Positions 1-64,000 of a stretch of DNA of 64,000 nucleotides are shown here, piece by piece. The DNA is taken from assembly GCA_965205015.1 (NCBI GenBank), contig OZ242029.1, positions 5,536,001 to 5,600,000 of the forward strand, given 5' to 3'. Positions within the stretch are counted from its first letter, which is position 1, and the number at the start of each line of letters is the position of its first letter. Source of the DNA: Candidatus Poribacteria bacterium. GTDB lineage: Bacteria; Poribacteria; WGA-4E; WGA-3G. The notes under the pieces were generated by a model. That model did no database searches, had not been told where the DNA came from, and worked only from the letters and a program-made list of their open reading frames with translations. The position numbers and the translations under genes are program-made.

Positions 1-510
1 CATAACGACCTCTTCAACTTTGAAGATGATGATTTTACCGTCGGATGTTGGATGAACTCGGAAAATAAAGATGCCTATGTCGTGATTAAACGGAACGGCG
101 GTGCTGGGTTCTGGGCAATGAGTTCAAGTATTGACAGAGACACCGGTTTCTTTATCTTCGAGGGGGGTGGAAACCACATTGACGACGGTAAAACCGATAT
201 CGTTGGAAACGGTTGGCATCACACTGTCGCCGTTCGCAAGAAAGGCGTTATCTCTTTGTATGTGAACGGCAAAAAGGAAACAGAACGGAACGTCGGCGCA
301 AACATGGATAATCCTGCTATTCTGAAGTTCGGCGGTTGGGGTAGTGAAAACCTCGTTGGCGGATTAGATGAGGTCTTTATCACGAAAAAAGGCGTGGCGT
401 TAGAAGAGGAGGACATCCAGCTCCTCGCCGAGGAAGGTTGGGAGACGGCATTAGATGTTTCGGCGAAAGGTAAGTTAGCGACGACTTGGGCGACCTTGAA
501 AGCCCAATAG
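1..510 (+). CDS. LamG/concanavalin A-like domain protein, 5'-truncated by the window edge, with C-terminal TTW tail
   Basis: Frame 1 is open from base 1 (HNDLFNFEDDDFTVGCWMN...); WHH-T-VAV, LYVNG and GGLDEV LamG motifs; ends VSAKGKLATTWATLKAQ. Confidence 0.85.
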   Translation, partial: HNDLFNFEDDDFTVGCWMNSENKDAYVVIKRNGGAGFWAMSSSIDRDTGFFIFEGGGNHIDDGKTDIVGNGWHHTVAVRKKGVISLYVNGKKETERNVGANMDNPAILKFGGWGSENLVGGLDEVFITKKGVALEEEDIQLLAEEGWETALDVSAKGKLATTWATLKAQ

Positions 511-557
511 ATGCCGGTCCGTTCTCAACGGGGCACACAACATAGAAATAGCACAAA

Positions 558-1037
558 ATGCAGACAAATTCCAGTGTCCACCTCTCTGAAAGCCACCTTC
601 TGACGCAAGCGTTTCAAGAAAACCGGAACCTCGTGGTACTGGTCACCTATGCTGGCAAACGATATGTTAGGATTCGCAAGGTGACCCAGTACAATCTCTT
701 GATTCAAGACGAGTTACCGATCTCCAAATTAGAGGTTGTTATGGCTTACCCTACCGACGCCCAGACGCTTATGAAGTCTGATCACCTGATTGACGATCAG
801 GTAAAAACCCTAAACCAGAAACCGATCAAAAAAATCCGTGACCGGAAAATCGTTAACATGGTCGCGGCTGTTGGTGATCCGGTTAGGATCGTCCTGCGGA
901 CTGGCGATGTTATCACAGGGTTCTGTAGATGGGTTTCGCGATACAATATCTTGCTGAACGTTAGAGGTGCCTTTGTGCTGATCTATAAGCACGGCATTCA
1001 TGAATTGAAGAATTACAGAACACCACCCTCCAATTAG
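558..1037 (+). CDS. Hfq/Sm-like fold protein, possibly two tandem domains
   Basis: C-terminal PVRIVLRTGDVITG...YNILL...LIYKHGI resembles Hfq Sm1/Sm2 (PVSIYLVNGIKLQG...FVILL...MVYKHAI); the N-terminal half has a degenerate similar pattern. Confidence 0.6.
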   Translation: MQTNSSVHLSESHLLTQAFQENRNLVVLVTYAGKRYVRIRKVTQYNLLIQDELPISKLEVVMAYPTDAQTLMKSDHLIDDQVKTLNQKPIKKIRDRKIVNMVAAVGDPVRIVLRTGDVITGFCRWVSRYNILLNVRGAFVLIYKHGIHELKNYRTPPSN

Positions 1038-1080
1038 AAAGACCCACTCTATTCTTTCACCTCTGTCCCGTGAGGATATT

Positions 1081-1106
1081 GGCGGGAACATGTTCCCGCC
1101 CTTTTT
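1081..1106 (+). terminator. Intrinsic terminator between convergent genes
   Basis: GGCGGGAAC-AT-GTTCCCGCC inverted repeat followed by CTTTTT. Confidence 0.7.
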
Positions 1107-1108
1107 AT

Positions 1109-2095
1109 TTATACGAAAAATTTCTCAGCCACCTCGGTTTTAAAATTCTTGCCCATCACTCGGTAGCCCTCCGCATCTGGGTGTAGGGCATCTGGGAGCA
1201 GATGCTCGTAATCCGTCCCAAACACACGCAACCCGTCAATGTAATGGACGTGTCGATCACCGTGTGATTGAAGTGCCTCGGCAGCGGCTTGTACCTCTTC
1301 ACGCATCCCCTTGAGATGAAATCCTACGGCGTTTGGATTCTCCTCCCTCGGCGGAGAATAGATAGGAGACATCAGAACGAGCGGTATATCTGGATGTTTC
1401 TCACGGACAATTTGGACGGCTCCGATAATTGCGGGACGAAACGCTCGCGGTCCCAAACTGGAGGCACCTTGGATGTTAATGCCGAGACACATCGAGATAT
1501 AATCGGCAGGCAGATCGCGGATCATCCGTGCCACCATGGCATCGAGATGGCACTGTCCACCGTAACCGAGACAGGTTAAATTCAAGCCGTGTTGACGTGC
1601 GACAATCGCGGGCCACGTCTGTGTCGGCGATGCCGCCGTCCGGCACTGTGTGATAGAACTCCCATACGTCACCCACCGAGGTCGAGCGTCGGCGAACGGG
1701 TGCAGCGTCGCGCTATCCTCTATTTCCAAGTTGCGAAGTTGAAAACTTCCGAATTGCGGTAGCCACACCTCAATCAATTTTTCCTTATCGGACAACCCCT
1801 CAAAAGTGAAGGTATCTTTTTGCGTCAGGTCAAGCGAGGCTACGATTTCACCATCACAACAGAGATCCAGCATCCCACTCTCTTTCTGTGGCACGATATT
1901 GCCCGAAATCCGCGTCGTATTGCTCCGAAAACTGATACGAACCCCCGCGGGCATCGCTGAGCGTTCCAGTAACGGCTTTGGGAATAAGACATGCATCGGG
2001 TGCGGTGTGCGCCACGGCATCACCCACTCCTCAGTCTTGTGTAGGGAGACAGCACCCTGCCAAGTTAATTGCGGTGCATCCGGCTTCAGTTGCAT
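1109..2095 (-). CDS. SGNH/GDSL hydrolase with N-terminal beta domain (SsfX3-like)
   Basis: YGSSITQ block I, LGYGG block II, GIN block III, DALHP block V. Confidence 0.85.
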   Translation of the reverse strand: MQLKPDAPQLTWQGAVSLHKTEEWVMPWRTPHPMHVLFPKPLLERSAMPAGVRISFRSNTTRISGNIVPQKESGMLDLCCDGEIVASLDLTQKDTFTFEGLSDKEKLIEVWLPQFGSFQLRNLEIEDSATLHPFADARPRWVTYGSSITQCRTAASPTQTWPAIVARQHGLNLTCLGYGGQCHLDAMVARMIRDLPADYISMCLGINIQGASSLGPRAFRPAIIGAVQIVREKHPDIPLVLMSPIYSPPREENPNAVGFHLKGMREEVQAAAEALQSHGDRHVHYIDGLRVFGTDYEHLLPDALHPDAEGYRVMGKNFKTEVAEKFFV

Positions 2096-2121
2096 CGTAT
2101 TTCTCCTTCACCTATAAGTAG

Positions 2122-2934
2122 CTACATGGCATCAACTAAGGTGCGCAGTTGCTGCACACCCTTCAACATATCCTCTGGTTGCCCCCAATGTTCAATGCTT
2201 GCTGCACCCGTGAATCCATCAGCGACAAGCGTTTCCAATAACTGTTTATAGTGCAGTCCTGTGTCGCCAATCGGATCCAGGTTTTTCTCACTGTTGGGTT
2301 TCACATGGACGTGCCGCACCAGTCCCTTAATATGGGAGTACCCATCCGGCAAGGGATTTTCTCCACAGTGTAGTCCGTTATTGACATCCCAGCACGAGGT
2401 GAGAGCGGGACTATTGCCGAGCGCCGTGATGACGGCACGGGTCTCCTCACAGGTTCCGGCGAGACAGGCACTTTCGTTTTCAAAGCACAGCGTAACGTTC
2501 CCGCTCTCTGCAACCGGAACGACAAGAGAGAGTTTCTCGACAATGCGTTCCATATAGTCGTTAATATCCGGGCGCGGTGCCCCTTTCGTTCGACGATTTG
2601 GGTTCCAAAACGTAAATCCTCGAATGACTTGGGTATCAAATGCGTGTGCCAATGTCACCATCCGGTCAAAGTGTCGTCGATGCTGCTCATACTCCTCCGA
2701 ATCGTCAATGGCGCATTTACCGAAGGGGGATCCGACACTCGCAACACGTACGTTATAAGTGCTGAGTACATCCTGAATACGTTTGACATCGTCATCATCA
2801 ATCTCGGTCACGTGTTTTCCCCAAACACCGCCGCGGATTTCGACGGTATTTGCGCCGGCTTCAACACCGAGTTTAATGGCTTCCTCGAAATCGGTTTTAG
2901 AAACCTCGTCCGCAAAATAGCAAACATCAATCAT
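2122..2934 (-). CDS. Sugar phosphate isomerase/epimerase (xylose isomerase-like TIM barrel)
   Basis: FENE, WDVNN, HVHVK, SIEH metal-binding motifs. Confidence 0.85.
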   Translation of the reverse strand: MIDVCYFADEVSKTDFEEAIKLGVEAGANTVEIRGGVWGKHVTEIDDDDVKRIQDVLSTYNVRVASVGSPFGKCAIDDSEEYEQHRRHFDRMVTLAHAFDTQVIRGFTFWNPNRRTKGAPRPDINDYMERIVEKLSLVVPVAESGNVTLCFENESACLAGTCEETRAVITALGNSPALTSCWDVNNGLHCGENPLPDGYSHIKGLVRHVHVKPNSEKNLDPIGDTGLHYKQLLETLVADGFTGAASIEHWGQPEDMLKGVQQLRTLVDAM

Positions 2935-2950
2935 TTTATAAAGATTCCTC

Positions 2951-3580
2951 CTAAAATTTCTTTAATTGTGCCAGTATTGGCTCAGCACCGATACGTTTAC
3001 CATTCTTGACATCAAGGTATTTCCACGCGATGTTACCATCCTGATTAACAATATAGGTCGTTGGACGTGCCACCTCGACCTCACTCGGATCAACCACATT
3101 ATAAGCCTCAATCGTCTTCGTGTTTTCATCCGAGAGCAAGAGATAGGTGATTTGAAGCATCTGCTGCGTTGAATTAGCATCCGCTATAGGATCGGAACTG
3201 ATAGCGATAAGTTCGGCACCTTCGGCTTGAATCTCTTCATAACCTTCCTGCAACTCACCGAGTTGCGTTCGACAGTCGCCTCATGTGCCGGTCCGGTAGA
3301 AAACAATAACGAGTTTCTGCCCGCGATACTCCGAAAGCGTATGGAATTCCCCATCACCATCTGGAAGTGAGAAGTCGGGTGCGAGTGCTCCGAGGTCCAA
3401 CCCTTCGCCCATTGGGAGTTTTTTCGCTGCGTCCTCTGGGGCTGTTACAACGTGGGTCGCCCGTTCTGCGTTGTCACAAGCGAGGCATAAGAAAATAATC
3501 ACAGTACACAGAACTGAGAAACCCGCTAAAGTCGCCTTCCTCGAAAATGGCGATCTCAGTTTTATAATCCAATTGTCCAT
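2951..3580 (-). CDS. AhpC/TSA (peroxiredoxin-like) redoxin lipoprotein, putative selenoprotein (UGA at 3281-3283, UxxC)
   Basis: ORFs 3281..3595 and 2951..3253 are in one frame; readthrough gives APDFSLPD...LVIVFYRTGT-U-GDCRTQLGELQEGYEEIQAEGAELIAISSD...RPTTYIVNQDGNI; ATG at 3580 overlaps the sulfatase stop (ATGA); hydrophobic leader ending CLAC. Confidence 0.88.
3250..3266 (-). promoter_or_regulatory. Putative bacterial SECIS hairpin
   Basis: GCAACTC-GGT-GAGTTGC perfect 7-bp stem; loop starts 21 nt after the in-frame UGA. Confidence 0.7.
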
Positions 3581-4911
3581 CAGTTTCGATTGCATGTTTC
3601 AGGTCTCCCTTCATCGGCTTGTGCGTGCATCCAGTGCCGGACATCGGCGCGCATCTCTTCAAGAATTGGACGCATTTCCGCACTGAACGCCAAATTGTTG
3701 AACTCATACGGATCCGTCGTCACATCATATAATTCCTCTACCGGGTGATGCTGCGTGAGATAAACGAGTTCTGCCGTTTGCGGATCGGTCTCGGCTTTCT
3801 CTACCCAACTGTTCCACACCTCGGCGTGGCTTTCTGGAATGCCTGCAACCTCAGTGAAGTGGGTTGTCCATCTGTTTTCGGGCATCAGGTTCAAGATGTA
3901 TTTATAGCGGGTAGTGCGAACACAGCGCTGTGGGAATACATTCATATCTCCGTCGCGGGTATGCGTGCCATAGATTTTATCGCGGAAAGTCGTTTGTCGT
4001 CCGAGCAGGACATTCTTAAAACTGCTGCCGTCCAAACCGTCCAAGGGTTCACCACCAGCGATCTCTATAAGCGTCGGAAAGAAATCAACGTGTGAAACCA
4101 TCGCGTCCGAGACAGTGTCGGCTGGGATCTCGCCGCGCCATTTGGCGAGAAAGGGTAGACGGATACCGGTGTCATATAAAGTCCATTTGCAGTGGGGCCA
4201 CTCGGCACCGTGATCGGTCGTGTAGATGAAGAGTGTATTGTCGGCATATCCGTGTGTCTCTAACATTTTATTTACTGCGCCGATGCGGGCATCCATTGTT
4301 GTGATGTCTTGATAGTAATTGGCAAGCGCATTTCGAGCGATGGGCGTATCAGCGATATAGGGCGGTAGCGGCAAAGTGTCTGGATTATAAATTTTGTTCG
4401 GTTCCCATGTGACATGCGGATTGCTATCACCGAGGATGAGACAGATGGGTTGATCCGGATTCTCCCGTCGATGGCTTGAAAGAAAACGTTCAACCGGGGC
4501 GGTATCAAGTCCTTCTGCCCGATACTTCCGATCATGCTCGGCACGCTTTGGCAGGAAACCCCCGATATACTCAAAATCGAAGAGAGGCTCCGGTTTCACA
4601 TGCGTTTTACCGGCGATCGCCACGCGATAACCGAGCTCTCGAAGTGTCCGTGGTAAGGCTTTAAGATGAGCGTGGCACTCCGTATGATTGCCCATTGCAC
4701 CGTGTCGAGCTGGATATAACCCCGTATACAGGGTGGAACGAGACGGCGCACATGTCGGTGTCGGTGTGAAAGCGTGTGTAAAACGGACTCCTTCCTCGGC
4801 GAGACGATCTAAATGTGGCGTTTGGATCTGGGCATTTCCGTAACAACCGAGGTATTCCCAGCCGTGATCATCGGACAGGTAGACAACGATATTTGGCTTC
4901 TTTGATGGCAT
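3580..4911 (-). CDS. Cys-type (formylglycine) sulfatase
   Basis: PNIVVYLSDD, CAPSR signature, GKTH, DHG, ELYD..DPYE..NLA. Confidence 0.93.
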   Translation of the reverse strand: MPSKKPNIVVYLSDDHGWEYLGCYGNAQIQTPHLDRLAEEGVRFTHAFTPTPTCAPSRSTLYTGLYPARHGAMGNHTECHAHLKALPRTLRELGYRVAIAGKTHVKPEPLFDFEYIGGFLPKRAEHDRKYRAEGLDTAPVERFLSSHRRENPDQPICLILGDSNPHVTWEPNKIYNPDTLPLPPYIADTPIARNALANYYQDITTMDARIGAVNKMLETHGYADNTLFIYTTDHGAEWPHCKWTLYDTGIRLPFLAKWRGEIPADTVSDAMVSHVDFFPTLIEIAGGEPLDGLDGSSFKNVLLGRQTTFRDKIYGTHTRDGDMNVFPQRCVRTTRYKYILNLMPENRWTTHFTEVAGIPESHAEVWNSWVEKAETDPQTAELVYLTQHHPVEELYDVTTDPYEFNNLAFSAEMRPILEEMRADVRHWMHAQADEGRPETCNRN

Positions 4912-4915
4912 TATG

Positions 4916-5773
4916 TTAGTCGTCCTTAGCAGATGGAAACGGTTTCGGTTTTTCAGGATCTTCGATTTTCATCTCGACGGTTTCCGGTGGAAATTGTGTG
5001 CAGACCGCGCCGTCTTTCATTACCCATCGGAAATTGTGCCAGAAGCGTTTGCTTGTCTTGACGATTTCTGGATTCGTATAGACACCTGCGATAGCAATAC
5101 GGCTCTTTTCACTCTTGTTCGGCGGACTATAGTGCCACATACTACTGTGCCAAATGACGGCATCCCCGGTACCCAATTCAATATGGTGTATGCCCCGCTT
5201 TTCGATCATCTCATGAACGGCTTCCCTTGGCAATTCACCGTGTATGCTATCGGGATACAAGACGTGTTCAACAATCTCGGTTTTGTGGCTGCCAGGAATG
5301 AATTGCATGCACCCATTCTCTCGCGTCGCAGGTTCAAGCGGTATCCAGAAGTTGAAAGGCTCCGTTTCACCGTCCCGCCAGAGTCCGTTGTCTTGGTGCC
5401 ACGGCGTTGCAGCACCAGTGCGTGCTGGTTTGAGGAAGCAGCTATTGAACTTCATGATGATATCGTCGCCGAGGAAATAGCGTGCAATATTGAGAACTGT
5501 CGGCGCAGCATGCACGTTGTGCCATATCAGCGGCGATTCGACACAGAAGTTAGCGAGTTTTCGAAAGCGTGCGATGCGCCCTTGTGGTGAGTCGTCCATC
5601 GGATCCATAGGATCGTAATCGGCGAACTCGCCGGCGTTGGGCAGCATAAGGACGTTACGAATGACGCCGCGGAGTTGTGCTGCTAAATCTTCTGAGATAA
5701 TATTACGAAGGATAAAGTAGCCTTCGGTCTCGTATTGCGTTTTTTGTTCGACGGTTGGTTGCCATCGCTTCAT
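4916..5773 (-). CDS. Phytanoyl-CoA dioxygenase (PhyH) family Fe(II)/2OG dioxygenase
   Basis: WHQD, ENGCM..PGSH and distal H(YS) motifs; start placed at MKRW behind a GGGAGAAGGA RBS. Confidence 0.9.
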   Translation of the reverse strand: MKRWQPTVEQKTQYETEGYFILRNIISEDLAAQLRGVIRNVLMLPNAGEFADYDPMDPMDDSPQGRIARFRKLANFCVESPLIWHNVHAAPTVLNIARYFLGDDIIMKFNSCFLKPARTGAATPWHQDNGLWRDGETEPFNFWIPLEPATRENGCMQFIPGSHKTEIVEHVLYPDSIHGELPREAVHEMIEKRGIHHIELGTGDAVIWHSSMWHYSPPNKSEKSRIAIAGVYTNPEIVKTSKRFWHNFRWVMKDGAVCTQFPPETVEMKIEDPEKPKPFPSAKDD

Positions 5774-5863
5774 TGGAATGTTCCTTCTCCCGTTGTTGAC
5801 CGGTGGACGTGTGATGAATCGCACGACTACAAACCTACTCTCAAGCTCAAAGTGGACAAAACA

Positions 5864-6454
5864 CTACGCAAAGAGGTCTTGAACCTGACATTGAAACCCT
5901 TCGACAACGTCCCCGCCATCAAGGATGTCAGTTCCACGTAAAACGGTAAAATCCTCGTTGGAGCGATACACCTCCACTGTTTCCCGTCGTGGATTGATGA
6001 CCCATACCATTGCACAACCCGCAGTTAACCACTCTTCCACCTTTTCAGCAACCTCGGCGTAGGTATCGCCAGGGGAGATGACTTCAACAGCCAAATCCGG
6101 AGCCCCCTCCCAATAACCCTTGACGATACCTTGACCTTCAACCGAGGCTTGTCGAACAAAAGCGGCATCTGGTGCGCGCACTGTATCAGGATTTTGGGCA
6201 ATCTTAAAACCTGTTTCGGCACCGCAAACATATCCTAATTGATGTGCTCTCACATGCACGTTAAGTTTGCTTCCAATTTCAGCAGCGCAGATGCCATGCT
6301 CAAATCCAGCAGGTGGCATTTTTTGCAGTACTCCTTTCACGAGCTCATAGCGAGTGCCATCATCGGGCTGCTTGGCGAGATCATCAGCCGTTAAAAGATT
6401 GTGTTGCGCAGCTGGCAATGTAGGTTTGGGTTGATTCATCCGCGGGTCTGCCAC
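5864..6454 (-). CDS. Uma2 (DUF820) family PD-(D/E)xK endonuclease-like protein
   Basis: RYELVKG, H, RAPD, PDLAVEVISP motifs; GTG start after AAGGAGG. Confidence 0.88.
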   Translation of the reverse strand: MADPRMNQPKPTLPAAQHNLLTADDLAKQPDDGTRYELVKGVLQKMPPAGFEHGICAAEIGSKLNVHVRAHQLGYVCGAETGFKIAQNPDTVRAPDAAFVRQASVEGQGIVKGYWEGAPDLAVEVISPGDTYAEVAEKVEEWLTAGCAMVWVINPRRETVEVYRSNEDFTVLRGTDILDGGDVVEGFQCQVQDLFA

Positions 6455-6532
6455 GATGCCCTCCTTAAGAGAATATTTAACAATCTTTGGCTTCTTATAT
6501 GATAACACTTGCAAGCACATCTATCAACTGCC

Positions 6533-7279
6533 TCAGCGACTCTTGAGGCGTCCCCAAGTGGTCGTGAGCAGACCGTTTGGAGAGACGGGTAGGACGGCTT
6601 CCACGCCTTTCATCAACTCAGCAATTTCTGCCTCCGTGATACCGCGGTCAAAGAAGATGACCTCGTCCAATCTACCGATAAACTTCTCACCGCCGAAGGT
6701 GCCAAACAGCAGTTCACCTGCCTGGTCTACATCACCGCCCTGTTTGACGGCAGATTCAAGCGCGCCGTCTACATAAAGTTTCATCTCACTGCCGTCGTAA
6801 AGTCCAACGATGTGATACCATTTTTCGGGGTCGATGACGGATGTTCCCCAGACACCGCCGGTAAATCCACCGCCCGACCAGATGCCAAAGACATAGCCGC
6901 CCGGTACTCGTTCAGTCGCTGATTGGACCTCCAATAGATAAGAACCGTTTCGTCGAATAGCGGTATCGGAAACGCCTTTATTCATATAGACCCACGTTGC
7001 GATAGTCATCTGGTCCTTGAAATTGATGCTATCGGAAGGTTCAACAGTCACAACATGCGGTGGTTCAAATTCCAACGCACCGCCGAATTTACCTTCTGCC
7101 CACTTCGCACCAGTGATTGCACCGTCGTTCCCGTTGCCCGAGGTATCCGCTGCAGTATTGCCGTTCCCTTCATCAAAAAGCCAGATGCCGACTGCATCGT
7201 CCAGCAGCTCAGCCGAAAGTTGACTTGTTGCCATACACAACAAGCCTCCAATGATCACAAACCAAAATATTCGTTTCAT
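6533..7279 (-). CDS. Secreted LamG domain protein with C-terminal TTW tail
   Basis: Signal peptide; WLFDEG.G..A.D.SGNG, GKFGGALEF, WYHI, GRLDEV; ends VSPNGLLTTTWGRLKSR. Confidence 0.88.
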   Translation of the reverse strand: MKRIFWFVIIGGLLCMATSQLSAELLDDAVGIWLFDEGNGNTAADTSGNGNDGAITGAKWAEGKFGGALEFEPPHVVTVEPSDSINFKDQMTIATWVYMNKGVSDTAIRRNGSYLLEVQSATERVPGGYVFGIWSGGGFTGGVWGTSVIDPEKWYHIVGLYDGSEMKLYVDGALESAVKQGGDVDQAGELLFGTFGGEKFIGRLDEVIFFDRGITEAEIAELMKGVEAVLPVSPNGLLTTTWGRLKSR

Positions 7280-7378
7280 TTTCTTTCCCCCTGATATACG
7301 AGTTTAGCAGAAAGGGGAAAATGTGTCAAGGGATAGCGATCACCTGAATCAGGATTTTAGGATTGGTAGGACAAACTC

Positions 7379-7422
7379 GTCTGAATCGCGGATTGCACAG
7401 ATGAAGCAGATGACGCGGATTT
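7379..7422. repeat. Dispersed intergenic repeat (GTCTGAATCGCGGA...GACGCGGATTT)
   Basis: The same two blocks recur at 44898-44923 with a shorter spacer. Confidence 0.6.
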
Positions 7423-7535
7423 AAGTATTTTTTATTCAATACCTATTCTTCCATAGAGGCAACATGATTTTCGGTTGAATTATTTAGGAAAGCGTGATAA
7501 ATTGAAAGAAACAGTATTGCTATGCGAATTGAAAA

Positions 7536-8276
7536 ATGCTAACGCAAGAAATGGTAGCCGATGTCCCTTCGGATCCGGGTGTTTATTTTTTTCGCGGGGC
7601 TTCGGGGAAAATCCTTTACATCGGCAAGGCGAAATGTCTACGAAAACGCGTCCGCTCCTATCTCCATAAGGTCAAAAGACGTCCAAACAAAATCAAACGG
7701 CTCATCCGGTGGACAACAGATGTCCGGTATCAGGTCTGTCGTTCGGAACAGGAAGCACTCTTCTTAGAATCGCGGCTCATCCAAGAGTATCAACCTTCCT
7801 ATAACACCGCGCTGAAGTTTGGACGGACCTCTTGGTATATTCGGATAGATATCGGAGAGGCTTTTCCGCGCCTTGAAAGAGTCCCCGAAACACAGCCAGA
7901 TGGTGCGAGATATTTCGGTCCGTTGTCGAGTCGGCGATGGACAGATGAAGCCATTGACGTTTTACAGCGGATCTTTCCGGTGCGGACCTGCGAAGGTGAG
8001 ATTACACCGATACCGGGATTTCGTGCCTGTTTTCAGTATCACCTAAAACGCTGCGATGCGCCTTGTGCTGCACGCATCACGCGTGAGCTTTATGGAGAAA
8101 TGATAACGGATATCGTCAATTTGCTGGATGGGGAGTATGAAGCAGTACAAACAAGTCTGGTCTCGAAACGAGATGGAGCATCAGAGACACTGCAATTTGA
8201 GCGGGCTGCTGCGTTTCAAAAGCAGTTGCAGCGGATTCAGAAGGTCTTTACGTTTTTAGATGTCCACCGGAGGTAG
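7536..8276 (+). CDS. GIY-YIG nuclease similar to the UvrC N-terminal half (Cho-like), with Cys cluster and UVR motif
   Basis: PGVYFF..ILYIGKAK.LRKRVRSY, EALFLE..LI...P.YN, C..C.....C.APC, FERAA; lacks the UvrC RNase H and HhH domains. Confidence 0.85.
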   Translation: MLTQEMVADVPSDPGVYFFRGASGKILYIGKAKCLRKRVRSYLHKVKRRPNKIKRLIRWTTDVRYQVCRSEQEALFLESRLIQEYQPSYNTALKFGRTSWYIRIDIGEAFPRLERVPETQPDGARYFGPLSSRRWTDEAIDVLQRIFPVRTCEGEITPIPGFRACFQYHLKRCDAPCAARITRELYGEMITDIVNLLDGEYEAVQTSLVSKRDGASETLQFERAAAFQKQLQRIQKVFTFLDVHRR

Positions 8277-8333
8277 ATTTTGGGGTATTTGGTGTGCAAT
8301 TTGGACGGATTTGTATTAATTTGAAAAAAAATC

Positions 8334-8362
8334 TTGCCTAAAAAATTAATACGTGTTAGAAT
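8334..8362 (+). promoter_or_regulatory. Sigma70-type promoter of the first HMA gene
   Basis: TTGCCT-17 bp-TAGAAT, followed by an AAGGAGG RBS before ATG 8393. Confidence 0.55.
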
Positions 8363-8392
8363 AACGAATAAGTAATTCAAGGAGGTTAACCC

Positions 8393-8779
8393 ATGCATAT
8401 CGCAAGATTATCGCTTATTTGTCTTATTGCTTTCGTATTCATGGTAGGCTGTGGTCTGATTGGGAAAGAAGCAGAGATGCCTGAAACCACCACAGCTGCT
8501 ATGGACGGTGCTGAAATGAAATCCGACATGAAGACGGATGGCGACATGATGGAAGCCGCCGTTGAAGAAGTTACACTGAACGTTACAGGGATGACGTGAG
8601 GCGCGTGTACCAGCAAGGTGCAGGATGCACTCAGTAAAGTCGTCGGGGTTTCTGAAGTGGTCAGTGTTTCTTCAACGGATAACACGGCTGTTGTGAAGGT
8701 TGAGAAAGGTAAAGTTAAGTCTGCCGATCTCACGACAGCAGTTCAAGGTGCCGGCTTCAGTGCCGAAGTCGCTCAATAA
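8393..8779 (+). CDS. HMA-domain (CopZ/MerP-like) lipoprotein 1, putative selenoprotein (UGA 8597-8599, GMT-U-GAC)
   Basis: Lipobox MVGC; readthrough gives VTLNVTGMT-U-GACTSKVQDALSKVVGVSEVVSVS...AVVKVEKGKV..ADLTTAVQGAGFSAEV, ending TAA at 8777-8779; a complete HMA fold with GMTCxxC. Confidence 0.92.
8617..8631 (+). promoter_or_regulatory. Putative SECIS hairpin of HMA gene 1
   Basis: GGTGCA-GGA-TGCACT; loop 23 nt after UGA. Confidence 0.7.
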
Positions 8780-8793
8780 GGCTGAATCGGAGG

Positions 8794-8820
8794 GGGTGGG
8801 GTGACCCACCCTTTCTTTCT
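8794..8820 (+). terminator. Intrinsic terminator after HMA gene 1
   Basis: GGGTGGG-GTGA-CCCACCC then TTTCTTTCT, 15 nt after the readthrough stop codon. Confidence 0.65.
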
Positions 8821-8900
8821 ATAGGAACAGGTTGCAAACCACAACTCTCTTGCAGCCTTAATTCAAATAAAGTTTCAACCATCAGCGTTGAAGTTGAAGA

Positions 8901-8926
8901 GGCGCGATCGAGAGATCGTCCCTACA
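8901..8926 (-). repeat. GTAG-type REP-like palindrome
   Basis: Minus strand GTAGGGACGATC-TCTC-GATCGCGCC; similar to 17126-17149. Confidence 0.6.
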
Positions 8927-8944
8927 CATAAGGGGATTAAACTT

Positions 8945-9289
8945 ATGCGTCAGTTAAACGTGAGCCTGCTATTCGTTTGCTTGGCAGCACTGCTGTTTGT
9001 GTTCGCGTGCGCAGACACAGCAAAGAAAGAGGCAGAAGAGGCAGCACCCGCGCAAACAGCAGCACCAGCCATTGAAGAAGTAACGCTGGCTGTGACCGGT
9101 ATGACATGAGGCGCGTGTACCAGCAAAGTGCAGGATGCACTCACAAAGCTTACCGGTGTGACTGAGGTCGTCAGTGTTTCTATGGAAGAAAATAAGGCTG
9201 TGGTGAAAATTGAGAAGGACAAGGTTGAGAAAGACGCGCTCGTGAAAGCGGTTACAGACGTAGGTTTCAGCGCGCAAGTCGCTAACTAA
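8945..9289 (+). CDS. HMA-domain lipoprotein 2, putative selenoprotein (UGA 9107-9109, GMT-U-GAC)
   Basis: AAGGGG RBS, lipobox VFAC; readthrough gives VTLAVTGMT-U-GACTSKVQDALTKLTGVTEVVSVSMEENKAVVKIEKDKV..DALVKAVTDVGFSAQVAN, ending TAA at 9287-9289. Confidence 0.92.
9127..9141 (+). promoter_or_regulatory. Putative SECIS hairpin of HMA gene 2
   Basis: AGTGCA-GGA-TGCACT perfect 6-bp stem; loop 23 nt after UGA. Confidence 0.7.
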
Positions 9290-9324
9290 TTTTAATTTTA
9301 CCTTAGCTTAAAACCCTATTAGAG

Positions 9325-9357
9325 AAAAAAAATGCGAGGTTGTACCTCGCATTTTTT
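9325..9357. terminator. Bidirectional intrinsic terminator
   Basis: A-tract ATGCGAGG-TTGTA-CCTCGCAT T-tract between convergent genes. Confidence 0.8.
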
Positions 9358-9387
9358 GTTTTCTCCAGAAATTATCCGATGTCTCAA

Positions 9388-10251
9388 CTACTGTCCCTTA
9401 TTCGCATAAAGCGGATCATCCAGCAGGGACTGCACCTCGTAGATGGAGCCTTTCAACTCTGCGTAGGGTTCCGGCATACGCACAGGTGCAGCGACCATCC
9501 GTGGCTGATTCGTCGGCTCGCCACGGATAATCGTGTCGTTGAAAGTCTCCCAATCCGGAATGCCCTTCAGGGGCCACGCATCTACAGCACAGTATTGGGC
9601 AAGCATCAAGCGGCGCGGTTTGTCTGAGGTATTCGGGGCAGAGCCGTGCAGTGCCCGAACGTGATGGATCGTGATACCACCCGCCTTCAACTCAACAGGT
9701 TCAGCACCTTCCGGTGTGAAATCGGGGTCAGTAACCGCACCGATAAAAGCACCGTCCTGGTGATGGTCTAACGTCGGTCCCTTGTGGGAACCGGGAAGTA
9801 TCATCAACGCCCCGTTCTCTACAGTCATATCGTCAATCACGACCCCGACTGCAAGCAGATCGTCGTTGGTGTGCGGATAGAACGCCCAGTCCTGATGCCA
9901 TTCAACCGGACTTCCGAACTCCGGATACTTCATGTTCAATTTATGTCCATTATACCGAACCCCCGGTCCGATGAGTTGCTCCACAATATCCAAAATATTG
10001 GGGTGCCGTAAGGCGTAATCGTAAACGACGTGGTGTAGCCCCGGATTCTTGATACGCCGCACGCGCGGGTTCGCCGGCGTATGCCCCGGTTCCAAGTCGA
10101 AGATGTCGGTATGTTCGGTGACTTCTCTCGATTTTTCGACGAATTCATCGGTGACGCGTTGGAGATCGGCGACCTCTTCTGCTGTCAACACCGCTTCAAC
10201 GCCGAGGTAACCCTTCTCGTCGTAAAAATCACGTTGTTCTTGTGTGAGCAT
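9388..10251 (-). CDS. PhyH family dioxygenase
   Basis: KLNMK, WHQD, ENGAL..LPGSH, HGSAPN. Confidence 0.92.
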   Translation of the reverse strand: MLTQEQRDFYDEKGYLGVEAVLTAEEVADLQRVTDEFVEKSREVTEHTDIFDLEPGHTPANPRVRRIKNPGLHHVVYDYALRHPNILDIVEQLIGPGVRYNGHKLNMKYPEFGSPVEWHQDWAFYPHTNDDLLAVGVVIDDMTVENGALMILPGSHKGPTLDHHQDGAFIGAVTDPDFTPEGAEPVELKAGGITIHHVRALHGSAPNTSDKPRRLMLAQYCAVDAWPLKGIPDWETFNDTIIRGEPTNQPRMVAAPVRMPEPYAELKGSIYEVQSLLDDPLYANKGQ

Positions 10252-10308
10252 TATCCTGCTCCTCCTAAGGAAGTGATATTGTTATTATACGTCAAAACGA
10301 TAAAAATT

Positions 10309-11475
10309 TCAACCCTTAATTAACAATTTCTCATAAACATTTTGTACCTTCCGGACATGCATTTCAACGCCGAACGCTGCTTCAGCATATTTTCTTGCCT
10401 GTTGCCCCATACGTACGCTTCGGGTCGGATTCTTGACGAGTTCAACAATTTTATCTGCAATTCCGTCTATGGGGTCTAACGGCACAATGTATCCTGTTTT
10501 ACCGTGAACAATCATTTCAGGCAGGCTCGGAGACTGCCATTCCAGTTGCAGATCTACAACGTATCCTGTTTCACCGTGGACAATCATTTCAGCAGTACTG
10601 CCAACCGGGGTTCCGATGACAGGCTTACCTGCCGCCATCGCCTCGGCGATGACACTCCCCGCTGAAAGGGTTACGAGTAGATCGAGCTCTTGCATCGCCT
10701 TGGGCATATCGGTGCGGTGCCCTGTGAAGCGAACACGTTCCTGTAACCCATATTTGGCTATCAATTGACGGACCTCTTGTTCATAGGTTCGATGCTCCGG
10801 TGTCCCCAGCGTGCCCCCGATAATACGAAACCTAACCCCCTTGCACTGTGCCGCGACCTTGGCGGCTATCTCAACGAACGCTTTCTGACGTTTGAAGGGT
10901 TCAATCCTACCGACAATACCGACGACATATTCCGCCGAGTGAACGGGATCAGAAACGGGTTGAAAAGCCGATACGTCAACACAATTATGGACGACCTCAA
11001 TTTTTTGGGGGGCAATCCCTGCTTGAATCAGTGGAACACTGCTCTGCTCCGAGATAGCGATGATACTGTCCATCCGGGCGAATTTGTATTTTCGGACTTG
11101 GGTCAGCGTAAGGAGATTCCGCACATGCGAAACGACAGGAATTTTCAACTGTTTTCTAACCGACCATAGATACGGGTTGAACCACGAGTCGGACGTATGG
11201 ATTAGGCATGTGTTGTGCGTTTCGGCAAGTGAAACTAACTTTCTGACGGCACTGTACCTCGCTACCCATGATTTCGCCTTTCGCCACGGCGGAAGATCGA
11301 GAATCACCGTCGGAATATCTATCCCCCTTAAGTGTTCAGCGAAAACACCATCATCAGGGCAAACAACAAGCGGACGATAGCGCGTTCGATCCATATTTTC
11401 GACGAGATAAGCAAGTTGCTTCTCACCGCCACCGATGCTCGAACCACAATGGCTGAGGTAAAGTATCGAAATCAT
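10309..11475 (-). CDS. Glycosyltransferase family 4
   Basis: GGGE, VGRIEPFKRQ, EAMAAGKPVI; contains an internal 24-aa-period duplication. Confidence 0.9.
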   Translation of the reverse strand: MISILYLSHCGSSIGGGEKQLAYLVENMDRTRYRPLVVCPDDGVFAEHLRGIDIPTVILDLPPWRKAKSWVARYSAVRKLVSLAETHNTCLIHTSDSWFNPYLWSVRKQLKIPVVSHVRNLLTLTQVRKYKFARMDSIIAISEQSSVPLIQAGIAPQKIEVVHNCVDVSAFQPVSDPVHSAEYVVGIVGRIEPFKRQKAFVEIAAKVAAQCKGVRFRIIGGTLGTPEHRTYEQEVRQLIAKYGLQERVRFTGHRTDMPKAMQELDLLVTLSAGSVIAEAMAAGKPVIGTPVGSTAEMIVHGETGYVVDLQLEWQSPSLPEMIVHGKTGYIVPLDPIDGIADKIVELVKNPTRSVRMGQQARKYAEAAFGVEMHVRKVQNVYEKLLIKG

Positions 11476-11487
11476 CCCTTCAAAGGT

Positions 11488-12063
11488 TCATACGTCAAAT
11501 TTGACGCGTCTATAAATAGCATGCAAGGGCAGTTCACAATGGATTGAAACAAGTGGCAATACCTGTTCTAACAAACAAAATTCGGTCTCTATCCACTGGA
11601 GTCCTTGGCGAAGATAGTGCTCAACACACACCCTGTCTTGTGAGATAAGGAGATACTCTTGCAAGGACGTAAGTTGCTTATAACGCTCAAATTTTTCATT
11701 TCTGTCATACGCTGCGGTGGAAGGAGAAAGCACCTCCACAACGACAGTCGGATTGAGTAATGTGTCGAACTCGTCATCTTCAAAGCGCGGTTCATCACAC
11801 ACAACGACAACATCTGGGTAAATGTAAGATGCTGGTTGGTGAGTCCGGACCCGCATGTCGCTGGCATAAACCTCACATTCCTGATTTATTAATTGATTGT
11901 AAAACTGGTTCGCCGTATTCATCGTGATAAGATTATGCGAGCGACTTGCTCCAGGCATTGCGATCCTCTTTCCACTCAAGTATTCACTTTTCGTAGCTGC
12001 CTTGCGTTCCAAAATGAGGTATTGTTCAGGTGTCAGGCGAGTCTGGACTGCGACAGATGACAT
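11488..12063 (-). CDS. Uma2 family endonuclease-like protein
   Basis: SEYLSG, H, YPDVVV, VEVLSPST...DR.EK. Confidence 0.9.
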   Translation of the reverse strand: MSSVAVQTRLTPEQYLILERKAATKSEYLSGKRIAMPGASRSHNLITMNTANQFYNQLINQECEVYASDMRVRTHQPASYIYPDVVVVCDEPRFEDDEFDTLLNPTVVVEVLSPSTAAYDRNEKFERYKQLTSLQEYLLISQDRVCVEHYLRQGLQWIETEFCLLEQVLPLVSIHCELPLHAIYRRVKFDV

Positions 12064-12136
12064 GATGCTCTCCGTGAATTTGTCTTTGCTTTAAGCACAA
12101 CTGAAAACCAAACTTATGAAAAGAACGCTGTAAACG

Positions 12137-13132
12137 CTACACAGGAAAATCAAGGTGCTGATCCCGGAAAACCTGACTCACCGATCGGTGTTGATGGACT
12201 CTCAGTATGGCTTGGGAGAGGAGGGGTGCGATAGAAAGCACTTTAACCTTCCCATCAAGTTGCTTTTCAGCAGGAACAGGAATCGTATTGGTGGTAACCA
12301 CTTCGCGAATTGCGGGATGACTGAGCCGTTCCAACGCTGGACCCACCAATATAGGGTGTGCGATACACACATAAGCGGGTTCCGCCCCCGCCTCTGCCAA
12401 GGCGATGGCTTGTTGACGAATCGTTCCCCCTGTTTGTATTTCATCGTCGGTAATAATTGGGGTTTTGCCTTTGACATCTCCAACAAGCTCGACGAACTTA
12501 ACGCCCTGTCCATCAATGCCGGTTCGCCGCTTGTGCATGATGGCTAACGGGAGTCCAAGAATATCCGCATATTTTTCTGCTAATTTGGCGCGACCTGCAT
12601 CAGGGGCAACAATTACACCATTTTCAACCTGCTTCTCGCGGAAGTAATTCGTCAAGGTCGTTAGGGCAGTCAAGTGATCCATAGGGATATCAAAGAAGCC
12701 CTGTATCTGCGGTACGTGTAGATCGATAGCCATGACGCGACTCGCCCCAGCGGTGGTCAAGAGATTCGCCACGAGTTTTGCACTGATCGGTTCGCGCCCT
12801 GTCGTTTTGTGATCTTGGCGTGAGTATCCAAAGTATGGAATAATCGCGGTAATCTGCCGGGCTGATGCGCGTTTCATGGCATCGATCGTGATGAGCAGTT
12901 CCATCAGATTTTCGTTGGCAGGTTGACTCGTTGGCTGCACAACATAAATATCGGTGCCTCGGATACTTTCCTCAATCTGAACGCGAGTCTCCAGGTTGGG
13001 AAACGGCTCAATTGTAATTTTACCGAGCTCAACACCTAACATCGCAGCGATATCTTTTGCCAACGCCGGGTTCGCGCTGCCAGCGAATAGCCTGAAATCG
13101 TCGTTAACTTGCTGATCAATCAGTGGGGACAT
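12137..13132 (-). CDS. prs: Ribose-phosphate pyrophosphokinase
   Basis: FAGSANP.LA, PYFGYSRQD, DLH..QIQGFF, APDAG, DDEIQTGGT. Confidence 0.95.
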   Translation of the reverse strand: MSPLIDQQVNDDFRLFAGSANPALAKDIAAMLGVELGKITIEPFPNLETRVQIEESIRGTDIYVVQPTSQPANENLMELLITIDAMKRASARQITAIIPYFGYSRQDHKTTGREPISAKLVANLLTTAGASRVMAIDLHVPQIQGFFDIPMDHLTALTTLTNYFREKQVENGVIVAPDAGRAKLAEKYADILGLPLAIMHKRRTGIDGQGVKFVELVGDVKGKTPIITDDEIQTGGTIRQQAIALAEAGAEPAYVCIAHPILVGPALERLSHPAIREVVTTNTIPVPAEKQLDGKVKVLSIAPLLSQAILRVHQHRSVSQVFRDQHLDFPV

Positions 13133-13230
13133 GCCAAAACCTCCTTATACCCAATTATTTTATTTTTCACATATTGCTCCGCTCGAGCATAAACCGTAAA
13201 TCCTCTACATTTTGTCAGGTTGTGTGTATC

Positions 13231-13548
13231 CTATGTAAAGATACCCATCAAGATCCACCCGATCATGAAGCCAACCGGAACAACACAACCGATTATAGAC
13301 TGCCGTATTTGAATTTTTCGACTCTTCGCTTTGTAACTATCCGTATACAAAGCCGCGTGTTCAGGTGATTCCCCAAGGAGCCGTGAGGCAGGTGGGGTAG
13401 GTTCATAGATAGATGCGATAATAATACCGAGTATGTTCCCCAAAAAACCGATGAAAAACCATGTCACCTTTTTGGCATCGGATTCCGCATCTCGTTCAGC
13501 CGTTAGATAGGCTTGTGCTGTGGTGGGTTGTAGTTGTTGGTCATTCAT
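13231..13548 (-). CDS. Hypothetical membrane protein (2 TM)
   Basis: 105 aa, two hydrophobic segments, GGAGG RBS. Confidence 0.7.
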   Translation of the reverse strand: MNDQQLQPTTAQAYLTAERDAESDAKKVTWFFIGFLGNILGIIIASIYEPTPPASRLLGESPEHAALYTDSYKAKSRKIQIRQSIIGCVVPVGFMIGWILMGIFT

Positions 13549-13581
13549 TGAGAGCCTCCGCTTTACAATGTGTGAACGCTA

Positions 13582-15204
13582 CTATGGCACTAAGGATTCA
13601 CCTGTCATTTCAGAGGGTTGTGCCAATCCGAGGAGGTGGAGCGTTGTTGGTGCAATGTCGGCAAGCCGCCCGCCTTCACGGAGTTGCTGTCCTTTGCGTT
13701 GATTATCAACAACGATGAGGTCTACGTCGTATGTAGTATGTGCGGTATGAATACCACCGGTCTCTGGATCAACCATCTGCTCACAATTCCCGTGGTCGGC
13801 GGTGACGATGAGCGCACCGTCCTTTTTAAGCACGGCATCAACGATTTTTCCGACCCCTATATCAACTGCTTCAACCGCTTTGATAGCAGCCGAAAGTGAG
13901 CCTGTATGCCCAACCATGTCGCCGTTGGCGTAGTTGAGGACCATCAAATCATACGTATCGGCAGCGATTCGACGCAACATCTCCGTCGTCACCCCCGGTG
14001 CGGACATCTCCGGTTTTTGATCGTAGGTCGTCACATCGCGTGGAGAAGCGATGATTTGACGATCTTCGCCTGTATACGGTTCATCTCGGTAATCGTTGAA
14101 AAAGAAGGTAACGTGTGGAAATTTCTCAGTCTCTGCACATCGGAACTGTGTGAGTCCCATCTCGCTGACGTAAGCACCGAGTGTGTTCCGCATTTTGGGA
14201 GGCTTTTTGACAGCCGCTTCAACCGGCATCCCCCGCTCATACTCGGTCATTGTGACAAATTTAACGTCAGGTTTGTGATTCCGTTTAAAGCCCATTTGTC
14301 GTGTAACACCGTCTTTTCCTTCTGCCTGAAATGGGAATTCATCCAGACAAAAGGCTTTCGTAAGTTCTCGAGGGCGGTCCCCCCGGAAGTTATAGAAAAC
14401 GACAGCATCGCCGTTAATGATACGCGGAAGCGGTTTACCGTCGCTCCCTACAACGACCGACGGACGGACGAATTCATCGCCTTTACGGTTGGTGTCATCA
14501 GGAGTGTTGTAATAGTCACGATAGGCATCTGTAGCGGCAGCGACGCGGTTGTCACACCCCTCAGTTAAAAGGCGATACGCCACCTCAACCCGTTCCCACC
14601 GATCATCTCGATCCATTGCGTAATAGCGCCCGATAACCGAGGCTATTTGTCCAATACCTATCTCTTTCAATTTCGCTTCAATCTGCTCACAGAATTGGAT
14701 ACCGAGGTCGGGCTGACAGTCGCGCCCGTCACTGAAATTGTGAATTAAAACTTGGTTAGATTCGAGTCCGTTTGTCTTGGCGAGCGTGAGCAGTCCATAG
14801 AGGTGTTCAAGTGAACTGTGAACGCCGGCATCGCTTGCTAACCCTATGAGATGGAGATGTGTTCCGTGCTTTTTGGCATGGGCGATTGCGTCCAAAAGCA
14901 CTTGATTCTGAGCAAACTCGCCGGAGCGGATCATGGTGCTGATACGGAGGAGTTCTTGGTTCACGATGCGTCCTGCCCCGATGTTCTGATGTCCGACTTC
15001 ACTGTTGCCGATGACACCCGCGGGTAAACCGACATTTTCGCCGGAGGTATGGATTTGGACGTTCGGATAGTTCTGGTGCAGCCAGTCATCTACGGGTGTT
15101 TTTGCGAGATGAACGGCGTTCGCGTGCTGAAATTCGGGATACGGATTATTGCCCCAGCCGTCTCGAATGATGAGAACGACGGGGCGTTTCTGCTGGGATG
15201 TCAT
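13582..15204 (-). CDS. gpmI: 2,3-bisphosphoglycerate-independent phosphoglycerate mutase
   Basis: DGWG, GNSEVGH, GRYYAMDRD, NFRGDR, AETEK, DMVGHTG, TADHGN. Confidence 0.97.
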   Translation of the reverse strand: MTSQQKRPVVLIIRDGWGNNPYPEFQHANAVHLAKTPVDDWLHQNYPNVQIHTSGENVGLPAGVIGNSEVGHQNIGAGRIVNQELLRISTMIRSGEFAQNQVLLDAIAHAKKHGTHLHLIGLASDAGVHSSLEHLYGLLTLAKTNGLESNQVLIHNFSDGRDCQPDLGIQFCEQIEAKLKEIGIGQIASVIGRYYAMDRDDRWERVEVAYRLLTEGCDNRVAAATDAYRDYYNTPDDTNRKGDEFVRPSVVVGSDGKPLPRIINGDAVVFYNFRGDRPRELTKAFCLDEFPFQAEGKDGVTRQMGFKRNHKPDVKFVTMTEYERGMPVEAAVKKPPKMRNTLGAYVSEMGLTQFRCAETEKFPHVTFFFNDYRDEPYTGEDRQIIASPRDVTTYDQKPEMSAPGVTTEMLRRIAADTYDLMVLNYANGDMVGHTGSLSAAIKAVEAVDIGVGKIVDAVLKKDGALIVTADHGNCEQMVDPETGGIHTAHTTYDVDLIVVDNQRKGQQLREGGRLADIAPTTLHLLGLAQPSEMTGESLVP

Positions 15205-15264
15205 GTAAATTCCTTCTTAATTGCCAATAGATGTGAAATTCCGTTTTAATCATGCTATACTGTT

Positions 15265-15843
15265 TTATGAGGCGTTGAACATGACGCGTCTGTAGATGGC
15301 ACGCAAGGGCAGCGTGCATTCAATTGAAGCAAGTGGTAGCATATCTTCAAGATGTTCAAAGGTATTGTGGATCCATTGGGAACCTTGGCGACGGTAGTGT
15401 TCAACACGCACGTTGTTCTGTGAAACGAGGATATATTCTTGCAAAGATGCGATCTGCTTATAATGTTCAAATTTTTCACCGCGGTCAAACGCTGCGGTTG
15501 AGGGAGACAGCACTTCTATGACAAGCATCGGATTGAGGAGCGTATCAAAGGTGTTATCCTCAAAACGGGGTTCACCACAAACAACAATAACATCCGGATA
15601 GAAGTAGGATATCTCCGGGCTCGTCCGCACACGCATCTCGCTGGCGAAGACTTCACACTCACTATTCATTAATTGGTTGCCCAGTTGGATTGTTATGTCT
15701 ACCGTAATGCGGTTATGCGAGCGACTTGCCCCAGACATCGCGATTATCTGTCCATTGTAGTATTCGTTTTTAAAGGGCTGCTTGCGTTCCCAAGCGAGGT
15801 ATTCCTCGGAAGTTAGATGTGTTTGTGCAGTAAGTGTTGACAT
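15265..15843 (-). CDS. Uma2 family endonuclease-like protein
   Basis: Close paralog of 11488..12063; YPDVIV, IEVLSPST. Confidence 0.9.
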   Translation of the reverse strand: MSTLTAQTHLTSEEYLAWERKQPFKNEYYNGQIIAMSGASRSHNRITVDITIQLGNQLMNSECEVFASEMRVRTSPEISYFYPDVIVVCGEPRFEDNTFDTLLNPMLVIEVLSPSTAAFDRGEKFEHYKQIASLQEYILVSQNNVRVEHYRRQGSQWIHNTFEHLEDMLPLASIECTLPLRAIYRRVMFNAS

Positions 15844-15907
15844 GCGTGTCTCCGTAAATCTACCTTTTTGTCAAATTATTTTAACAAATTTTTAAGGAAA
15901 AATCAAG

Positions 15908-17173
15908 ATGTCATTCAAATCTATCTTCATTTCTGTTTTTTTGGGGACATCCCTGATTGTCGTCGCCCTGATTTTCAATGCGAAACGTCCGATTACGGAA
16001 ACCAGTCAACCCAGTGCCGATTTTGTGCGAGCGACAGGAAAGTGTGCAGCGTGCCACCGCCGCGAGACAGCGGCAATTATTCACCAATTTGAACGCAGTG
16101 AGCACGCAAAAGAGGGTGTCACCTGCTTAGATTGCCACAGAGCCGTCGAAAATCAAGAAACACAAGCACACAAAGGGTTTACTATCGCCAAACATCTGAC
16201 GGCGAAGAATTGCAGTGAATGCCACGCAACGGAGTATACGCAATTTCTCCGAAGTCGGCACGCGGCACCGGCTTGGGCAGCGGTGTCAGGCGCGAGAGAC
16301 TTCACTGCAGAACAGATCGCCTTCGCTGAGAAATACCATAAAGGCGCCGTAAATCGTCCTGCAAATCAACTGGCGGTCACGGAAGGCGAAAGTGCAATTA
16401 ACGTCGGATGTTTGGGATGCCATGATATAGGTAAACCAAACGCTGATGGCTCTATCGGCACTTGTACAGCATGCCATGCCCGTCACTCCAGCTCTATCGC
16501 TTTGGCACGGGAACCGGAAACTTGCGGACAATGCCACATGGGACCAGACCACGCACAAATTGAAATCTATCACGAATCTAAGCACGGGGTGCTTTACAAC
16601 GCCCAGAAAGCGGATATGAATCTCAAAGCACCTCCGAAAACACTCACCACAGCGGATATGTCGGTCCCAACATGTGTGACATGCCACTTAAGCGGTTTAG
16701 ACGGATTGAATGTGACGCACGATACAACCGAAAGACTCTCATATTGGCTATTTGCAGCTGTCTCCGACAAACGCCCGACCTATCAACAGGGACAAGATAC
16801 AATGCAGGAGACCTGTTTAAAGTGCCATGCGCGGTCGCAAGTCGAAAAATTTTATCAGGAAGCTGAAGGTGTTGTCGCGGATACCAACGAAAAAATTAGA
16901 GAAGCGACAGCGTTGATGAAATCTCTTCGTGAAGATGGATTACTGACCGAAACCCCTTTTGATGAACCCATCGAATTCCTCTACTTTGATCTTTGGCACT
17001 ACTATGGTCGAACCGCCAAACACGGTGCATTTATGGGAGGTGCCGACTTTGTTCAATGGCACGGGAATTATGAACTTTTGCTAAAAATGACGGAGTTGAA
17101 AAAAATTGCCGGAGAACTTAGGGAATCGCGATTCGGAGATCGCTCCTACCGAGGGGACAATGAAAAACCGTAA
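15908..17173 (+). CDS. Octaheme cytochrome c, hydroxylamine oxidoreductase (HAO)-like family
   Basis: N-terminal TM/signal; eight CxxCH motifs (CAACH, CLDCH, CSECH, CLGCH, CTACH, CGQCH, CVTCH, CLKCH); CGQCHMGPDH..IEIY.ESKHG HAO-family signature. Confidence 0.85.
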   Translation: MSFKSIFISVFLGTSLIVVALIFNAKRPITETSQPSADFVRATGKCAACHRRETAAIIHQFERSEHAKEGVTCLDCHRAVENQETQAHKGFTIAKHLTAKNCSECHATEYTQFLRSRHAAPAWAAVSGARDFTAEQIAFAEKYHKGAVNRPANQLAVTEGESAINVGCLGCHDIGKPNADGSIGTCTACHARHSSSIALAREPETCGQCHMGPDHAQIEIYHESKHGVLYNAQKADMNLKAPPKTLTTADMSVPTCVTCHLSGLDGLNVTHDTTERLSYWLFAAVSDKRPTYQQGQDTMQETCLKCHARSQVEKFYQEAEGVVADTNEKIREATALMKSLREDGLLTETPFDEPIEFLYFDLWHYYGRTAKHGAFMGGADFVQWHGNYELLLKMTELKKIAGELRESRFGDRSYRGDNEKP

Positions 17174-17948
17174 GGGGTTGGCTGCTAAATTACTCGACAT
17201 TTTCATTATCGCGAACCTCGCCTTTTTGGCACTTGACGTGTTCATTGCTCACGCCATAAACGCATTTGACCACTCCGCGGAATGGATCCCCTTCTACTTC
17301 TCATTAGGTGCGCCCGGACTCCTTGCATTCACTGTATTTACGAAAAAGAAACGGTGGCAACACTGGTGCAGGATCAGCGTTGGAGGGTGCTCTATTTGCA
17401 TCGGGGTTGCCGGAATGCTCTTTCATCTCAGCAGTCATTTTTTTTCCGACATGACCCTTAAAAACCTCGTTTATACAGCCCCTTTTGTAGCCCCGCTCGC
17501 TTTTACAGGGATAGGACTCCTTTTAATCATGAATAGTATGATCCACGATGGAAATTTAGAATGGGCACACTGGGTTGTATTTATGGCAGGATGCGGATGG
17601 TGCGGAAATTTCATCCTCTCCGTTTTCGATCATGCGCAAAACGGGTTCTTCAATCCAGCAGAGTGGTTACCCGTTTTCACAAGTGCCGTTGCTATTGGAT
17701 GTTTAACAACACTTTTTTTCGTCCCTCACCACCTCTTTTTCTTTAAATTCTGCGGCGTTGTATTAGGGATTAATTTCATCGTCGGGGTCGCTGGGTTCTT
17801 CTTTCACTTCGTAGCAGATTTGCAGGTGCCAGCGGTGGAGCGAATAGACAGATTCCTCTATGGAGCCCCTCTATTCGCTCCACTCCTGTTTCCAAACCTC
17901 TCGCTGCTCGCCACATTGGGTATTTGGAAATGGTCCAGCAGAAATTGA
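17160..17948 (+). CDS. Polytopic membrane protein with two-fold internal repeat, probable partner of the octaheme cytochrome
   Basis: ATG 17160 overlaps the cytochrome end; repeats HA.NxF...AEW.P / GVAG..FH / Y.AP..APL.F occur twice. Confidence 0.75.
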   Translation: MKNRKGLAAKLLDIFIIANLAFLALDVFIAHAINAFDHSAEWIPFYFSLGAPGLLAFTVFTKKKRWQHWCRISVGGCSICIGVAGMLFHLSSHFFSDMTLKNLVYTAPFVAPLAFTGIGLLLIMNSMIHDGNLEWAHWVVFMAGCGWCGNFILSVFDHAQNGFFNPAEWLPVFTSAVAIGCLTTLFFVPHHLFFFKFCGVVLGINFIVGVAGFFFHFVADLQVPAVERIDRFLYGAPLFAPLLFPNLSLLATLGIWKWSSRN

Positions 17949-17955
17949 GGAGTTG

Positions 17956-18708
17956 CTATCTGAGTCCTCCCTTGAGTTTACCCCATGTTGTGGTGAGTTT
18001 TCCACGCGCTTCCACATCTTGCGGAGTTTCCATGACTTTTTGGATGTCGTCTTCACTCAGGGTTTTCTCATAGAGTCGGACTTCATCAATTTTACCGGGG
18101 AAGTGGTCGGTGGCGTTGCCGAGATCATCGCCGCCAATCCAGAGATCTAAACCGGAGGGCGCGATTGGGACATCATTCGCAGCGTCGCCTTCAAGTTCGC
18201 CGTTTATGTAGACCTTCATTGTCTTTCCATCAAATGTCCCTGCGAAGTGATACCATTCGCCGACTTTCCAATCCGTTGTTGTGGATTGCGCGAAGGTATT
18301 GTTCGGTTTGACGAGAAAGTCGATGCTGTCTTTGTTGCCGAAGTCGAAGATGACGAAGATGGAGTTATTTTTACTCATTAAGCGGTGACCGGTGAGTGCG
18401 TCGTTTGGACTGAACCACGCCATGAGGGTAATATTTTCCTCGATTGCGAAGTCGGGATCGTCTGCGACGATGACATGGTCGTCGACACCGTTAAATTCGA
18501 GGGCGGTCCCGAACTTTCCCTCCACCCATTTCGGCTTACCGTGAAATTCTCCATCGTGTCCGTTGCCGGTGATGTCTATGGCTTCTTTACCCTTGCCCTC
18601 GTCAAAGGGCCAGTAAGCGACGAGTCCGTCTTCTGCTACGTTGGCGACACTAAAGTTGGCAATCATTAAAAGCAAACAGAGCGACAATACAAAGGTAACT
18701 TTAGGCAT
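17956..18708 (-). CDS. Secreted LamG domain protein with C-terminal TTW tail
   Basis: Signal peptide; YWPFDEG.G, GKFGTALEF, WYHFAGTFDG, GKIDEV; ends VEARGKLTTTWGKLK. Confidence 0.9.
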   Translation of the reverse strand: MPKVTFVLSLCLLLMIANFSVANVAEDGLVAYWPFDEGKGKEAIDITGNGHDGEFHGKPKWVEGKFGTALEFNGVDDHVIVADDPDFAIEENITLMAWFSPNDALTGHRLMSKNNSIFVIFDFGNKDSIDFLVKPNNTFAQSTTTDWKVGEWYHFAGTFDGKTMKVYINGELEGDAANDVPIAPSGLDLWIGGDDLGNATDHFPGKIDEVRLYEKTLSEDDIQKVMETPQDVEARGKLTTTWGKLKGGLR

Positions 18709-18917
18709 TGCGATTTCTCCTATGCAAAAGCAGAATTTTAGATTTGTATCCTGGGGAACTTATAGATATTATAACATATTTGTGAAAAGGAAGTGTAGAA
18801 AAAATTAAGATTGGGTAGGAAAATTCGATGGGTGAACGAAACGCGTTAATCGCCTGAATGCGCGTCGCATTTCGGCGAAAAAACACACTTCGCCTCTAAC
18901 ATTTTGCACTTATAGCA

Positions 18918-19616
18918 CTAAGTGCTCTCAAGACGAATATCTTCCATAGCGCTTTTAAGTTGTTCTACTGAGGGAAGCGAGACCTTCGACCGTTTCCGAA
19001 CGATTGCTTTGAATAGATGCTCAAATTCAACGCGCAGGAAAATAGATGGATCTTTCTGTTTGAACATGCGGCGCAGCCACTTTGGGTTCACCTTTTCATT
19101 AATTTCCGTGAGTATGGATTCAAACTCACCTTCTGTGAGCATATATTCAGATGAAAGCCGTTCGATCTCTTTCTGCAAGATTGCAATCAAACGTTCCAAG
19201 TCGTCCTTAACAAACTTATCCGCGAGAAATTTGGCTGCGGTAGTTCCTCCAATGCCCGCTCCCAATGAGCACACGACTCCTCCGACCAGTCCGCCAATCA
19301 CTGTGCCGACACCGGGAAATACACTCCCAATCGCTGCGCCGCCAATCCACCCAGCGGTGCCTGTTATAACACCAGCAGCGTTAATTGCGGTATTTTTTGC
19401 GAACTGTTGCCACGAAATTGAACGTTTGAAAACGGCTCGGTAGAAATCAGGCGTGCTTGTCACAATTGCTGCGACTGCCGCTGTGATAGCATTCGTGCGA
19501 AGTAGTCTTGATACTTGGTAAATTGCCCGTTGCCGAGCGTCTAATTCCGGTACGCGGCTCGTAATCTCGTGTAGAGGCTGCGATACGTCTTGTTCGTCGT
19601 CAAAGCTGTCATTCAC
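18918..19616 (-). CDS. Hypothetical protein with glycine-zipper membrane segment
   Basis: GWIGGAAIGSVFPGVGTVIGGLVGG motif; GGAGG RBS. Confidence 0.65.
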   Translation of the reverse strand: MNDSFDDEQDVSQPLHEITSRVPELDARQRAIYQVSRLLRTNAITAAVAAIVTSTPDFYRAVFKRSISWQQFAKNTAINAAGVITGTAGWIGGAAIGSVFPGVGTVIGGLVGGVVCSLGAGIGGTTAAKFLADKFVKDDLERLIAILQKEIERLSSEYMLTEGEFESILTEINEKVNPKWLRRMFKQKDPSIFLRVEFEHLFKAIVRKRSKVSLPSVEQLKSAMEDIRLEST

Positions 19617-19825
19617 TTTCTCTTTGCCTCCTCTACTTCAAAGTTTAATAATCACATATTAACATATTCCACAGCGAATGTCAAGCCATTTTTCAAGACA
19701 CATGTCGCCCTGCTGAGGCTTTATTTGGTGGGGTACCATGTTACTATAAACATATCGCCCCGCTGGGACCAAAGACCATCACTATAAACACAAAAGTTTC
19801 ACTCAAATACAAGAAGCAGGGGGAC

Positions 19826-20277
19826 AGGATTTACGCAATTTTGATCTTAGCACGCGCTGTCAGATGAGAATCGTGAAAAAATGCAGCCGGTCCCATCGCA
19901 CAACCTAACAGGTTATGCTACAAAAGAGAACCATAGGTGTCAATTTTAGAAAAACCGCTTCATAACATCGTAGGTTGGGTTGAATGGGTTCCATCGAACC
20001 TTCGGAAAGTCAGAAAGAGTGAAGTCCGTCAAGACACACTACATCAAACAGAAACCGAGTGAAACCCAACACTTTTGTTGTGAAGTTTCCATGATTCTGT
20101 CGGTATAAAGTTGGGTTTCGCTGCAGTGTTGAGCGGGTATGACGATAGATTGGATTTCAGGCGTATTTGGACTACCATATTCCGCTTTTAGGTTCCGCTC
20201 AACCCAACCTACGGGACCCGGAAACCCTAAATTGACACCTATGGCTATGCTACAAAAGAGCACCGTGCGTAAATCCT
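19826..20277. mobile_element. Three nested MITE/REPIN-like non-autonomous elements
   Basis: Inverted repeat pairs AGGATTTACGCA (19826/20266), CCATAGGTGTCAATTT (19931/20229, flanked by direct repeat TATGCTACAAAAGAG) and CGTAGGTTGGGTTGA (19969/20199). Confidence 0.75.
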
Positions 20278-20285
20278 ATGGGATA

Positions 20286-20420
20286 TTAAACCGCACATTC
20301 AATCGACCAATGCCGATCTGTGCTTTGGACGACAACGGCACCCGGCATGTCCATCTGTGTCAGCATCTCACTGACTTCGGTAATAGTGAACGCGGCGAGG
20401 AAGGAATTCATAATAGAACT
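20286..20420 (-). pseudogene. Diverged duplicate of the 3' end of the methyltransferase at 21339..21992
   Basis: About 120-135 bp direct repeat of 21339-21473 (offset 1053), including the stop codon. Confidence 0.85.
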
Positions 20421-20462
20421 TCTAACGAAACTTGGTGAGGCTGACAATCAAACGGCTTTTTA

Positions 20463-20669
20463 TCATGCCACGTGGTTAGAAGTCCGTGCAATTTTGAGAA
20501 TTAACCCACCTTTTTTGTCCTTTACAAAGTTCCCATTTTCGTCAGTTAAAAAGTCTTGACGTTTTTTTTCTTCGATGTCTTCAAGTAATGCTTTTGCATC
20601 ATAGTTGAACTTTGCCGCCCATTCTTCTCGAATTTGATGGATTTCCTCAACAAACGGATCTTTCCACAT
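20463..20669 (-). CDS. Small putative antitoxin partner of the PIN protein
   Basis: MWKDPFVEEIHQIREEWAAKFNYD is typical of small genes downstream of IYIETS-type PIN genes; starts 1 nt after the PIN gene. Confidence 0.7.
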   Translation of the reverse strand: MWKDPFVEEIHQIREEWAAKFNYDAKALLEDIEEKKRQDFLTDENGNFVKDKKGGLILKIARTSNHVA

Positions 20670-20670
20670 A

Positions 20671-21162
20671 CTAAAGATCCTCCATTAGAAGTTGTTGCGG
20701 TGTGCAAAGGATTGGTGGTTGATACCCTGACCTTCTACACACTTGCTGTATCAAGGGAATTTTGTTAATATTGGCGATATGCTTAAAATTCCACGTAGCC
20801 AAATATTGTACGTTATTTATCGCGGCAATCGCTATATGAAAGGAATCAATTCGCGCTTTTAAGGGTAAAGCTCCAGCATTTATCAAATTATCACTAAGAG
20901 AATCCAATGTTTCTTTTGGTGCATCTAACAAAGTCAGTTTTCCTAAGACATCAAGACGCTTTTGAGAAGCCTCTCTATCACCTAAGCTTACTTCTTGTTG
21001 GACAATCGGTGAAGAAACAAGATCAAATTGCTGTTCGGCAAAATTCTCCCACCAATAACGAGTGAAATATTGGCACCCACGAATCCCTTCGTTGCTACTC
21101 GGTCTGGAAGTCAGATAACTAATAACCGAAGTCTCAATATAAATGCGAGGTTTAGATAGCAT
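20671..21162 (-). CDS. PIN-domain (VapC-like) toxin
   Basis: IYIETSVISYL, E, DSFHIAIA, LATWNFKHIAN, ICTP-like end. Confidence 0.88.
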   Translation of the reverse strand: MLSKPRIYIETSVISYLTSRPSSNEGIRGCQYFTRYWWENFAEQQFDLVSSPIVQQEVSLGDREASQKRLDVLGKLTLLDAPKETLDSLSDNLINAGALPLKARIDSFHIAIAAINNVQYLATWNFKHIANINKIPLIQQVCRRSGYQPPILCTPQQLLMEDL

Positions 21163-21338
21163 ACATTTCCTTCTGCCGCTTCAAAGTTTCAACAATCACA
21201 TATTAGCATGTTCCAAAAGGAATGTCAAGTCCTTTTTACGATATACATCTCGCCCCGCTGAGGCTAAAGAACCGAAGGCATCGTATTACTATAAACATAA
21301 CGCCCTTACAGGACTTTGGGTATTCGCAAGGGTAGGAT

Positions 21339-21992
21339 TTAAACAGCGCGCTCAATAGACCAATGCCGATCTGTGCTCTGGACGACAATGGCACCCAGCA
21401 TGTCCATCTGTGTCAGCATCTCGTTGACTTCGGCAAGGGTGAACGCGGCGAGGAAGGAGTCGTAGTAGAGTTTTTGTTGGTAAGGGGTATCATCCGCGGC
21501 ATACTTGTCTACAAAGGCTTGTGCAGCCGCTGGGGTTTCAGGACGGATGAGGTCGCGGATCAGAACTGTCCCTTGCGGACGGGCAACCCTGCCCATCTCT
21601 TTGAGTGCCGACATCGCATCGTGGATGTGATGCACAATGCTGTTGGAGATGAGTCCATCAAAGGTGTTGTCGGGGTAGGGGAGGGTTTTGGCATCGATGC
21701 ATTCGAGGGTTATCCGATCGGTGAGACCGGCATCTGCGATGTGATGTTTCGCTATCTTTAGCATTTCTTCGGACAGGTCAAGGGCGGTGATGTGGATATC
21801 TGGACAACGTTGGGCGAGGAGGATCGGAATCTGTGCGGGACCGGTGCCGACATCGAGAAAATGCCCAGTGCTCGCACCGAGTGCGACAACGCGGTCTACA
21901 AAAGCCTGATCAACCTCACCGTGCTCCATCGCATCGTAGGCTTCGGCGGCTTCCGCTGTATCCATGACTTCTGGTTCTACAATTCGTTTCAT
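21339..21992 (-). CDS. Class I SAM-dependent methyltransferase
   Basis: LDVGTGPA, LDLSEEML, DAKTLPYPDNTFD, SNSIVHH. Confidence 0.9.
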   Translation of the reverse strand: MKRIVEPEVMDTAEAAEAYDAMEHGEVDQAFVDRVVALGASTGHFLDVGTGPAQIPILLAQRCPDIHITALDLSEEMLKIAKHHIADAGLTDRITLECIDAKTLPYPDNTFDGLISNSIVHHIHDAMSALKEMGRVARPQGTVLIRDLIRPETPAAAQAFVDKYAADDTPYQQKLYYDSFLAAFTLAEVNEMLTQMDMLGAIVVQSTDRHWSIERAV

Positions 21993-22776
21993 TCTCTGAT
22001 TCTCTGATGATTTGAGTGACAGTCAACGCGTTTTGACGAATTTGATCGGGTTGAAATTGCGTGTACATGCCGACCGCCATTGCGTCTGTTGGCTTGATAT
22101 TCTCAAGCGCGAGTTCAAAGGCTTCATGTGGCTCGTTCCGACCCGCGGCTAATACCTTTATGGCGATTATCGGCATCGGTATTGCCTGTATCGTAGCGAA
22201 TGCTGCATATCGATCGTCGGGCAGATAGAGCTCCCTGTGTTTCGTATGATTATACAACGCGCAGACATAAAAGTCAACATCATAACCTTCAGTGTAGCAG
22301 TACTTGAGCACCTGCGGATCATGCGTGCCGAGTCCGACCGCACAACCGAGGTCTCGGATCCGTTTGAGTCCATCGCGTAAGGACCCGAGTTGTCCTTCTG
22401 CATATAACTTATCCGTTGTCCCACCGTGGTGATAGATCGCGATCGGTCTATAGCGAGCGATAATCTGTAGGTAATCGTCAAGGTTGGCGTATTCTGTATC
22501 TTTGGGTGTCTGAGCGATCCACTGAATAGTGCCACCGGTGTTCCAGTACTCGTTGAGCGTCCGCATGATATGCCTATCGGCGCGAGCGAGGACGGTGTTA
22601 ATTCCGCTCTCCTCTGCTTGCCGGAGGTCCGACATAATTCGGTGCGCCGTATAGTAATCCTCCATAGCTTTTGATGCCGCGGCGGAGCGGTGTGAGATGC
22701 CACTATACGGATTACCGCCGATGATAAGTCGTGTGACGCGATGCGATGCGATAGAAATTGTGGGTAGTTTCATCAT
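21916..22776 (-). CDS. Conserved hypothetical protein, aldo/keto-reductase-like TIM barrel
   Basis: VTRLIIGGNP.SG.SH, GLGTH, AIKVLAAGR; 3' end overlaps the methyltransferase start. Confidence 0.65.
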   Translation of the reverse strand: MMKLPTISIASHRVTRLIIGGNPYSGISHRSAAASKAMEDYYTAHRIMSDLRQAEESGINTVLARADRHIMRTLNEYWNTGGTIQWIAQTPKDTEYANLDDYLQIIARYRPIAIYHHGGTTDKLYAEGQLGSLRDGLKRIRDLGCAVGLGTHDPQVLKYCYTEGYDVDFYVCALYNHTKHRELYLPDDRYAAFATIQAIPMPIIAIKVLAAGRNEPHEAFELALENIKPTDAMAVGMYTQFQPDQIRQNALTVTQIIRESENETNCRTRSHGYSGSRRSLRCDGAR

Positions 22777-22777
22777 G

Positions 22778-23263
22778 TTATCTTGTGATTCCAAGCTCCT
22801 CTGGAGAAAAGTGAGGAATCCGGGAACCCGCACTGGGGTTCAGATCCCTTTCTGCGGAAATTTTGTAAATTGCACCCTTTGTGTCTGTATGAAACATAAG
22901 TTGATACATTTCAACTGTTGTCTCCGGAGCCTGTGCTATGCGCTGTCCCATGTTAACTGATTGTCTGCTGGAAATGATTTCGTGGTGTGCCAGCTGTAGA
23001 AAGGTCACCGATGGGATCTGATAGATGTAAATTTTTGAACCTGTGTCGGTGTTACTGATTCCATGGGGTGTTCCCCATTCCCGAATCGCCTTTGAAATGT
23101 GCCTTCCGTGCCACACTTCCAGAAGTTGCTGTATTTCTGCCCGCTGTATTTCTTTCTCTGGTGAGGGTTCGGGGGCATTCATCAAATACTTCGATGCCGT
23201 ACACCCTGCCAGTAAAACGCTTGCGATAAACGCTAAGTATAAAGGGAACGCAAATCTGTTCAT
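22778..23263 (-). CDS. Hypothetical lipoprotein
   Basis: Lipobox LAGC; W.G......I..WG.P SmpA/OmlA-like pattern. Confidence 0.65.
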   Translation of the reverse strand: MNRFAFPLYLAFIASVLLAGCTASKYLMNAPEPSPEKEIQRAEIQQLLEVWHGRHISKAIREWGTPHGISNTDTGSKIYIYQIPSVTFLQLAHHEIISSRQSVNMGQRIAQAPETTVEMYQLMFHTDTKGAIYKISAERDLNPSAGSRIPHFSPEELGITR

Positions 23264-24240
23264 TTTCGATCCTCACTTTTGACGTCACCCCATGTGGTCG
23301 TGAGTAACTGCGGTTGCGGTGAAACCGGTAAAGCCGATGGGTCAAACCAATCGCCTACATAATTGCTGCCATCGTGCGTAAGTTGCGTGATGGCACGCGT
23401 CACCACATTGATTTTGTAAATCTGAGATGCCTCCCCAACCCATTGGGAATAGACAAGTTCATCACCAGACGGCGACCAAGCGACCACTTTTCCTCCCATG
23501 AGAAAAACCCCGTTAACAATCCGTTGAAGTCCACTACCACCGCGGTTGGCGATAAATATCGACAGCTGCGGCGGTTCTCGTCTATACAAGGCAAAGGCGA
23601 TTTTGTTGTGAACAGGCGACCACGCCGGTTGCCACCTTCGCGCGTTATCATCCGGCAGAAGGGTCTCCTGTTTGCGGGTCTTTAGATTGATAAATCGGAT
23701 TTGGTAACTCGCCCAATGAATCTCCCCATGTACAACATACGCAATTTCCGTTCCATCCGGAGACCAAACGGGCTGTTTACCATCCGCTTTTTCCATTTCA
23801 ACAACGCGATTGACCGACGTTCCATCCGCTCTGGCAGTGTAGATGCTGAAAAATTTAGTATCCTCGTCACGTTGAGAATACGCAATTTTTTTCCCATCCG
23901 GGGACCAGGCAGGATGGTCTCTATATGCAGGATCGGTTCGAAACACGGGTCGCTCACCCCCGCCATCAGCCCGCATCATATAGAGATCACGCTCCCCACT
24001 TCGGTCAGAAACAAAAAGAATCTCCTCCCCCGTCGGCGAGCAGACCGGATAGAAATCGCGTGCGCGGTGATTGGTTAACCTAACCTGTTGACTGCCATCG
24101 GGATTCATCATATAAATTTCATAGTTGCCATTCCGCTTTGATGTAAAGATAATTTTTTCGGTTCTGAGCGGTTTCGCAGAGACAGAACACAGGAGTCCTA
24201 AACCTAAGCAACAGAAAAAGAAAACACGAAGCACTTTCAT
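23260..24240 (-). CDS. TolB-like PD40 beta-propeller protein with C-terminal TTW tail
   Basis: Signal peptide; repeated P.WSPDG; ends VSPQPQLLTTTWGDVK. Confidence 0.88.
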   Translation of the reverse strand: MKVLRVFFFCCLGLGLLCSVSAKPLRTEKIIFTSKRNGNYEIYMMNPDGSQQVRLTNHRARDFYPVCSPTGEEILFVSDRSGERDLYMMRADGGGERPVFRTDPAYRDHPAWSPDGKKIAYSQRDEDTKFFSIYTARADGTSVNRVVEMEKADGKQPVWSPDGTEIAYVVHGEIHWASYQIRFINLKTRKQETLLPDDNARRWQPAWSPVHNKIAFALYRREPPQLSIFIANRGGSGLQRIVNGVFLMGGKVVAWSPSGDELVYSQWVGEASQIYKINVVTRAITQLTHDGSNYVGDWFDPSALPVSPQPQLLTTTWGDVKSEDRK

Positions 24241-24471
24241 AGACAATCCCCTCCTTAACCTTGTCAAGTAAATAGCAATTTCTATGCCAATATAAAACAA
24301 TCAAAAAAACAGGAAATACTACGGATTTAGTGGGTTTGGTATAGGTACAGGCTGCACGAAACGGGGCAAATAGAAAGATACCTGCACGGATTTGTGCAGA
24401 TGTGAAAAATCGGACGGGTTGCCGAGGAACAAGCGTGTTGTGCTGAAAGAATTAGCACATAGCTTGAAACC

Positions 24472-24560
24472 GTAGGGGCGAGGTAACCTCGCCCGTACAG
24501 AAGGTGGGTCTACGGAAAGGCACATCATCACCTAAACCCGCCTGAACGAACCGCAAGGAA
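24472..24560 (+). repeat. GTAG REP-like palindrome plus downstream repeated segment
   Basis: GTAG-GGGCGAGG-TAA-CCTCGCCC, then GCCCGTA...TCTACGG...GAACnAACCGCAAGGA, shared with 37530-37605 on the minus strand. Confidence 0.65.
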
Positions 24561-24563
24561 AAT

Positions 24564-25520
24564 TTAAAAAATGGCGATCGGATTGCCCGGAGACCCCGTC
24601 GCACCTTTGAGACGTAGCGGTGCGAAACAGAAGGCGAATTCATACACCTTCGCTGCCGCTAACTCCTCTGTAATAATGTTCTCAAGGTTGTAAATGCCGT
24701 GTTTGACAATAAACAGCTGATGTACCGGAAACGCAAGGGTTTCATCAGGATTCGGGACGACCTCGATTCCCCAGTTATCGGCACACAACATCACAATCTT
24801 CTGGTCGACGAGGTATTGCCCCGCCTCCAGTCCGATACCGGGTTCTGTGGCCCCGTAACGATCGTTATCCGTCATCCAGAATTTACCCCAACCGGTGTGG
24901 ATAATAACGACATCGCCGGGCGTAATCTGGACGCCTTGCTTTTTCATGGCACCCTCCAGATCAGCACGCGTAATTTCATAACTGTCGCCGAGGTGTTCAA
25001 CGCCTTTATAGCCAGCGACATCAATCAGGACCCCGCGCGTCACGATCGGTCCCACATTCTCAACACCGAGTTCCGTGAGGCCTTCGGCTTTGGCGAAATC
25101 GCGCTGGTTCAACCCGTTGTAGTAGAGGTCGCCGATACCGATGTGACCGAGTCCGTCAAACTGCGTGCCGATCTGACCGATCTCGCCGCTGAAGATCTCC
25201 TCAAACCACGTCGTTTTGTTCTCACCGAGTGGACCCGACATCGCTGGAATCCGTAGGCTATAATGCCGTGTTCCGAAGACGGGGATACCGCTCTCATAGA
25301 CTCTGCCGAGTTGATAGACTTCACCCGTTTTAATTAAACTCGTGGCTTCCAAGACTTTCTCTGGCGTTAATCGGTTAACAGCACCCCGCCGATCATCGGC
25401 ACCCCACTCGGAGGGAAACCATGATTCTTGTGTGAGCGTAACGGTTGCCGTGAGGGCAAGTCCACCAAAGATAAGCCCAAATAGAATAAAAATCTTGTGT
25501 TTTTTCGATTTTTTGAACAT
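24564..25520 (-). CDS. Cyclase (kynurenine formamidase-like) family metal-dependent hydrolase, exported
   Basis: WGADD..G..N, QIGTQFDGLGH, RGVLID, GDVVIIHTGW, PL.LKGATGSP. Confidence 0.88.
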   Translation of the reverse strand: MFKKSKKHKIFILFGLIFGGLALTATVTLTQESWFPSEWGADDRRGAVNRLTPEKVLEATSLIKTGEVYQLGRVYESGIPVFGTRHYSLRIPAMSGPLGENKTTWFEEIFSGEIGQIGTQFDGLGHIGIGDLYYNGLNQRDFAKAEGLTELGVENVGPIVTRGVLIDVAGYKGVEHLGDSYEITRADLEGAMKKQGVQITPGDVVIIHTGWGKFWMTDNDRYGATEPGIGLEAGQYLVDQKIVMLCADNWGIEVVPNPDETLAFPVHQLFIVKHGIYNLENIITEELAAAKVYEFAFCFAPLRLKGATGSPGNPIAIF

Positions 25521-25536
25521 AATTGCCTCCTGAAAT

Positions 25537-25620
25537 AGTCATCAGCAGTCAGTCGCAAGAGGTTAATACCAAACAAAAATCCTCTTAACGGATTACCGAT
25601 CCCTGACCACTGACAGTCAT
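25537..25620. repeat. Heptamer-armed palindromic element
   Basis: 7-mer tandem arms around AAGAGG...CCTCTT; same layout at 38379-38585. Confidence 0.55.
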
Positions 25621-25664
25621 TAACAAACAGATACAGACCCTGCATACAAATGACGAGGGTGCCC

Positions 25665-26555
25665 ATGGATTTTACTTCAATTGCTTTAATTCTACTGTCA
25701 GCATTTTGCCACGCCCTATGGAATTTCTACAGCAAATCCAGCAGAGATACACGCATCCTCTTTTTTTGGTGTGGATTTTATACCGTAGTCATAGCGTTCA
25801 TCGCATTTAGTATCAAGCATCCGGTAGTTCCGAAACCGGTATGGGGCTATATTATTGCTTCCGCTGTCGTCCATCTATTATACAAACTGTTTTTGACACA
25901 CGCTTATACCGTTGGCGAGATTTCTTTCGTCTATCCGATAGCGCGCGCCGCCCCCGCTTTCCTACCCCTCTTTGCCTTTCTTTTCTTAAACGAACGAGTT
26001 TCCGCGCAAGGCTTGATAGGTATCCTCTGTGTGATGGCTTCCATACTCCTCTATCAACAACGCGAAGCACACATCGGTTTCAAAGCGTTCTTTCGCTTCC
26101 TACGTCAACCCGATGCCCTATGGGCTTATGCTACTCTCGCCAGCGTCATTGGATACTCGCTCATAGACAAGCAAGGGATGTTTGAATTTCATCGCTACGC
26201 AATAGAGGTCCCGCTGTGGCGAGCCGTGACCTATTACTTAATGGAGAACAGCATCTCGCAAGTTTTTTACGGGCTGTCCTGCCTCGTCCGATTTCCACAC
26301 CAGCGGATTGTCGAGATTGGACAAACGGAATGGAAGCGGACTCTCGCCATTGTCGGTCTTTCGTTGATATCCTATTCGCTCATCCTCTACGTCTTGATGA
26401 CAGAAAAGGTCAGCTACGTGACCGCGGTTCGGCAGTGTTCCGTCATTTTCGTTGTTCTGCTCGGCGGATATGCGCTGAAAGAGACCTATACAAAACGCCG
26501 TTTGATCGCAGCTGTGATGATGGTATTCGGCATTTTTTTGATGACAAAGCAATAG
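25665..26555 (+). CDS. EamA/DMT family transporter
   Basis: LSAF.HA.WN, AY..GEIS.VYPIAR, YSL.DK, VSYV.AVRQ.S. Confidence 0.9.
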   Translation: MDFTSIALILLSAFCHALWNFYSKSSRDTRILFFWCGFYTVVIAFIAFSIKHPVVPKPVWGYIIASAVVHLLYKLFLTHAYTVGEISFVYPIARAAPAFLPLFAFLFLNERVSAQGLIGILCVMASILLYQQREAHIGFKAFFRFLRQPDALWAYATLASVIGYSLIDKQGMFEFHRYAIEVPLWRAVTYYLMENSISQVFYGLSCLVRFPHQRIVEIGQTEWKRTLAIVGLSLISYSLILYVLMTEKVSYVTAVRQCSVIFVVLLGGYALKETYTKRRLIAAVMMVFGIFLMTKQ

Positions 26556-26564
26556 GCTAAAGGA

Positions 26565-27539
26565 CTACCCAAAGGAGACCCCCAACTTAACGCTCCGTTC
26601 CGGGTGATTGTCCATCTCTATGTAGGCTTCGACTGAATCTTCAAACGGCACAACCGGATCAACGACGCCTTCACAGTCAAATCGTCCTTGAACAAGCCAC
26701 TTCCAACAGGTATCAATAATCCGCTTAAAATTCCAACGCGGATGATCGCGGTTCGGATCGCTGTTGGCGCGTGCAAAGATGATGTTCGGAATATTGACAT
26801 GCGCGACTGCACCGAGGTCAAGTCCGCCCGTACATGCCTTCGCGCGTCCCGCATAGACGATTGTTCCTTCAAAAGTGACGCTGCGGAGGGCATCATCGAG
26901 TGCCTCGTAGATTGCACTCGTTTCTACAGCCACATCAACGCCGAGCCCGCCGGTCGCTGCTTTGAGTACTTCGCCCGTATTACTGGCAGTTGGATCAATG
27001 ACAAGCTCCGCACCCGTTTTTTCAGCGACTTTTCGCCGTCTTTCAATCGGGTCTACGGCAGCGACGAAGTCGGCCCCCGCGATCCGCGCCATCTGCACCG
27101 TCATCAACCCAATCGCACCCAGCCCGAAGACAGCAACCCGCTCGCCAACGCGAACTTTTCCATCACGAATCGCTGACATCGCAAAATGTGCTGGATCGTA
27201 ACAGACTGCCTCCTTCCAAGTCATCTGATCGGGCATCTTGAGAAGGCGATTTGCATTCCAGGTGTGGGTCTCTTTGAGGTGCCCGTGACTCGTGACGCGT
27301 TCTCCAATCTCAAACCCTTCAACCTCGTCCCCGATCTCAATGATCTTTCCGACACACATATTCCCAAGTCCCAATGGAAAATTTGGGTTGTTGTATCCGT
27401 AGTACGCCGTCAGCTCGGTGCCGCGCTTAGGTGCCCCGAATTCGACTTGAACCCGGACGCTATCCGCGGGAACGGGACCCTCTTCATATTCCCTGAGAAC
27501 GGGTTGCCGAGGGGCAACCGCGACTAATTCTTTTGGCAT
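26565..27539 (-). CDS. Medium-chain (zinc-binding-type) alcohol dehydrogenase family protein
   Basis: GTE motif, VAVFGLGAIG Rossmann fold, GVDVAVE. Confidence 0.85.
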   Translation of the reverse strand: MPKELVAVAPRQPVLREYEEGPVPADSVRVQVEFGAPKRGTELTAYYGYNNPNFPLGLGNMCVGKIIEIGDEVEGFEIGERVTSHGHLKETHTWNANRLLKMPDQMTWKEAVCYDPAHFAMSAIRDGKVRVGERVAVFGLGAIGLMTVQMARIAGADFVAAVDPIERRRKVAEKTGAELVIDPTASNTGEVLKAATGGLGVDVAVETSAIYEALDDALRSVTFEGTIVYAGRAKACTGGLDLGAVAHVNIPNIIFARANSDPNRDHPRWNFKRIIDTCWKWLVQGRFDCEGVVDPVVPFEDSVEAYIEMDNHPERSVKLGVSFG

Positions 27540-27564
27540 TTTTTCACCTTCAAAAATATAAGTG

Positions 27565-27733
27565 AAACCCAACATTAAGTTGGATTGTTGGGTTTCGCTG
27601 TAGCCTTTTTCATGAACAGTTCATTAGAAAACAGTATTTCCATTGAGATTTGATGGCTCTCGGTCTTTCACCGCTCACCCCAACCTACGGTGACCCCCTT
27701 ACTGGTGAACGGCACACGGAGTGTGCCGACTAC
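27565..27733. repeat. Partial copy of the GTAGGTTGGG element plus a GTAG REP
   Basis: GAAACCCAACA...GTTGGGTTTCGCTG...CGCTCA(C)CCCAACCTACG matches 20061-20213; CGGCACAC-GGA-GTGTGCCG-ACTAC palindrome. Confidence 0.65.
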
Positions 27734-27734
27734 C

Positions 27735-30230
27735 TTAGTGTGGGATACCCAATTGATGCATCCGCCGGTGAATCGCCTCTCGTGCCTCTTGGAAGGGACG
27801 AGAGAGAAATTCCAGATGATCATCCTCACCGTGATGGTGTGTTACAGTGCCGGGTTCATGGTGACGCGCCGTCTCTTGAATATAGGACAATCCGCCCTCA
27901 ATCAAAGTCAGCATGTAGTTCGCCGTTTCCGGATCAAACATCCACCACTCACCGCCGACGGCTATGTAGACAGGAGAGGTATGGGCAATGATACCGCGTC
28001 CCCATCCATCGTGGTGGGGAACGGCTTGTGCGTAGTTCGGTCCGCCGCACCGCGCTGCAATCCACGAATGCTTGTCCACCTTCAGATTTGCTTTCAGGTG
28101 CAGATGGGCTTTGCCCGCTTTGTCTTCAGTTGAAGCGACGACGTGTCCCGCTTGAAGAATCTGTAAGGTGTGGATCGGGAAGATGGAATCCGCGGAGGCT
28201 TCAACCTCGACAGTGCCACCGTTACCGGGCAGATTGATCGTACTACCGATCGGTTGCCCATCGACGGTCAGACGGATCATGGGACCGCCGCTGAGGAACG
28301 TGTTGCCAGCACTCATGTATTTGCACCAGTTATCGTAATTGAATTCCTCGTTATCAGGGATGTGGACATAGGTACGATAAACACCGACGGGGACATCGCT
28401 ACTCATCTTATCCGTCCCCCCAACGAGTGGCAATTTATAGCCACAGTTGAGATAACGGTAATACTCAAGGTGTCCATACATAGCATTGGTGAGGTACTCG
28501 ACGGCATCAACCCGTCCGGTAGCGATGAGCGTCGCCGGTTCACAATTCGGATTTGGGATGTGTGGTAACACAACGGTGCCCCCCTGCGCGTGGCACGCAT
28601 CTGCCCAATGCGAAAGTGTGACCTCCATATTTCCGCCGAGTTCGGCTTCTCCCGGACCGTCTGAACACCACGGCGCGACCTGCTCCTTTAAACCGAGGAG
28701 CGTGAGATGCCCGAGGAGATGCTGGCGATTCTCCTGCGTCGCATAGACAATACTCCGTCCATCGGCAGACGTTGTGGGTCTTCCGATGAACTCTTCCGTA
28801 TTTGTAAAGAGATGCCCCCACTGGGATAGGAGAAGGTTGACAACGCCGAGGTCCTCGCCTTGTGCCTCGGTATGTGCGCCCTGTGTAGACAGAAAATGAA
28901 CGTGCGTATCGCCACTGAAATAGCGTTCGGCGTTCATATCGCACCACCGCTTTAAGCGCAACGTCAACTCGCGTTGTCCCGGTTTTATGTTGACGGTGGT
29001 TCGTAAGGGGGTATATTCAAAGCCACGCGCGACATCAACGATAACATCTCCACGCGGCAGCCATCCCTGACACGTGCCGTCAATGTAGGCGTAACTAATC
29101 TGTCCTAACCGGACATCCCCCCCGACATCCACGTGCCATGTCCCCATGTTTGAATTGACGTGGGCATGGTGACCATGTGGTGCATACGGCACGCCGTGCG
29201 GGGAACGGAAATGGATGCGACACGGCACCGGTCTATTCGTATCCTCGTCAATCACGGTGGTATGCACCCAGTTTCTGCCGGAATCGATGACCTCTACCTT
29301 AACCCGTTCGTTGGGTTGCACGACACCTTTTTCCTCGACTTCCCCCCAATTGACAGTGCCGAGCGTCTCGCCTTGATTTTTGACTTCAACACTGGCAGAG
29401 GGAGTCGCGGATACTTCAACGTACGCCGGACTGCTTTTGTTGTTTTGGGATTCACCCCAGCCTTTGAAATCGTCATTGATAAACGCATCGGGCGCGTTTT
29501 CCGGTAACGGATACGGATAGGTCGCAACGCCACGGTCGACAGTGACGTCCATATCAAAAGGTTTCTCGGCATCCTCAGATTGGGGTAGCGTGATTTTGAC
29601 TTCACGGCGGGGATGACGCGGGATCGGACTCTCGTCGAGGTAACCGAGTGTGATCGCTGCCACAATAAAACGCCGTTCCTGCGGCTGAATTTCGATGGAA
29701 GCGACTTCAACGCCGTCTCTCGGATTTTTCCACACCCACAAATAGTAGTCACGCGGTGTCCCTTGGCTCACTTCGGTTTGTCGGTTGCCCGCGGATCCCC
29801 AAGGTCCCTCGTGGCGTGGCGATAAACTTTCCTGCCGGTCAGGGATAGCAAGGAAGGTCTGTTGCCCCCACCCCTGTGGCACACCGCCGATCTCAAAGCG
29901 TTCGCGAATCGGCACACTCACCGTTTCACCATCAGTGTAATGGAAAACGTAATTGGCAATCAACTTGGCGATCGGTTCGCCTTCAGGGATACGTGACTCA
30001 AGCAAACGATGCACGAAGATCACTCGCTTCGGGCTTGCACCGACAGGAACCTGGATAGGGTCGGTGTTAACGTCCTCACCGAAACCCAAGAAACAGGTTG
30101 TGCCTTCAGCGATGTCGAAAGGAAGTCCGTGGAACGTCTGCGCTCCGAGGGTGGGCGTTGCGTTCTCGCCGAGAATCTCTGTGCCGACATTGCACAAAGC
30201 GGAAAGTGAAATAGATTGGTAGTCTCTCAT
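27735..30230 (-). CDS. CehA/McbA-family (PHP-like) metallohydrolase
   Basis: RGFEY.P, SGDTHVH, QENRQH.LGH, GG.VVLPH, YYRYLNCG, GGTD. Confidence 0.8.
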   Translation of the reverse strand: MRDYQSISLSALCNVGTEILGENATPTLGAQTFHGLPFDIAEGTTCFLGFGEDVNTDPIQVPVGASPKRVIFVHRLLESRIPEGEPIAKLIANYVFHYTDGETVSVPIRERFEIGGVPQGWGQQTFLAIPDRQESLSPRHEGPWGSAGNRQTEVSQGTPRDYYLWVWKNPRDGVEVASIEIQPQERRFIVAAITLGYLDESPIPRHPRREVKITLPQSEDAEKPFDMDVTVDRGVATYPYPLPENAPDAFINDDFKGWGESQNNKSSPAYVEVSATPSASVEVKNQGETLGTVNWGEVEEKGVVQPNERVKVEVIDSGRNWVHTTVIDEDTNRPVPCRIHFRSPHGVPYAPHGHHAHVNSNMGTWHVDVGGDVRLGQISYAYIDGTCQGWLPRGDVIVDVARGFEYTPLRTTVNIKPGQRELTLRLKRWCDMNAERYFSGDTHVHFLSTQGAHTEAQGEDLGVVNLLLSQWGHLFTNTEEFIGRPTTSADGRSIVYATQENRQHLLGHLTLLGLKEQVAPWCSDGPGEAELGGNMEVTLSHWADACHAQGGTVVLPHIPNPNCEPATLIATGRVDAVEYLTNAMYGHLEYYRYLNCGYKLPLVGGTDKMSSDVPVGVYRTYVHIPDNEEFNYDNWCKYMSAGNTFLSGGPMIRLTVDGQPIGSTINLPGNGGTVEVEASADSIFPIHTLQILQAGHVVASTEDKAGKAHLHLKANLKVDKHSWIAARCGGPNYAQAVPHHDGWGRGIIAHTSPVYIAVGGEWWMFDPETANYMLTLIEGGLSYIQETARHHEPGTVTHHHGEDDHLEFLSRPFQEAREAIHRRMHQLGIPH

Positions 30231-30250
30231 TTTTTCTAATCTTCCTTTTA

Positions 30251-30278
30251 AAGCCCCAGCGGGGCGACATGTCTATAG
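30251..30278 (-). repeat. CTATAnACATnTCGCCCCGCTGGGGCT repeat
   Basis: Related copies at about 19698-19720, 19744-19768, 21243-21265 and 21289-21315. Confidence 0.65.
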
Positions 30279-31268
30279 AGGAAAATCAATTGACTGTCCC
30301 TGCTCAGAGGACATATAGAACGCCTGCATCAACTCTGTGAGGTTACGTCCATCTTGGATCGTAATGGTCATCGGTTCATCGCGAAGAATAGCGTTAATCC
30401 ACTGCTGTATCGGTTCAGGGGGTGCTGCGGGAGCGTTAGCGACGTATTCCGCTTTCTCCGCATCGGAAAGCTTGCGGGTTTCAAAATGCATCTCGCCGTG
30501 TCCCGCGGCGAATGAACCCTCCGTGCCGTAGATTTCAAGTAGGTTCGGACCGGAACGGTGCGTCCACGCCACATCAATCACGCCGAGCGCTTTGTTCGCG
30601 AACTCAACGACGGAAACGCTGTTATCATCAATCGGGAAGTTGCCAGTGAAGTTGTTAATCTTAGCGATAGCACTCTTCGGTTCTCCCATCAACCACCGAA
30701 TAACATCGACCCGGTGACACCCTAAGTCAAAAAGGGCACCGCCGCCTGCACGCTCAGCATCGGCGAACCAAGCACTCGTCCCGCTGAACCAACTATCCAG
30801 TGCGGCAGAATGCGCAATCCGTCCCCTACCGAACGTGATATCCCCAAGCAGTCCATCGTCAATCGCCTTTTTCGCAAACAGGATTTCAGGGTTCGCCCGG
30901 GAAGGCAGCGAAATCATGAACTTTACACCCGCCTTCTCGACGGCATCAATAATGGGATCACATTCGGCGACGGTAATCGCGAGTGCCTTCTCGGTGAAGA
31001 TGTGTTTTCCGGCTTCAGCGGCAGCGATCATTACCCGCGGATGGTCGGACGTAATCGCGTCAACGGCGACTGCGTCTACATCGTCGCGGCTGAGGACTTC
31101 ATCGAGATCGGTGTAAAAAGGTACTTCGTACTGTTCTGCTGCTTCTCTTCCACCGTATTCCTCCTCGTCCCAGACGGCAACGAGTTCGGTTTCAGGGTTT
31201 TCGTTAATTTTTCGGGCATAACCACCGGCGTGGACATGTGCCATACTAATCTTTGCGACCCTAATCAT
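30273..31268 (-). CDS. Gfo/Idh/MocA oxidoreductase
   Basis: AGKHIFTEKA, GGGALFDLGCH. Confidence 0.9.
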   Translation of the reverse strand: MIRVAKISMAHVHAGGYARKINENPETELVAVWDEEEYGGREAAEQYEVPFYTDLDEVLSRDDVDAVAVDAITSDHPRVMIAAAEAGKHIFTEKALAITVAECDPIIDAVEKAGVKFMISLPSRANPEILFAKKAIDDGLLGDITFGRGRIAHSAALDSWFSGTSAWFADAERAGGGALFDLGCHRVDVIRWLMGEPKSAIAKINNFTGNFPIDDNSVSVVEFANKALGVIDVAWTHRSGPNLLEIYGTEGSFAAGHGEMHFETRKLSDAEKAEYVANAPAAPPEPIQQWINAILRDEPMTITIQDGRNLTELMQAFYMSSEQGQSIDFPL

Positions 31269-31301
31269 GTAATACTCCTTTTAGGCGAAACTTGCTAAAA
31301 T

Positions 31302-31392
31302 AGAACTTACGCAATTTCTATGGAAGACCTACGGCCCACACACCGCTGGCGAGGTTTCAAACCTCGTCAGCAAAGGATGCTGCGTAAGTCCT
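31302..31392. mobile_element. Short MITE of the AGGA(C/T)TTACGCA family containing a REP-like hairpin
   Basis: AGAACTTACGCA...TGCGTAAGTCCT ends, TAAAA on both flanks; internal CTGGCGAGGTT-TC-AAACCTCGTCAG. Confidence 0.65.
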
Positions 31393-31398
31393 GTAAAA

Positions 31399-32172
31399 TT
31401 ATATAATTCTTCCAACAGAAGAGCGGGTTGCGAGATGGTTCCAACCACGGAGGACCAATTGGACGTTGGTGTGGCGATTCTCGGATTCGATCTCATCATC
31501 ACCCGCAAGCATTTGGACGAGGACACTCTTTCGCGTCCGGTTCGAGCGGTTCGGCATTGAGCCGTGCAGGGTAAAGTAACTAAAGAAAAGCACATCGCCG
31601 GGTTCCGCTTCTAAAACGGTGGCTCCTTCAATAGGATATTTTTCGGTAACTTCAGCGTTCTTTCCGCTGCCCATCATACCATCTGTGCGTCCGAGCTGCT
31701 TGTGGGATCCCGGATAGACACGAACACACCCCATTTCATCGGTAGCCTCTGAAACGTAGATGATGGCAGCTATCATCGTGTCTTTGACGGACGGAAAATA
31801 CTGCCAATCTTGGTGCATCGGAAAGGGAGCACCTTGCTCCGGTGGTTTGCAAAAAAGTTTGGAATGATGCAGCATAATATCGGGTCCGAGGATGGCTTCG
31901 GTAACATCAAGAAACTTTTCCTGCATGAACGCCTGCAACCAGATCCCAGAGAAACTCTGGATATTGTGCGTATGGATGATCACAGATTCACCGCCATCAA
32001 GTGCATCCATCAATCGACCGCCCCAGCGTGCGTTGACGTTCTCATCGCTTTTGAGGAGTTGATCCACGACCCGATCGAAGTCACTTTCCATCGCATTGAT
32101 TTCTTCGAGCGAATAGACCCCTTTGGCGAAATAGTATCCGTTCTCCTGAAAGAATTTTCCGATATCTGACAT
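31399..32172 (-). CDS. PhyH family dioxygenase
   Basis: HSKLFCKPP, MHQD, GCVRVYPGSH, HGSMPN. Confidence 0.9.
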   Translation of the reverse strand: MSDIGKFFQENGYYFAKGVYSLEEINAMESDFDRVVDQLLKSDENVNARWGGRLMDALDGGESVIIHTHNIQSFSGIWLQAFMQEKFLDVTEAILGPDIMLHHSKLFCKPPEQGAPFPMHQDWQYFPSVKDTMIAAIIYVSEATDEMGCVRVYPGSHKQLGRTDGMMGSGKNAEVTEKYPIEGATVLEAEPGDVLFFSYFTLHGSMPNRSNRTRKSVLVQMLAGDDEIESENRHTNVQLVLRGWNHLATRSSVGRII

Positions 32173-32966
32173 TATGTTCCTGTAACCTCCAGAAAGAGTT
32201 CATTAAACCAATTTGGCGAGAGACGATTTGTACCGTCGCCTTTCCTAACCTCTCGCTGTAACTTACCAAACCTGTCGAAAATAGCAAACTGTCCGCCGTT
32301 TAGAATACCAACGAAGTTTTCGTTCCGAGAATCAGTATTGTACAACTTAAGGACATCCTCAAGACGATTGGTAGCAATCACGACAGTTTTTCCCATCGCT
32401 TGGAGTTCACCGAGAAGCTCAACCATCTCGTCCTGTCCAGCCGGATCAAGCGGTGTGAGCGGTTCGTCCAGCAACCATAATTGGGGACCGTGTAGAAAAG
32501 TTTTGGCGAATAAAAGCCGCTGCCGTTCTCCCGTTGATAGGGTACCGATTTTGACCTCACGTCGATGCTGGATGTCCATCAATTCAAGAACCGCATCAAT
32601 GGCTTCCACGCGTGTCCGTTTCCTTAATTTGTATGCGGTGGCAAAAAAATTGAGGTACTTGACGACAGACATCTCAGGATACCCTTCAAACGCCACGGGG
32701 ATATACCCGATGTTTGGACGCACCTGTTTCAGGTTCGCAAATGCATCAATCCCATCAATAGAGACACTCCCTGATGTCGGTGCGACTAAGGTCGCCAAAA
32801 TGTTGAGTAGGAGCGTTTTCCCTGAACCATTCTTACCGAGTAGGATGAGACACTCTCCGGCTGCCACCTGAAATGTGAGTTCCGTGAGAATGGGTTTCTT
32901 GTCAAAGGATTTGGACAGATTTTGGACCTCAAGCATTGCATTCGTTCTACTATATGTGAACGGCAT
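32172..32966 (-). CDS. ABC transporter ATP-binding protein (start may be 32936)
   Basis: GKNGSGKT Walker A, LSTGERQR, LLDEP; the H-loop His appears replaced (IATN). Confidence 0.85.
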   Translation of the reverse strand: MPFTYSRTNAMLEVQNLSKSFDKKPILTELTFQVAAGECLILLGKNGSGKTLLLNILATLVAPTSGSVSIDGIDAFANLKQVRPNIGYIPVAFEGYPEMSVVKYLNFFATAYKLRKRTRVEAIDAVLELMDIQHRREVKIGTLSTGERQRLLFAKTFLHGPQLWLLDEPLTPLDPAGQDEMVELLGELQAMGKTVVIATNRLEDVLKLYNTDSRNENFVGILNGGQFAIFDRFGKLQREVRKGDGTNRLSPNWFNELFLEVTGT

Positions 32967-32987
32967 GGCGGCGCATGCCTACGACTA

Positions 32988-33989
32988 TTAACTCAGATCC
33001 ACCTTGACGGGTGTGCCGAGTTCAGCGGATTGCCACGCAGCCTCGGTCAATTGGATGACCCGCAAACCGTTCTCAACACCGATCGGATTCTCTGTCCGTT
33101 CACCACGGATCAGCTCAATAAAAGCAACATCTTTGTTCGCTTGTTCTGGCATTTCAGATGTATCCACAAGTTCTGGGGTCCCATCCGCTTCCTGGCGATA
33201 GAGTTGCCCCTCGCGGAGATAGAGCGCGCCTTCCTCTAACCAGACAGAAAAAGCTTCCCGAACGCCGCCATACGCATGCCCGACAATGCTGATATTGCAC
33301 AAGGCACCTGTATCAAACTTAATCGACATCGCAGTAAGCACATCCACCTCAATGTCCAAGTTATCTATCATCGCGAAGACAGTATCAGGACTGGCTTCCA
33401 ACACCCAAAGGAGAATATCAATCAGGTGGCTCCCTGAGTCGTTCAGTTGCCCACCACCGCCGAGGAACGGGTCTTGTCGCCATTTCCCCTGCTGATTCCG
33501 ATACCAATTCTGCGACTGATGTGCTGTGACGAAGTTAACGCGTCCGAGCTCACCACTCTGGACGACTTGGCGACAGTATTGATACGTAGGACTCAAGTGT
33601 CGTTGATAACCAATCATCAGATGCAAACCCGTCTCTTCTACCTTCGCGATTACCTGCTTGGCATGCTCCACTGTGCAGACCATCGGTTTCTCGGTATGGA
33701 CGTGACACCCCGCGTCAAGCGCATCCATAATATGCCGGAAATGTAGACCGTGCGGTGAACTAATCACCACGGCATCCGGTTCGACAGTATCTAACATCTC
33801 AACGTGATCTGCGTAAGTCGGCAGTGACTCGTCTAAACCGACGGTCTCTTTGAACGCCTCAAGCGACGCCTCACTTGGATCGGCAAGCGCCACAATCTCC
33901 ACATCTTCGACACTTGAGACACTGCGTCCGTGCCCCCGTGCGTTGCCTCCGCACCCGATGAACGCGAAGTTTAATCTCTGTTTCGACAT
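32988..33989 (-). CDS. Gfo/Idh/MocA oxidoreductase
   Basis: FIGCGG, HVHTEKPM, GGGQLNDSGSH. Confidence 0.9.
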   Translation of the reverse strand: MSKQRLNFAFIGCGGNARGHGRSVSSVEDVEIVALADPSEASLEAFKETVGLDESLPTYADHVEMLDTVEPDAVVISSPHGLHFRHIMDALDAGCHVHTEKPMVCTVEHAKQVIAKVEETGLHLMIGYQRHLSPTYQYCRQVVQSGELGRVNFVTAHQSQNWYRNQQGKWRQDPFLGGGGQLNDSGSHLIDILLWVLEASPDTVFAMIDNLDIEVDVLTAMSIKFDTGALCNISIVGHAYGGVREAFSVWLEEGALYLREGQLYRQEADGTPELVDTSEMPEQANKDVAFIELIRGERTENPIGVENGLRVIQLTEAAWQSAELGTPVKVDLS

Positions 33990-34022
33990 ATCTGCTCCTG
34001 TTTCGTTGTCTGTTAATGTCTG

Positions 34023-34349
34023 TTAATCTGACACTTGCTGTTCCAACCACGTGATGAATATGTCCAGTTCCGAAACTGCATTAAAGTAACTGTTAGATGG
34101 AAGCCCCCAAACAGCGATATCAATATCCGACTGTTCTGAAAACCAATCCTGTTCGGCAAGCGATCCGAAGACTGCCACCCGTGTTGCCCCGAAGTTTTCA
34201 TAGAGCATAACTGCTACTTGGCGTGCGATCTTCCAGGCGCGGCACAGTAACGCCTCATCCACCGGATCCCGGTTTTGGAAGTGCTGATTAAGACGCAAGC
34301 GGTACTGTTTCAATTCCTCAGGTGATAACTCTTTCGCAGTGCGAGGCAT
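34023..34349 (-). pseudogene. Truncated minimal nucleotidyltransferase (MNT) antitoxin-like gene
   Basis: VFGSLA...SDIDIAV motif; the usual C-terminal xDLV strand is absent and the tail reads ELDIFITWLEQ. Confidence 0.6.
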
Positions 34350-34515
34350 ATCGGACGCGCCTTGGAGAATAGAATACCACGAAATGCGTTTTGCGTGCAA
34401 GAGAAGAAATTAGAGGTTGCGGCATGGTGTCGCCCAGTGTTTAATAAATGAACACTATCGCACAAATTATGACGGAAATAGGTCGAAATCCACCAATTTT
34501 ATGTTGAATTGTGGG

Positions 34516-34531
34516 TGGCATACAATTTGCA
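34516..34531 (+). promoter_or_regulatory. Sigma54 (-24/-12) promoter
   Basis: TGGCATACAATTTGCA = GG-N10-GC, 78 nt upstream of the TonB-dependent receptor. Confidence 0.7.
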
Positions 34532-34608
34532 ATAAAATAAGATAATAGATGACCTCAGGTGCCTGAAAGACCTACAGCAGTGGGCAAAACTCAAAGGAGA
34601 ACACTATC

Positions 34609-36936
34609 ATGCAAAAGTCGTTTTATCTTTTTCTCGCCATAAGTTTAGGTGTGTTAGCAAGCTGGTTTCCACGTGTATGCGCGGAAGGGCATAATGACCA
34701 AGAAGTACCAGAAGTGGAAGAGGTGACGGTTACTGCCACACGCGCCGAGAAAGAGCCTTTCAAAACGCCTAACGCCATCACTGTTCTTAACCTAAAGCAC
34801 TTGGAACGGACCAAGGCAGAGCATGCGTCCAACCTCCTTCGGGACTCGGTCGGTGTTATCGCTCAGGAGACGACAGTCGGACAAGGATCGCCGATGCTTC
34901 GGAGTTTAACCGGTTACCAAACCCTCATACAGGTTGACTGGGTACGCCTCAATAATTCAACATTTCGTTCAGGACCAAATCAGTACACAGCAACCATCGG
35001 ACCGGAGATGTTAGATCGAGCAGAGGTGTTACTCGGTTCAAGTTCTATGCTATATGGAAGCGGGGCGATGGGCGGTGTTGTGAGTTTCTTCACGAAAGCG
35101 GTACCAATGGATCCATCACAAAAAACTTTGGAAATACATCCACGACTCCTTGCTCGCTACTCGACAGCGACACAGGAACGCCTCGGTCGGTTGGAGGTAA
35201 CAGGAAACCAAGGGCGGTTCGGATTTATCGCTGGGGGTGGCGTGCGGTTCTATGGAGATGTAAACCCTGGGAGCGGGTACGACCTCCACTACAAAAATCG
35301 GAAGTATGAAATCGTGGACGCAATACCGACGGGTGTGAAACTTTATGCGTATGATGAGGTAAGGGCGATACCCAAGGATAACATTCCTGAGAGATGGCTC
35401 ATTGACAGTGAAGGTCCTCTGGGTTGGCAAGCCTACGATGCCAACGCAAAATTTGGGTATCAACTCAGCAATACAAGCACTCTCAACGTTGCTTATCAGA
35501 TGTGGCGGCAGCCGCAAACACCGCGGTATGATAAAATCGCACCGCAGGAGTTTGATGAATTCTTTTTCGAACCACAAGATCGGGATCTCATCTATGCCAA
35601 TTATTTACTAACCCCAGCAGAAGGAAACATTGACACATTCCGAGCAACAGCCTCTTATCACCGCCAAAAAGAGGGACGAAACGAGGTGAAACGCGGGGCA
35701 ACAGCGCGACGGCATCGATACGACACTGTTAACACCATCGGCTTGAGTGCACAAGCGGTCAACTCAATCCTGCCTCGTCAACGTTTGGTCGGCGGTGCTG
35801 AATTCTATTTTGATACGATACAGAGTCGGACCGTTAAAACCGATAAAGGTAAGGAAGATATTGACGAGACAAAAGGGCGCTTCATTGATGGTTCTCAGTT
35901 CTGGGATGCGAGTCTGTATCTTCAAGATGAGATTAGGATACATGACCGTATTGAACTCACACTCGGTGGGCGCGCGACGTTTTATCAAACCAATGCCGAC
36001 CTCTCCGTTCGAGATCCGGCTTTTGATGTGTTCAATGTCTTCGACAACAGTTTGACGGGAAGTGCCGGTGTGGTTGTCAGTTTGACAGAGTACCTGAACT
36101 TCGTAAGCAACTTTGGAACAGCATTTCGCGCGCCTTCGTTGAACGATACAACGGCGGTGGAAGTCACCAATGAAGGGGTCACGGCACCGAGTCCCGATCT
36201 GAGACCAGAGACTTCGTGGACGGCTGAAGCCGGTCTCAAGGCAAAACATTCCTACTTCCGTGGTGCTTTAACACTGTTCTACAGCCAGGTCAGCGATTTG
36301 GTGGGACGCAAATCTGTTCAAGAGGCATATACGGGTCAAGAACTCCCTCAGCTCCATCAAGACCTCATCAGACAGTACCCGGATATTGACGTACTCGTCT
36401 TTGATAACATCGATCAAGCACAGTTTCTGGGGTTTGAATTCGCTGGACTCGTTCCGATTCAGTCCGATTTTTCGGTCTTTGGTAATGTAGCATTGCTCCG
36501 TGGGGAAGTCCTCACGATTGGTGGCAAAGCCCCGGATCCAAGTAAGCCTTGGGAAGCACGCACCCGTAGGGAACCGCCGTTGAACGGCATCATCGGAGTC
36601 CAGTGGGAACCGCTGAATACACGGTACTGGGCGATGTTCTTTGTACGTGGTGCAGCCGAACAGAGACGGTTGAACAGAAGCGACATCCGCGACCCACGGA
36701 TTCAGGGATCCACGCGCGATCCGGCGGAAGTTGAATTTGACGCTGACGGTGCCGCTATAGATGCCGGTACACCGGGATGGTTTACACTGAACGTCCGCGG
36801 GGGCGTCAAGCTTTTTGATTACACACGTTTGACACTCTCGCTTGATAATCTACTGAACAAACGGTATCGTCAACACGGTTCCGGTGTGAATTCCCCAGGC
36901 TTCAATGTGAGTTTGAGCCTGGACAATCGGTTTTAA
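34609..36936 (+). CDS. TonB-dependent outer-membrane receptor
   Basis: Signal peptide, TonB box EEVTVTATR, plug S.LYGSGAMGGVV, FRAP, DNLLNK.Y, C-terminal Phe. Confidence 0.93.
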   Translation: MQKSFYLFLAISLGVLASWFPRVCAEGHNDQEVPEVEEVTVTATRAEKEPFKTPNAITVLNLKHLERTKAEHASNLLRDSVGVIAQETTVGQGSPMLRSLTGYQTLIQVDWVRLNNSTFRSGPNQYTATIGPEMLDRAEVLLGSSSMLYGSGAMGGVVSFFTKAVPMDPSQKTLEIHPRLLARYSTATQERLGRLEVTGNQGRFGFIAGGGVRFYGDVNPGSGYDLHYKNRKYEIVDAIPTGVKLYAYDEVRAIPKDNIPERWLIDSEGPLGWQAYDANAKFGYQLSNTSTLNVAYQMWRQPQTPRYDKIAPQEFDEFFFEPQDRDLIYANYLLTPAEGNIDTFRATASYHRQKEGRNEVKRGATARRHRYDTVNTIGLSAQAVNSILPRQRLVGGAEFYFDTIQSRTVKTDKGKEDIDETKGRFIDGSQFWDASLYLQDEIRIHDRIELTLGGRATFYQTNADLSVRDPAFDVFNVFDNSLTGSAGVVVSLTEYLNFVSNFGTAFRAPSLNDTTAVEVTNEGVTAPSPDLRPETSWTAEAGLKAKHSYFRGALTLFYSQVSDLVGRKSVQEAYTGQELPQLHQDLIRQYPDIDVLVFDNIDQAQFLGFEFAGLVPIQSDFSVFGNVALLRGEVLTIGGKAPDPSKPWEARTRREPPLNGIIGVQWEPLNTRYWAMFFVRGAAEQRRLNRSDIRDPRIQGSTRDPAEVEFDADGAAIDAGTPGWFTLNVRGGVKLFDYTRLTLSLDNLLNKRYRQHGSGVNSPGFNVSLSLDNRF

Positions 36937-36937
36937 T

Positions 36938-37001
36938 AGTTGCCGGTTGTCGGTTATTAGTTGTCGGTTAAACTGAAACTAACGACTGATAACTAACAAC
37001 C
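36938..37001. repeat. Inverted heptamer tandem repeats between convergent genes
   Basis: AGTTGCC GGTTGTC GGTTATT AGTTGTC, then complementary AACGACT GATAACT AACAACC. Confidence 0.65.
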
Positions 37002-37003
37002 CT

Positions 37004-37516
37004 TCATAGCATATCATACTTCTTTTTGATAAATTCAACCACGACTGCTGGCACCATCTCCAGCAACTTTTCCTCACTCACCTTCCGTTGTGCCATTTGC
37101 ACAACCTCCATCACGAGCGTTGAACTGATATGTGCGTATTGCGTATTCGCCATCATAAAGAGGGTATCAATGTCCGGGGCGATCTGCTGATTCATCCGTG
37201 CCATTTTGAACTCCCACTCGAAATCGGAAATCTCACGTAAACCGCGGATAATGGCACACGCGCCGCGTGCCTGTGCGTAATGCACTGTCAACCCGGTATA
37301 TCCATCAATCGTGGCTTGCGGATACGGTTCAATGACAGCCTCAAGCATCTCAGTCCGTTCCTCAAGCGTAAAGCGCGCCGGTTTGACGGGATTCACACCA
37401 ATAGCGACAACGAGTTCATCAAAGACACCGAGATTGCAAATCCGATTGATGAGGTCGACGTGTCCATTCGTGACCGGGTCGAAACTCGCGGGAAAGATGG
37501 CGATTTTCTTTGGCAT
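37004..37516 (-). CDS. coaD: Phosphopantetheine adenylyltransferase
   Basis: AIFPASFDPVTNGH, IIRGLR..SDFE.E, ISS. Confidence 0.95.
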   Translation of the reverse strand: MPKKIAIFPASFDPVTNGHVDLINRICNLGVFDELVVAIGVNPVKPARFTLEERTEMLEAVIEPYPQATIDGYTGLTVHYAQARGACAIIRGLREISDFEWEFKMARMNQQIAPDIDTLFMMANTQYAHISSTLVMEVVQMAQRKVSEEKLLEMVPAVVVEFIKKKYDML

Positions 37517-37683
37517 GTTTTTTAATGATTCCTTGCGGTTGGTTCGGGTGAGTCTGGATCCGAAGGTTGTTCCCCGTAGAACCCCCCTCCATTTCATTAC
37601 GGGCTACACACTTGCCATTCACATTTTATCACAAATACCCGCGTACAGCAAGTCCTCCTGTTTTTAGCAAAAATCAAAAAAAG

Positions 37684-37713
37684 TTGCTTGTATTTTTGCA
37701 CGCGTGATATAAT
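37684..37713 (+). promoter_or_regulatory. Sigma70 promoter with extended -10
   Basis: TTGCTT-18 bp-TATAAT with TG upstream of the -10; AAGGAGG RBS before 37744. Confidence 0.55.
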
Positions 37714-37743
37714 AGCACTATCACATAGCAAGGAGGCTAACTC

Positions 37744-38376
37744 ATGGCAAAAATTAACACACTTGTCTTTGCAGGTGGAGCCATCCACGACTGGAAAGGC
37801 TGTAGTGATGAAATTGTGAAGGTGCTCTCACAACGAGATGAATTTGAGATTACCCGAGTCGAGGAAGACTTGGACGCTCTCGTTTCACCGAATTTAGATC
37901 CCTACGATCTCATTGTTTTCTATTACACAGTCGGCGAGATTTCGGACGCACAGAAGAACGGTTTGCTGAACCACGTCGCTTCAGGCAAGGGATATGTCGG
38001 TGTCCATTCAGCCGCAGATTCGTTTCGCGGGTGTCCAGAGTACCGCTCCATGGTAGGCGGTTATTTCGTTACACATCCCCGCTACCGTGACTACCAAGTC
38101 AGTATCGTCGATGGTGAACACGAAATTACCAAAGGACTCGACGAGTTCGTCGTTACGGATGAGCAGTATATCCTCGATTACGATCCTCGGAACCACATAC
38201 TCGCGTCAGCATTATGGCAAGGTGCAGCGGCACCCGTGGCATGGACCAAGAACTGGGGCGAAGGTAAAGTATTTTATCTCGCGCTCGGTCATGACGCTGC
38301 AGCGTGTCAGCACGAGATGTTTGGGACGCTCCTGGAACGCGGTGCGCTCTGGGCAGGCGGCAACGGCGACGCGTAA
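37744..38376 (+). CDS. ThuA-like (class I glutamine amidotransferase-like) protein
   Basis: GG..HD, GKGYVGVHSA.D, GG.F..HP, DEQY, G.G.VFY.ALGHD. Confidence 0.88.
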   Translation: MAKINTLVFAGGAIHDWKGCSDEIVKVLSQRDEFEITRVEEDLDALVSPNLDPYDLIVFYYTVGEISDAQKNGLLNHVASGKGYVGVHSAADSFRGCPEYRSMVGGYFVTHPRYRDYQVSIVDGEHEITKGLDEFVVTDEQYILDYDPRNHILASALWQGAAAPVAWTKNWGEGKVFYLALGHDAAACQHEMFGTLLERGALWAGGNGDA

Positions 38377-38445
38377 ATGCTTATCGGCTATCGGCAGTCG
38401 GTTACAAGAGGTTTTTGATAATGCTGAGGGAGGACCGGATTTAGC

Positions 38446-38507
38446 ATTGGCGGGCAGGTACAAGACCTGCCTCTAATTGGCGGGCAGGTACAAGACCTGC
38501 CCCTACA
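38446..38507 (-). repeat. Two tandem GTAG REP-like palindromes
   Basis: ATTGGCGGGCAGGTACAAGACCTGCC repeated twice, the second followed by CCTACA. Confidence 0.8.
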
Positions 38508-38586
38508 GATCCGTTCCTTGTATTACATTGCAAAAAATACACCTCTTTGCTGACGGAGAACCGATAGCCGAAAGCCGAGAGCCACT

Positions 38587-39267
38587 ATGAAACAAAAAAT
38601 TACCAGTATTCAGGTAGTTCCTGAATTGCCTTCACATCAACACCTCTTTCTGAATGGCACTCCATTTGTTGTGATCCATACATCTTTGGTCGAAAAATTT
38701 GGGTTACGTATCGGTTTGGAAATTGAAGCTGAGATCATTGAAAAGTTAATTGCGGCGGATGAAGTGATGCGAGCGAAGAACTACGCGCTCAGGCTACGCT
38801 GTGAAGAGAAGGACAACACCACAGCAGAAGGGTCAGAGGATCTCCAACCTTCAGGAAAACCTAAAATTTATACCAAAAGTGAGATGGAACAGCGACTTGC
38901 ACGAGAAGGCTTCTCAACCCAAGCGATTGAAACATGTATTGAAGAATTGATTCATTCGGGACACATTCGCGACCGGAAGTATGCAGAGAATTGGATCGTT
39001 CGTAGGCAAAAATCGAATCCACGTGGAAAAATGCTGCTTAAGAACGAACTGGTCAACAAAGGCATCGACCGAGAAACAGCGGAACAAGTCGTCGCAACCG
39101 TAGAAACCGAAGACGAAACGAAAGTTGCACTCCAGATCGCCAAAAAACGGGCGAAACAGTATGAACGGCTCCCGATTCATGTCGCCAAACGCCGATTACA
39201 CGGATTTTTGGCAAGACGTGGGTTCGGGTCAGAAACCGTTCGGCAGGTACTCGAGCAGATTTTTTAA
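38587..39267 (+). CDS. recX: Regulatory protein RecX
   Basis: A..YAL, E....L...GF, G.I.D..YAE.W, G...LK.EL..KGI, RRL..FLARRGF. Confidence 0.85.
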   Translation: MKQKITSIQVVPELPSHQHLFLNGTPFVVIHTSLVEKFGLRIGLEIEAEIIEKLIAADEVMRAKNYALRLRCEEKDNTTAEGSEDLQPSGKPKIYTKSEMEQRLAREGFSTQAIETCIEELIHSGHIRDRKYAENWIVRRQKSNPRGKMLLKNELVNKGIDRETAEQVVATVETEDETKVALQIAKKRAKQYERLPIHVAKRRLHGFLARRGFGSETVRQVLEQIF

Positions 39268-39323
39268 CGCACCAGCACATCACATCAAAGTTTCCCGAAC
39301 GGATCTTTGTATCCGTTTTTGCC

Positions 39324-39353
39324 TTGACTTCTCTGTAAGAAATAGACTATAAT
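39324..39353 (+). promoter_or_regulatory. Sigma70 promoter of alaS
   Basis: TTGACT-18 bp-TATAAT. Confidence 0.55.
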
Positions 39354-39386
39354 TTAGGAATAGGATAACGTAGGAGAGCGTCTCAT

Positions 39387-42044
39387 ATGACATCAGATGA
39401 AATTAGATCCAATTTCTTAGAATACTTCCGTAAACACGGGCATACTATCGTGCCGAGTGCGTCCTTGATACCAGCAGACGACCCGACGCTGTTGTTCACG
39501 AATGCGGGTATGAATCAATTCAAAGATGTGTTTCTCGGTATTGGACAGCGGGAGTACACGCGCGCCGTTGACACACAAAAATGTCTGCGCGTCAGTGGTA
39601 AACACAACGATCTCGAAGAGGTCGGTTATTCACCAAGCCACCATACCTTCTTTGAGATGCTCGGAAACTGGTCGTTCGGCGATTATTACAAACAGGAAGC
39701 TATCGCTTTCGCGTGGGAATTGGTGATCGAACTTTGGCAGATTCCGAAGGAGCGGCTCTGGGCGACGGTCTATCTCGAAGACGATGAAGCCGAAAAACTC
39801 TGGCTCCAAGAGACTGACCTTCCGCTCTCGCGCATCCGCCGTTGTGATAAGGACAATTTTTGGGAAATGGGTGAAACGGGTCCCTGCGGTCCTTGCAGCG
39901 AACTCTTTGTTGACATGGGCGTAGACGCCTATCCTGAAACCGCAAACGACCCAGACGCAGGTCCCAATACAAGCGATCGCTTCAGAGAATTTTGGAATCT
40001 GGTGTTCATTCAATACAACCGAAACGAAGACGGCACGCTTGAACCCCTGCCCGCAACACATGTAGATACAGGCATGGGCTTTGAACGCATCACCTCCATA
40101 TTGCAAGGTGTTGACTCAAACTACAAGACGGATCTGTTTACACCCCTTTTGGCAACCATTGCGGATATGACAGACACCGCCTATTTCGATGATGAACGCG
40201 GGCTACCCCACCGAGTCATCGCTGACCATATCCGGTGTTTGACTTTTGCCATCGGCGACGGTGTTATGCCCTCTAACGAGGGGCGAGGCTATGTCATCCG
40301 CAGGATCTTGCGACGCGCGGTGCTTTATGGCAAGAAATTAGGGATGAACGAAGCGTTCATCTATCGGCTTGTTGATAACGTCATCGAATTGCTCGGCGAT
40401 GTATTTCCCGATGTGCTGCCACGCCATGAGTTTATCACTCGCACGATTCAGGGTGAGGAACACCGTTTTCATCAAACAATCGAACGCGGTTTGGAACTCC
40501 TCGATCGCTCATTTGACACGCTTACGGATCAGAACGGTACACAGATTGATGGAAAGCGGGCGTTTGAGTTGTATGACACCTTCGGATTTCCACTTGATTT
40601 GACCCAGATGCTCGCACGTGAGCGTGGGTTCACCGTTGACGACGCAGGCTTTGAAGACAGTATGGAAGAACAACGCGCGCGTGGACGGGCGGCATGGGAA
40701 GATAGAGGGGGTGCCAAAGACGAAGAGATCTCTGTTTACGCCGAAGTCCTCAAAGAACATGGCGAAACGGAATTCGTTGGCTACACGCGAAATAACATCG
40801 ACGCAGAAATCGTTGCTTTAATCGCCAACGCGGAATCTGTAGCCAGCGCGCAACAGGGAGATGAGGTATTTGTCCTACTGAACCGAACGCCTTTTTACGG
40901 TGAATCGGGTGGACAAGTCGGTGATGTCGGCACAATTGAGAGTGAAGATGCGAGGTTGACGGTAGAAGATACACGCAAACCCTCAGCGGACTTAGTTGTT
41001 CATAAATGTAAGGTCCTTGAGGGTGAAATCACACCATACACCGCCGTGCAAGCACAAATAGATATTGAACGCCGGAACGCTGTCGCCATCAGCCATACAG
41101 CGACACACCTTCTACACAGCGGATTGCGGGAAGTACTCGGCACACATGTCGCACAATCCGGTTCACTCGTTGAAGCGGGTAGATTGCGGTTCGACTTCTC
41201 ACACTACGAATCTGTTTCACCAGAACAATTGCGAGACATTGAGGAATTCGTCAACGAAAAAATTCGCGGAAACGACGCCTTGTCTATCAGCGAAATGTCG
41301 TTAGATGCAGCGAAATCGAAAGGGGCTTTAGCCTTCTTTGGCGATAAATACGGCGACATTGTGCGCGTTGTGCAAGCCGGCAGTTATAGCGTTGAACTCT
41401 GCGGGGGCACCCATGTTGACGCAACCGGCGAACTCGGCTTTGTGAAACTGATGAGCGAAAGTAGTATCGCTGCAGGGGTCCGACGCGTTGAGGCACTGAC
41501 AGGTACTGCCGCGGTGGCAACGGTTCAAGAAGATACTGCGCTCCTCACCAATGTGGCGAATCTGCTGAAAACGCCCAAAGCTGCGCTGCCCGAACGGATC
41601 GAACGCTTACTTCAGGAACAACGGGAATTAGAACAACACATTCAACACCTCAAAAGCCAGCAAGCGCTTGCCAACGTCGGCAGCTTGGTCGACGGTGCAA
41701 CACGTGTCGAAGATGTGCGGGTCGTTGCGTCCCTGGTAACAGACGCGGATCGGAACGGGTTACGGAAACTCGTCGATGAACTCAAAACGCGCTTAGAATC
41801 TGGGGTCGTTGCCCTCGCAGCTGTGTCAGGAAACGAAGTTGCCTTCGTGGTGGGCGTAACACCGGACTTGGTGAAGAACCGAGATTTGCATGCGGGTAAA
41901 ATCGTCTCCGAACTCACCCAACTGGCTGACGGTCGCGGGGGTGGACGTCCAGAACTCGCCCAAGGGGGTGGCAAGAATCCGAGTAAGGTGAACACAGCAC
42001 TTGCGAAAACCAGCGAAATCGTCGGACAACACCTTAAAGCTTAA
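39387..42044 (+). CDS. alaS: Alanine--tRNA ligase
   Basis: DPTLLFTNAGMNQFK, HHTFFEMLGN.SFGDY, DTGMG.ER, HTATHLL, ELCGGTH, GGG...AQGGG. Confidence 0.98.
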   Translation: MTSDEIRSNFLEYFRKHGHTIVPSASLIPADDPTLLFTNAGMNQFKDVFLGIGQREYTRAVDTQKCLRVSGKHNDLEEVGYSPSHHTFFEMLGNWSFGDYYKQEAIAFAWELVIELWQIPKERLWATVYLEDDEAEKLWLQETDLPLSRIRRCDKDNFWEMGETGPCGPCSELFVDMGVDAYPETANDPDAGPNTSDRFREFWNLVFIQYNRNEDGTLEPLPATHVDTGMGFERITSILQGVDSNYKTDLFTPLLATIADMTDTAYFDDERGLPHRVIADHIRCLTFAIGDGVMPSNEGRGYVIRRILRRAVLYGKKLGMNEAFIYRLVDNVIELLGDVFPDVLPRHEFITRTIQGEEHRFHQTIERGLELLDRSFDTLTDQNGTQIDGKRAFELYDTFGFPLDLTQMLARERGFTVDDAGFEDSMEEQRARGRAAWEDRGGAKDEEISVYAEVLKEHGETEFVGYTRNNIDAEIVALIANAESVASAQQGDEVFVLLNRTPFYGESGGQVGDVGTIESEDARLTVEDTRKPSADLVVHKCKVLEGEITPYTAVQAQIDIERRNAVAISHTATHLLHSGLREVLGTHVAQSGSLVEAGRLRFDFSHYESVSPEQLRDIEEFVNEKIRGNDALSISEMSLDAAKSKGALAFFGDKYGDIVRVVQAGSYSVELCGGTHVDATGELGFVKLMSESSIAAGVRRVEALTGTAAVATVQEDTALLTNVANLLKTPKAALPERIERLLQEQRELEQHIQHLKSQQALANVGSLVDGATRVEDVRVVASLVTDADRNGLRKLVDELKTRLESGVVALAAVSGNEVAFVVGVTPDLVKNRDLHAGKIVSELTQLADGRGGGRPELAQGGGKNPSKVNTALAKTSEIVGQHLKA

Positions 42045-42132
42045 ACTCGCAGATACCCGCCTTCTGCAAGTTAGATGTGTGTGAACAGTCGTTTACCAGA
42101 AGCGGTATCTTATATCCCACGAAGGAGAAGTT

Positions 42133-42690
42133 ATGGATTGGAGTTTGATTGCCTCACTTTTTTGGAAATTCAGCCTTGGTATTTTCCTAATGGCACTTAC
42201 CGCACTCGTCGGGTATATGTGCGCTGCCGTCGGGAGCCTCCGAAACTCCTTAAACAGCATGCGAAACACATTGAATTCCACAGAAAACATCGTTAATCAA
42301 GAGATCGGAGAATTGATTACCGACGTGGATAGGACGGTGAAAGAGGTGAACAAGGAACTACCCGAGCTCCTGCAAAATCTCAATGGGTTGACAGCCTCCT
42401 TACAAGGGATTAGCGAGTCCGAGATTCAACCGACTGTGCACAATATCCAAGAAATGAGTGGTGTCCTGAACCAAAGCATTCAAGAACTTGACGAATTGGT
42501 CCAAAAAGTGAGCGGTTTCTCTGGTCAGACGATCGAACAAGCCACGTTCTTCCGCAATCAGATAGCAATTTCACTCGCTGATGTCGTAAGTTTATGGCAG
42601 GGCATCAAAGCCGGATGGGATAGTTTCGGTTCCACGCAATCCTCCGAACCGGAAGAGGATGTTCCGATGTCTGTCGCGTCCAACGAATAA
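42133..42690 (+). CDS. DUF948/YoxC-like membrane-anchored coiled-coil protein
   Basis: One N-terminal TM followed by heptad helices; upstream of a YtxH-like gene. Confidence 0.6.
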   Translation: MDWSLIASLFWKFSLGIFLMALTALVGYMCAAVGSLRNSLNSMRNTLNSTENIVNQEIGELITDVDRTVKEVNKELPELLQNLNGLTASLQGISESEIQPTVHNIQEMSGVLNQSIQELDELVQKVSGFSGQTIEQATFFRNQIAISLADVVSLWQGIKAGWDSFGSTQSSEPEEDVPMSVASNE

Positions 42691-42929
42691 TTCAGGAAGT
42701 CAAAATTGTCAACCGCCTACATTAAGAGGTGGTCAACCTTTAAATCGCAACGGTACCGTATCAACAATCAACACGGTAAAGATTGATGATAATTGAAACC
42801 TTCCACCCCGATTTTCGTAAATATGAACAGTGTGTTTTGGAAACTTGCAAGTTGCTCTAAAACGACTCCAAATTTGGAAATTCGCAAGCTACACCAAAAC
42901 AATTCCCACGTAATAGAAAGGATAAAACA

Positions 42930-43340
42930 ATGAGTAACAATGGACAGAACAACGGACTCGCAGTGGTTTTCGCCTTTTTTACCGGATTCATGGCAGGTGC
43001 GGTTATCAGCCTGCTCTATGCCCCGAGTTCCGGTAAGGAAACCCGACGAAAAATTCGTGACACTTCGATTGAAGCAAAAAATCGGACAGTTGAGTTCGCA
43101 AACCAAGCCACTGATAGCGCGCGGCAAGGCGTTGAGACTATCATGGAACAGGGTAGAGAAAGTGTTCACAGCATTGTAGACAGCGGAAAAGAACAAATCC
43201 AGCACGCAGGTGAACAAGTCAAAAGTGCTGTGGAAACAGGACGTAAAGTTTCCGCTGATGTCCGATCCAAAATCGCCGGGTCTATCCCGGGTATTGGTGA
43301 TGCCGAAGAAACCGATACAGAGGCTACCGAGGAAACCTAA
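42930..43340 (+). CDS. YtxH-domain protein
   Basis: F..G...GA...LLYAP.SGKETR..I signature. Confidence 0.88.
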   Translation: MSNNGQNNGLAVVFAFFTGFMAGAVISLLYAPSSGKETRRKIRDTSIEAKNRTVEFANQATDSARQGVETIMEQGRESVHSIVDSGKEQIQHAGEQVKSAVETGRKVSADVRSKIAGSIPGIGDAEETDTEATEET

Positions 43341-43439
43341 ACGTCTTTTCGATGCATACGGACGGAAACAAAAGCCGCTCATCTTAGGCTCGTTCCTACC
43401 GTTAGAGTGAATTCGTAGACGCGCCGCGCTATTAAATGA

Positions 43440-44192
43440 ATGGAAATTGAAAAGTTGAGAATCCTGCTTGAACAGGTCAAAGGCGGAGAGATGGCAGTGG
43501 AGGATGCCCTGCAATCCCTCCGCACGCTTCCTTTTGAAGATTTAGGATTTTCAAAAATCGATCATCATCGTCAACTTCGCACTGGATTTCCTGAAGTCAT
43601 CTTCTGTCAAGGAAAAACAGTGGAACACGTCAAACAGATAAGTGAACGCATCCTCGCCGCAGGACATCCCCTCCTCGCCACGCGCGCCACACTTGACATG
43701 TATAAAGCCGTAAAAGAAGTTCAACCCACCGCCCGCTATAATGAACTTGGCAGAACGATCACCGTCTCGCAATCCGAGGAAGATACTGGTGTTTCAGGTA
43801 TACTTGTTGTTTCTGCAGGTACCTCCGACTTACCTGTAGCCGAGGAAGCCGCCGAAACCGCGCGGATGATGGGAAATCAACCGGAACGTCTTTATGACGT
43901 CGGTGTGGCAGGATTACACAGACTCATGAGCAATCACGAGAAACTCCTGAGCGCGCGGGTAATCATCGTCGTTGCGGGGATGGAAGGCGCACTTCCGAGC
44001 GTTGTCGGAGGATTGGTGGATTGCCCTGTCATCGCAGTCCCGACGAGCATCGGTTACGGTGCCAGTTTCGGCGGACTCGCGGCTCTATTAGGGATGCTAA
44101 ACAGTTGCGCGTCTGGTGTCACTGTTGTGAATATTGATAACGGTTTTGGGGCAGGCTATAGCGCGGCACTTATCAACCGACTCAGCGCGTAA
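43440..44192 (+). CDS. larB: Nickel pincer cofactor biosynthesis protein LarB (PurE-like)
   Basis: [64 protein letters not shown]. Confidence 0.92.
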
Positions 44193-44200
44193 TGTACCGG

Positions 44201-44803
44201 TTATTCCCTATACGAAACGCCTTCCGCCTTTTCCTCATCTGCGATCCTCAACACAACACTTGCACGCTTAGGCGTTCCTTGCGAACTGCACTCCGCTTTT
44301 AATCGCACAACGTCAGCATTGATGCTGAGGGTGATAACATCAGTTCCAATTTTGCACCGGATGTGGTACGGAACTGATTCAGAACGACTGTGTCCATAAG
44401 AACGCGATTGCCATGTTAAACCGGACGCCTCCGCGTATGTTATGAGCGCTGTTTCGGCAGCTTTTGCGATGTCCTCCCCTGCGTTAAGGACATCTTTTGC
44501 CGCATTTGCCGCTCTGTTTACAGCGTCGTCCAAGCGTTCCTGAACCGCTTTTGTGTCTTTTGCGTCTGCATCATCAATCTCTTTGCTCTTTCGTAAAGCG
44601 ACATAGACCACCGCTCCAAGCACACAAAGGAAAACGGCGGTACTCAGGATAACGGTGCCTCGCAACTCACGACGGCGCGTCATGCTCTCAAAATCCTCGC
44701 GATGGTGTGGATAGAACGCATCGTGTGCAAAAATCGGCGTACACCAGCACAATATACCGATCGCTAATAACAGTAGCGGAGAAAAGAAAAATTTTCGGAG
44801 CAT
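44201..44803 (-). CDS. Hypothetical protein (signal peptide plus TM)
   Basis: 200-aa ORF with N-terminal hydrophobic leader and one internal TM. Confidence 0.6.
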   Translation of the reverse strand: MLRKFFFSPLLLLAIGILCWCTPIFAHDAFYPHHREDFESMTRRRELRGTVILSTAVFLCVLGAVVYVALRKSKEIDDADAKDTKAVQERLDDAVNRAANAAKDVLNAGEDIAKAAETALITYAEASGLTWQSRSYGHSRSESVPYHIRCKIGTDVITLSINADVVRLKAECSSQGTPKRASVVLRIADEEKAEGVSYRE

Positions 44804-45009
44804 CAATGTGTACCTGCCTTGACATCCAGTATAGCACAAGAAATCGGAATGTCAATTCTGTATACGCCAATAGGCAGGGTCATTCAATTGTTAAATTGTC
44901 TGAATCGCGGAGGACGCGGATTTTTAAATCTTTGGTCCCCCAGAACCCTTATGAAATTTGGGGAATCTCATGGAGAATTGAATGGCTTTGGCCTTAATGC
45001 ATGAAAAAC

Positions 45010-45038
45010 TTGACCTAAAATCGTAATTTTGATAAAAT
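45010..45038 (+). promoter_or_regulatory. Sigma70 promoter
   Basis: TTGACC-17 bp-TAAAAT upstream of the ABC permease. Confidence 0.5.
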
Positions 45039-45079
45039 ATATGTAAATAAATACAAATCAAGGATAAGGAGATAGGGAT

Positions 45080-45757
45080 TTGCAGCAAAGAACACCAATT
45101 GAAGAACAAATTGATCTCCCGTTTGTAGAATCTTTACGCATTAGCTTTCAGAGTTTGAAAATCCGTTTTGGGCGTTCAATCATCACGACGGCTGGTATCA
45201 CACTCGGTATTGCATTCTTAGTCTCAGTTTGGACGAATAATGAAATCGGTCTCGCCCTCCAAGAGAGCGGACGCCAATCCGCAATTAATACCTTTGAAGA
45301 GACAACGGAAAAAGGCATCTCCACAAAAGATATCTGGTTGATTATCATGTCATTGATTGTCTGCGTTGTCGGTATTGCAAACTCAATGCTAATGGCGGTG
45401 ACAGAACGTTTCCGTGAGATTGGCACGATGAAATGTCTCGGGGCGTTAGACGGGTTCGTGGTTAGACTGTTCCTCCTTGAATCAGGATTTCAAGGGTTTT
45501 CGGGAGCACTCATCGGCGCGCTGATCGGAACGCTGGGCGCAGTACTTTTAGGGCTTAAAGATTACGGGTTAGACCTATTCTTCTATTTCCCACTGTTACC
45601 CGCGCAGCCTGAAGATGGAACAATGCGGCTCGGTGTTATCGTCGTCATCCTACTTGGATGTATTTTGGGCATGATTCTGGCAGTGATCGGATCCTCGTTT
45701 CCTGCATGGCGTGCGGCGAAACTTCCGCCTGCTGAAGCAATGCGTACCGAGGTATAG
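45080..45757 (+). CDS. FtsX/MacB-like ABC permease lacking a large periplasmic domain
   Basis: RSIIT..GI.LGIA, GIANSMLMAVTER.REIG.MK.LGA, PA.RAA.L.PAEAMR. Confidence 0.88.
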   Translation: MQQRTPIEEQIDLPFVESLRISFQSLKIRFGRSIITTAGITLGIAFLVSVWTNNEIGLALQESGRQSAINTFEETTEKGISTKDIWLIIMSLIVCVVGIANSMLMAVTERFREIGTMKCLGALDGFVVRLFLLESGFQGFSGALIGALIGTLGAVLLGLKDYGLDLFFYFPLLPAQPEDGTMRLGVIVVILLGCILGMILAVIGSSFPAWRAAKLPPAEAMRTEV

Positions 45758-45772
45758 GTACGGAGGACAATT

Positions 45773-46507
45773 ATGGCTGATATCGTTGTGAAAACTGAAG
45801 ATGTTGTCAAAGAATATCGCATGGGTTCAAACATTCTTCGTGCTTTGGACGGCATCAACATTGAGATTGAACGCGGGGAATATATTTCGTTGATGGGTCC
45901 CTCGGGTTCGGGCAAATCTACGCTCTTTAATATGATCGGTGCACTCGATCGGCCGACGGAGGGGCAAGTTTACATCGACGGACAAAATATGTCCCATCTT
46001 TCGCAAAGACAAATTGCGGCGTTTCGGTGCCATCGCGTGGGCTATATTTTTCAAAGTTACAATTTACTGCACGTGCGGAGCGCGCATGGAAATGTAACAC
46101 TACCGATGATCTTCGCTGGTATCCCTGAAAAACAACGCAATGAAAAAGCCGAACAGTTGCTGGATATGGTAGGATTGGGAGATCGAATGTACCATCTCCC
46201 TGACGAACTTTCAGGGGGTCAGCGTCAACGCGTCGCCATCGCCAGAGCACTCGCGAACGATCCGAGCATCGTTCTCGCCGACGAACCCACAGCAAACCTC
46301 GATACAATCACGGGACGTGAGATTATTGACCTCATTAAACGCCTGAATAACGAACAAGGGGTCACTGTTATTTCGGCAACACACGATCTGAAGATGCTTG
46401 ATGTCTCTGACCGGATTGTGGATATCCGAGACGGGCTTGTGGAACGCGTCAGGAACCGAGACGAAATTGACATCGAGGTCGGCGAAGTCGGCGGTGCAGG
46501 TCACTAA
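45773..46507 (+). CDS. LolD/MacB-type ABC ATP-binding protein
   Basis: GPSGSGKST, LSGGQRQRVAIARAL, LADEPT.NLD, ATHD. Confidence 0.93.
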   Translation: MADIVVKTEDVVKEYRMGSNILRALDGINIEIERGEYISLMGPSGSGKSTLFNMIGALDRPTEGQVYIDGQNMSHLSQRQIAAFRCHRVGYIFQSYNLLHVRSAHGNVTLPMIFAGIPEKQRNEKAEQLLDMVGLGDRMYHLPDELSGGQRQRVAIARALANDPSIVLADEPTANLDTITGREIIDLIKRLNNEQGVTVISATHDLKMLDVSDRIVDIRDGLVERVRNRDEIDIEVGEVGGAGH

Positions 46508-46513
46508 AAATCG

Positions 46514-47536
46514 TTAAATTTCTGACAAGAGAACAGGTCGATTTTCGCGAAGCGACTTCAACGCTGCGAAACCCATCACGACAGGTGCCCGACCATCCTC
46601 ACCTGTAACCGGCGGCGGCGTGTCTTCCTGAATGCACGTAAAGAACGCTTGCAACTCTGAAAGAAATGCCAGCTTGTAGCGTTCAACAAAGAAATACGGA
46701 GGGGACGCAGCGCGTGTCCCTTCACTCCCACTAAAAGTGACGGTATCGGTCAGTGGATTCGCCGCCGTAACCATCCCTTTTGAACCGAACACCTCAACAC
46801 GCTGGTCGTAACCGTAGACGGCCTCCCTGCTGTTATCAATCGTTGCGATAACCCCGTTTTGGAACCGTAAAGTGATTACCGTGGTGTCGATGTCACCCGC
46901 TTCACCGATTTTCGGATCCACGCGCACACCCCCCGCCGCATATACCTCAACAACCTCGTCCCCAATGAGATAGCGCGCCATATCGAAATCGTGGATCGTC
47001 ATGTCAAGAAAAATCCCACCGGAGACCTTGACGTATTCAATCGGTGGTGGTGACGGATCCCGGCTCGTGATTCGCATGATGTGCGGCTCGCCAATCTCGC
47101 CCGAGGTAACCGCTTCGCGGACACGGGTGAAACTGGCATCAAACCGACGGTTGAAACCGACTTGAAACTTAACGCCTGCTTTCTCAACAATCGCCAAAGT
47201 TTCATCAATCTGTTCCAAATCCAAGGAGATCGGTTTCTCACAAAAGACGTGTTTCCCCGCTTTTGCGGCGGCTTGACTAATTTCTACGTGGGTATCCGTT
47301 GAAGAGGCGACAAGCACCGCACCAATTTGTGGGTCCGCCAAGAGGGTGTTGTAATCGGTTGTCACTTTCGGCACATTGAACTGTTCGGCGAGAGATTCGA
47401 CATTGGTGGCATCTAAACTGCAAATCGCGAGCAGTTCGACTTCAGGTATGTTCTGAGCAAGATGTTCAATGTGCAGTTTACCGATGCGTCCTGCACCGAT
47501 GACACCAACACCAATTTTCGAGGATTTGTTCATCAA
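46514..47536 (-). CDS. iolG: Inositol 2-dehydrogenase
   Basis: GAGRIG..H, CEKP, GFNRRFD, SRDP, SGG.F.DMTIHDFD, YGYDQRVE. Confidence 0.9.
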   Translation of the reverse strand: MMNKSSKIGVGVIGAGRIGKLHIEHLAQNIPEVELLAICSLDATNVESLAEQFNVPKVTTDYNTLLADPQIGAVLVASSTDTHVEISQAAAKAGKHVFCEKPISLDLEQIDETLAIVEKAGVKFQVGFNRRFDASFTRVREAVTSGEIGEPHIMRITSRDPSPPPIEYVKVSGGIFLDMTIHDFDMARYLIGDEVVEVYAAGGVRVDPKIGEAGDIDTTVITLRFQNGVIATIDNSREAVYGYDQRVEVFGSKGMVTAANPLTDTVTFSGSEGTRAASPPYFFVERYKLAFLSELQAFFTCIQEDTPPPVTGEDGRAPVVMGFAALKSLRENRPVLLSEI

Positions 47537-47565
47537 AGACCTTTCTTATGTAGATTCTATTAATG

Positions 47566-48459
47566 CTACACAATTGAATTCAGATACCGCAGATTCCGCG
47601 CCGCGCTCTCATAAGGACTCCCCATTCCGGGTAAGACATCCTGCTCGACGACGATCCAGCCATCGTAGTCTCGCTTCCGTAATTCTGCAAGGAACGCGGG
47701 GAAATCAACGTCTCCCTTGCCGAGTTCGCAGAAAACGCCGTTGCCAACAGAGTCGAAATAATCCCACGCATTCTTACGAGAACGGGCAGCGACATCGGGA
47801 TGGCAATCCTTGAAATGGACATGCCAGACCCGCTCAGCGTGACGGGCATACGCTTCAATCGGATCACCACCACCGAATCGGTAATGTCCTGTATCGAAAC
47901 ACAACCCAATGAGGCTGGGATCGGTGCGTTCCAACAACGTGTCCACTTCCGCCGCTGTCTCTACATATCCCGCACAATGTGGATGGAAAACCGTGCGGAG
48001 TCCTGTCTCGTCTCGGACCGATCGGGCGATACGGTGCGCGCCCTGTATAAACGTATCCCACTGCGCGGGTGTCAATCCATGTTCAGGACGGACACGACCG
48101 GCATAGCGGGTACGCAGTTCCGTGGTGGCGTTGTCATCCGAAAGCACGATGAAGGGTGTTTCACCGGCGACATCTGCCAACAAACGGGCGTGACGCAGCG
48201 CCGCTTTTTCACCTGCATCATGTGTCTCCTCATCGGCGAGTGCGACCCCTACGAACGCGCCTAACAGCGTTAGCTCACGCTTCTTCAATTCGGCACGGAG
48301 GTGTCCTGCATCCGTCGGCATAAACCCCCAATCGCCTAATTCGGTGCCGAGGTAACCGATGGTGTGCATCTCGTCTAACACTTGCGCGTAACCTGGAGCT
48401 TCCCCATCCAACTCAAACTCAAGTACACCCCACGAACACGGGGCATTTGCGATTTTCAT
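47566..48459 (-). CDS. iolE: Myo-inosose-2 dehydratase-like TIM barrel protein
   Basis: APCSWG, GTELG, FHPH....VE, DTGH, HVHFKD, F.ELG.G.VDF, W.VVEQD; adjacent to iolG. Confidence 0.7.
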   Translation of the reverse strand: MKIANAPCSWGVLEFELDGEAPGYAQVLDEMHTIGYLGTELGDWGFMPTDAGHLRAELKKRELTLLGAFVGVALADEETHDAGEKAALRHARLLADVAGETPFIVLSDDNATTELRTRYAGRVRPEHGLTPAQWDTFIQGAHRIARSVRDETGLRTVFHPHCAGYVETAAEVDTLLERTDPSLIGLCFDTGHYRFGGGDPIEAYARHAERVWHVHFKDCHPDVAARSRKNAWDYFDSVGNGVFCELGKGDVDFPAFLAELRKRDYDGWIVVEQDVLPGMGSPYESAARNLRYLNSIV

Positions 48460-48550
48460 AGAATTATAGACTCTCTTTTCCTTGAAATCTTTTCCAATCC
48501 ACTTGTGGTCGCCTATTCTCTCCCGCGTGCTGTCCACCGAACCCGATTCA

Positions 48551-48958
48551 TCAGTTAGTCGCGTGTTGTGATGTTACTGGATCTTCTGACAGATGTGCGG
48601 TTGTGTTTGCTGCTCCTGGCTTTCCGGTAGCCAGTGCAAGATTCGCATCTTCATCCATTATAGGTTGGATTGAAAGCCGATATCCGAGTGCGTTCAGAAC
48701 AGTGCCGAGCGCGTCAATCAGCGGTGTATCCGTATTAGATAGCGCGGCTGCTAAGGTTTGTGGCGAAATATCAGTGTGTTGCGTGAGTTTGGAAATCCCA
48801 CCCTGTGCTTCAACAACCGTTTTCAGGGCTTCCCGGACGATAAGCGTCTGTCCGAAACTGTAATAGTCATCAAGAATCGCTTGGAGATAATGAATCGCCT
48901 CCTCCCGGTCAGCGAGGTCTTCGATGAGACACTCTTGCCATGTCCTCATTTTTTTCAT
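48551..48958 (-). CDS. Addiction module antidote (HTH, HigA-like)
   Basis: L.D.EEA..YL...L, AL..V.EAQGG.S.L...T.IS...L..AL; overlaps the toxin stop. Confidence 0.8.
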   Translation of the reverse strand: MKKMRTWQECLIEDLADREEAIHYLQAILDDYYSFGQTLIVREALKTVVEAQGGISKLTQHTDISPQTLAAALSNTDTPLIDALGTVLNALGYRLSIQPIMDEDANLALATGKPGAANTTAHLSEDPVTSQHATN

Positions 48959-49293
48959 AGGTTTTCCTCCTGGTATTTTAGCCAATAACTTTTTGCCCGT
49001 TCTATATCTTGTGTCTGTGATGACTTATCACCCCCACAAAGTAGAAGGATGATTGTATTCCTGATTTCACCAAAATAAATCCGATAACCTGCACCGAAGT
49101 GGAAACGCAATTCAAGGACCCCTTCCCCAACAAATTTGACATTCCCGAAATTTCCGAGTCTGAGTCGCTCCAATCCTGCCCGAATTCGAGCTCTTGTTTT
49201 TCTATCCTGAATTGATTTCAACCATTCATTGAAAGGTTCTTTATCGTTGGGTGCGCGATAGATTTGTATATTTCGTAGGCGTGGGGTCTGCAT
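48955..49293 (-). CDS. RelE/ParE-family (HigB-like) addiction module toxin
   Basis: PF.EWL.S..D, RLRLGNFG..K.VG.GV.ELR...G.GYRIY, LLCGGDKSSQ..DI..A. Confidence 0.92.
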   Translation of the reverse strand: MQTPRLRNIQIYRAPNDKEPFNEWLKSIQDRKTRARIRAGLERLRLGNFGNVKFVGEGVLELRFHFGAGYRIYFGEIRNTIILLLCGGDKSSQTQDIERAKSYWLKYQEENL

Positions 49294-49304
49294 TGTTGAT
49301 GAAT

Positions 49305-49985
49305 CTAATGCTTTTCAAGTAGCTGCTTAAGATCCTCAATGAAATGCTCAAACAGCTTGACTTTATCACTCTCCTCAAGTGCTTCCGCTGTTAGCACATA
49401 CGTGCCATCAAGATCCACTTCTGCAATGATTCGTGGTTTTTTTGCAGTATCCATCCGCGTCAAGTCTTTGTCTCTATCAGGTGTAATCAAATAAACTTTG
49501 ATGTGTTTTGTATTCTCACTGTTCTGAAACTTGGACTTCCAGTAACTTGTTTGGACAACTCGTTCTCTCAAAGATGTTTTACTTGAAATAACAGCAATGA
49601 CTCGCGATTTCTCAGGTTCGTAAATAACAATGTCAGCATCAGGTAATAGTTCTCCAAATCTGCCGTAATTAATTGTCAAATTTTGCTTAACGGCAACCAA
49701 CTCTTGTGGTAGCCGTCGCCCCTTTAATTTCCTGCCGCCAATTACTTTTACTCCATGCGATTCAATTGCCTCTGTGATAATATGTTGGAGGAGCTTTTCA
49801 AAATTATTCCCGATGAAAGAACGCCAACTCTGACCTTTGTCTTTATCTGGAGCATGTATAGTAAGGTAGGCGTAGCGAAGTTCTCGTGCCTTTTCCAACA
49901 GTTCATGGATATATTTATAGGCTTCTGTTCCTCTCTCCACCACCATTTCGTCATACAAATTTTTCAAATCTTCAAAGCAATCCAC
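49305..49985 (-). CDS. BsaWI/Cfr10I-like type II restriction endonuclease, paralog 2
   Basis: PDADIV...SSKTSLRER..QT.YW; GTG at 49985 after AAAGGAG gives the same 226-aa length as paralog 1. Confidence 0.75.
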   Translation of the reverse strand: MDCFEDLKNLYDEMVVERGTEAYKYIHELLEKARELRYAYLTIHAPDKDKGQSWRSFIGNNFEKLLQHIITEAIESHGVKVIGGRKLKGRRLPQELVAVKQNLTINYGRFGELLPDADIVIYEPEKSRVIAVISSKTSLRERVVQTSYWKSKFQNSENTKHIKVYLITPDRDKDLTRMDTAKKPRIIAEVDLDGTYVLTAEALEESDKVKLFEHFIEDLKQLLEKH

Positions 49986-50140
49986 AGTGCCTACTCCTTT
50001 AAAACAATAATGATGTACGTCAGTCAGATACATCTCTATCCTAGATGAATATAATACAAACCCCTTTTTTGTCTTGGACTCCCACTGCGCCGTGGTGAAT
50101 GTCCATACAAAAGTACTTTACATCCAAAGCAGATATAGCA

Positions 50141-50821
50141 CTAATTATTCTCCAGCAGTTGCTTAAAATCCTCAATGAAATGCTCAAACAGCTTGACTTT
50201 ATTGCTCTCCTCCAGATTTGCTTCCGTTAGTACATAGGTACCATCAAGATCAATCTCTACAATAGCCCTTCCTTTCTTTGGAAGATATGTACTTGTCAAG
50301 GTGCCATCCTCGTCAGGTGTTATAAAATAAACCTTGATATGTTCTGTGGTTTCACTTTCCAGAAGTTTGAGTTTCCAATAACCTGTTTGGGCAATTCGCT
50401 CGCGCAATGTAACTTTGCTTGAAATGAGAGCAATTACTTTCCAATCCTTGGGGTCGTAAACCACAATATCAACATCAGGTAAATGCAAGCCAAATTCACC
50501 ATAGTCAATCGCCAGATTTCGCTTAACTCGACTCAGTTCTGGCGACAAGTTTCTACTTCGTTCTAACTTATTGCCATTAATCACATTCATACCAAGGGCT
50601 TCAATTGATTCCGTAATAATATGCTGGATTAACTTTTCAAAATTCTTTCCCTTGAAAGCCCGCCAACTCTGTTCATGGTCTCCATTGGGTTTGTCCCTCA
50701 AAAAATCCTGCTTATGACGTTCTTTTGCATCCTGCAAAAGTTGGGAAACCGTTTTGTAGGCTTCTGTCCCTTCTATCAATTGTCTGGCATTGTACATATC
50801 TTTCAAATCATCAAATTTCAT
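50141..50821 (-). CDS. BsaWI/Cfr10I-like type II restriction endonuclease, paralog 1
   Basis: QSWRAFKG.NFE, PDVDIV...SSKVTLRERIAQTGYWK; directly downstream of the DNA methyltransferase. Confidence 0.8.
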   Translation of the reverse strand: MKFDDLKDMYNARQLIEGTEAYKTVSQLLQDAKERHKQDFLRDKPNGDHEQSWRAFKGKNFEKLIQHIITESIEALGMNVINGNKLERSRNLSPELSRVKRNLAIDYGEFGLHLPDVDIVVYDPKDWKVIALISSKVTLRERIAQTGYWKLKLLESETTEHIKVYFITPDEDGTLTSTYLPKKGRAIVEIDLDGTYVLTEANLEESNKVKLFEHFIEDFKQLLENN

Positions 50822-50827
50822 AATTCT

Positions 50828-52141
50828 CTATTCCTTTAGCCCAATAACGATATACTCCGTCGGATACGCTTCGGAATCAGCTTTATCCTTGCTAGCAAAT
50901 CGTCCTGTTTTCTCGTCCCTTTTTTGGGGGAGAATCTTCAGTGGAATTTCGCGCTTTATGAGTCGATCCAATTTAAAACCTGATTGTTGCAAAGTCTCTG
51001 CGAACGCCTCAGCGTTAAGTATATCAACACCTTTTAACTTAGTATTTCCAATCACATAGCAACATCTACCGCCCGGTCTCAGGATCCTGAAACTTTCGTC
51101 AAAAACTTCCTGCATGTCAACAAAAAAGGCTTCAATCTCCTTTGCCTTTCTTCTGCTTTTAGATAGCATCTCAGCAACAATGTTGGAAGCAATTTGACTT
51201 GATAGTGGCTTGTTTTCGTACTGCTTGTAAGAGGTCCCAATGAACTCCTTCCTATACTCTTGAAGATCATCTGCAAAATCTAACCAAAGCGTTGAGAGTT
51301 GATGCAGATCGGCATATTCATAACTTGTCACATATGGACTTGAACTGACAATTATATCCACACTGTCAGCCGGTACAGGTTGCGCTTTAGCAGAACCGGG
51401 CCGGAGATTCAAATAATTGTCGGGATTATTCCTAACCTTAGGCGGTACAACATCATAAAACTGAGCATTTCCCTTCAGCATTTTCAAAAGGTGTCTTTTG
51501 ATAGCATCATAGGGAGATGTAGGACGCTTTTTTAAATCACGCGTTGGTTTGGTACTACCTTGACTCCAAATTGAACATGTTTTGAGAACATGACTAAATG
51601 CAACAAGTAGGAAGGATTGAATATCCGAGTCAGCTTCATCAAAAATCACAGCTAGGATTTTCCCCAATTCGTCCCGAACTTCTTCCGTAAACCAATAATC
51701 AATTCTCTCTAGGTGTTTATCTGGAATATGTGGTTGTCCCTGATTTCCATTAAAGAAACTATAAGTATCCTTGGAACACCAAATCCTCGAAAGAAATTGC
51801 TTAACTTTTTCCTCAAGGTAGTCGGGTCGAACTGCTGTCGCTTTCACTCCGGTCACTAAGTGAGCAACTTTATTAATGTCCGTTCCACTCGCGTGAAATC
51901 CGCGCGATATAGCACTAACAATGGTCGTTCCACATCCCATAAACGGATCATTGACACTAGCAGTCCGATCATTTATGTACTCATCCAGCAGACGTTCAAC
52001 AAGCTGTGGAATAAACTTAGCAGGGTAGCGGTGGTAACCGTGTGTCCATTTCCCTGTGTCTGATGGCTTACAACCGTCGAACGACCACGCTTTGTCAATG
52101 GAGGTCTGGTCGAACCACTCAAAAATCTCATTCGGCTCCAT
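50828..52141 (-). CDS. Amino (probably N4-cytosine) DNA methyltransferase, alpha-type motif order
   Basis: HGYHRYPAKFIPQ, DPFMGCGTT (motif I), VDIIVSSSPY (motif IV), RILRPGG. Confidence 0.88.
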   Translation of the reverse strand: MEPNEIFEWFDQTSIDKAWSFDGCKPSDTGKWTHGYHRYPAKFIPQLVERLLDEYINDRTASVNDPFMGCGTTIVSAISRGFHASGTDINKVAHLVTGVKATAVRPDYLEEKVKQFLSRIWCSKDTYSFFNGNQGQPHIPDKHLERIDYWFTEEVRDELGKILAVIFDEADSDIQSFLLVAFSHVLKTCSIWSQGSTKPTRDLKKRPTSPYDAIKRHLLKMLKGNAQFYDVVPPKVRNNPDNYLNLRPGSAKAQPVPADSVDIIVSSSPYVTSYEYADLHQLSTLWLDFADDLQEYRKEFIGTSYKQYENKPLSSQIASNIVAEMLSKSRRKAKEIEAFFVDMQEVFDESFRILRPGGRCCYVIGNTKLKGVDILNAEAFAETLQQSGFKLDRLIKREIPLKILPQKRDEKTGRFASKDKADSEAYPTEYIVIGLKE

Positions 52142-52203
52142 GAATTCGGACTCCTTTCTTCGCAGGGAGAGGTTATAGAAATCAGCAGGCTAGGGTTTTA
52201 ATT

Positions 52204-52941
52204 CTACCATTGCTTCAACATCACTGTGATGTCTGCCGGTAACTGAACATTACTCTTTCGCTCAAAGTCTGCAACGCTTTCATAGATATTATGAAATTCG
52301 GTAATGATATCCACCCCTAAATTTCTAGCGAAAGTTAGATTCAATTTAGCACTTTCCCATTTTTCTACATGCAAGAAAATTATGCCGCGGGCAGCGTAGA
52401 CTTCAGTAAATTTCGGTTCAAGTTCCAGCACCTTATCATAATCCTGAATAGCCAACCCAAATTTACCAATACAGAAGTAAGCCAAAGCACGTTTGACATA
52501 AGCCTCTGTAAACCTTGGATTTAACTCAATTGCCTCACTGAAGTCTACAATGGCTTTGTCATATTCACCTTTTGCACCGTAAGTGTCACCGCGATCGTAA
52601 TAGATCTCCGGATCATGGGGACGGAGTTCTACTTCCATGTTATATCCTTTAACGGCTTTGTCGTATTCGCCTTTTTCACGGTAAAGGTCCGCGCGATACC
52701 CATGCGCGTCAGAATGTTCAGGGTCAAACTTTATTGCCATGCTAAAGTCTTCAATGGCTTTGCCATACGCATCGTACTCAACGGACAGTTTACCACGCCT
52801 GTAATAGGCTTCGGCATAATCGGGCTTGAGTTCTATCGCTTTGGTATAGTCTGCAATGGCTTTATCAAAATCAACCTTATCACGATAAGCATTACCGCGA
52901 TTGTAATATGACTTAGCATCATTAGGTTTGTGCGTTACCAC
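52204..52941 (-). CDS. TPR repeat protein
   Basis: About five AY..RG..Y....YDKAI.D...AIEL.P repeats plus a conserved C-terminal cap. Confidence 0.88.
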   Translation of the reverse strand: MVTHKPNDAKSYYNRGNAYRDKVDFDKAIADYTKAIELKPDYAEAYYRRGKLSVEYDAYGKAIEDFSMAIKFDPEHSDAHGYRADLYREKGEYDKAVKGYNMEVELRPHDPEIYYDRGDTYGAKGEYDKAIVDFSEAIELNPRFTEAYVKRALAYFCIGKFGLAIQDYDKVLELEPKFTEVYAARGIIFLHVEKWESAKLNLTFARNLGVDIITEFHNIYESVADFERKSNVQLPADITVMLKQW

Positions 52942-52985
52942 TTCACCATACTCCCTGTCGGAAACGGTAGATTTCGGTTTCAGAT

Positions 52986-53855
52986 TTACCGCTGCATCAA
53001 CATTGCTTTGATGTCTTCCGGCAATTGAACACCATTCTTTTTCTCAAAGGCTTCAATACTTCCGTAATCATTATGAAACAGAGCGATGATATCCACCCCT
53101 TGGTTTTTTGCAAAAGTTAGGTCTGCTCTGGCTCTTTCCCATTCTTTTAAGTGTAACCACGCCTCGCCACGAGCACTATAGGCTTCAGCATAATCGGGTT
53201 CGCGTTTTAGGACTTCGTTATAATCCTTTAGGGCTTTGTCATACTCGCGTTTCTTGCAGTAGGCATTACCGCGGCGGCAATACGCTTTAGCATACTCTGG
53301 CTTGAGCTTTATCGCCTCGTCATAATCGGCGATGGCTTTGTCATATTCGCCAATATAACCGTAGGCATTGCCTCGCTTAATGTAGTCTTCAACTATTTTC
53401 GGATTGAAGCTCAAGCTTGCAGTGTAAAGTTTGATGTACCCTTTAGCCTCCTCCCTACTTTTAATTATTCCCCGAGGGTGACCGCCGTTAAGTTCTTGGC
53501 AGATCTGGATAAACCCTATCAATCCAGCACCTCCAAGTTTATTGATAAGGACTTGATTCCCGATTTCATAAATCTCAATATCTGTCATTTTTCGGATTTC
53601 GCTTTGGGGCATAGCAAACCTTTTGGCACGCGCGCGTTCCTCTGCTTCCCTTGCTGAACGCCCATCTTGGATCCGTTTGACAATCGTGTCAATATCGGGC
53701 TGATCCGCTAATTTATGCCGATCAACAGAGTAATTACCTTTACCGGGTTGGCACTGCCGAATAAACCGCGGCACTTCAGAGGCACCGAGTTTATCGGTAA
53801 GGATTTTAAGCCCCATTTCATAAAGTTCATTATCTGTCATTTCCAGCGCGTTCAT
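52986..53855 (-). CDS. TPR protein with duplicated N-terminal antitoxin-like domain
   Basis: MTD.E.YE.G...L..KLG occurs twice, then 2-3 TPRs and the same C-terminal cap as 52204..52941. Confidence 0.8.
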   Translation of the reverse strand: MNALEMTDNELYEMGLKILTDKLGASEVPRFIRQCQPGKGNYSVDRHKLADQPDIDTIVKRIQDGRSAREAEERARAKRFAMPQSEIRKMTDIEIYEIGNQVLINKLGGAGLIGFIQICQELNGGHPRGIIKSREEAKGYIKLYTASLSFNPKIVEDYIKRGNAYGYIGEYDKAIADYDEAIKLKPEYAKAYCRRGNAYCKKREYDKALKDYNEVLKREPDYAEAYSARGEAWLHLKEWERARADLTFAKNQGVDIIALFHNDYGSIEAFEKKNGVQLPEDIKAMLMQR

Positions 53856-54068
53856 TTTTCTTCATCTCATAGATCTTCCAGAACTGCAAATCGGTCTGCA
53901 CGCGTATATCCAGACTTCACTCGGTAATTTTTTATTTCAGATTAACTCACACAAAACAGGACCCTTTATTGAATTAGCGTATCACAGCAGGGACCAGATG
54001 TCAAGGAAAACCGAATTATGATCGGGTCTACCTATAGTGGATATTAGAACAACCTGGACATTGTGGAT

Positions 54069-54092
54069 TGGCGAGGTTAGGAAACCTCGCCA
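54069..54092. repeat. REP-like palindrome
   Basis: TGGCGAGGTT-AGGA-AACCTCGCCA; related to about 31346-31370 and 24476-24494. Confidence 0.65.
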
Positions 54093-54215
54093 GCGGTGGC
54101 AGTACGCGTGGGAGAACCGAACGCCTGGGTTATGTCATAATATTAAATTTCACGAACACACAACAATATGATATACTGCAACTAACCGAAATCCAAATAC
54201 CAGAGGTAAAAAATC

Positions 54216-56150
54216 ATGTTCCCAACGATTGAAGCGCGAACACGCATCCAAACACCACCGACATGGGCTGTCCTCGAACGCCAACTCATCGACAAAATGA
54301 ACGCTGCAGGACCAGAAGTCCTGGAGAAATATACGCGCCCAGACGGAACACTGTTCTGGCCCACACATCCAGATTTTCAGAGCATCGACGGATTGGACGA
54401 TGCTTACGAGAGTTTCCATAACTGGTCCCTCTTTTATATGCTCGGCGGTGACGCGCGGTTCTTGGCTGACGCGGATACGGAATTCGATGTCATCACAACC
54501 GATATGACGCGATACGGGACAGGTCACGGTTACCCGATGGTGGTCAAAGAATACCAACCTGGCTACGATTGGTTCCACCAAGGCGAAGGGAACTACCTCT
54601 TTTACATGCTCTGTATGGCGGACCCTTCAAACCCGAAGTACATTGAACGGGCAAAGCGGTTTGCTGGATTTTACATGGACGAGGACCCAGATGCCCCAAA
54701 CTACGATAAACAGCACAAGATCATCAAATGCGCTATGAACGGAAGCAAGGGACCCGCATTCTGGGCTTTCGCTGGACATCCATACTTCCCATGGGACGGT
54801 TACAACATGCCGTTTTACGATATCCCCGGAGCCACGAGCCATGAAACCGTCAGGGAAAACGAAGAATTGCAGACACGTATGGGGCAACTTATCCGTGAAC
54901 GTCAGGGAGTCGGGGACGCCGTCGTCAACCTCGCTGCGACGACGCTTGCTACGAATGCCTACCTGCTGACGGGTGAAGAACAATACAAAGCATGGGTTAA
55001 GGAATATGTTGACGCGTGGATCGCGCGGACAGCGGAAAACGGTGGTATTGTCCCAGACAATGTCGGGTTATCCGGAAAGATCGGAGAACACATAGACGGT
55101 AAATGGTATGGCTCTTACTACGGCTGGAGTTGGCCCCACGGGTGGCACAGTGTCGGACAAGCCGTAGGCATCGCGGCACAAAACGCCATGCTGCTCTGGC
55201 GGGACCCTGCGTATCTCGACTTTCCACGTACGCAAATTGACGTTTTAATTGAAAGAGGGATTGAGAAGAACGATCAGCTCTACGTCCCGCAGAAGTATGG
55301 GGATCCGGGTAAAGTCAACTATGTGCCGGGTGCTTGGCTACAATACCCGATTACAAACGCGGACGGCACTGCTTTGGAAGTGGACGGTTGGTTTGAGTTC
55401 ATGCCGATGCATCCATCGGATGTCGCGCATTTATGGGCACTGTCAATGCTGCCTACGGATCAGGACCGGGCAAAGACAATCGCCAAAAAAACAGGCTCGA
55501 AATTCGACATCAACGCGTGGCATCATATCAAGGACAGTGGCGGACACGACGGCGCGTGGCTCGCATACATGCGCGGTGAATATCCCGAATACCCCGAAAC
55601 AATTCTCAATCACAACCTCTCCCAAGTCGAAGCACGTCTCGCCTTCATGGCTGACGATGCCGAAGATCCAGCAAACTATGGAGATGCTTACTTCCAACGA
55701 CGCAACCCCATCACCTGCGAAGGACTGGTTCAATTGACGTGTGGCGGTCCCCTACCTCATTACAACGGCGGTTTACTCGTGACACGGGTGCGGCACTTTG
55801 ATCCGCAGCAGCAGCGACCGGGACTTCCCCCCGATGTCAGTGCATTGGTTACCAAACTGACAGCCGACACCACCGAACTCCAACTCGTCAATCTCAACAC
55901 TACAGAACCGCGGGAGGTCATCGTGCAAGCGGGGGCGATGGGTGAACACAATTTCACGTCAGTCAGCATCAACGACGATCAGAACAGGCACACCGTCTCG
56001 GTCAATGGCACATCCCTTCACGTCCATCTACCACCCTACACACAAATCGACTTAGCGTTAGGGATGCACCGTTTCGTCAATACACCGTCATATAAGCATC
56101 CGTGGGAAATCATTATGCCCAACGTTCAACGACGACCTTCTTCTGGGTGA
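54216..56150 (+). CDS. Conserved hypothetical protein (644 aa), possibly an (alpha/alpha)-barrel carbohydrate-active enzyme
   Basis: Long ORF rich in W/Y/D/H motifs ([31 protein letters not shown]); function not recognised. Confidence 0.75.
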
Positions 56151-57600
56151 AGAAATCGACGGCATCCCAACTCTGACCGTGGAGGTCCCCGAAGAAACTA
56201 TCCTTCCAACCGCTGAACGGGAAGAATGCCATCGGCGCGGCGACCCCGATGTTAATGCCGATATTTCCGATCTCCGCTTCATAACGGAACTTACGGGCAG
56301 ATGCGCCGCTACTCGTAAAGAGACACGCCATATTCCCGTAACGTCCACCATTGATGAGTCCGATCGCATCGTCAATCGTCTCAACATGGATAAGCCCTAA
56401 AACCGGTCCGAAGATCTCGGTTCTGGCAATATCGCCTTGTGGATTAAGGTCATTGAGGACTGTCGGACGGATAAAATTGCCGTTTTCACCGCCCGGGATG
56501 CTCGGATACCTACCATCAACGAGGAGTTGCGCCCCCTCATCAGCACCCGCTTGAATAAGTCCTTCAATTCGACGCCTGCTTTCGGAAGTGATGACGGGTC
56601 CCATTTCGACGTCTTCTTCCAGTCCATTTCCGACCACCCGATCCGTAGCGGTGTCGGCGATGGCTTCCGTGAACCAGTGACGTGCCTCGCCAACAGTGAA
56701 GGCAAGAGATGCCGCCAGGCACCGTTGTCCAGCACATCCGAAGGCACTCTCAGCCGTCGCATTGACAGTAAACTGCGGGTCCGCATCAGGCAGGACAATC
56801 AACGGATTTTTCGCGCCACCTTGACATTGAACCCGTTTGCCGTTTGCAGCGGCCTTCGCATAGATTTCTTTAGCCGTCGCAGTCGCGCCGACGAAACTGA
56901 TGCCCCGGATATCTGGATGCGTTAAGATTGCATCCACAGTCTCGCGTCCACCATTCACAAGGTTGACAACACCCTTAGGAAGTCCCGTCTGTTCCAATAA
57001 CTGAAACACCTTTTGCATCGTGATCGGCACTTTTTCGGAAGGTTTCACAATGTAAGTGTTGCCACAGGCAATAGCATAAGGGAGAAACCAGAAAGTAATC
57101 ATCCCCGGAAAGTTGAAAGGTGCGATTGCAGCACACACACCCACAGGTTGACGAATCATAAATTCGTCGATTCCGGTGGCAATATCCTCCAAGTTGGTGC
57201 CTTGCATGAGTGTCGGAATACCGCAGGCGACCTCAACATTCTCGATCGCACGCCGCATTTCACCCTTCGCCTCGTCAAGCGTCTTCCCACACTCCAGCGT
57301 AATCGTCCTGGCGATATCCTCCAAGTTCTCCTCTAACAGGTTCTTCAAGGCGAAAAGGTATTGCACACGTTCGACGGGTGGCGTCCGCCGCCATTCGTGG
57401 AGTGCATCAGCGGCGACTGTAGCGGCTTGATGGACCTCTTCCGCGGGCGAAAGCGGCACCTGCGTGAGAACCTCTCCAGTCGCTGGGTTGGTGACATCGA
57501 TCAGCTCAGCCGCCTCGGATTTTTGCCATCTGTTATTAACGTAGTTCGGTAGCGGCGTTTGTAGGTTCCCGCTTTTAAGAAGACTCACATCGGTTTCCAT
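56113..57600 (-). CDS. iolA: CoA-acylating (methyl)malonate-semialdehyde dehydrogenase (IolA/MmsA)
   Basis: [48 protein letters not shown]. Confidence 0.88.
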
Positions 57601-57612
57601 CGTATCTCCTCC

Positions 57613-59052
57613 TTAGTTCTCCTTCGCGAAGAGTTCAAGTACTTTTAATTGTTCCATAGCGGCGACGATTTGCGGATCATGCTCCAGTTCGTCACGAGAA
57701 TTTTCTGTAATCTGGGCAAGTGCGTATTTAATGCCGATATCACTGAGAATAATCTGTTCTTCGGTGAGTGCGTCGCTCAAGCGTTGATAACTTCGCAGCA
57801 GTTTTGCCGCCTGCCGGTCATCACGAGAGGCGTGAGAAGCGGCTGCGAGTTGTGCTAACACATCATCGCCATTCTCTTCCATAAAGGTTTTAAGTTTCTC
57901 ATGATCTCGGAGTTTCAACTGCATCTGGCGTTCAGAACGGCTAAACCCTGCCGACTCAACATCGGGGATAATACCGACCTTGTCAATATTGACCCCGTTC
58001 GGTGTAAAGTAACTCGCGACGGTTAATTTCACAGCAGCTTTTGAATTGCTCAGCGGAAACACACGTTGAACGGATGCTTTCCCGAAGGTCTTATTGCCCA
58101 TGACAAGTCCGCGCCCGTGGTCTTTGATGGCACCAGCAACGATCTCAGAAGCACTCGCGCTCCCACCATCAACGAGTACAATTAGCGGAAAGTACTCCCT
58201 TTTGACGCCTTTCGCCTTGAAGTCCTCGCGCGTCTCAATGCCTTTACTGTAAACAACAAGTTGACCGGGGGTGAGGAAGTCGCTCGCGATATCAACGGCT
58301 GAAGTGAGGAGTCCGCCAGGATTTAAACGGAGGTCAAGAATGACACCCCGGACATCCTGTGCTTTGAAGTCCACAAAGGCGTTATCTACGTCGTTTGCTG
58401 TCGTATCAAGAAATTGATTGATTTTGATATAGCCGATATTATCTCCGATGATATCCTGTTCAACACTCGGAACCCGAATGACTTCACGCGTGACAGTAAC
58501 CTCAACCGGGCGATTATCGCCCTGACGCACGACCGTAATGGAGACAGGGGTTCCCGGTTCACCCCGCAGCTGCTCAACTGCCTCGTTCAAGGTTATAACA
58601 GCTGTCGATTCACCTTCAATATGGCTAATAATATCTCCGCTTTGCAAACCTGCCAATGAAGCAGGACTCCCCTTAAAGGGTGTAACCACAGTGAGCATAT
58701 CTTCCCGAATTCCGATAAGCATCCCAAGACCGCCGTATTTGCCGCGGTTCTGCAGTCGGAACTCAGCGATGTCCGGAATGAATTGGCTGTATGGGTCCAA
58801 TTTGCGGAGCATGCCATTGATGGCACCCTCTATCAGTTCTTTAGAATCCGGTGTTTCGAGATGTGCCTGTTTAATATAAGCAAGGATCTCTGAGAAAAGC
58901 GCGAGATTCTCCACCAATGTATCATCGGAGGTTTCTTCTGAACTCCACCCGAACGGTAGAAACGCGCAGATAAGCAACACTGATAACAAGATTCGAAAAC
59001 AGGTTCCGGGCGAAATTCGCGAGTTTCCGAAACCTACTGTTAAAAATTTCAT
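57613..59052 (-). CDS. S41 carboxyl-terminal processing protease
   Basis: LDPYS, PDZ domain, DLR.NPGGLL, SASASEIVAGA, TFGKASVQ. Confidence 0.93.
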   Translation of the reverse strand: MKFLTVGFGNSRISPGTCFRILLSVLLICAFLPFGWSSEETSDDTLVENLALFSEILAYIKQAHLETPDSKELIEGAINGMLRKLDPYSQFIPDIAEFRLQNRGKYGGLGMLIGIREDMLTVVTPFKGSPASLAGLQSGDIISHIEGESTAVITLNEAVEQLRGEPGTPVSITVVRQGDNRPVEVTVTREVIRVPSVEQDIIGDNIGYIKINQFLDTTANDVDNAFVDFKAQDVRGVILDLRLNPGGLLTSAVDIASDFLTPGQLVVYSKGIETREDFKAKGVKREYFPLIVLVDGGSASASEIVAGAIKDHGRGLVMGNKTFGKASVQRVFPLSNSKAAVKLTVASYFTPNGVNIDKVGIIPDVESAGFSRSERQMQLKLRDHEKLKTFMEENGDDVLAQLAAASHASRDDRQAAKLLRSYQRLSDALTEEQIILSDIGIKYALAQITENSRDELEHDPQIVAAMEQLKVLELFAKEN

Positions 59053-59082
59053 TTTTTATTCCTCCTGCCGACATTCCAGTTT

Positions 59083-59562
59083 TTAATAAAAGTAGTTTCG
59101 TAGCCTTTGGATACTCGGAATCCGAAAAGCGATAAAGGCTGCGACAGCACAATAGAGCAGGTCAATACGACTCATCCGTGCTTGCATCAGTTCCCAAACA
59201 GACTGTCCCTTGAACACAGTCGTCGCGATCGGCATGGCTTGCGCTATTGATATATTATGCTCTTGGCTGAGTTGCGCCGCGATTTGGGCGACCGCGTTCC
59301 ACTGGACATCCAAATATTTTCCGATAAAAATACCGAGTATTGCGAAAACCGCAGCGGCAGCACTGACAACACGCCACATCGTTCTCGCATCATGTTCGAG
59401 GGATCGGCTGCTCGTGAGGAGTATCCCGACGCCAGTCAACACACCGATACCGATAGCGATGAAGCCAGCAGTACGCCCTGTCCACTGGATATATTTCGCC
59501 CAAAGTACGCCGCCGATCGCCGCACCGAGGAGTCCGCCAAACGGCGCTGTTAAAGTGTTCAT
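59083..59562 (-). CDS. Hypothetical membrane protein
   Basis: Four hydrophobic segments; overlaps the gatA stop. Confidence 0.65.
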
Positions 59563-61040
59563 CCTGAAACAACTCCATCGGTCGCGATTGAGGGTTTCTG
59601 CCGATGGTGATCCGTATTCTGCTCAAACGTATAAGCAACCCGCAGAACCTTTTCTTCTGCAAAAGGCGCGCCGAGCAGTTGTAATCCAACGGGTAATCCA
59701 TTCTCCACAAAACCGCAGGGCAGAGAGATACCGGGCAACCCAGCGTGACTCGCAGGTGTTGTCATCACATCGGACAGATACATTTGCAACGGATCCGCCG
59801 TCCGTTCGCCTATTTTGAACGCCGGTGTCGGCGAAGTAGGCGTTGCAATAACGTCAACTTTCTCAAACGCTGCATCAAAATCAGATTTGATGAGCGTCCG
59901 TGCTTTCTGTGCCTTCCGATAATATGCGTCTTGATAGCCAGCACTCAGTGCGAAAGTGCCGATCATAATCCGGCGCTTCACCTCTTCACCGAACCCTTCA
60001 CTCCGCGTCCTTTTATACATATCAATCAGATCCCCTGGACTTTCGTTCCGGTAACCGTAGCGGACGCCATCGTATCTCGCGAGATTCGCACTCGCCTCAG
60101 CGGGAGCGATGATGTAGTACGTCGCGATGGCATATTCCGTATGTGGCAAAGAAATTTCCTCAACCCTCGCACCGACGGACGCAAGCACAGCGATGGCAGT
60201 GTGCACCCGATCGGCAATTTCTGCGTCTAACGCCTCTGTGAAATACTCCTTCGGAATACCGATCTTCAAGCCTTTCACGTCGTTAATGAGACTCTGTGTG
60301 AAATCCGGCACCGGGACGTCAACGGAGGTTGCATCCATCGCATCACGTCCACAGATGGCGTTGAGGAGCAGGGCACAATCGGTGACATCTTTGGTAAACG
60401 GACCGATCTGATCGAGTGAGGAGGCGAATGCGACTAAACCGTAACGCGAGACACGTCCATACGTCGGTTTCATTCCAACGACACCACAGAGTGCCGCGGG
60501 TTGGCGGATCGAACCGCCAGTATCTGAACCCAACGAACAGATAGCAGTATCCGCAGATACAACCGCAGCAGAACCACCACTGGAACCACCGGGAATCGTC
60601 TCCAAATCCCATGGATTGTGCGTAATCTGATATGCTGAGTTTTCAGTAGAGGACCCCATGGCAAACTCATCCATGTTTGTCTTACCGAGCATCACAATGC
60701 CCTGTTCATGGAGCTTCGTCATAACGGTCGCGTCGTAGGGCGGCACGAAGGTTTCAAGGATCTTAGAGGCACACGTCGTGCGGACACCCTGCGTGCATAT
60801 CACATCTTTAATCGCAATCGGGATGCCAGCCAGAGGCGGCATATCGTCACCGTTCTGAAATCCTGCGTCGGCACGACCCGCCTGCTCCAAGGCAAGGTCT
60901 CTTGTGAGCGTCAGGTACCCCTTGACGTGAGGCTCCACCTCAGCGATACGGGCATAGACAGATTCGGTGAGTTCTACGGCAGTGATCTCACGCGCTTTGA
61001 GTTTCTCATGCAGGGCATGTGCCGTCAATTCATAAAGCAT
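59559..61040 (-). CDS. gatA: Asp/Glu-tRNA amidotransferase subunit A
   Basis: [48 protein letters not shown]. Confidence 0.97.
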
Positions 61041-61168
61041 TTTTAATTATTCAATCTGGTCACTGCTCCATTACATTACGCAGTGGTTTTCGGTTAAATC
61101 TAACTGTTTCTATATTATATTATGAAAGAATTTTTAATAAAGCCATCTTGCCAACAGCCGATAGCCAC

Positions 61169-61501
61169 TTAGTGGCTGCGGTCAACCACTCTGGGAACGC
61201 CGAAGTACCCCTCTGCCGCTTCAGGGGCATTCGAGAGTACCTCTTCGCGTGGATATGACGGTTTGACAACATCCGGCTTGGCGACATGAGATGCCTCAGT
61301 TTCTGAACCCATAATAAAAACTTGATGTGGATGGATATGCGACGTCGGTGGCACATCATCCGTCTCGAGCTCATCCAATTTCCCGATATAGTCCAAAATT
61401 CGGGCAAGCTGCTCGGTGAAGTGTTCTGTCTCTTCTTCGTTAAACGCAAGACGCGCCAAGTTTGCGACATGACGTACGCCTTCGGTCGTAATCGTTGCCA
61501 T
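61169..61501 (-). CDS. gatC: Asp/Glu-tRNA amidotransferase subunit C (start uncertain, up to 61528)
   Basis: V.HVA.LARL, L..ILDY...L.EL.T..V.PT, L.NAP....GYF.VPRV. Confidence 0.92.
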   Translation of the reverse strand: MATITTEGVRHVANLARLAFNEEETEHFTEQLARILDYIGKLDELETDDVPPTSHIHPHQVFIMGSETEASHVAKPDVVKPSYPREEVLSNAPEAAEGYFGVPRVVDRSH

Positions 61502-61520
61502 TTTTTGGTATTTCATCTCC

Positions 61521-63725
61521 TCACTCATACTCAGATATTGTCAAGGGTGTCAGTGATGGGTCAAGTCGTTTTGTCGTACCCCCACGACTAAACCGAACGG
61601 TGACATAAACACCACGCCCCGCGCTACTGATTTTGGTTATCTTCCCCCTTCCGAATTGCGGATGGAGAACAATTTGGCCAACGTGATAATCCGCTACATC
61701 TTCAGAAACCCCCTCATACAAGCCTCCTGACTCACGGAAGGGAGATCGGTACCGATCCACAGGCTTGATGAGATGTTCTGGAATTTCGGAAATAAAACGA
61801 GATTGCACGCGATACTCCGTCTCTCGAAACGTCCTCCGCGAACTGGCATGCGAGAGATATAGCTGCTCCATTGCCCGCGTGATCCCAACGTAACAGAGTC
61901 GTCGTTCTTCCTCCAATTCCGCTTGCGTATCAAGAGAGCGTTGATGCGGCAGATACCCCTCTTCCATACCCACGATGAAAACAAACGGAAACTCCAAACC
62001 TTTCGCACTGTGTAAGGTCATCAATGTAACCATATCGGTGGTATCGGTCTCCATCGCATCTATATCCGCCGTAAGCGCCACGTTTTCCAAATAATCCGAA
62101 AGCGTGGGTTCGGATGTGTTCTGTTCGTATTCGATAACGGCGTTAATCAATTCTTCGATGTTTTCAACCCGGTTCTGCGCTTCAATCGTCTTCTGAGACT
62201 CTAAATTTTTTAGATAACCTGTCACTTTCAACACATAGTCAAGGGCATCAACGGGCAGCATAGATGCATCGAAATCATCAAAAATTTTGGCGAAGCGTTG
62301 CACTTTCGTCTGCAGCCCGCGGTTAATCGCGGTGATTTCATCGACGCGCTGGATAGCCGCAAAGAGAGAGATTCCTTGGCGCGCCGCAAAATTGATGAGC
62401 CGGTCAAGTGTTGTCGCACCGATGCCGCGACTTGGCACGTTGATGATACGTCGAACACTTACCGAATCGTTGGGATTGCACACCACACGGAGGTAAGCAA
62501 GGAGATCCTTGATCTCCATCCGATCATAGAAACCGACACCTCCGACAATCTGATACGGGATATTCGCGGTGCGGAACGCCTCTTCAAAGATTCTGGACTG
62601 CGCATTGGTTCGGTAAAAGACGGCAAAGTCTTTGTAATCCACACCTTCATCGTGCCAATCCTCAATTTGCGTGCCGACGTAACCCGCCTCGTCGTTTTCG
62701 TCCATCGCCTCGTAGCAGGTAACAAGTTCACCAAGATCGTTTTGGGTCCAGAGTTTCTTCGCTTTTCGCGCCCTATTGTTGTGTACGACCCCCCATGCGG
62801 CATCCAAAATATTTTGCGTGGAACGATAGTTCTGCTCCAAGCGGAGGACACGTGTGTCCGGATAATCCTTCTCAAAATCAAGGATATTCCTGATATCCGC
62901 ACCCCGGAAGGCGTAAATGGACTGGTCATCATCCCCGACGACACAGATATTCTGCTTCGTGTCGGTTACCAATAAGTTCACCAACTCATACTGACACCGG
63001 TTCGTATCTTGATACTCATCAACGAGGATATATTGAAATTTGTCCTGATAAAATTGACGGACCTCAGGATCTTCATTCAGGAGTTGCACTGTGAACAGTA
63101 GCAGGTCATCGAAATCAAGAGCGTTATTGAGGCGAAGCGCATCTTGATAGAGGACATAGACCTCCGCAACGATCCGCTCAAAATAGCCATCTGCGATATG
63201 TCGGTACGCCTCCGGGGATATCGACTCATTTTTCGTGCGACTGATGTGGCTGAGGATCGCGCGCGGGTTGTACTGCTTGTCACTATAATTAAGTTGTCGA
63301 AGTACATCTTTGACGAGTGTAGCTTGCTCCCCCGTATCAAAGATCGTAAAGTCGCGGGTGTAGGCGTGACGTGTGGAGCGGGGAACCTCCGCAGACGCTG
63401 CATTCGCGCCTAATTTCTCAATATCTCGGCGGAGGATACGCGCACAGGTCGCGTGGAAGGTTGCCACCCAGAGGTCTCGGCTCACGCTGCCTTTAACAAG
63501 CACCTCCAGCCGATCCTTCATCTCCCGTGCTGCTTTGTTCGTAAATGTTACAGCGAGGATCCGGAACGGTGAGACATCGTGATGTTCGAGGAGGTAGGCG
63601 ATACGGTGTGTGATGACGCGCGTTTTTCCACTGCCTGCACCGGATAAGATGAGGAGCGGTCCTTCGGTATGTTGGACGGCTTCGCGCTGAACATCATTTA
63701 AGGAACTTAATAGGTTATCGGTCAA
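61521..63725 (-). CDS. pcrA: ATP-dependent DNA helicase PcrA/UvrD
   Basis: GAGSGKT, TFTNKAA.EM, VDEYQDTN, VGDDDQSIY.FRGA, QNYRS, TLHSAKGLEF, EERRL.YV..TRA. Confidence 0.93.
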   Translation of the reverse strand: MTDNLLSSLNDVQREAVQHTEGPLLILSGAGSGKTRVITHRIAYLLEHHDVSPFRILAVTFTNKAAREMKDRLEVLVKGSVSRDLWVATFHATCARILRRDIEKLGANAASAEVPRSTRHAYTRDFTIFDTGEQATLVKDVLRQLNYSDKQYNPRAILSHISRTKNESISPEAYRHIADGYFERIVAEVYVLYQDALRLNNALDFDDLLLFTVQLLNEDPEVRQFYQDKFQYILVDEYQDTNRCQYELVNLLVTDTKQNICVVGDDDQSIYAFRGADIRNILDFEKDYPDTRVLRLEQNYRSTQNILDAAWGVVHNNRARKAKKLWTQNDLGELVTCYEAMDENDEAGYVGTQIEDWHDEGVDYKDFAVFYRTNAQSRIFEEAFRTANIPYQIVGGVGFYDRMEIKDLLAYLRVVCNPNDSVSVRRIINVPSRGIGATTLDRLINFAARQGISLFAAIQRVDEITAINRGLQTKVQRFAKIFDDFDASMLPVDALDYVLKVTGYLKNLESQKTIEAQNRVENIEELINAVIEYEQNTSEPTLSDYLENVALTADIDAMETDTTDMVTLMTLHSAKGLEFPFVFIVGMEEGYLPHQRSLDTQAELEEERRLCYVGITRAMEQLYLSHASSRRTFRETEYRVQSRFISEIPEHLIKPVDRYRSPFRESGGLYEGVSEDVADYHVGQIVLHPQFGRGKITKISSAGRGVYVTVRFSRGGTTKRLDPSLTPLTISEYE

Positions 63726-63874
63726 CGGTTACCCCTTGCCTCGTTGTATTATTTGTAAGATATATTTGCGAGTCGTGTGTTATAGTCCCCAATTTCATGC
63801 TATAAAGTATACACAATTTGGGATTAATTTTGCAAGGGGAAATTTCAACGGCATGTCCACTATGAACAACTCTT

Positions 63875-64000
63875 TTACCCATCCACACCTTCCTGAACGA
63901 CGGGTACTGTAGATTTCAACTTCCGCGCCACAAGCGCGTAAAGACTCACTCCTGCTTTTGCTGCTTCGTCCGTTAGGTCATGATAAAGTTGGGCTTCAAT
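63875..64000 (-). CDS. 3' end of a HicB-like/ribbon-helix-helix protein (partial)
   Basis: Minus frame IEAQLYHDLTDEAAKAGVSLYALVARKL...DG* resembles the HicB C-terminal L...A...GVSLN motif. Confidence 0.55.
   Translation of the reverse strand: MEAQLYHDLTDEAAKAGVSLYALVARKLKSTVPVVQEGVDG

Follow-up and report, generated by a model that had tools for sequence, protein, structure and literature searches.

Three genes with an in-frame UGA codon

The stretch of DNA analyzed here (64,000 nucleotides, hereafter the window) carries three genes with an in-frame UGA codon (Table 1), namely two tandem genes for heavy-metal-associated (HMA) domain proteins, HMA-1 and HMA-2, and a peroxiredoxin-like (Prx-like) gene. 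Translated with TGA as selenocysteine (Sec, U), HMA-1 is open from ATG to TAA, and homologues of HMA-2 with 93–94% identity span residues 1–114. All three proteins score above the gathering cut-offs of their Pfam families, with 36.5 bits (HMA-1) and 43.4 bits (HMA-2) against 24.8 for HMA (PF00403) and 108.5 bits against 26 for AhpC-TSA (PF00578). The UGA codon of HMA-1 aligns with the TGT or TGC codons of Cys-type repeats and homologues. The lipobox of HMA-1, reading VGC, was recognized by eye, and no mer or cop genes neighbor the tandem HMA genes. The source of the three genes is a sponge-symbiont-type bacterium.

Table 1. Coordinates of the three genes, their in-frame UGA codons and the RNA structures discussed in the text (window numbering)
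Feature	Position	Strand	Description
Prx-like (AhpC/TSA) gene	2951..3595	-	214 aa, U105; active-site T-U-G-D-C-R; N-terminal hydrophobic segment
Prx-like in-frame UGA	3281..3283 (U at 3283)	-	First position of the UxxC motif in the AhpC/TSA domain
Prx-like putative SECIS hairpin	3250..3266	-	Seven pairs; triloop GGU at 3257-3259
HMA-1 gene	8393..8779	+	Small exported, lipoprotein-like heavy-metal-associated domain protein; 128 aa, U69; metal site GMT-U-GAC
HMA-1 in-frame UGA	8597..8599	+	Takes the place of the first metal-binding Cys in GMTCxxC
HMA-1 putative SECIS hairpin	8617..8631	+	Six pairs, base pair G-U; triloop GGA at 8623-8625
HMA-2 gene	8945..9289	+	Tandem paralog; 114 aa, U55; metal site GMT-U-GAC
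HMA-2 in-frame UGA	9107..9109	+	Same position in the GMT-U-GAC site
HMA-2 putative SECIS hairpin	9127..9141	+	Six pairs, base pair A-U; triloop GGA at 9133-9135
Competing long fold, HMA-1	8597..8633	+	Starts at the UGA; takes in the 5' strand of the putative SECIS stem
Competing long fold, HMA-2	9107-9143	+	Starts at the UGA; takes in the 5' strand of the putative SECIS stem

The in-frame TGA recurs widely among relatives. A search of 150 genomes found an HMA match in 143 of them and a Prx match in 141; one in-frame TGA occupies the same metal-binding Cys position in 142 of the 150 HMA matches listed and the same catalytic Cys position in all 150 Prx matches listed. In both families, the frames on either side of the UGA stay open with conserved protein sequence. 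An HMA homologue listed without the stop was considered as a possible conversion to Cys and rejected, since its metal-binding loop is deleted in frame. Elsewhere in the window TGA behaves as a stop, ending 13 of the 58 long ORFs. These 13 ORFs were considered as further selenoprotein genes and also rejected; just one of them is followed by a long open frame, and this is the next gene, located in the same frame.

In five related genomes, whose HMA-2 homologues show 79–95% protein identity, selA, selB, selC and selD all score above their cut-offs (5/5 genomes). The scores are 594–601 bits for selA, 346–353 bits (cut-off 242) for selB, which directly adjoins the tRNA-Sec gene, 75–78 bits (cut-off 47) for tRNA-Sec, and 359–363 bits for selD, which contains one in-frame TGA itself.

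The original prediction described a codon context common to the three UGA sites, AC(A/G)-TGA-GGC-G(CG/AC)-TGT, and a motif search of the window indeed finds exact matches to ACRTGAGGCGNNTGT at all three (8594–8608 and 9104–9118 on the forward strand, 3272–3286 on the reverse strand). When up to one mismatch is allowed, four matches are found for 0.19 expected, a number reached by none of 100 shuffles; the fourth one (TGA at 15282) was discarded, as it has no hairpin and just one open codon upstream. This context had been presented together with a shared SECIS, the bacterial Sec-insertion signal, but does not belong to that signal. In 53 distinct HMA sequences, all four Thr codons occur at position −1 (ACA 37, ACG 12, ACC 3, ACT 1) and all four Gly codons at position +1 (GGC 31, GGT 11, GGG 4, GGA 4), and Prx paralogs carry TGG-UGA-CCN in place of ACR-UGA-GGC, followed by the same hairpin. 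Because the Thr and Gly synonymous sites vary freely and the paralogs do without these codons, ACR-UGA-GGC-G..-TGT is, judged from the sequences compared, the peptide T-U-G-x-C with no RNA signal of its own.

A conserved hairpin downstream of the UGA

The hairpins themselves agree with what had been described, i.e., a 6–7-bp stem with a GGA or GGT loop beginning 21–23 nt after the UGA at all three sites. Counting the U of UGA as offset 1, offsets 21–26 pair with 30–35 around a GGA loop at 27–29 in both HMA-1 and HMA-2, so that the stem starts 17 nt and the loop 23 nt past the UGA; in the Prx-like gene, offsets 18–24 pair with 28–34 around a GGU loop at 25–27, with the stem starting 14 nt and the loop 21 nt past the UGA. 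The codons that contain the HMA hairpin specify V-Q-D-A-L, and those that contain the Prx hairpin specify Q-L-G-E-L. Between the two HMA paralogs, 36 of the 37 nt starting at TGA match, and the single change (AAG/AAA) swaps a G-U for an A-U pair at the stem base, both as originally reported. Where HMA-1 and HMA-2 share an amino acid, they also use the same codon in 10 of 11 cases at +1 to +11, against 3 of 9 upstream, where most synonymous sites had been said to differ, and 13 of 27 downstream of +11 (Fisher p = 0.013, +1 to +11 versus both other regions combined).

The HMA helix was evaluated on 76 distinct sites of Sec type, taken from the window and from loci of Poribacteria type. Of its 456 cells, 455 are paired, and all six pairs are kept at 75 of the 76 sites. 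Two of the six pairs have changed on both sides, one from A-U to G-C in two sequences and the other from G-C to A-U in one, this second pair being G-U in two other sequences; the stem base is G-U at 33 of the 76 sites. Such pairing and covariation is reached by 0–1 of 500 shuffles, and controls slid along the alignment are 8–52% paired; since the sequences are related, not independent, the p-values set a ceiling on how strong this evidence can be, and the three cells changed on both sides probably go back to two events. All 76 sites have G as the first loop nucleotide, the loop variants being GGA, GGC, GGG and GUC.

In 33 distinct homologous sequences, 98.3% of the cells of the Prx helix are paired. 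No two-sided pair change occurs in these 33 sequences and shuffles equal the observed values, so that the support for this helix consists of its invariance and one A-U/G-U switch (G-U in 6 of 33). The first loop nucleotide is again always G (36/36 sites; loops GGU, GGG, GGA, GGC and GUU). Synonymous-codon entropy falls to zero in the stems of both families: at +7 to +10 in HMA (GTG 53/53, CAG 51/51, GAT 43/43, GCA 53/53) and at +7, +9 and +10 in Prx (CTC, GAG and TTG, 36/36 each), versus about 0.6–2.0 bits in the codons flanking the stems. HMA codons +2 to +4 (GCG, TGT, ACC) show reduced variation too.

The Cys-type homologues provide a natural contrast. A TGT or TGC replaces the HMA UGA codon at 9 distinct Poribacteria sites (63 distinct sites over all loci), and none of these 9 retains the six pairs, as opposed to 75 of the 76 Sec-type sites. 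The Cys-type set includes Cys repeats located within the same multi-repeat proteins as Sec repeats. Four of the nine sites encode K-V-Q-D-A-L as well, and their sole difference is a synonymous change that breaks the stem (GTG to GTT, GTG to GTA or GAT to GAC). Within multi-repeat HMA proteins, Sec repeats thus keep the hairpin and Cys repeats with the same peptide have lost it by single synonymous changes. Together with the compensatory changes and the absence of synonymous variation at the stem codons, this Sec/Cys difference bears out the constraint at the RNA level that had been proposed from the two paralogs.

Specificity of the hairpin shape

A strict descriptor, defined after seeing the three sites (G-first triloop, stem of at least 6 bp, loop at offset 22–30), is satisfied after 14 of the 2416 TGA triplets of the window. 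Long open frames flank the TGA only at the three sites; the other 11 TGAs lack an open frame on at least one side. Of all window TGA triplets, about 0.5% (stems of 6 bp or longer) to 1.2% (5 bp or longer) are followed by the shape, and random synonymous recoding of the window peptides yields it in 3.2–3.5% of trials for HMA and 7–15% for Prx; independent support for the three sites comes from the homologous loci. The hairpin is not equally common after true TGA stops: it occurs at none of 84 distinct TGA stops ending ORFs of at least 150 aa, and at none of the 13 long-ORF TGA stops of the window. Over all 76 loci, the strict shape is present at 47 of 50 TGA sites retrieved by regular expression (the three misses are non-HMA genes) against 1 of 63 HMA sites of Cys type. 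A more permissive descriptor close to the consensus accepts 49 of the 50 TGA sites and 37 of the 63 Cys sites, and hence does not discriminate.

The hairpin had also been put forward as a compact tool to mine the whole selenoproteome, a proposal that fails. In related genomes, the strict shape is found at 0/3 SelD, 0/3 AhpD-like, 0/5 Rdx-like and 0/8 tandem Prx-like UGA sites. A covariance model (R1) built, along the lines of the original prediction, from the HMA sites only and run on the window with filters off and E up to 10 recovers the two HMA sites with 77.1 and 75.9 bits (next best in the window, 10.2 bits), and the Prx site is absent among its 12 window matches. In the five related genomes, R1 detects three sites each, of HMA type wherever examined: the two tandem genes and one further site that, in the two loci read, belongs to the C-terminal HMA domain of a long protein. 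A joint HMA and Prx model was dropped, MAFFT having misregistered 38 segments by placing the HMA stem against sequence 3' of the Prx stem. Rfam models (positions 2800–9500, E up to 10) gave no match at the three sites, and five weak matches belonged to unrelated families. Because other genes are missed and about one TGA in a hundred carries the shape by chance, the hairpin alone is no basis for a list of this lineage's selenoproteins. Frame continuity and Cys homology have to be considered with it, as is already the practice of existing methods.

Folding and alternative explanations

The Prx hairpin is the minimum-energy fold (−9.2 kcal/mol, pair probability 0.78). The isolated HMA hairpin reaches −6.2 kcal/mol, or −7.0 kcal/mol for HMA-1 with two flanking pairs, and for the full 40-nt HMA sequences ViennaRNA prefers a longer fold, with a pair probability of 0.0 for the small helix. 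In segments of 40–54 nt, energy z-scores are unremarkable for Prx (−0.88 and −0.68) and for the 54-nt HMA-2 segment (0.16). Once offsets 1–12 are removed, the small hairpin becomes the minimum-energy fold in all three genes. In the well-known fdhF SECIS of E. coli, SelB decodes the UGA via a hairpin located immediately 3', with loop G and U as recognition points; that element spans ~40 nt as a helix in two parts that has a bulged U, and its upper 17 nt suffice at 11 nt from the UGA. By comparison, the window elements conserve only 15–17 nt, are capped by a triloop and have no evident bulge.

In principle, the working element of the HMA genes might be the long fold that starts at the UGA, the small hairpin being its by-product. 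The lower helix of this fold joins the UGA region to offsets 28–37, with an inner AGCAA loop at 16–20. It is the minimum-energy structure (−18.2 kcal/mol in HMA-1, −13.8 kcal/mol in HMA-2), dominates the ensemble and has z-scores of −3.3 and −2.2 in 40-nt segments; moreover, the reduced variation of codons +2 to +4 hints at some constraint on the spacer, and the UGA of the E. coli fdhF element likewise lies within the lower helix. However, over the 76 sequences the long fold pairs no better than shuffles (89.6% of cells, a value reached by 216 of 500), its innermost pair is broken in 36 sequences and another in 23, and two-sided pair changes are fewer than in shuffles. What the two compensatory changes and the G/A switch maintain is the small hairpin, not the long fold; the loop of the latter begins 12 nt past the UGA, short of the 16–37-nt range of bacterial SECIS elements. 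The long fold has no counterpart in the Prx gene and would melt with the UGA in the ribosomal A site. We therefore regard it as an improbable candidate for the signal, and the small hairpin as the preferred one.

The near-identity of the window paralogs after TGA might alternatively reflect recent gene conversion or a palindrome at the DNA level, for instance a protein-binding site. The stems are inverted repeats in DNA, and the 15-nt spacer between UGA and stem is also identical between the window paralogs despite lying outside the helix. This explanation is nonetheless very hard to sustain: the stem is invariant in 76 distinct sequences of many genomes in which neighboring synonymous sites vary, the two HMA paralogs of other genomes differ in the spacer, the helix tracks the UGA across Sec and Cys sites, and the frequent G-U pairs in the HMA and Prx stems fit sense-strand RNA, whereas DNA or the antisense strand would have mismatches in their place. 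That the TGAs are real stops in split or decaying genes, or are read through independently of a SECIS with incidental hairpins, can practically be dismissed even if gene callers would split the three genes, given the TGA at the same Cys position in the HMA and Prx matches listed, the open and conserved frames on both sides of it and the complete Sec machinery in relatives.

A probable ordinary bacterial SECIS

The bacterial SECIS consensus (bSECISearch model) is a coding-region hairpin directly 3' of the Sec-UGA with an apical loop of 3–9 nt, a stem of 4–16 bp, a G at loop position 1 or 2 (mostly N1-G[G|U]N-N2) and a UGA-to-loop distance of 16–37 nt (PMC13188914), its energy limit being −7.5 kcal/mol or lower. 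The window hairpins lie within these ranges in loop (GGA, GGA and GGU, 3 nt), stem (6, 6 and 7 bp) and spacing (23 and 21 nt), although at their minimal end and with no conserved lower stem found. The Prx hairpin falls inside the energy limit at −9.2 kcal/mol and the isolated HMA hairpin above it at −6.2 kcal/mol, a comparison for which the segment used by the original program may differ. The hairpins are therefore placed as the original prediction expected of bacterial SECIS elements, directly 3' of the UGA and with a G early in the loop. The same prediction had considered them lineage-specific, which they are not, because their geometry is that of the general bacterial consensus (PMC13188914).

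Each of the three genes thus most likely carries an ordinary bacterial SECIS in its coding region, and the three are very probably selenoprotein genes, a reading that draws on comparative sequence evidence. The observation is real and of a known type, in that it fits the ordinary bacterial Sec-insertion signal. This SECIS would consist of a 5–7-bp stem and a G[G/U]N triloop, the first loop G lying 24–26 nt 3' of the U in UGA. While the UGA occupies the A site of the ribosome, the first dozen or so downstream nucleotides would be held in the mRNA channel and the next free segment would fold into the small hairpin. SelB, loaded with Sec-tRNA(Sec), would then bind the loop through its C-terminal domain and deliver selenocysteine in competition with release factor 2. 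The anatomy and conservation of the hairpins, their compensatory changes, the disappearance of the helix from Cys forms and the Sec machinery of related genomes are observed directly, whereas binding by SelB, the role of the ribosome footprint and Sec insertion itself are inferred. The HMA and Prx hairpins show no homology at the sequence level; either one has been passed on together with the protein family that it belongs to, and they would be alike because both satisfy the same SelB requirement. A more speculative possibility, which we consider unlikely, is that the HMA SECIS is displaced by the more stable UGA-pairing fold until the ribosome melts the first dozen nucleotides, in which case Sec insertion would be kinetically gated and the SelB of this lineage would accept elements that fall short of the energy threshold applied in SECIS search programs. 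As an ordinary SECIS, the signal would mean that three genes cut at the stop by standard gene callers are intact selenoprotein genes, for the SECIS elements of which the comparative evidence is clean.

Relation to known selenoproteins

The only work that we found in the literature on Poribacteria selenoproteins lists the phylum among the sources of [NiFeSe] hydrogenases (PMC13582414); supplementary lists of selenoprotein predictions in the literature may contain the families described here. The HMA proteins of the window show weak matches to the NCBIfam models NF041115 (UxxU_metal_bind) and NF045683 (MerT_CopZ_Se). They do not reach the cut-off of 95 bits of the former (47.7 and 63.5 bits), their motif being U-G-A-C, not UxxU, nor the MerP cut-off of 92.55 (45.6 and 47.7 bits). 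The GOS list includes a ‘Mercuric transport protein MerP’ with 2 sequences (PMC2398784). The window proteins resemble such Sec-containing HMA/MerP-like proteins in their HMA fold and in the presence of Sec in the metal-binding motif, and differ from them by a UxxC instead of a UxxU motif and by being encoded in tandem, lipoprotein-like genes.

For the Prx-like protein, the T-U-G-D-C-R active site resembles the motif that gives its name to NCBIfam NF053656 (redoxin_TUGYCR), yet the score is 21.1 bits for a cut-off of 100. Prx-like thiol:disulfide oxidoreductase selenoproteins with a PF00578 domain and a UxxC motif are tabulated in PMC13188914. The window protein shares with them the AhpC/TSA fold and Sec as the first residue of UxxC, and is distinguished from them by its N-terminal hydrophobic segment.

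Hairpins following in-frame UGA codons

Two tandem genes encoding lipoprotein-like proteins with a heavy-metal-associated domain (HMA-1 and HMA-2) and one peroxiredoxin-like gene of the AhpC/TSA type (Prx) each contain a single in-frame TGA when translated with TGA as selenocysteine (U). Every sequence element of the original prediction is present at these sites: a shared UGA context, a small hairpin and near-identity between the HMA paralogs. The 15-nt context motif is exact at the three sites and has a one-mismatch match at a fourth place, i.e., four matches with up to one mismatch in the window against 0.19 expected. Counting the U of UGA as offset 1, the stem in both HMA genes joins offsets 21-26 to 30-35 and encloses a GGA loop; in Prx it joins 18-24 to 28-34 and encloses a GGU loop. 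Over the 37 nt starting at TGA, HMA-1 and HMA-2 are identical at 36, and the lone change turns a G-U pair into an A-U pair. Of the codons for the same amino acid, 10 of 11 are identical at positions +1 to +11 (Fisher p = 0.013 against both flanks pooled); upstream the figure is 3 of 9, and downstream it is 13 of 27.

Positions of the genes and neighboring features, in window coordinates unless a locus is named
Feature	Position	Strand	Remarks
HMA-1 gene	8393-8779	+	in-frame TGA at 8597; frame open with TGA as U
HMA-2 gene	8945-9289	+	in-frame TGA at 9107; frame open with TGA as U
Peroxiredoxin-like gene	2951-3595	-	in-frame TGA at 3283-3281; frame open with TGA as U
Sulfatase gene	3562-4911	-	upstream of Prx; stops at TGA 3580-3582 within the first Prx codons
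Promoter-like site	8334-8362		before HMA-1
Terminator-like hairpin	8798-8812		after HMA-1
Terminator-like hairpin	9327-9357		after HMA-2; 14 pairs
Five-HMA-repeat protein	L023:2959-4155	+	seen in locus
Five-HMA-repeat protein	L024:2674-3894	+	seen in locus

Hairpins with a G-first triloop at offset 22-30 follow 14 of the 2416 TGA triplets in the window with stems of at least 6 bp and 30 with stems of at least 5 bp; only the HMA-1, HMA-2 and Prx sites are flanked on each side by a long open frame. In the window TGA serves as a normal stop codon, terminating 13 of 58 long ORFs, and none of these 13 stops carries such a hairpin. As this descriptor (hereafter, the strict shape) was written after the three sites had been seen, the real test lies in other genomes.

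The proteins match the Pfam HMA (36.5 bits for HMA-1, 43.4 for HMA-2) and AhpC/TSA (108.5 bits) families, with sub-threshold matches only to the NCBIfam selenoprotein families UxxU_metal_bind, MerT_CopZ_Se and redoxin_TUGYCR. The best 30 loci retrieved with the HMA-2 protein are nearly all labelled Candidatus Poribacteria (42-94% identity). Neighboring genes include a sulfatase, a GIY-YIG protein and a PhyH dioxygenase, and no mer or cop operon was found among them. Because a promoter-like site precedes HMA-1 and terminator-like hairpins follow both HMA genes, these may be separate transcription units. The sulfatase and Prx genes overlap by ~16 nt and may be co-transcribed.

Constraint on the HMA hairpin

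We aligned 76 distinct sequences at Sec-type HMA sites, taken from the window, HMA-2-homologous loci, further fetched regions and a third HMA-type site that a covariance model had detected. The helix is paired in 455 of 456 cells. One pair at the stem base alternates between A-U (42) and G-U (33), another changes from A-U to G-C in two sequences, and a third from G-C to G-U (two sequences) and on to A-U (one). Such pairing and change values were matched by 0-1 of 500 shuffles, and slid controls pair at 8-52%. Codons +7 to +10 (GTG, CAG, GAT, GCA) have a synonymous-codon entropy of exactly zero, with free variation in the codons on either side.

The clearest evidence for the proposed RNA-level constraint comes from the comparison of Sec and Cys repeats within one protein. 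In proteins with four or five HMA repeats, found in some genomes, the helix is kept in the Sec repeats but broken in the Cys repeats by a single synonymous change (GTG to GTT, GTG to GTA or GAT to GAC), and several of these broken repeats still encode the same K-V-Q-D-A-L peptide. All six pairs occur in 75 of 76 distinct Sec sites and in 0 of 9 distinct Cys sites (Fisher 2e-11, a value that overstates independence because the sequences are related). Across all 76 HMA-2-homologous loci, the strict shape follows 47 of 50 TGA sites found by regular expression and 1 of 63 Cys sites; the three TGA sites without it matched the expression by chance and lie outside HMA genes. At true TGA stops the hairpin is, as anticipated, rarer than at Sec sites: it occurs after none of the 84 distinct TGA stops, drawn from the window and Poribacteria loci, that close an ORF of 150 aa or more. 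When the window peptides were recoded at random with synonymous codons at the window's usage, the strict hairpin arose in 3.2-3.5% of HMA trials and 7-15% of Prx trials.

In some Poribacteria genomes, an exported five-HMA-repeat protein of ~400 aa replaces the two small genes (also in L156-L159). It mixes Cys repeats (C-D-A-C or C-E-A-C) with Sec repeats (U-G-A-C or U-G-G-C), each of the latter with its own hairpin; one multi-HMA locus (L159) has as many as four in-frame UGAs. A Cys-type homologue from a deep-sea genome (L030:3181, + strand) has 5 of 6 stem pairs and a G-first loop; this may be the remnant of a SECIS that outlived a Sec-to-Cys change, or else a pre-adapted sequence. A close HMA-2 homologue (L153, G099:C167:8800-9500), 95% identical elsewhere, has an in-frame deletion of the metal-binding loop including the UGA (…TLAV-KVQDAL…); gene decay or an assembly error may account for this.

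An alternative fold in the HMA genes

In the HMA genes, predicted thermodynamics count against the small hairpin. ViennaRNA favors a longer fold starting at the UGA (-18.2 and -13.8 kcal/mol) that takes up the 5' arm of the small hairpin, which has a pair probability of 0.0 in the 40-nt HMA segment and only -6.2 kcal/mol in isolation. However, the long fold is paired at 89.6% across the 76 sequences, the level of shuffles, and 36 of the sequences cannot form its innermost pair; we keep it as a minor rival or a possible pre-translation conformer. A ribosome holding the UGA in its A site would keep the first 12 nt from folding, and once these are left out the minimum-energy fold of each of the three genes is the small hairpin. 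Given this restoration and the lack of comparative support for the long fold, we take the small hairpin as the putative SelB site.

The Prx hairpin and the meaning of the shared context

Of 150 genomes sampled from the phylum, 141 have a match to the Prx protein, and all 150 Prx matches listed carry one TGA. Among 33 distinct sequences, including paralogs at ~46% protein identity in which W-U-P-F-C replaces T-U-G-D-C, 98.3% of helix cells are paired; shuffles equal the observed values, and no two-sided pair changes were found in this set, only an A-U/G-U switch (6/33). This hairpin draws its support from codon choice: all 36 sequences use CTC, GAG and TTG, next to a variable loop codon and variable flanking codons.

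The shared UGA context, read initially as part of the signal, is instead protein-coding. All four synonymous codons are in use both for the Thr before and the Gly after the UGA in HMA sequences, and in Prx paralogs the same hairpin follows TGG-UGA-CCN. The HMA and Prx hairpins are alike in shape and unlike in sequence. A covariance model trained on 45 HMA sequences recovered the two window HMA sites (77 and 76 bits) and missed Prx, which is absent from its 12 window matches at E ≤10 with filters off. In five related genomes with HMA-2 homologues at 79-95% protein identity, the model found the tandem pair plus one more site, three in each genome. In the two loci examined (L151, - strand; L152, + strand), this third site lies in the C-terminal HMA domain of a ~550-aa protein and has the same hairpin, which therefore travels with the domain. 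Its TGA is at strand position 1507 (GMT-U-GAC); the ~490 residues that precede it seem, by eye, to be rich in repeats.

A probable ordinary bacterial SECIS and its limits for mining

The full Sec set is present in all five related genomes: selA (594-601 bits), selB (346-353 bits) directly adjoining the tRNA-Sec gene (75-78 bits, cut-off 47), and selD (359-363 bits), itself with one TGA. The bacterial SECIS consensus, as described in PMC13188914, has a 3-9 nt loop, a 4-16 bp stem, a G among the first two loop nucleotides (mostly N1-G[G|U]N-N2, N1 pairing with N2), a UGA-to-loop distance of 16-37 nt and an energy no higher than -7.5 kcal/mol. On every geometric point the window elements agree with it. 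The SECIS reading is well supported, and the elements belong to an already known kind, the ordinary bacterial SECIS, rather than to the lineage-specific one proposed. MerP-like proteins with Sec and Prx-like UxxC proteins are likewise known selenoprotein families (PMC2398784 and PMC13188914, respectively). In the article texts searched for selenoproteins of Poribacteria, the phylum was named only among the sources of [NiFeSe] hydrogenases.

The shape is not the key to the whole selenoproteome that had been envisaged. Alone, it is neither sensitive nor specific, because it follows (with at least 5 bp) 350 of 14,492 TGAs in 400,627 bases of Poribacteria loci and fails at other selenoprotein sites. 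In related genomes, it occurs in 0/3 SelD, 0/3 AhpD-like, 0/5 Rdx-like and 0/8 tandem Prx-like sites, and in 1/1 of a further Prx paralog. Combined with 40 open codons on both sides, it is specific, for the HMA and Prx families only: 96 of 100 sites were HMA or Prx and 4 were others, in the same loci, a sample biased by having been picked for these genes.

By inspection only, in 3-5 close relatives each, the best candidate hairpins have a stem of ~4-5 bp with a CGGGU-type loop (SelD), 7 bp with a 6-nt CGGGAA loop (AhpD-like), segments of 4 and 5 bp separated by a bulge, with a GUU triloop (Rdx-like), and loops of 6-11 nt (tandem Prx-like). SelD, the Rdx/SelW-like protein (C-T-A-U) and the AhpD-like CMD protein (C-H-Y-U) have one in-frame UGA each (L120-L122, L128-L132, L138-L140). 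The two adjacent Prx-like genes (L123, L125, L126, L127), with motifs GG-U-T-T-E-L-C and G-U-T-A-x-V-C, each have an in-frame UGA followed by a larger-loop hairpin (CGUGAU-type).

Follow-up and report, generated by a model that had tools for sequence, protein, structure and literature searches.

Selenocysteine (Sec)-containing HMA proteins are rare, yet already known. They include the UxxU proteins of NCBIfam model NF041115 (UxxU_metal_bind), a UxxC P-type ATPase and a metagenomic MerP. The UxxU proteins are small HMA-like selenoproteins with Sec in the metal loop, entered in two reviews as 'putative mercuric reductase / metal-binding protein, UxxU' (PMC9312934, PMC13188914). The P-type ATPase, a computational prediction in curated lists, carries UxxC in a metal-handling HMA/ATPase-type protein; its Sec domain is cytoplasmic and part of the pump. 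The initial annotation of the DNA described here held that Sec-HMA proteins had been reported only sporadically, from metagenomes, which understates their place in curated selenoprotein lists and NCBIfam models.

MerP (TIGR02052; structures 1osd and 1afi) is a single exported HMA domain, cleaved and soluble, with a GMTCxxC-type site. CopZ and Atx1 are Cys-based Cu(I) chaperones of the cytoplasm, made without a signal peptide; they have the same fold and a GMxCxxC site and deliver their metal to the HMA domains of partners. CusF, CopC/PcoC and the 'Mets' motifs of Ctr1 are Met-rich periplasmic binders of Cu(I) and Ag(I), and belong to the Cu(I) chemistry of oxidising compartments.

The window, by which we mean the whole 64,000-nucleotide stretch of DNA analysed, from a sponge-associated Candidatus Poribacteria bacterium, holds two tandem genes, A and B, whose metal loops both read GMT-U-GAC, TGA replacing the first Cys of GMTCxxC. 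In each gene 59 sense codons follow the TGA before a TAA (Table 1). Like MerP, each product would present a single exported HMA domain, but with Sec for the first Cys and with a lipoprotein anchor and long tether; the two genes score 45.6 and 47.7 bits against the TIGR02052 cut-off of 92.55, and no mer operon occurs here. NF041115 is gene B's best NCBIfam match, yet its cut-off of 95 bits is reached by neither gene (47.7 and, for gene B, 63.5 bits), and UxxC with one Sec, a lipoprotein signal and a tether set the pair apart from the UxxU proteins. Whereas the Sec domain of the UxxC P-type ATPase belongs to the pump, Poribacteria use Cys in the HMA domain of their own pump, and their Sec forms are exported. 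CopZ models are not reached either (best score 57 bits where 85 are required), and a separate 72-aa CopZ-like gene with Cys is found in the same genomes. The tether of paralog A resembles the Met-rich binders in composition, and is here an unstructured segment joined to a Sec-HMA domain. A stand-alone family of UxxC HMA lipoproteins was not found in the literature on selenoproteins and HMA domains, MerP, CopZ, Poribacteria or sponge symbionts, the supplements of which may list such proteins.

Table 1. Positions in the window of the tandem genes, their signals and the nearby redoxin gene.
Feature	Position	Strand	Remarks
Promoter-like site TTGCCT-17-TAGAAT (with TG), 5' of gene A	8334-8362	+	Pattern match from a consensus scan, no more; 1 site seen, 1.2 expected by shuffling
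RBS of gene A, AAGGAGG	8379-8385	+	
Gene A	8393-8779	+	Predicted Sec-HMA lipoprotein, 128 aa, U = residue 69
Signal peptide, gene A	8393-8452	+	Lipobox F-M-V-G-C (Cys20)
Met-rich tether, gene A	8453-8566	+	6 Met in 38 residues
HMA domain, gene A (beta-alpha-beta-beta-alpha-beta)	8567-8776	+	Pfam; fold modelled for paralog B
UGA probably read as Sec, gene A	8597-8599	+	First ligand of GMT-U-GAC
Candidate SECIS apical hairpin, gene A	8617-8631	+	6-bp stem, GGA triloop, 23 nt from UGA to loop
Terminator-like hairpin (8798-8812) and T tail, 3' of gene A	8798-8822	+	
RBS of gene B, AAGGGG	8930-8935	+	
Gene B	8945-9289	+	Predicted Sec-HMA lipoprotein, 114 aa, U = residue 55
Signal peptide, gene B	8945-9010	+	Lipobox F-V-F-A-C (Cys22)
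UGA probably read as Sec, gene B	9107-9109	+	
Candidate SECIS apical hairpin, gene B	9127-9141	+	
Terminator-like hairpin between gene B and convergent PhyH gene	9327-9357	+	14 pairs, T tail
Predicted Sec AhpC/TSA redoxin lipoprotein gene	2951-3595	-	108.5 bits across its TGA

The sequence and its translations bear out the RBS, lipoprotein signal, linker and HMA domain that the initial annotation had assigned to each gene, and hairpins with T tails do follow both readthrough stops as it had stated. Public records contain only TGA-ended fragments of these genes, standard gene callers stopping at TGA, and a conserved family has therefore become invisible in public annotation. Such truncated calls are what speaks for taking the genes as decaying pseudogenes, or as coding only for lipopeptides of 68 and 54 aa with UGA as the true stop, a reading that everything downstream of the codon contradicts. 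Both genes have exactly 59 further codons of open frame, and this part completes the HMA fold, as had been claimed, the Pfam match spanning the TGA and the model of gene B agreeing. Selection on the post-UGA segment is purifying, not relaxed (dN/dS over codons +12 to +58 of 0.147 in gene A and 0.119 in gene B, 22 genomes). Moreover, exactly one in-frame TGA, at the same ligand position, is kept in 146 of the best 150 of 590 matches from 175 genomes of the phylum, and these one-TGA forms are spread across 88 genomes. The codon is thus conserved, not a product of decay, as the initial annotation had argued, and the pseudogene or short-peptide reading, already contradicted, is very improbable.

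Across 76 distinct HMA-domain sequences, drawn from the window and 50 loci, TGA stands at the first ligand in 70 and Cys in the same column in 6; all 70 Sec domains have the motif UxxC. Matches outside Poribacteria show TGC or TGT at this position. Among the matches listed, RNA-library contigs of three studies bridge both UGA codons, which indicates presence, not translation. Certain 'full-length' homologues in databases show W at the UGA position, from which we conclude that TGA had been called there under code 4. The same residue could be held to favour a genome-wide reassignment, UGA standing for Trp, Gly or a different amino acid as under codes 4 or 25, in place of Sec. However, TGA ends 12 of the 59 long ORFs of the window, GatA and UvrD with their full-length Pfam matches among them, in Cys homologues the codon in question is matched by the metal-ligand Cys, and relatives possess the genes for Sec insertion. 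Reassignment is contradicted by these observations and extremely unlikely.

The Sec machinery presupposed by the initial annotation is indeed present in relatives. All five closest genomes, which share 84-89% DNA identity and synteny with the window, have selA, selB and selD above cut-offs and a tRNA-Sec (78 bits in four, 59.5 in one), and selA was found in 162 of the 175 Poribacteria genomes searched. ARAGORN recognised tRNA-SeC(tca) in two of three loci scanned and none in the locus L081; the window itself has no tRNA. Of the 88 genomes in which a TGA form is listed, four (G037, G117, G119 and G130) yielded no selA; their matches come from contigs with high numbers (C66 to C439), so these genomes are probably incomplete. 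Poribacteria have also been named, in one paper, among the phyla with Sec hydrogenases. A second UGA gene of the window, encoding the AhpC/TSA redoxin lipoprotein of Table 1, has a GGU-triloop hairpin and lies about 5 kb from the HMA pair (about 3 kb in four diverse loci). From this gene and from the relatives we infer that the window's own genome has Sec machinery. Another possible read-through, at 21289-22914 (-), would need eight UGA codons and was rejected as a selenoprotein.

Downstream of the UGA both genes can form a short hairpin, a 6-bp stem with a 3-nt loop (G-G/U-N) located 23 nt past the codon. Its alignment columns (21-26 with 30-35) are paired in 420 of 420 cells. Covariation consists of one event, a compensatory A-U to G-C change in two sequences, and synonymous third positions are frozen: Val is GUG in 70/70, Gln CAG in 68/68, Asp GAU in 52/52 and Ala GCA in 69/70, where window usage of these codons is 22%, 43%, 62% and 26%, respectively. 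The six Cys-domain counterparts retain 3-5 of the six pairs. Loop, stem and spacing fit the bacterial SECIS model as given in PMC13188914, which specifies a loop of 3-9 nt with G within the first two positions, a stem of 4-16 bp, a spacing of 16-37 nt and a folding energy of -7.5 kcal/mol or below; a 25-nt fragment containing the hairpin has -7.0 kcal/mol, just short of that value. The 42-nt stretch from the UGA reaches -18.2 (gene A) and -13.8 kcal/mol (gene B), but as an alternative, long hairpin. We rejected this minimum-energy structure (columns 1-37), in which 88.6% of cells are paired, no better than in shuffles, and which covariation does not support, and for this reason prefer the short one. 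Rfam gave 0 matches in the window at gathering thresholds, and none of its curated SECIS families can therefore be assigned. Short and under strong constraint, the preferred hairpin is a compact candidate SECIS for a phylum without cultured members, and recognising UGA and hairpin together would allow gene calls in sponge-symbiont genomes to be corrected. Taken with the gene structures, the conserved UGA and the machinery of relatives, this constraint at the RNA level argues that UGA 8597 and UGA 9107 very probably encode selenocysteine.

The encoded domains resemble metal-binding HMA domains in sequence and in predicted structure. Pfam HMA (PF00403) matches across the TGA with 36.5 bits in gene A and 43.4 in gene B (cut-off 24.8), covering profile positions 1-61 of 62, and the family retains the G-M-T-x-x-x-C motif and the loop-5 Phe. 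In an AF2 model of gene B built on a 72-row alignment, residues 41-114 reach pLDDT 85-94 and adopt the order beta-alpha-beta-beta-alpha-beta, with strands at 43-51, 72-79, 84-90 and 109-113 and helices at 58-67 and 96-105; U55 lies in a loop, and helix 58-67 has Cys58 in its opening turn. Foldseek finds 75 matches in the PDB with E <= 0.001; those listed are all HMA domains, headed by MerP 1osd (TM 0.94, rmsd 1.1, 40% identity); identity to the MerP structure 1afi is 42%.

A pattern scan with a PROSITE-type rule, not a signal-peptide predictor, placed a lipobox ahead of 67 of the 69 HMA domains that come first or alone in their protein. The linkers that follow had been described as low-complexity. 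That of gene B, Met-free and made of Ala, Glu, Pro and Thr, suits the description; that of gene A is more than low-complexity, being Met-rich throughout the phylum. Paralog-A type linkers, 34 of 65 unique ones, hold 3-10 Met in 34-53 residues, and the Met background is 1.7% in 15 long ORFs of the window. Such a tether points to Cu(I).

Location and ligand go together within a genome. In three genomes exported HMA domains have Sec and cytoplasmic ones Cys: all nine Sec-HMA domains lie within signal-peptide proteins, and the six Cys-HMA domains belong to a P1B ATPase and the CopZ-like protein. Exported Cys forms do occur, in L030, in one paralog in L090 and in C-terminal domains of poly-HMA proteins, and Sec is therefore not obligatory outside the cytoplasm. 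Many Poribacteria have three family members per genome. Some related genes have up to three Sec residues, poly-HMA proteins with five domains were seen, and Sec and Cys domains stand side by side inside single poly-HMA proteins. For the question why cells bear the cost of selenium at a metal site, the family is a natural experiment.

We conclude that A and B are intact selenoprotein genes for exported, tethered Sec-HMA proteins that most likely bind and transfer a soft metal, with Cu(I) as the best candidate, and assign this reading a probability of roughly 0.65. Extracytoplasmic handling of a soft metal is favoured by the Met-rich tether of A, by the division into exported Sec and cytoplasmic Cys domains and by the lack of mer genes. 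The ribosome would read both UGA codons as selenocysteine, the mRNA hairpin recruiting SelB with Sec-tRNA(Sec). Both products would be exported, lipid-anchored and held outside the cytoplasm on flexible tethers, each exposing a C-terminal HMA domain with a U-x-x-C metal site replacing C-x-x-C. This site may bind a soft metal ion and hand it on, probably Cu(I), possibly Ag(I), Hg(II) or Cd(II), and the tether of paralog A is of the kind that could capture Cu(I) in oxidising compartments. Sec might keep the site deprotonated, nucleophilic and readily re-reduced, where CxxC tends toward the disulfide. The gene structures, the conserved UGA, the constraint on the RNA, the Sec genes of relatives, the HMA fold and the export signals are seen in the data; we infer Sec insertion itself, which metal is bound, which way it is passed and why Sec is used, and Cu(I) in particular from the Met-rich tether and by analogy. 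What the initial annotation proposed, Se-thiolate proteins outside the cytoplasm that bind metal or act in redox reactions, agrees with this evidence and may stand as a proposal.

The likeness to MerP raises the possibility that the proteins scavenge Hg(II), coordinating periplasmic mercury between Se and S and either sequestering it or passing it to an importer or reductase yet to be recognised. Among solved structures MerP comes closest, selenolates have very high affinity for Hg, and the five-domain poly-HMA proteins resemble sinks. A Sec 'MerP' is also listed in the GOS survey (PMC2398784). Against this reading, MerT is found in 0/3 genomes, and MerA exceeds its cut-off in 0/3 (best 390 bits against 454). 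Nor does any of the 59 ORFs of the window encode a mer protein or MerR; the initial annotation rightly saw none adjacent to the pair, and no P-type ATPase. The MerP model scores fall well below cut-off, Met-rich tethers are a trait of Cu(I)/Ag(I) binders, not of mercury proteins, and the genes are chromosomal, syntenic and phylum-wide, not mobile. Mercury scavenging is accordingly quite unlikely.

The proteins could instead be genuine selenoproteins that act as selenol/thiol oxidoreductases on an HMA scaffold, UxxC cycling between a selenenylsulfide and the reduced form with no physiological metal. Curated tables show UxxC more often than any other motif among redox selenoproteins, the Sec redoxin lipoprotein is encoded nearby, and the structure that matches best is MerP in its oxidised state, with a disulfide. 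In a third case, moreover, the Sec-HMA domain is part of a fusion with a haem c domain (PSCyt1, 40.7 bits) and a WD40 propeller. However, the family keeps the complete G-M-T-x-x-x-C motif and the loop-5 Phe characteristic of HMA domains that bind metal, a redox role for the Met-rich tether is not apparent, and we know of no HMA protein with thiol-disulfide exchange as its main function. We therefore consider an oxidoreductase role unlikely, and continue to favour binding or transfer of a soft metal.

That favoured reading can be extended, tentatively and with more doubt than confidence, to a selenium-based extracytoplasmic Cu(I) relay in Poribacteria. Paralog A would capture the ion and pass it, by HMA-HMA docking, to B and to the haem c/beta-propeller/Sec-HMA protein, with the poly-HMA proteins included, and Sec would have been chosen for metal sites in the oxidising compartment. 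The relay might replace the missing PCuAC in cuproenzyme maturation, or serve detoxification; PCuAC is found in 0/3 genomes, COX2 and SCO1 in 3/3.

In 12 diverse loci (98 ORFs) there is no conserved metal-related neighbour. What does recur beside the HMA genes is a GIY-YIG gene, together with genes for PhyH, a sulfatase, a glycosyltransferase and PRPP synthetase. Absent from the window, and belonging to no Pfam or NCBIfam family, with relatives in the Atlas that are unnamed, a secreted ORF of about 400 aa lies 3' of the HMA genes in L090, L092, L096 and L103.

We read positions 8200-9500 and translated the tandem genes, gene A and gene B, with TGA as selenocysteine (Sec, U). The initial annotation had described two paralogs, each with an RBS and a TGA in its HMA motif and running 59 codons on to TAA, and this reading was confirmed exactly (table); the products share the motif VTGMT-U-GACTSKVQDAL. 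Terminator-like hairpins with T tails lie where it had placed a terminator after each readthrough stop, and its claim that the HMA domain is completed past the TGA held. The Pfam HMA profile (PF00403) spans the TGA in both genes (36.5 bits in gene A and 43.4 in gene B, cut-off 24.8; profile positions 1-61 of 62), and the AlphaFold2 model of gene B, from a 72-row alignment, has a beta-alpha-beta-beta-alpha-beta order (residues 41-114, pLDDT 85-94), with U55 in a loop ahead of helix 58-67 and Cys58 in that helix's first turn. A putative lipobox, assigned by a sequence rule, precedes 67 of 69 first or only HMA domains; the other two belong to poly-HMA proteins whose hydrophobic N-terminus is of another kind. 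Gene A and gene B are real genes, and their products, judged by sequence, are exported HMA lipoproteins.

Features of the window and HMA domains of three close genomes
Feature	Position	Strand	Details
Gene A	8393-8779	+	128 residues; TGA 8597-8599 = residue 69; then 59 sense codons, TAA
Gene A RBS	7 nt before ATG	+	AAGGAGG; sequence reading
Promoter-like site	upstream of gene A	+	TTGCCT-17-TAGAAT; pattern
Terminator-like hairpin, T tail	8798-8812	+	3' of gene A stop; pattern
Gene B	8945-9289	+	114 residues; TGA 9107-9109 = residue 55; then 59 sense codons, TAA
Gene B RBS	9 nt before ATG	+	AAGGGG; sequence reading
Terminator-like hairpin, T tail	9327-9357	+	3' of gene B stop; pattern
Sec redoxin lipoprotein gene	2951-3595	-	AhpC/TSA-redoxin type; motif T-U-G-D-C; TGA 3281-3283
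HMA domain, three close genomes	N-terminus of single P1B ATPase		Cys
HMA domain, three close genomes	short CopZ-like ORF standing alone, no signal peptide		Cys; G001 copy 72 aa
HMA domains, three close genomes	two Sec lipoproteins		Sec
HMA domain, three close genomes	HMA protein in an open frame of ~540-550 aa (haem c/WD40/HMA in G001)		Sec

The UGA in gene A and gene B very probably encodes selenocysteine (probability roughly 0.93). Every HMA gene of these types in the window and in loci L001-L029 has TGA at the first ligand, the first Cys of GMTCxxC, and the counterpart in L030 has TGC. Matches turned up in 164 of 175 scanned genomes of the phylum, and exactly one in-frame TGA occurs in 146 of the best 150 of 590 matches, from 88 different genomes. 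The four TGA-less matches among these 150 are a metal-loop-deleted copy, a Cys paralog (51% identical) and, from a poly-HMA protein, two domains of the Cys type. Among 76 distinct HMA-domain sequences extracted from the window and 50 loci, the first ligand is TGA in 70 and Cys in six. Selection is maintained past the UGA: across 22 genomes holding both genes, Nei-Gojobori dN/dS over codons +12 to +58, counted from the UGA, comes to 0.147 over 231 pairs of gene A and 0.119 over 229 pairs of gene B, and dS of about 0.7 indicates that the compared sequences are well diverged. Seemingly full-length database proteins carry W at the first-ligand position, which reflects TGA called under code 4. Reassignment of TGA is ruled out, as TGA ends 12 of the window's 59 long ORFs. 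In one assembly, a gene B copy (G131:C167:8998-9306, also NCBI record P0007) is 95% identical and misses 11 codons, comprising the whole T-G-M-T-U-G-A-C-T-S loop with its UGA. Either the site was lost naturally in this variant or the deletion is an artefact of assembly.

The machinery for Sec insertion was confirmed in all five closest genomes, each of which has selA (~600 bits), selB (~350) and selD (~360) above cut-off and a tRNA-Sec adjoining selB, which scores 78.1 bits in all but one genome, where it scores 59.5. ARAGORN called a tRNA-SeC with anticodon tca in two of three loci scanned and none in the third. Across the phylum, selA is above cut-off in 162 of 175 genomes; it was not found in four of the 88 genomes with a listed TGA form (G037, G117, G119 and G130), multi-contig assemblies whose TGA-form matches are all on contigs with high numbers (C66 to C439). 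The selD of all five close genomes (loci L086, L087 and three more genomes) itself has one in-frame TGA, making SelD a selenoprotein in this lineage.

We aligned 70 distinct 48-nt stretches beginning at the UGA and identified a candidate SECIS hairpin, whose 6-bp stem pairs columns 21-26 with 30-35 around a G-G/U-N triloop; all 420 of 420 cells are paired, and slid controls reach 9-52%. Columns 22-25, 27, 31, 32, 34 and 35 are invariant, and a double-sided change (A-U to G-C) occurs at one pair, in two related sequences. The strongest point for an RNA signal is that synonymous sites in the hairpin are frozen: Val +7 is GUG in 70/70, Gln +8 CAG in 68/68, Asp +9 GAU in 52/52 and Ala +10 GCA in 69/70. 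Other conserved codons of the domain have third-position entropies of 0.7-1.9 bits, and in the window's 59 long ORFs these codons make up 22% of Val, 43% of Gln, 62% of Asp and 26% of Ala. The six Cys-domain counterparts keep only three to five of the six pairs; in one the peptide VQDAL is unchanged, yet a synonymous change breaks the stem. The hairpin's loop length, loop G, stem length and 23-nt spacing match the bacterial SECIS model as given in a figure legend of PMC13188914, and alone it folds at -7.0 kcal/mol, slightly weaker than the -7.5 stated there. A window search of Rfam returned no family matching the hairpin. A longer minimum-energy hairpin beginning at the UGA was rejected, its 88.6% paired cells being no better than shuffles.

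Relatives carry the Sec-HMA domain in other architectures. Two genomes each encode an exported protein with a run of five HMA domains: the one at L023:6001-7200 has three Sec and two Cys domains, and the one at L024:5700-6900 has two Sec and three Cys. The hairpin is kept in each Sec domain and lost in the Cys domains. More than one UGA-Sec codon in a single gene is rare among bacteria. Three close genomes each hold five HMA domains (table), and all nine Sec-HMA domains are exported and all six cytoplasmic domains are Cys forms; exported Cys forms occur elsewhere, in L030, L090 and the C-terminal domains of poly-HMA proteins. The 532-aa fusion protein of G001 (L111:2980-4578, minus strand) combines a signal peptide with a haem c domain of the planctomycete type (CQGCHH; PSCyt1, 40.7 bits), a WD40 propeller and, at the C-terminus, a Sec-HMA domain reading GMT-U-AAC, and G002 and G005 have one-TGA HMA matches in open frames of the listed length.

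As to function, we favour extracytoplasmic Cu(I) handling, which we infer from three points: the GMT-x-x-x-C site is intact, paralog A has a Met-rich tether, and genomes without PCuAC would need copper to be delivered in the periplasm. The A-type tether has 3-10 Met per 34-53 residues phylum-wide (34 of 65 distinct linkers; background 1.7%) and 6 Met in 38 residues in the window, and the B-type tether is Ala/Glu/Pro/Thr/Gln-rich, with 28 of 31 linkers Met-free. PCuAC was found in 0/3 genomes, and COX2 and SCO1 in 3/3. A mercury sink is possible: the top Foldseek match of the gene B model is oxidised MerP (1osd; TM 0.94, rmsd 1.1, 40% identity), followed by Cu ATPase HMA domains, MerP 1afi and, lower down, CopZ, a ranking with which a PDB sequence search agrees, but MerT and above-cut-off MerA were each found in 0/3 genomes. 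A purely redox role is likewise possible. The window's second selenoprotein gene, at 2951-3595, encodes a Sec redoxin that might serve to reduce the U-x-x-C site; Pfam AhpC-TSA spans its TGA (108.5 bits), and 15 nt past the UGA begins a hairpin of 7 bp whose triloop is GGU. In L092, L103, L101 and L025, split AhpC/TSA ORFs are found about 3 kb away from the HMA genes. In three studies, contigs assembled from RNA libraries run across the UGA of both genes, and no change at the TGA places appears among the contig differences listed; such contigs cannot show translation.

Sec-substituted HMA metal-binding proteins are a known kind, to which these lipoproteins add a new member found phylum-wide. 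Entries in the GOS selenoproteome table (PMC2398784) include Sec forms of 'MerP' and of a mercuric transport protein, and a cation ATPase with UxxC. No HMA lipoprotein of the stand-alone UxxC type appears in the available portions of the selenoprotein lists consulted, among them PMC13188914, whose text lacks the words HMA, lipoprotein and Poribacteria. Neither gene reaches an NCBIfam cut-off; the best match of gene B is NF041115 (63.5 bits vs 95), and that of gene A is a CopZ model (53.1 vs 85). Poribacteria are named among phyla with Sec hydrogenases in a 2026 paper (PMC13582414).

The best 30 loci encoding relatives are all from Candidatus Poribacteria assemblies, and window positions 7000-13000 are syntenic with five of these, most pieces having a DNA identity of 84-89% and one up to 94%. 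The genes found in the window are in keeping with this lineage (three PhyH, several LamG and Uma2, a sulfatase, GFO/IDH/MocA oxidoreductases, ThuA). As the initial annotation had stated, no P-type ATPase, mer gene or MerR regulator is adjacent, and none occurs among the 59 long ORFs. In the window and nine diverse loci, a GIY-YIG gene lies ahead of the HMA gene(s), with PhyH, sulfatase, glycosyltransferase and PRPP synthetase genes flanking; none of these conserved neighbours is metal-related. Directly after the Sec-HMA genes, on the same strand, four diverse Poribacteria loci (L103:5763-7031, L092:5469-6659, L090:3630-4826, L096:3625-4854) encode a secreted ~400-aa protein with an HNHGHQ motif, which is absent from the window, has no Pfam or NCBIfam family and has Atlas relatives in unnamed clusters. 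A 10-kb stretch of the window contains three genes of the Uma2 family, which is putatively restriction endonuclease-like (5864-6520, 11488-12063 and 15265-15843 (-)); DNA pieces of one have numerous matches, 65-72% identical, across related genomes, suggesting a large paralogous family. At 49305-52141 (minus strand), two adjacent BsaWI-type restriction endonuclease homologues stand beside an N6/N4 DNA methylase, likely a restriction-modification locus with a duplicated nuclease.
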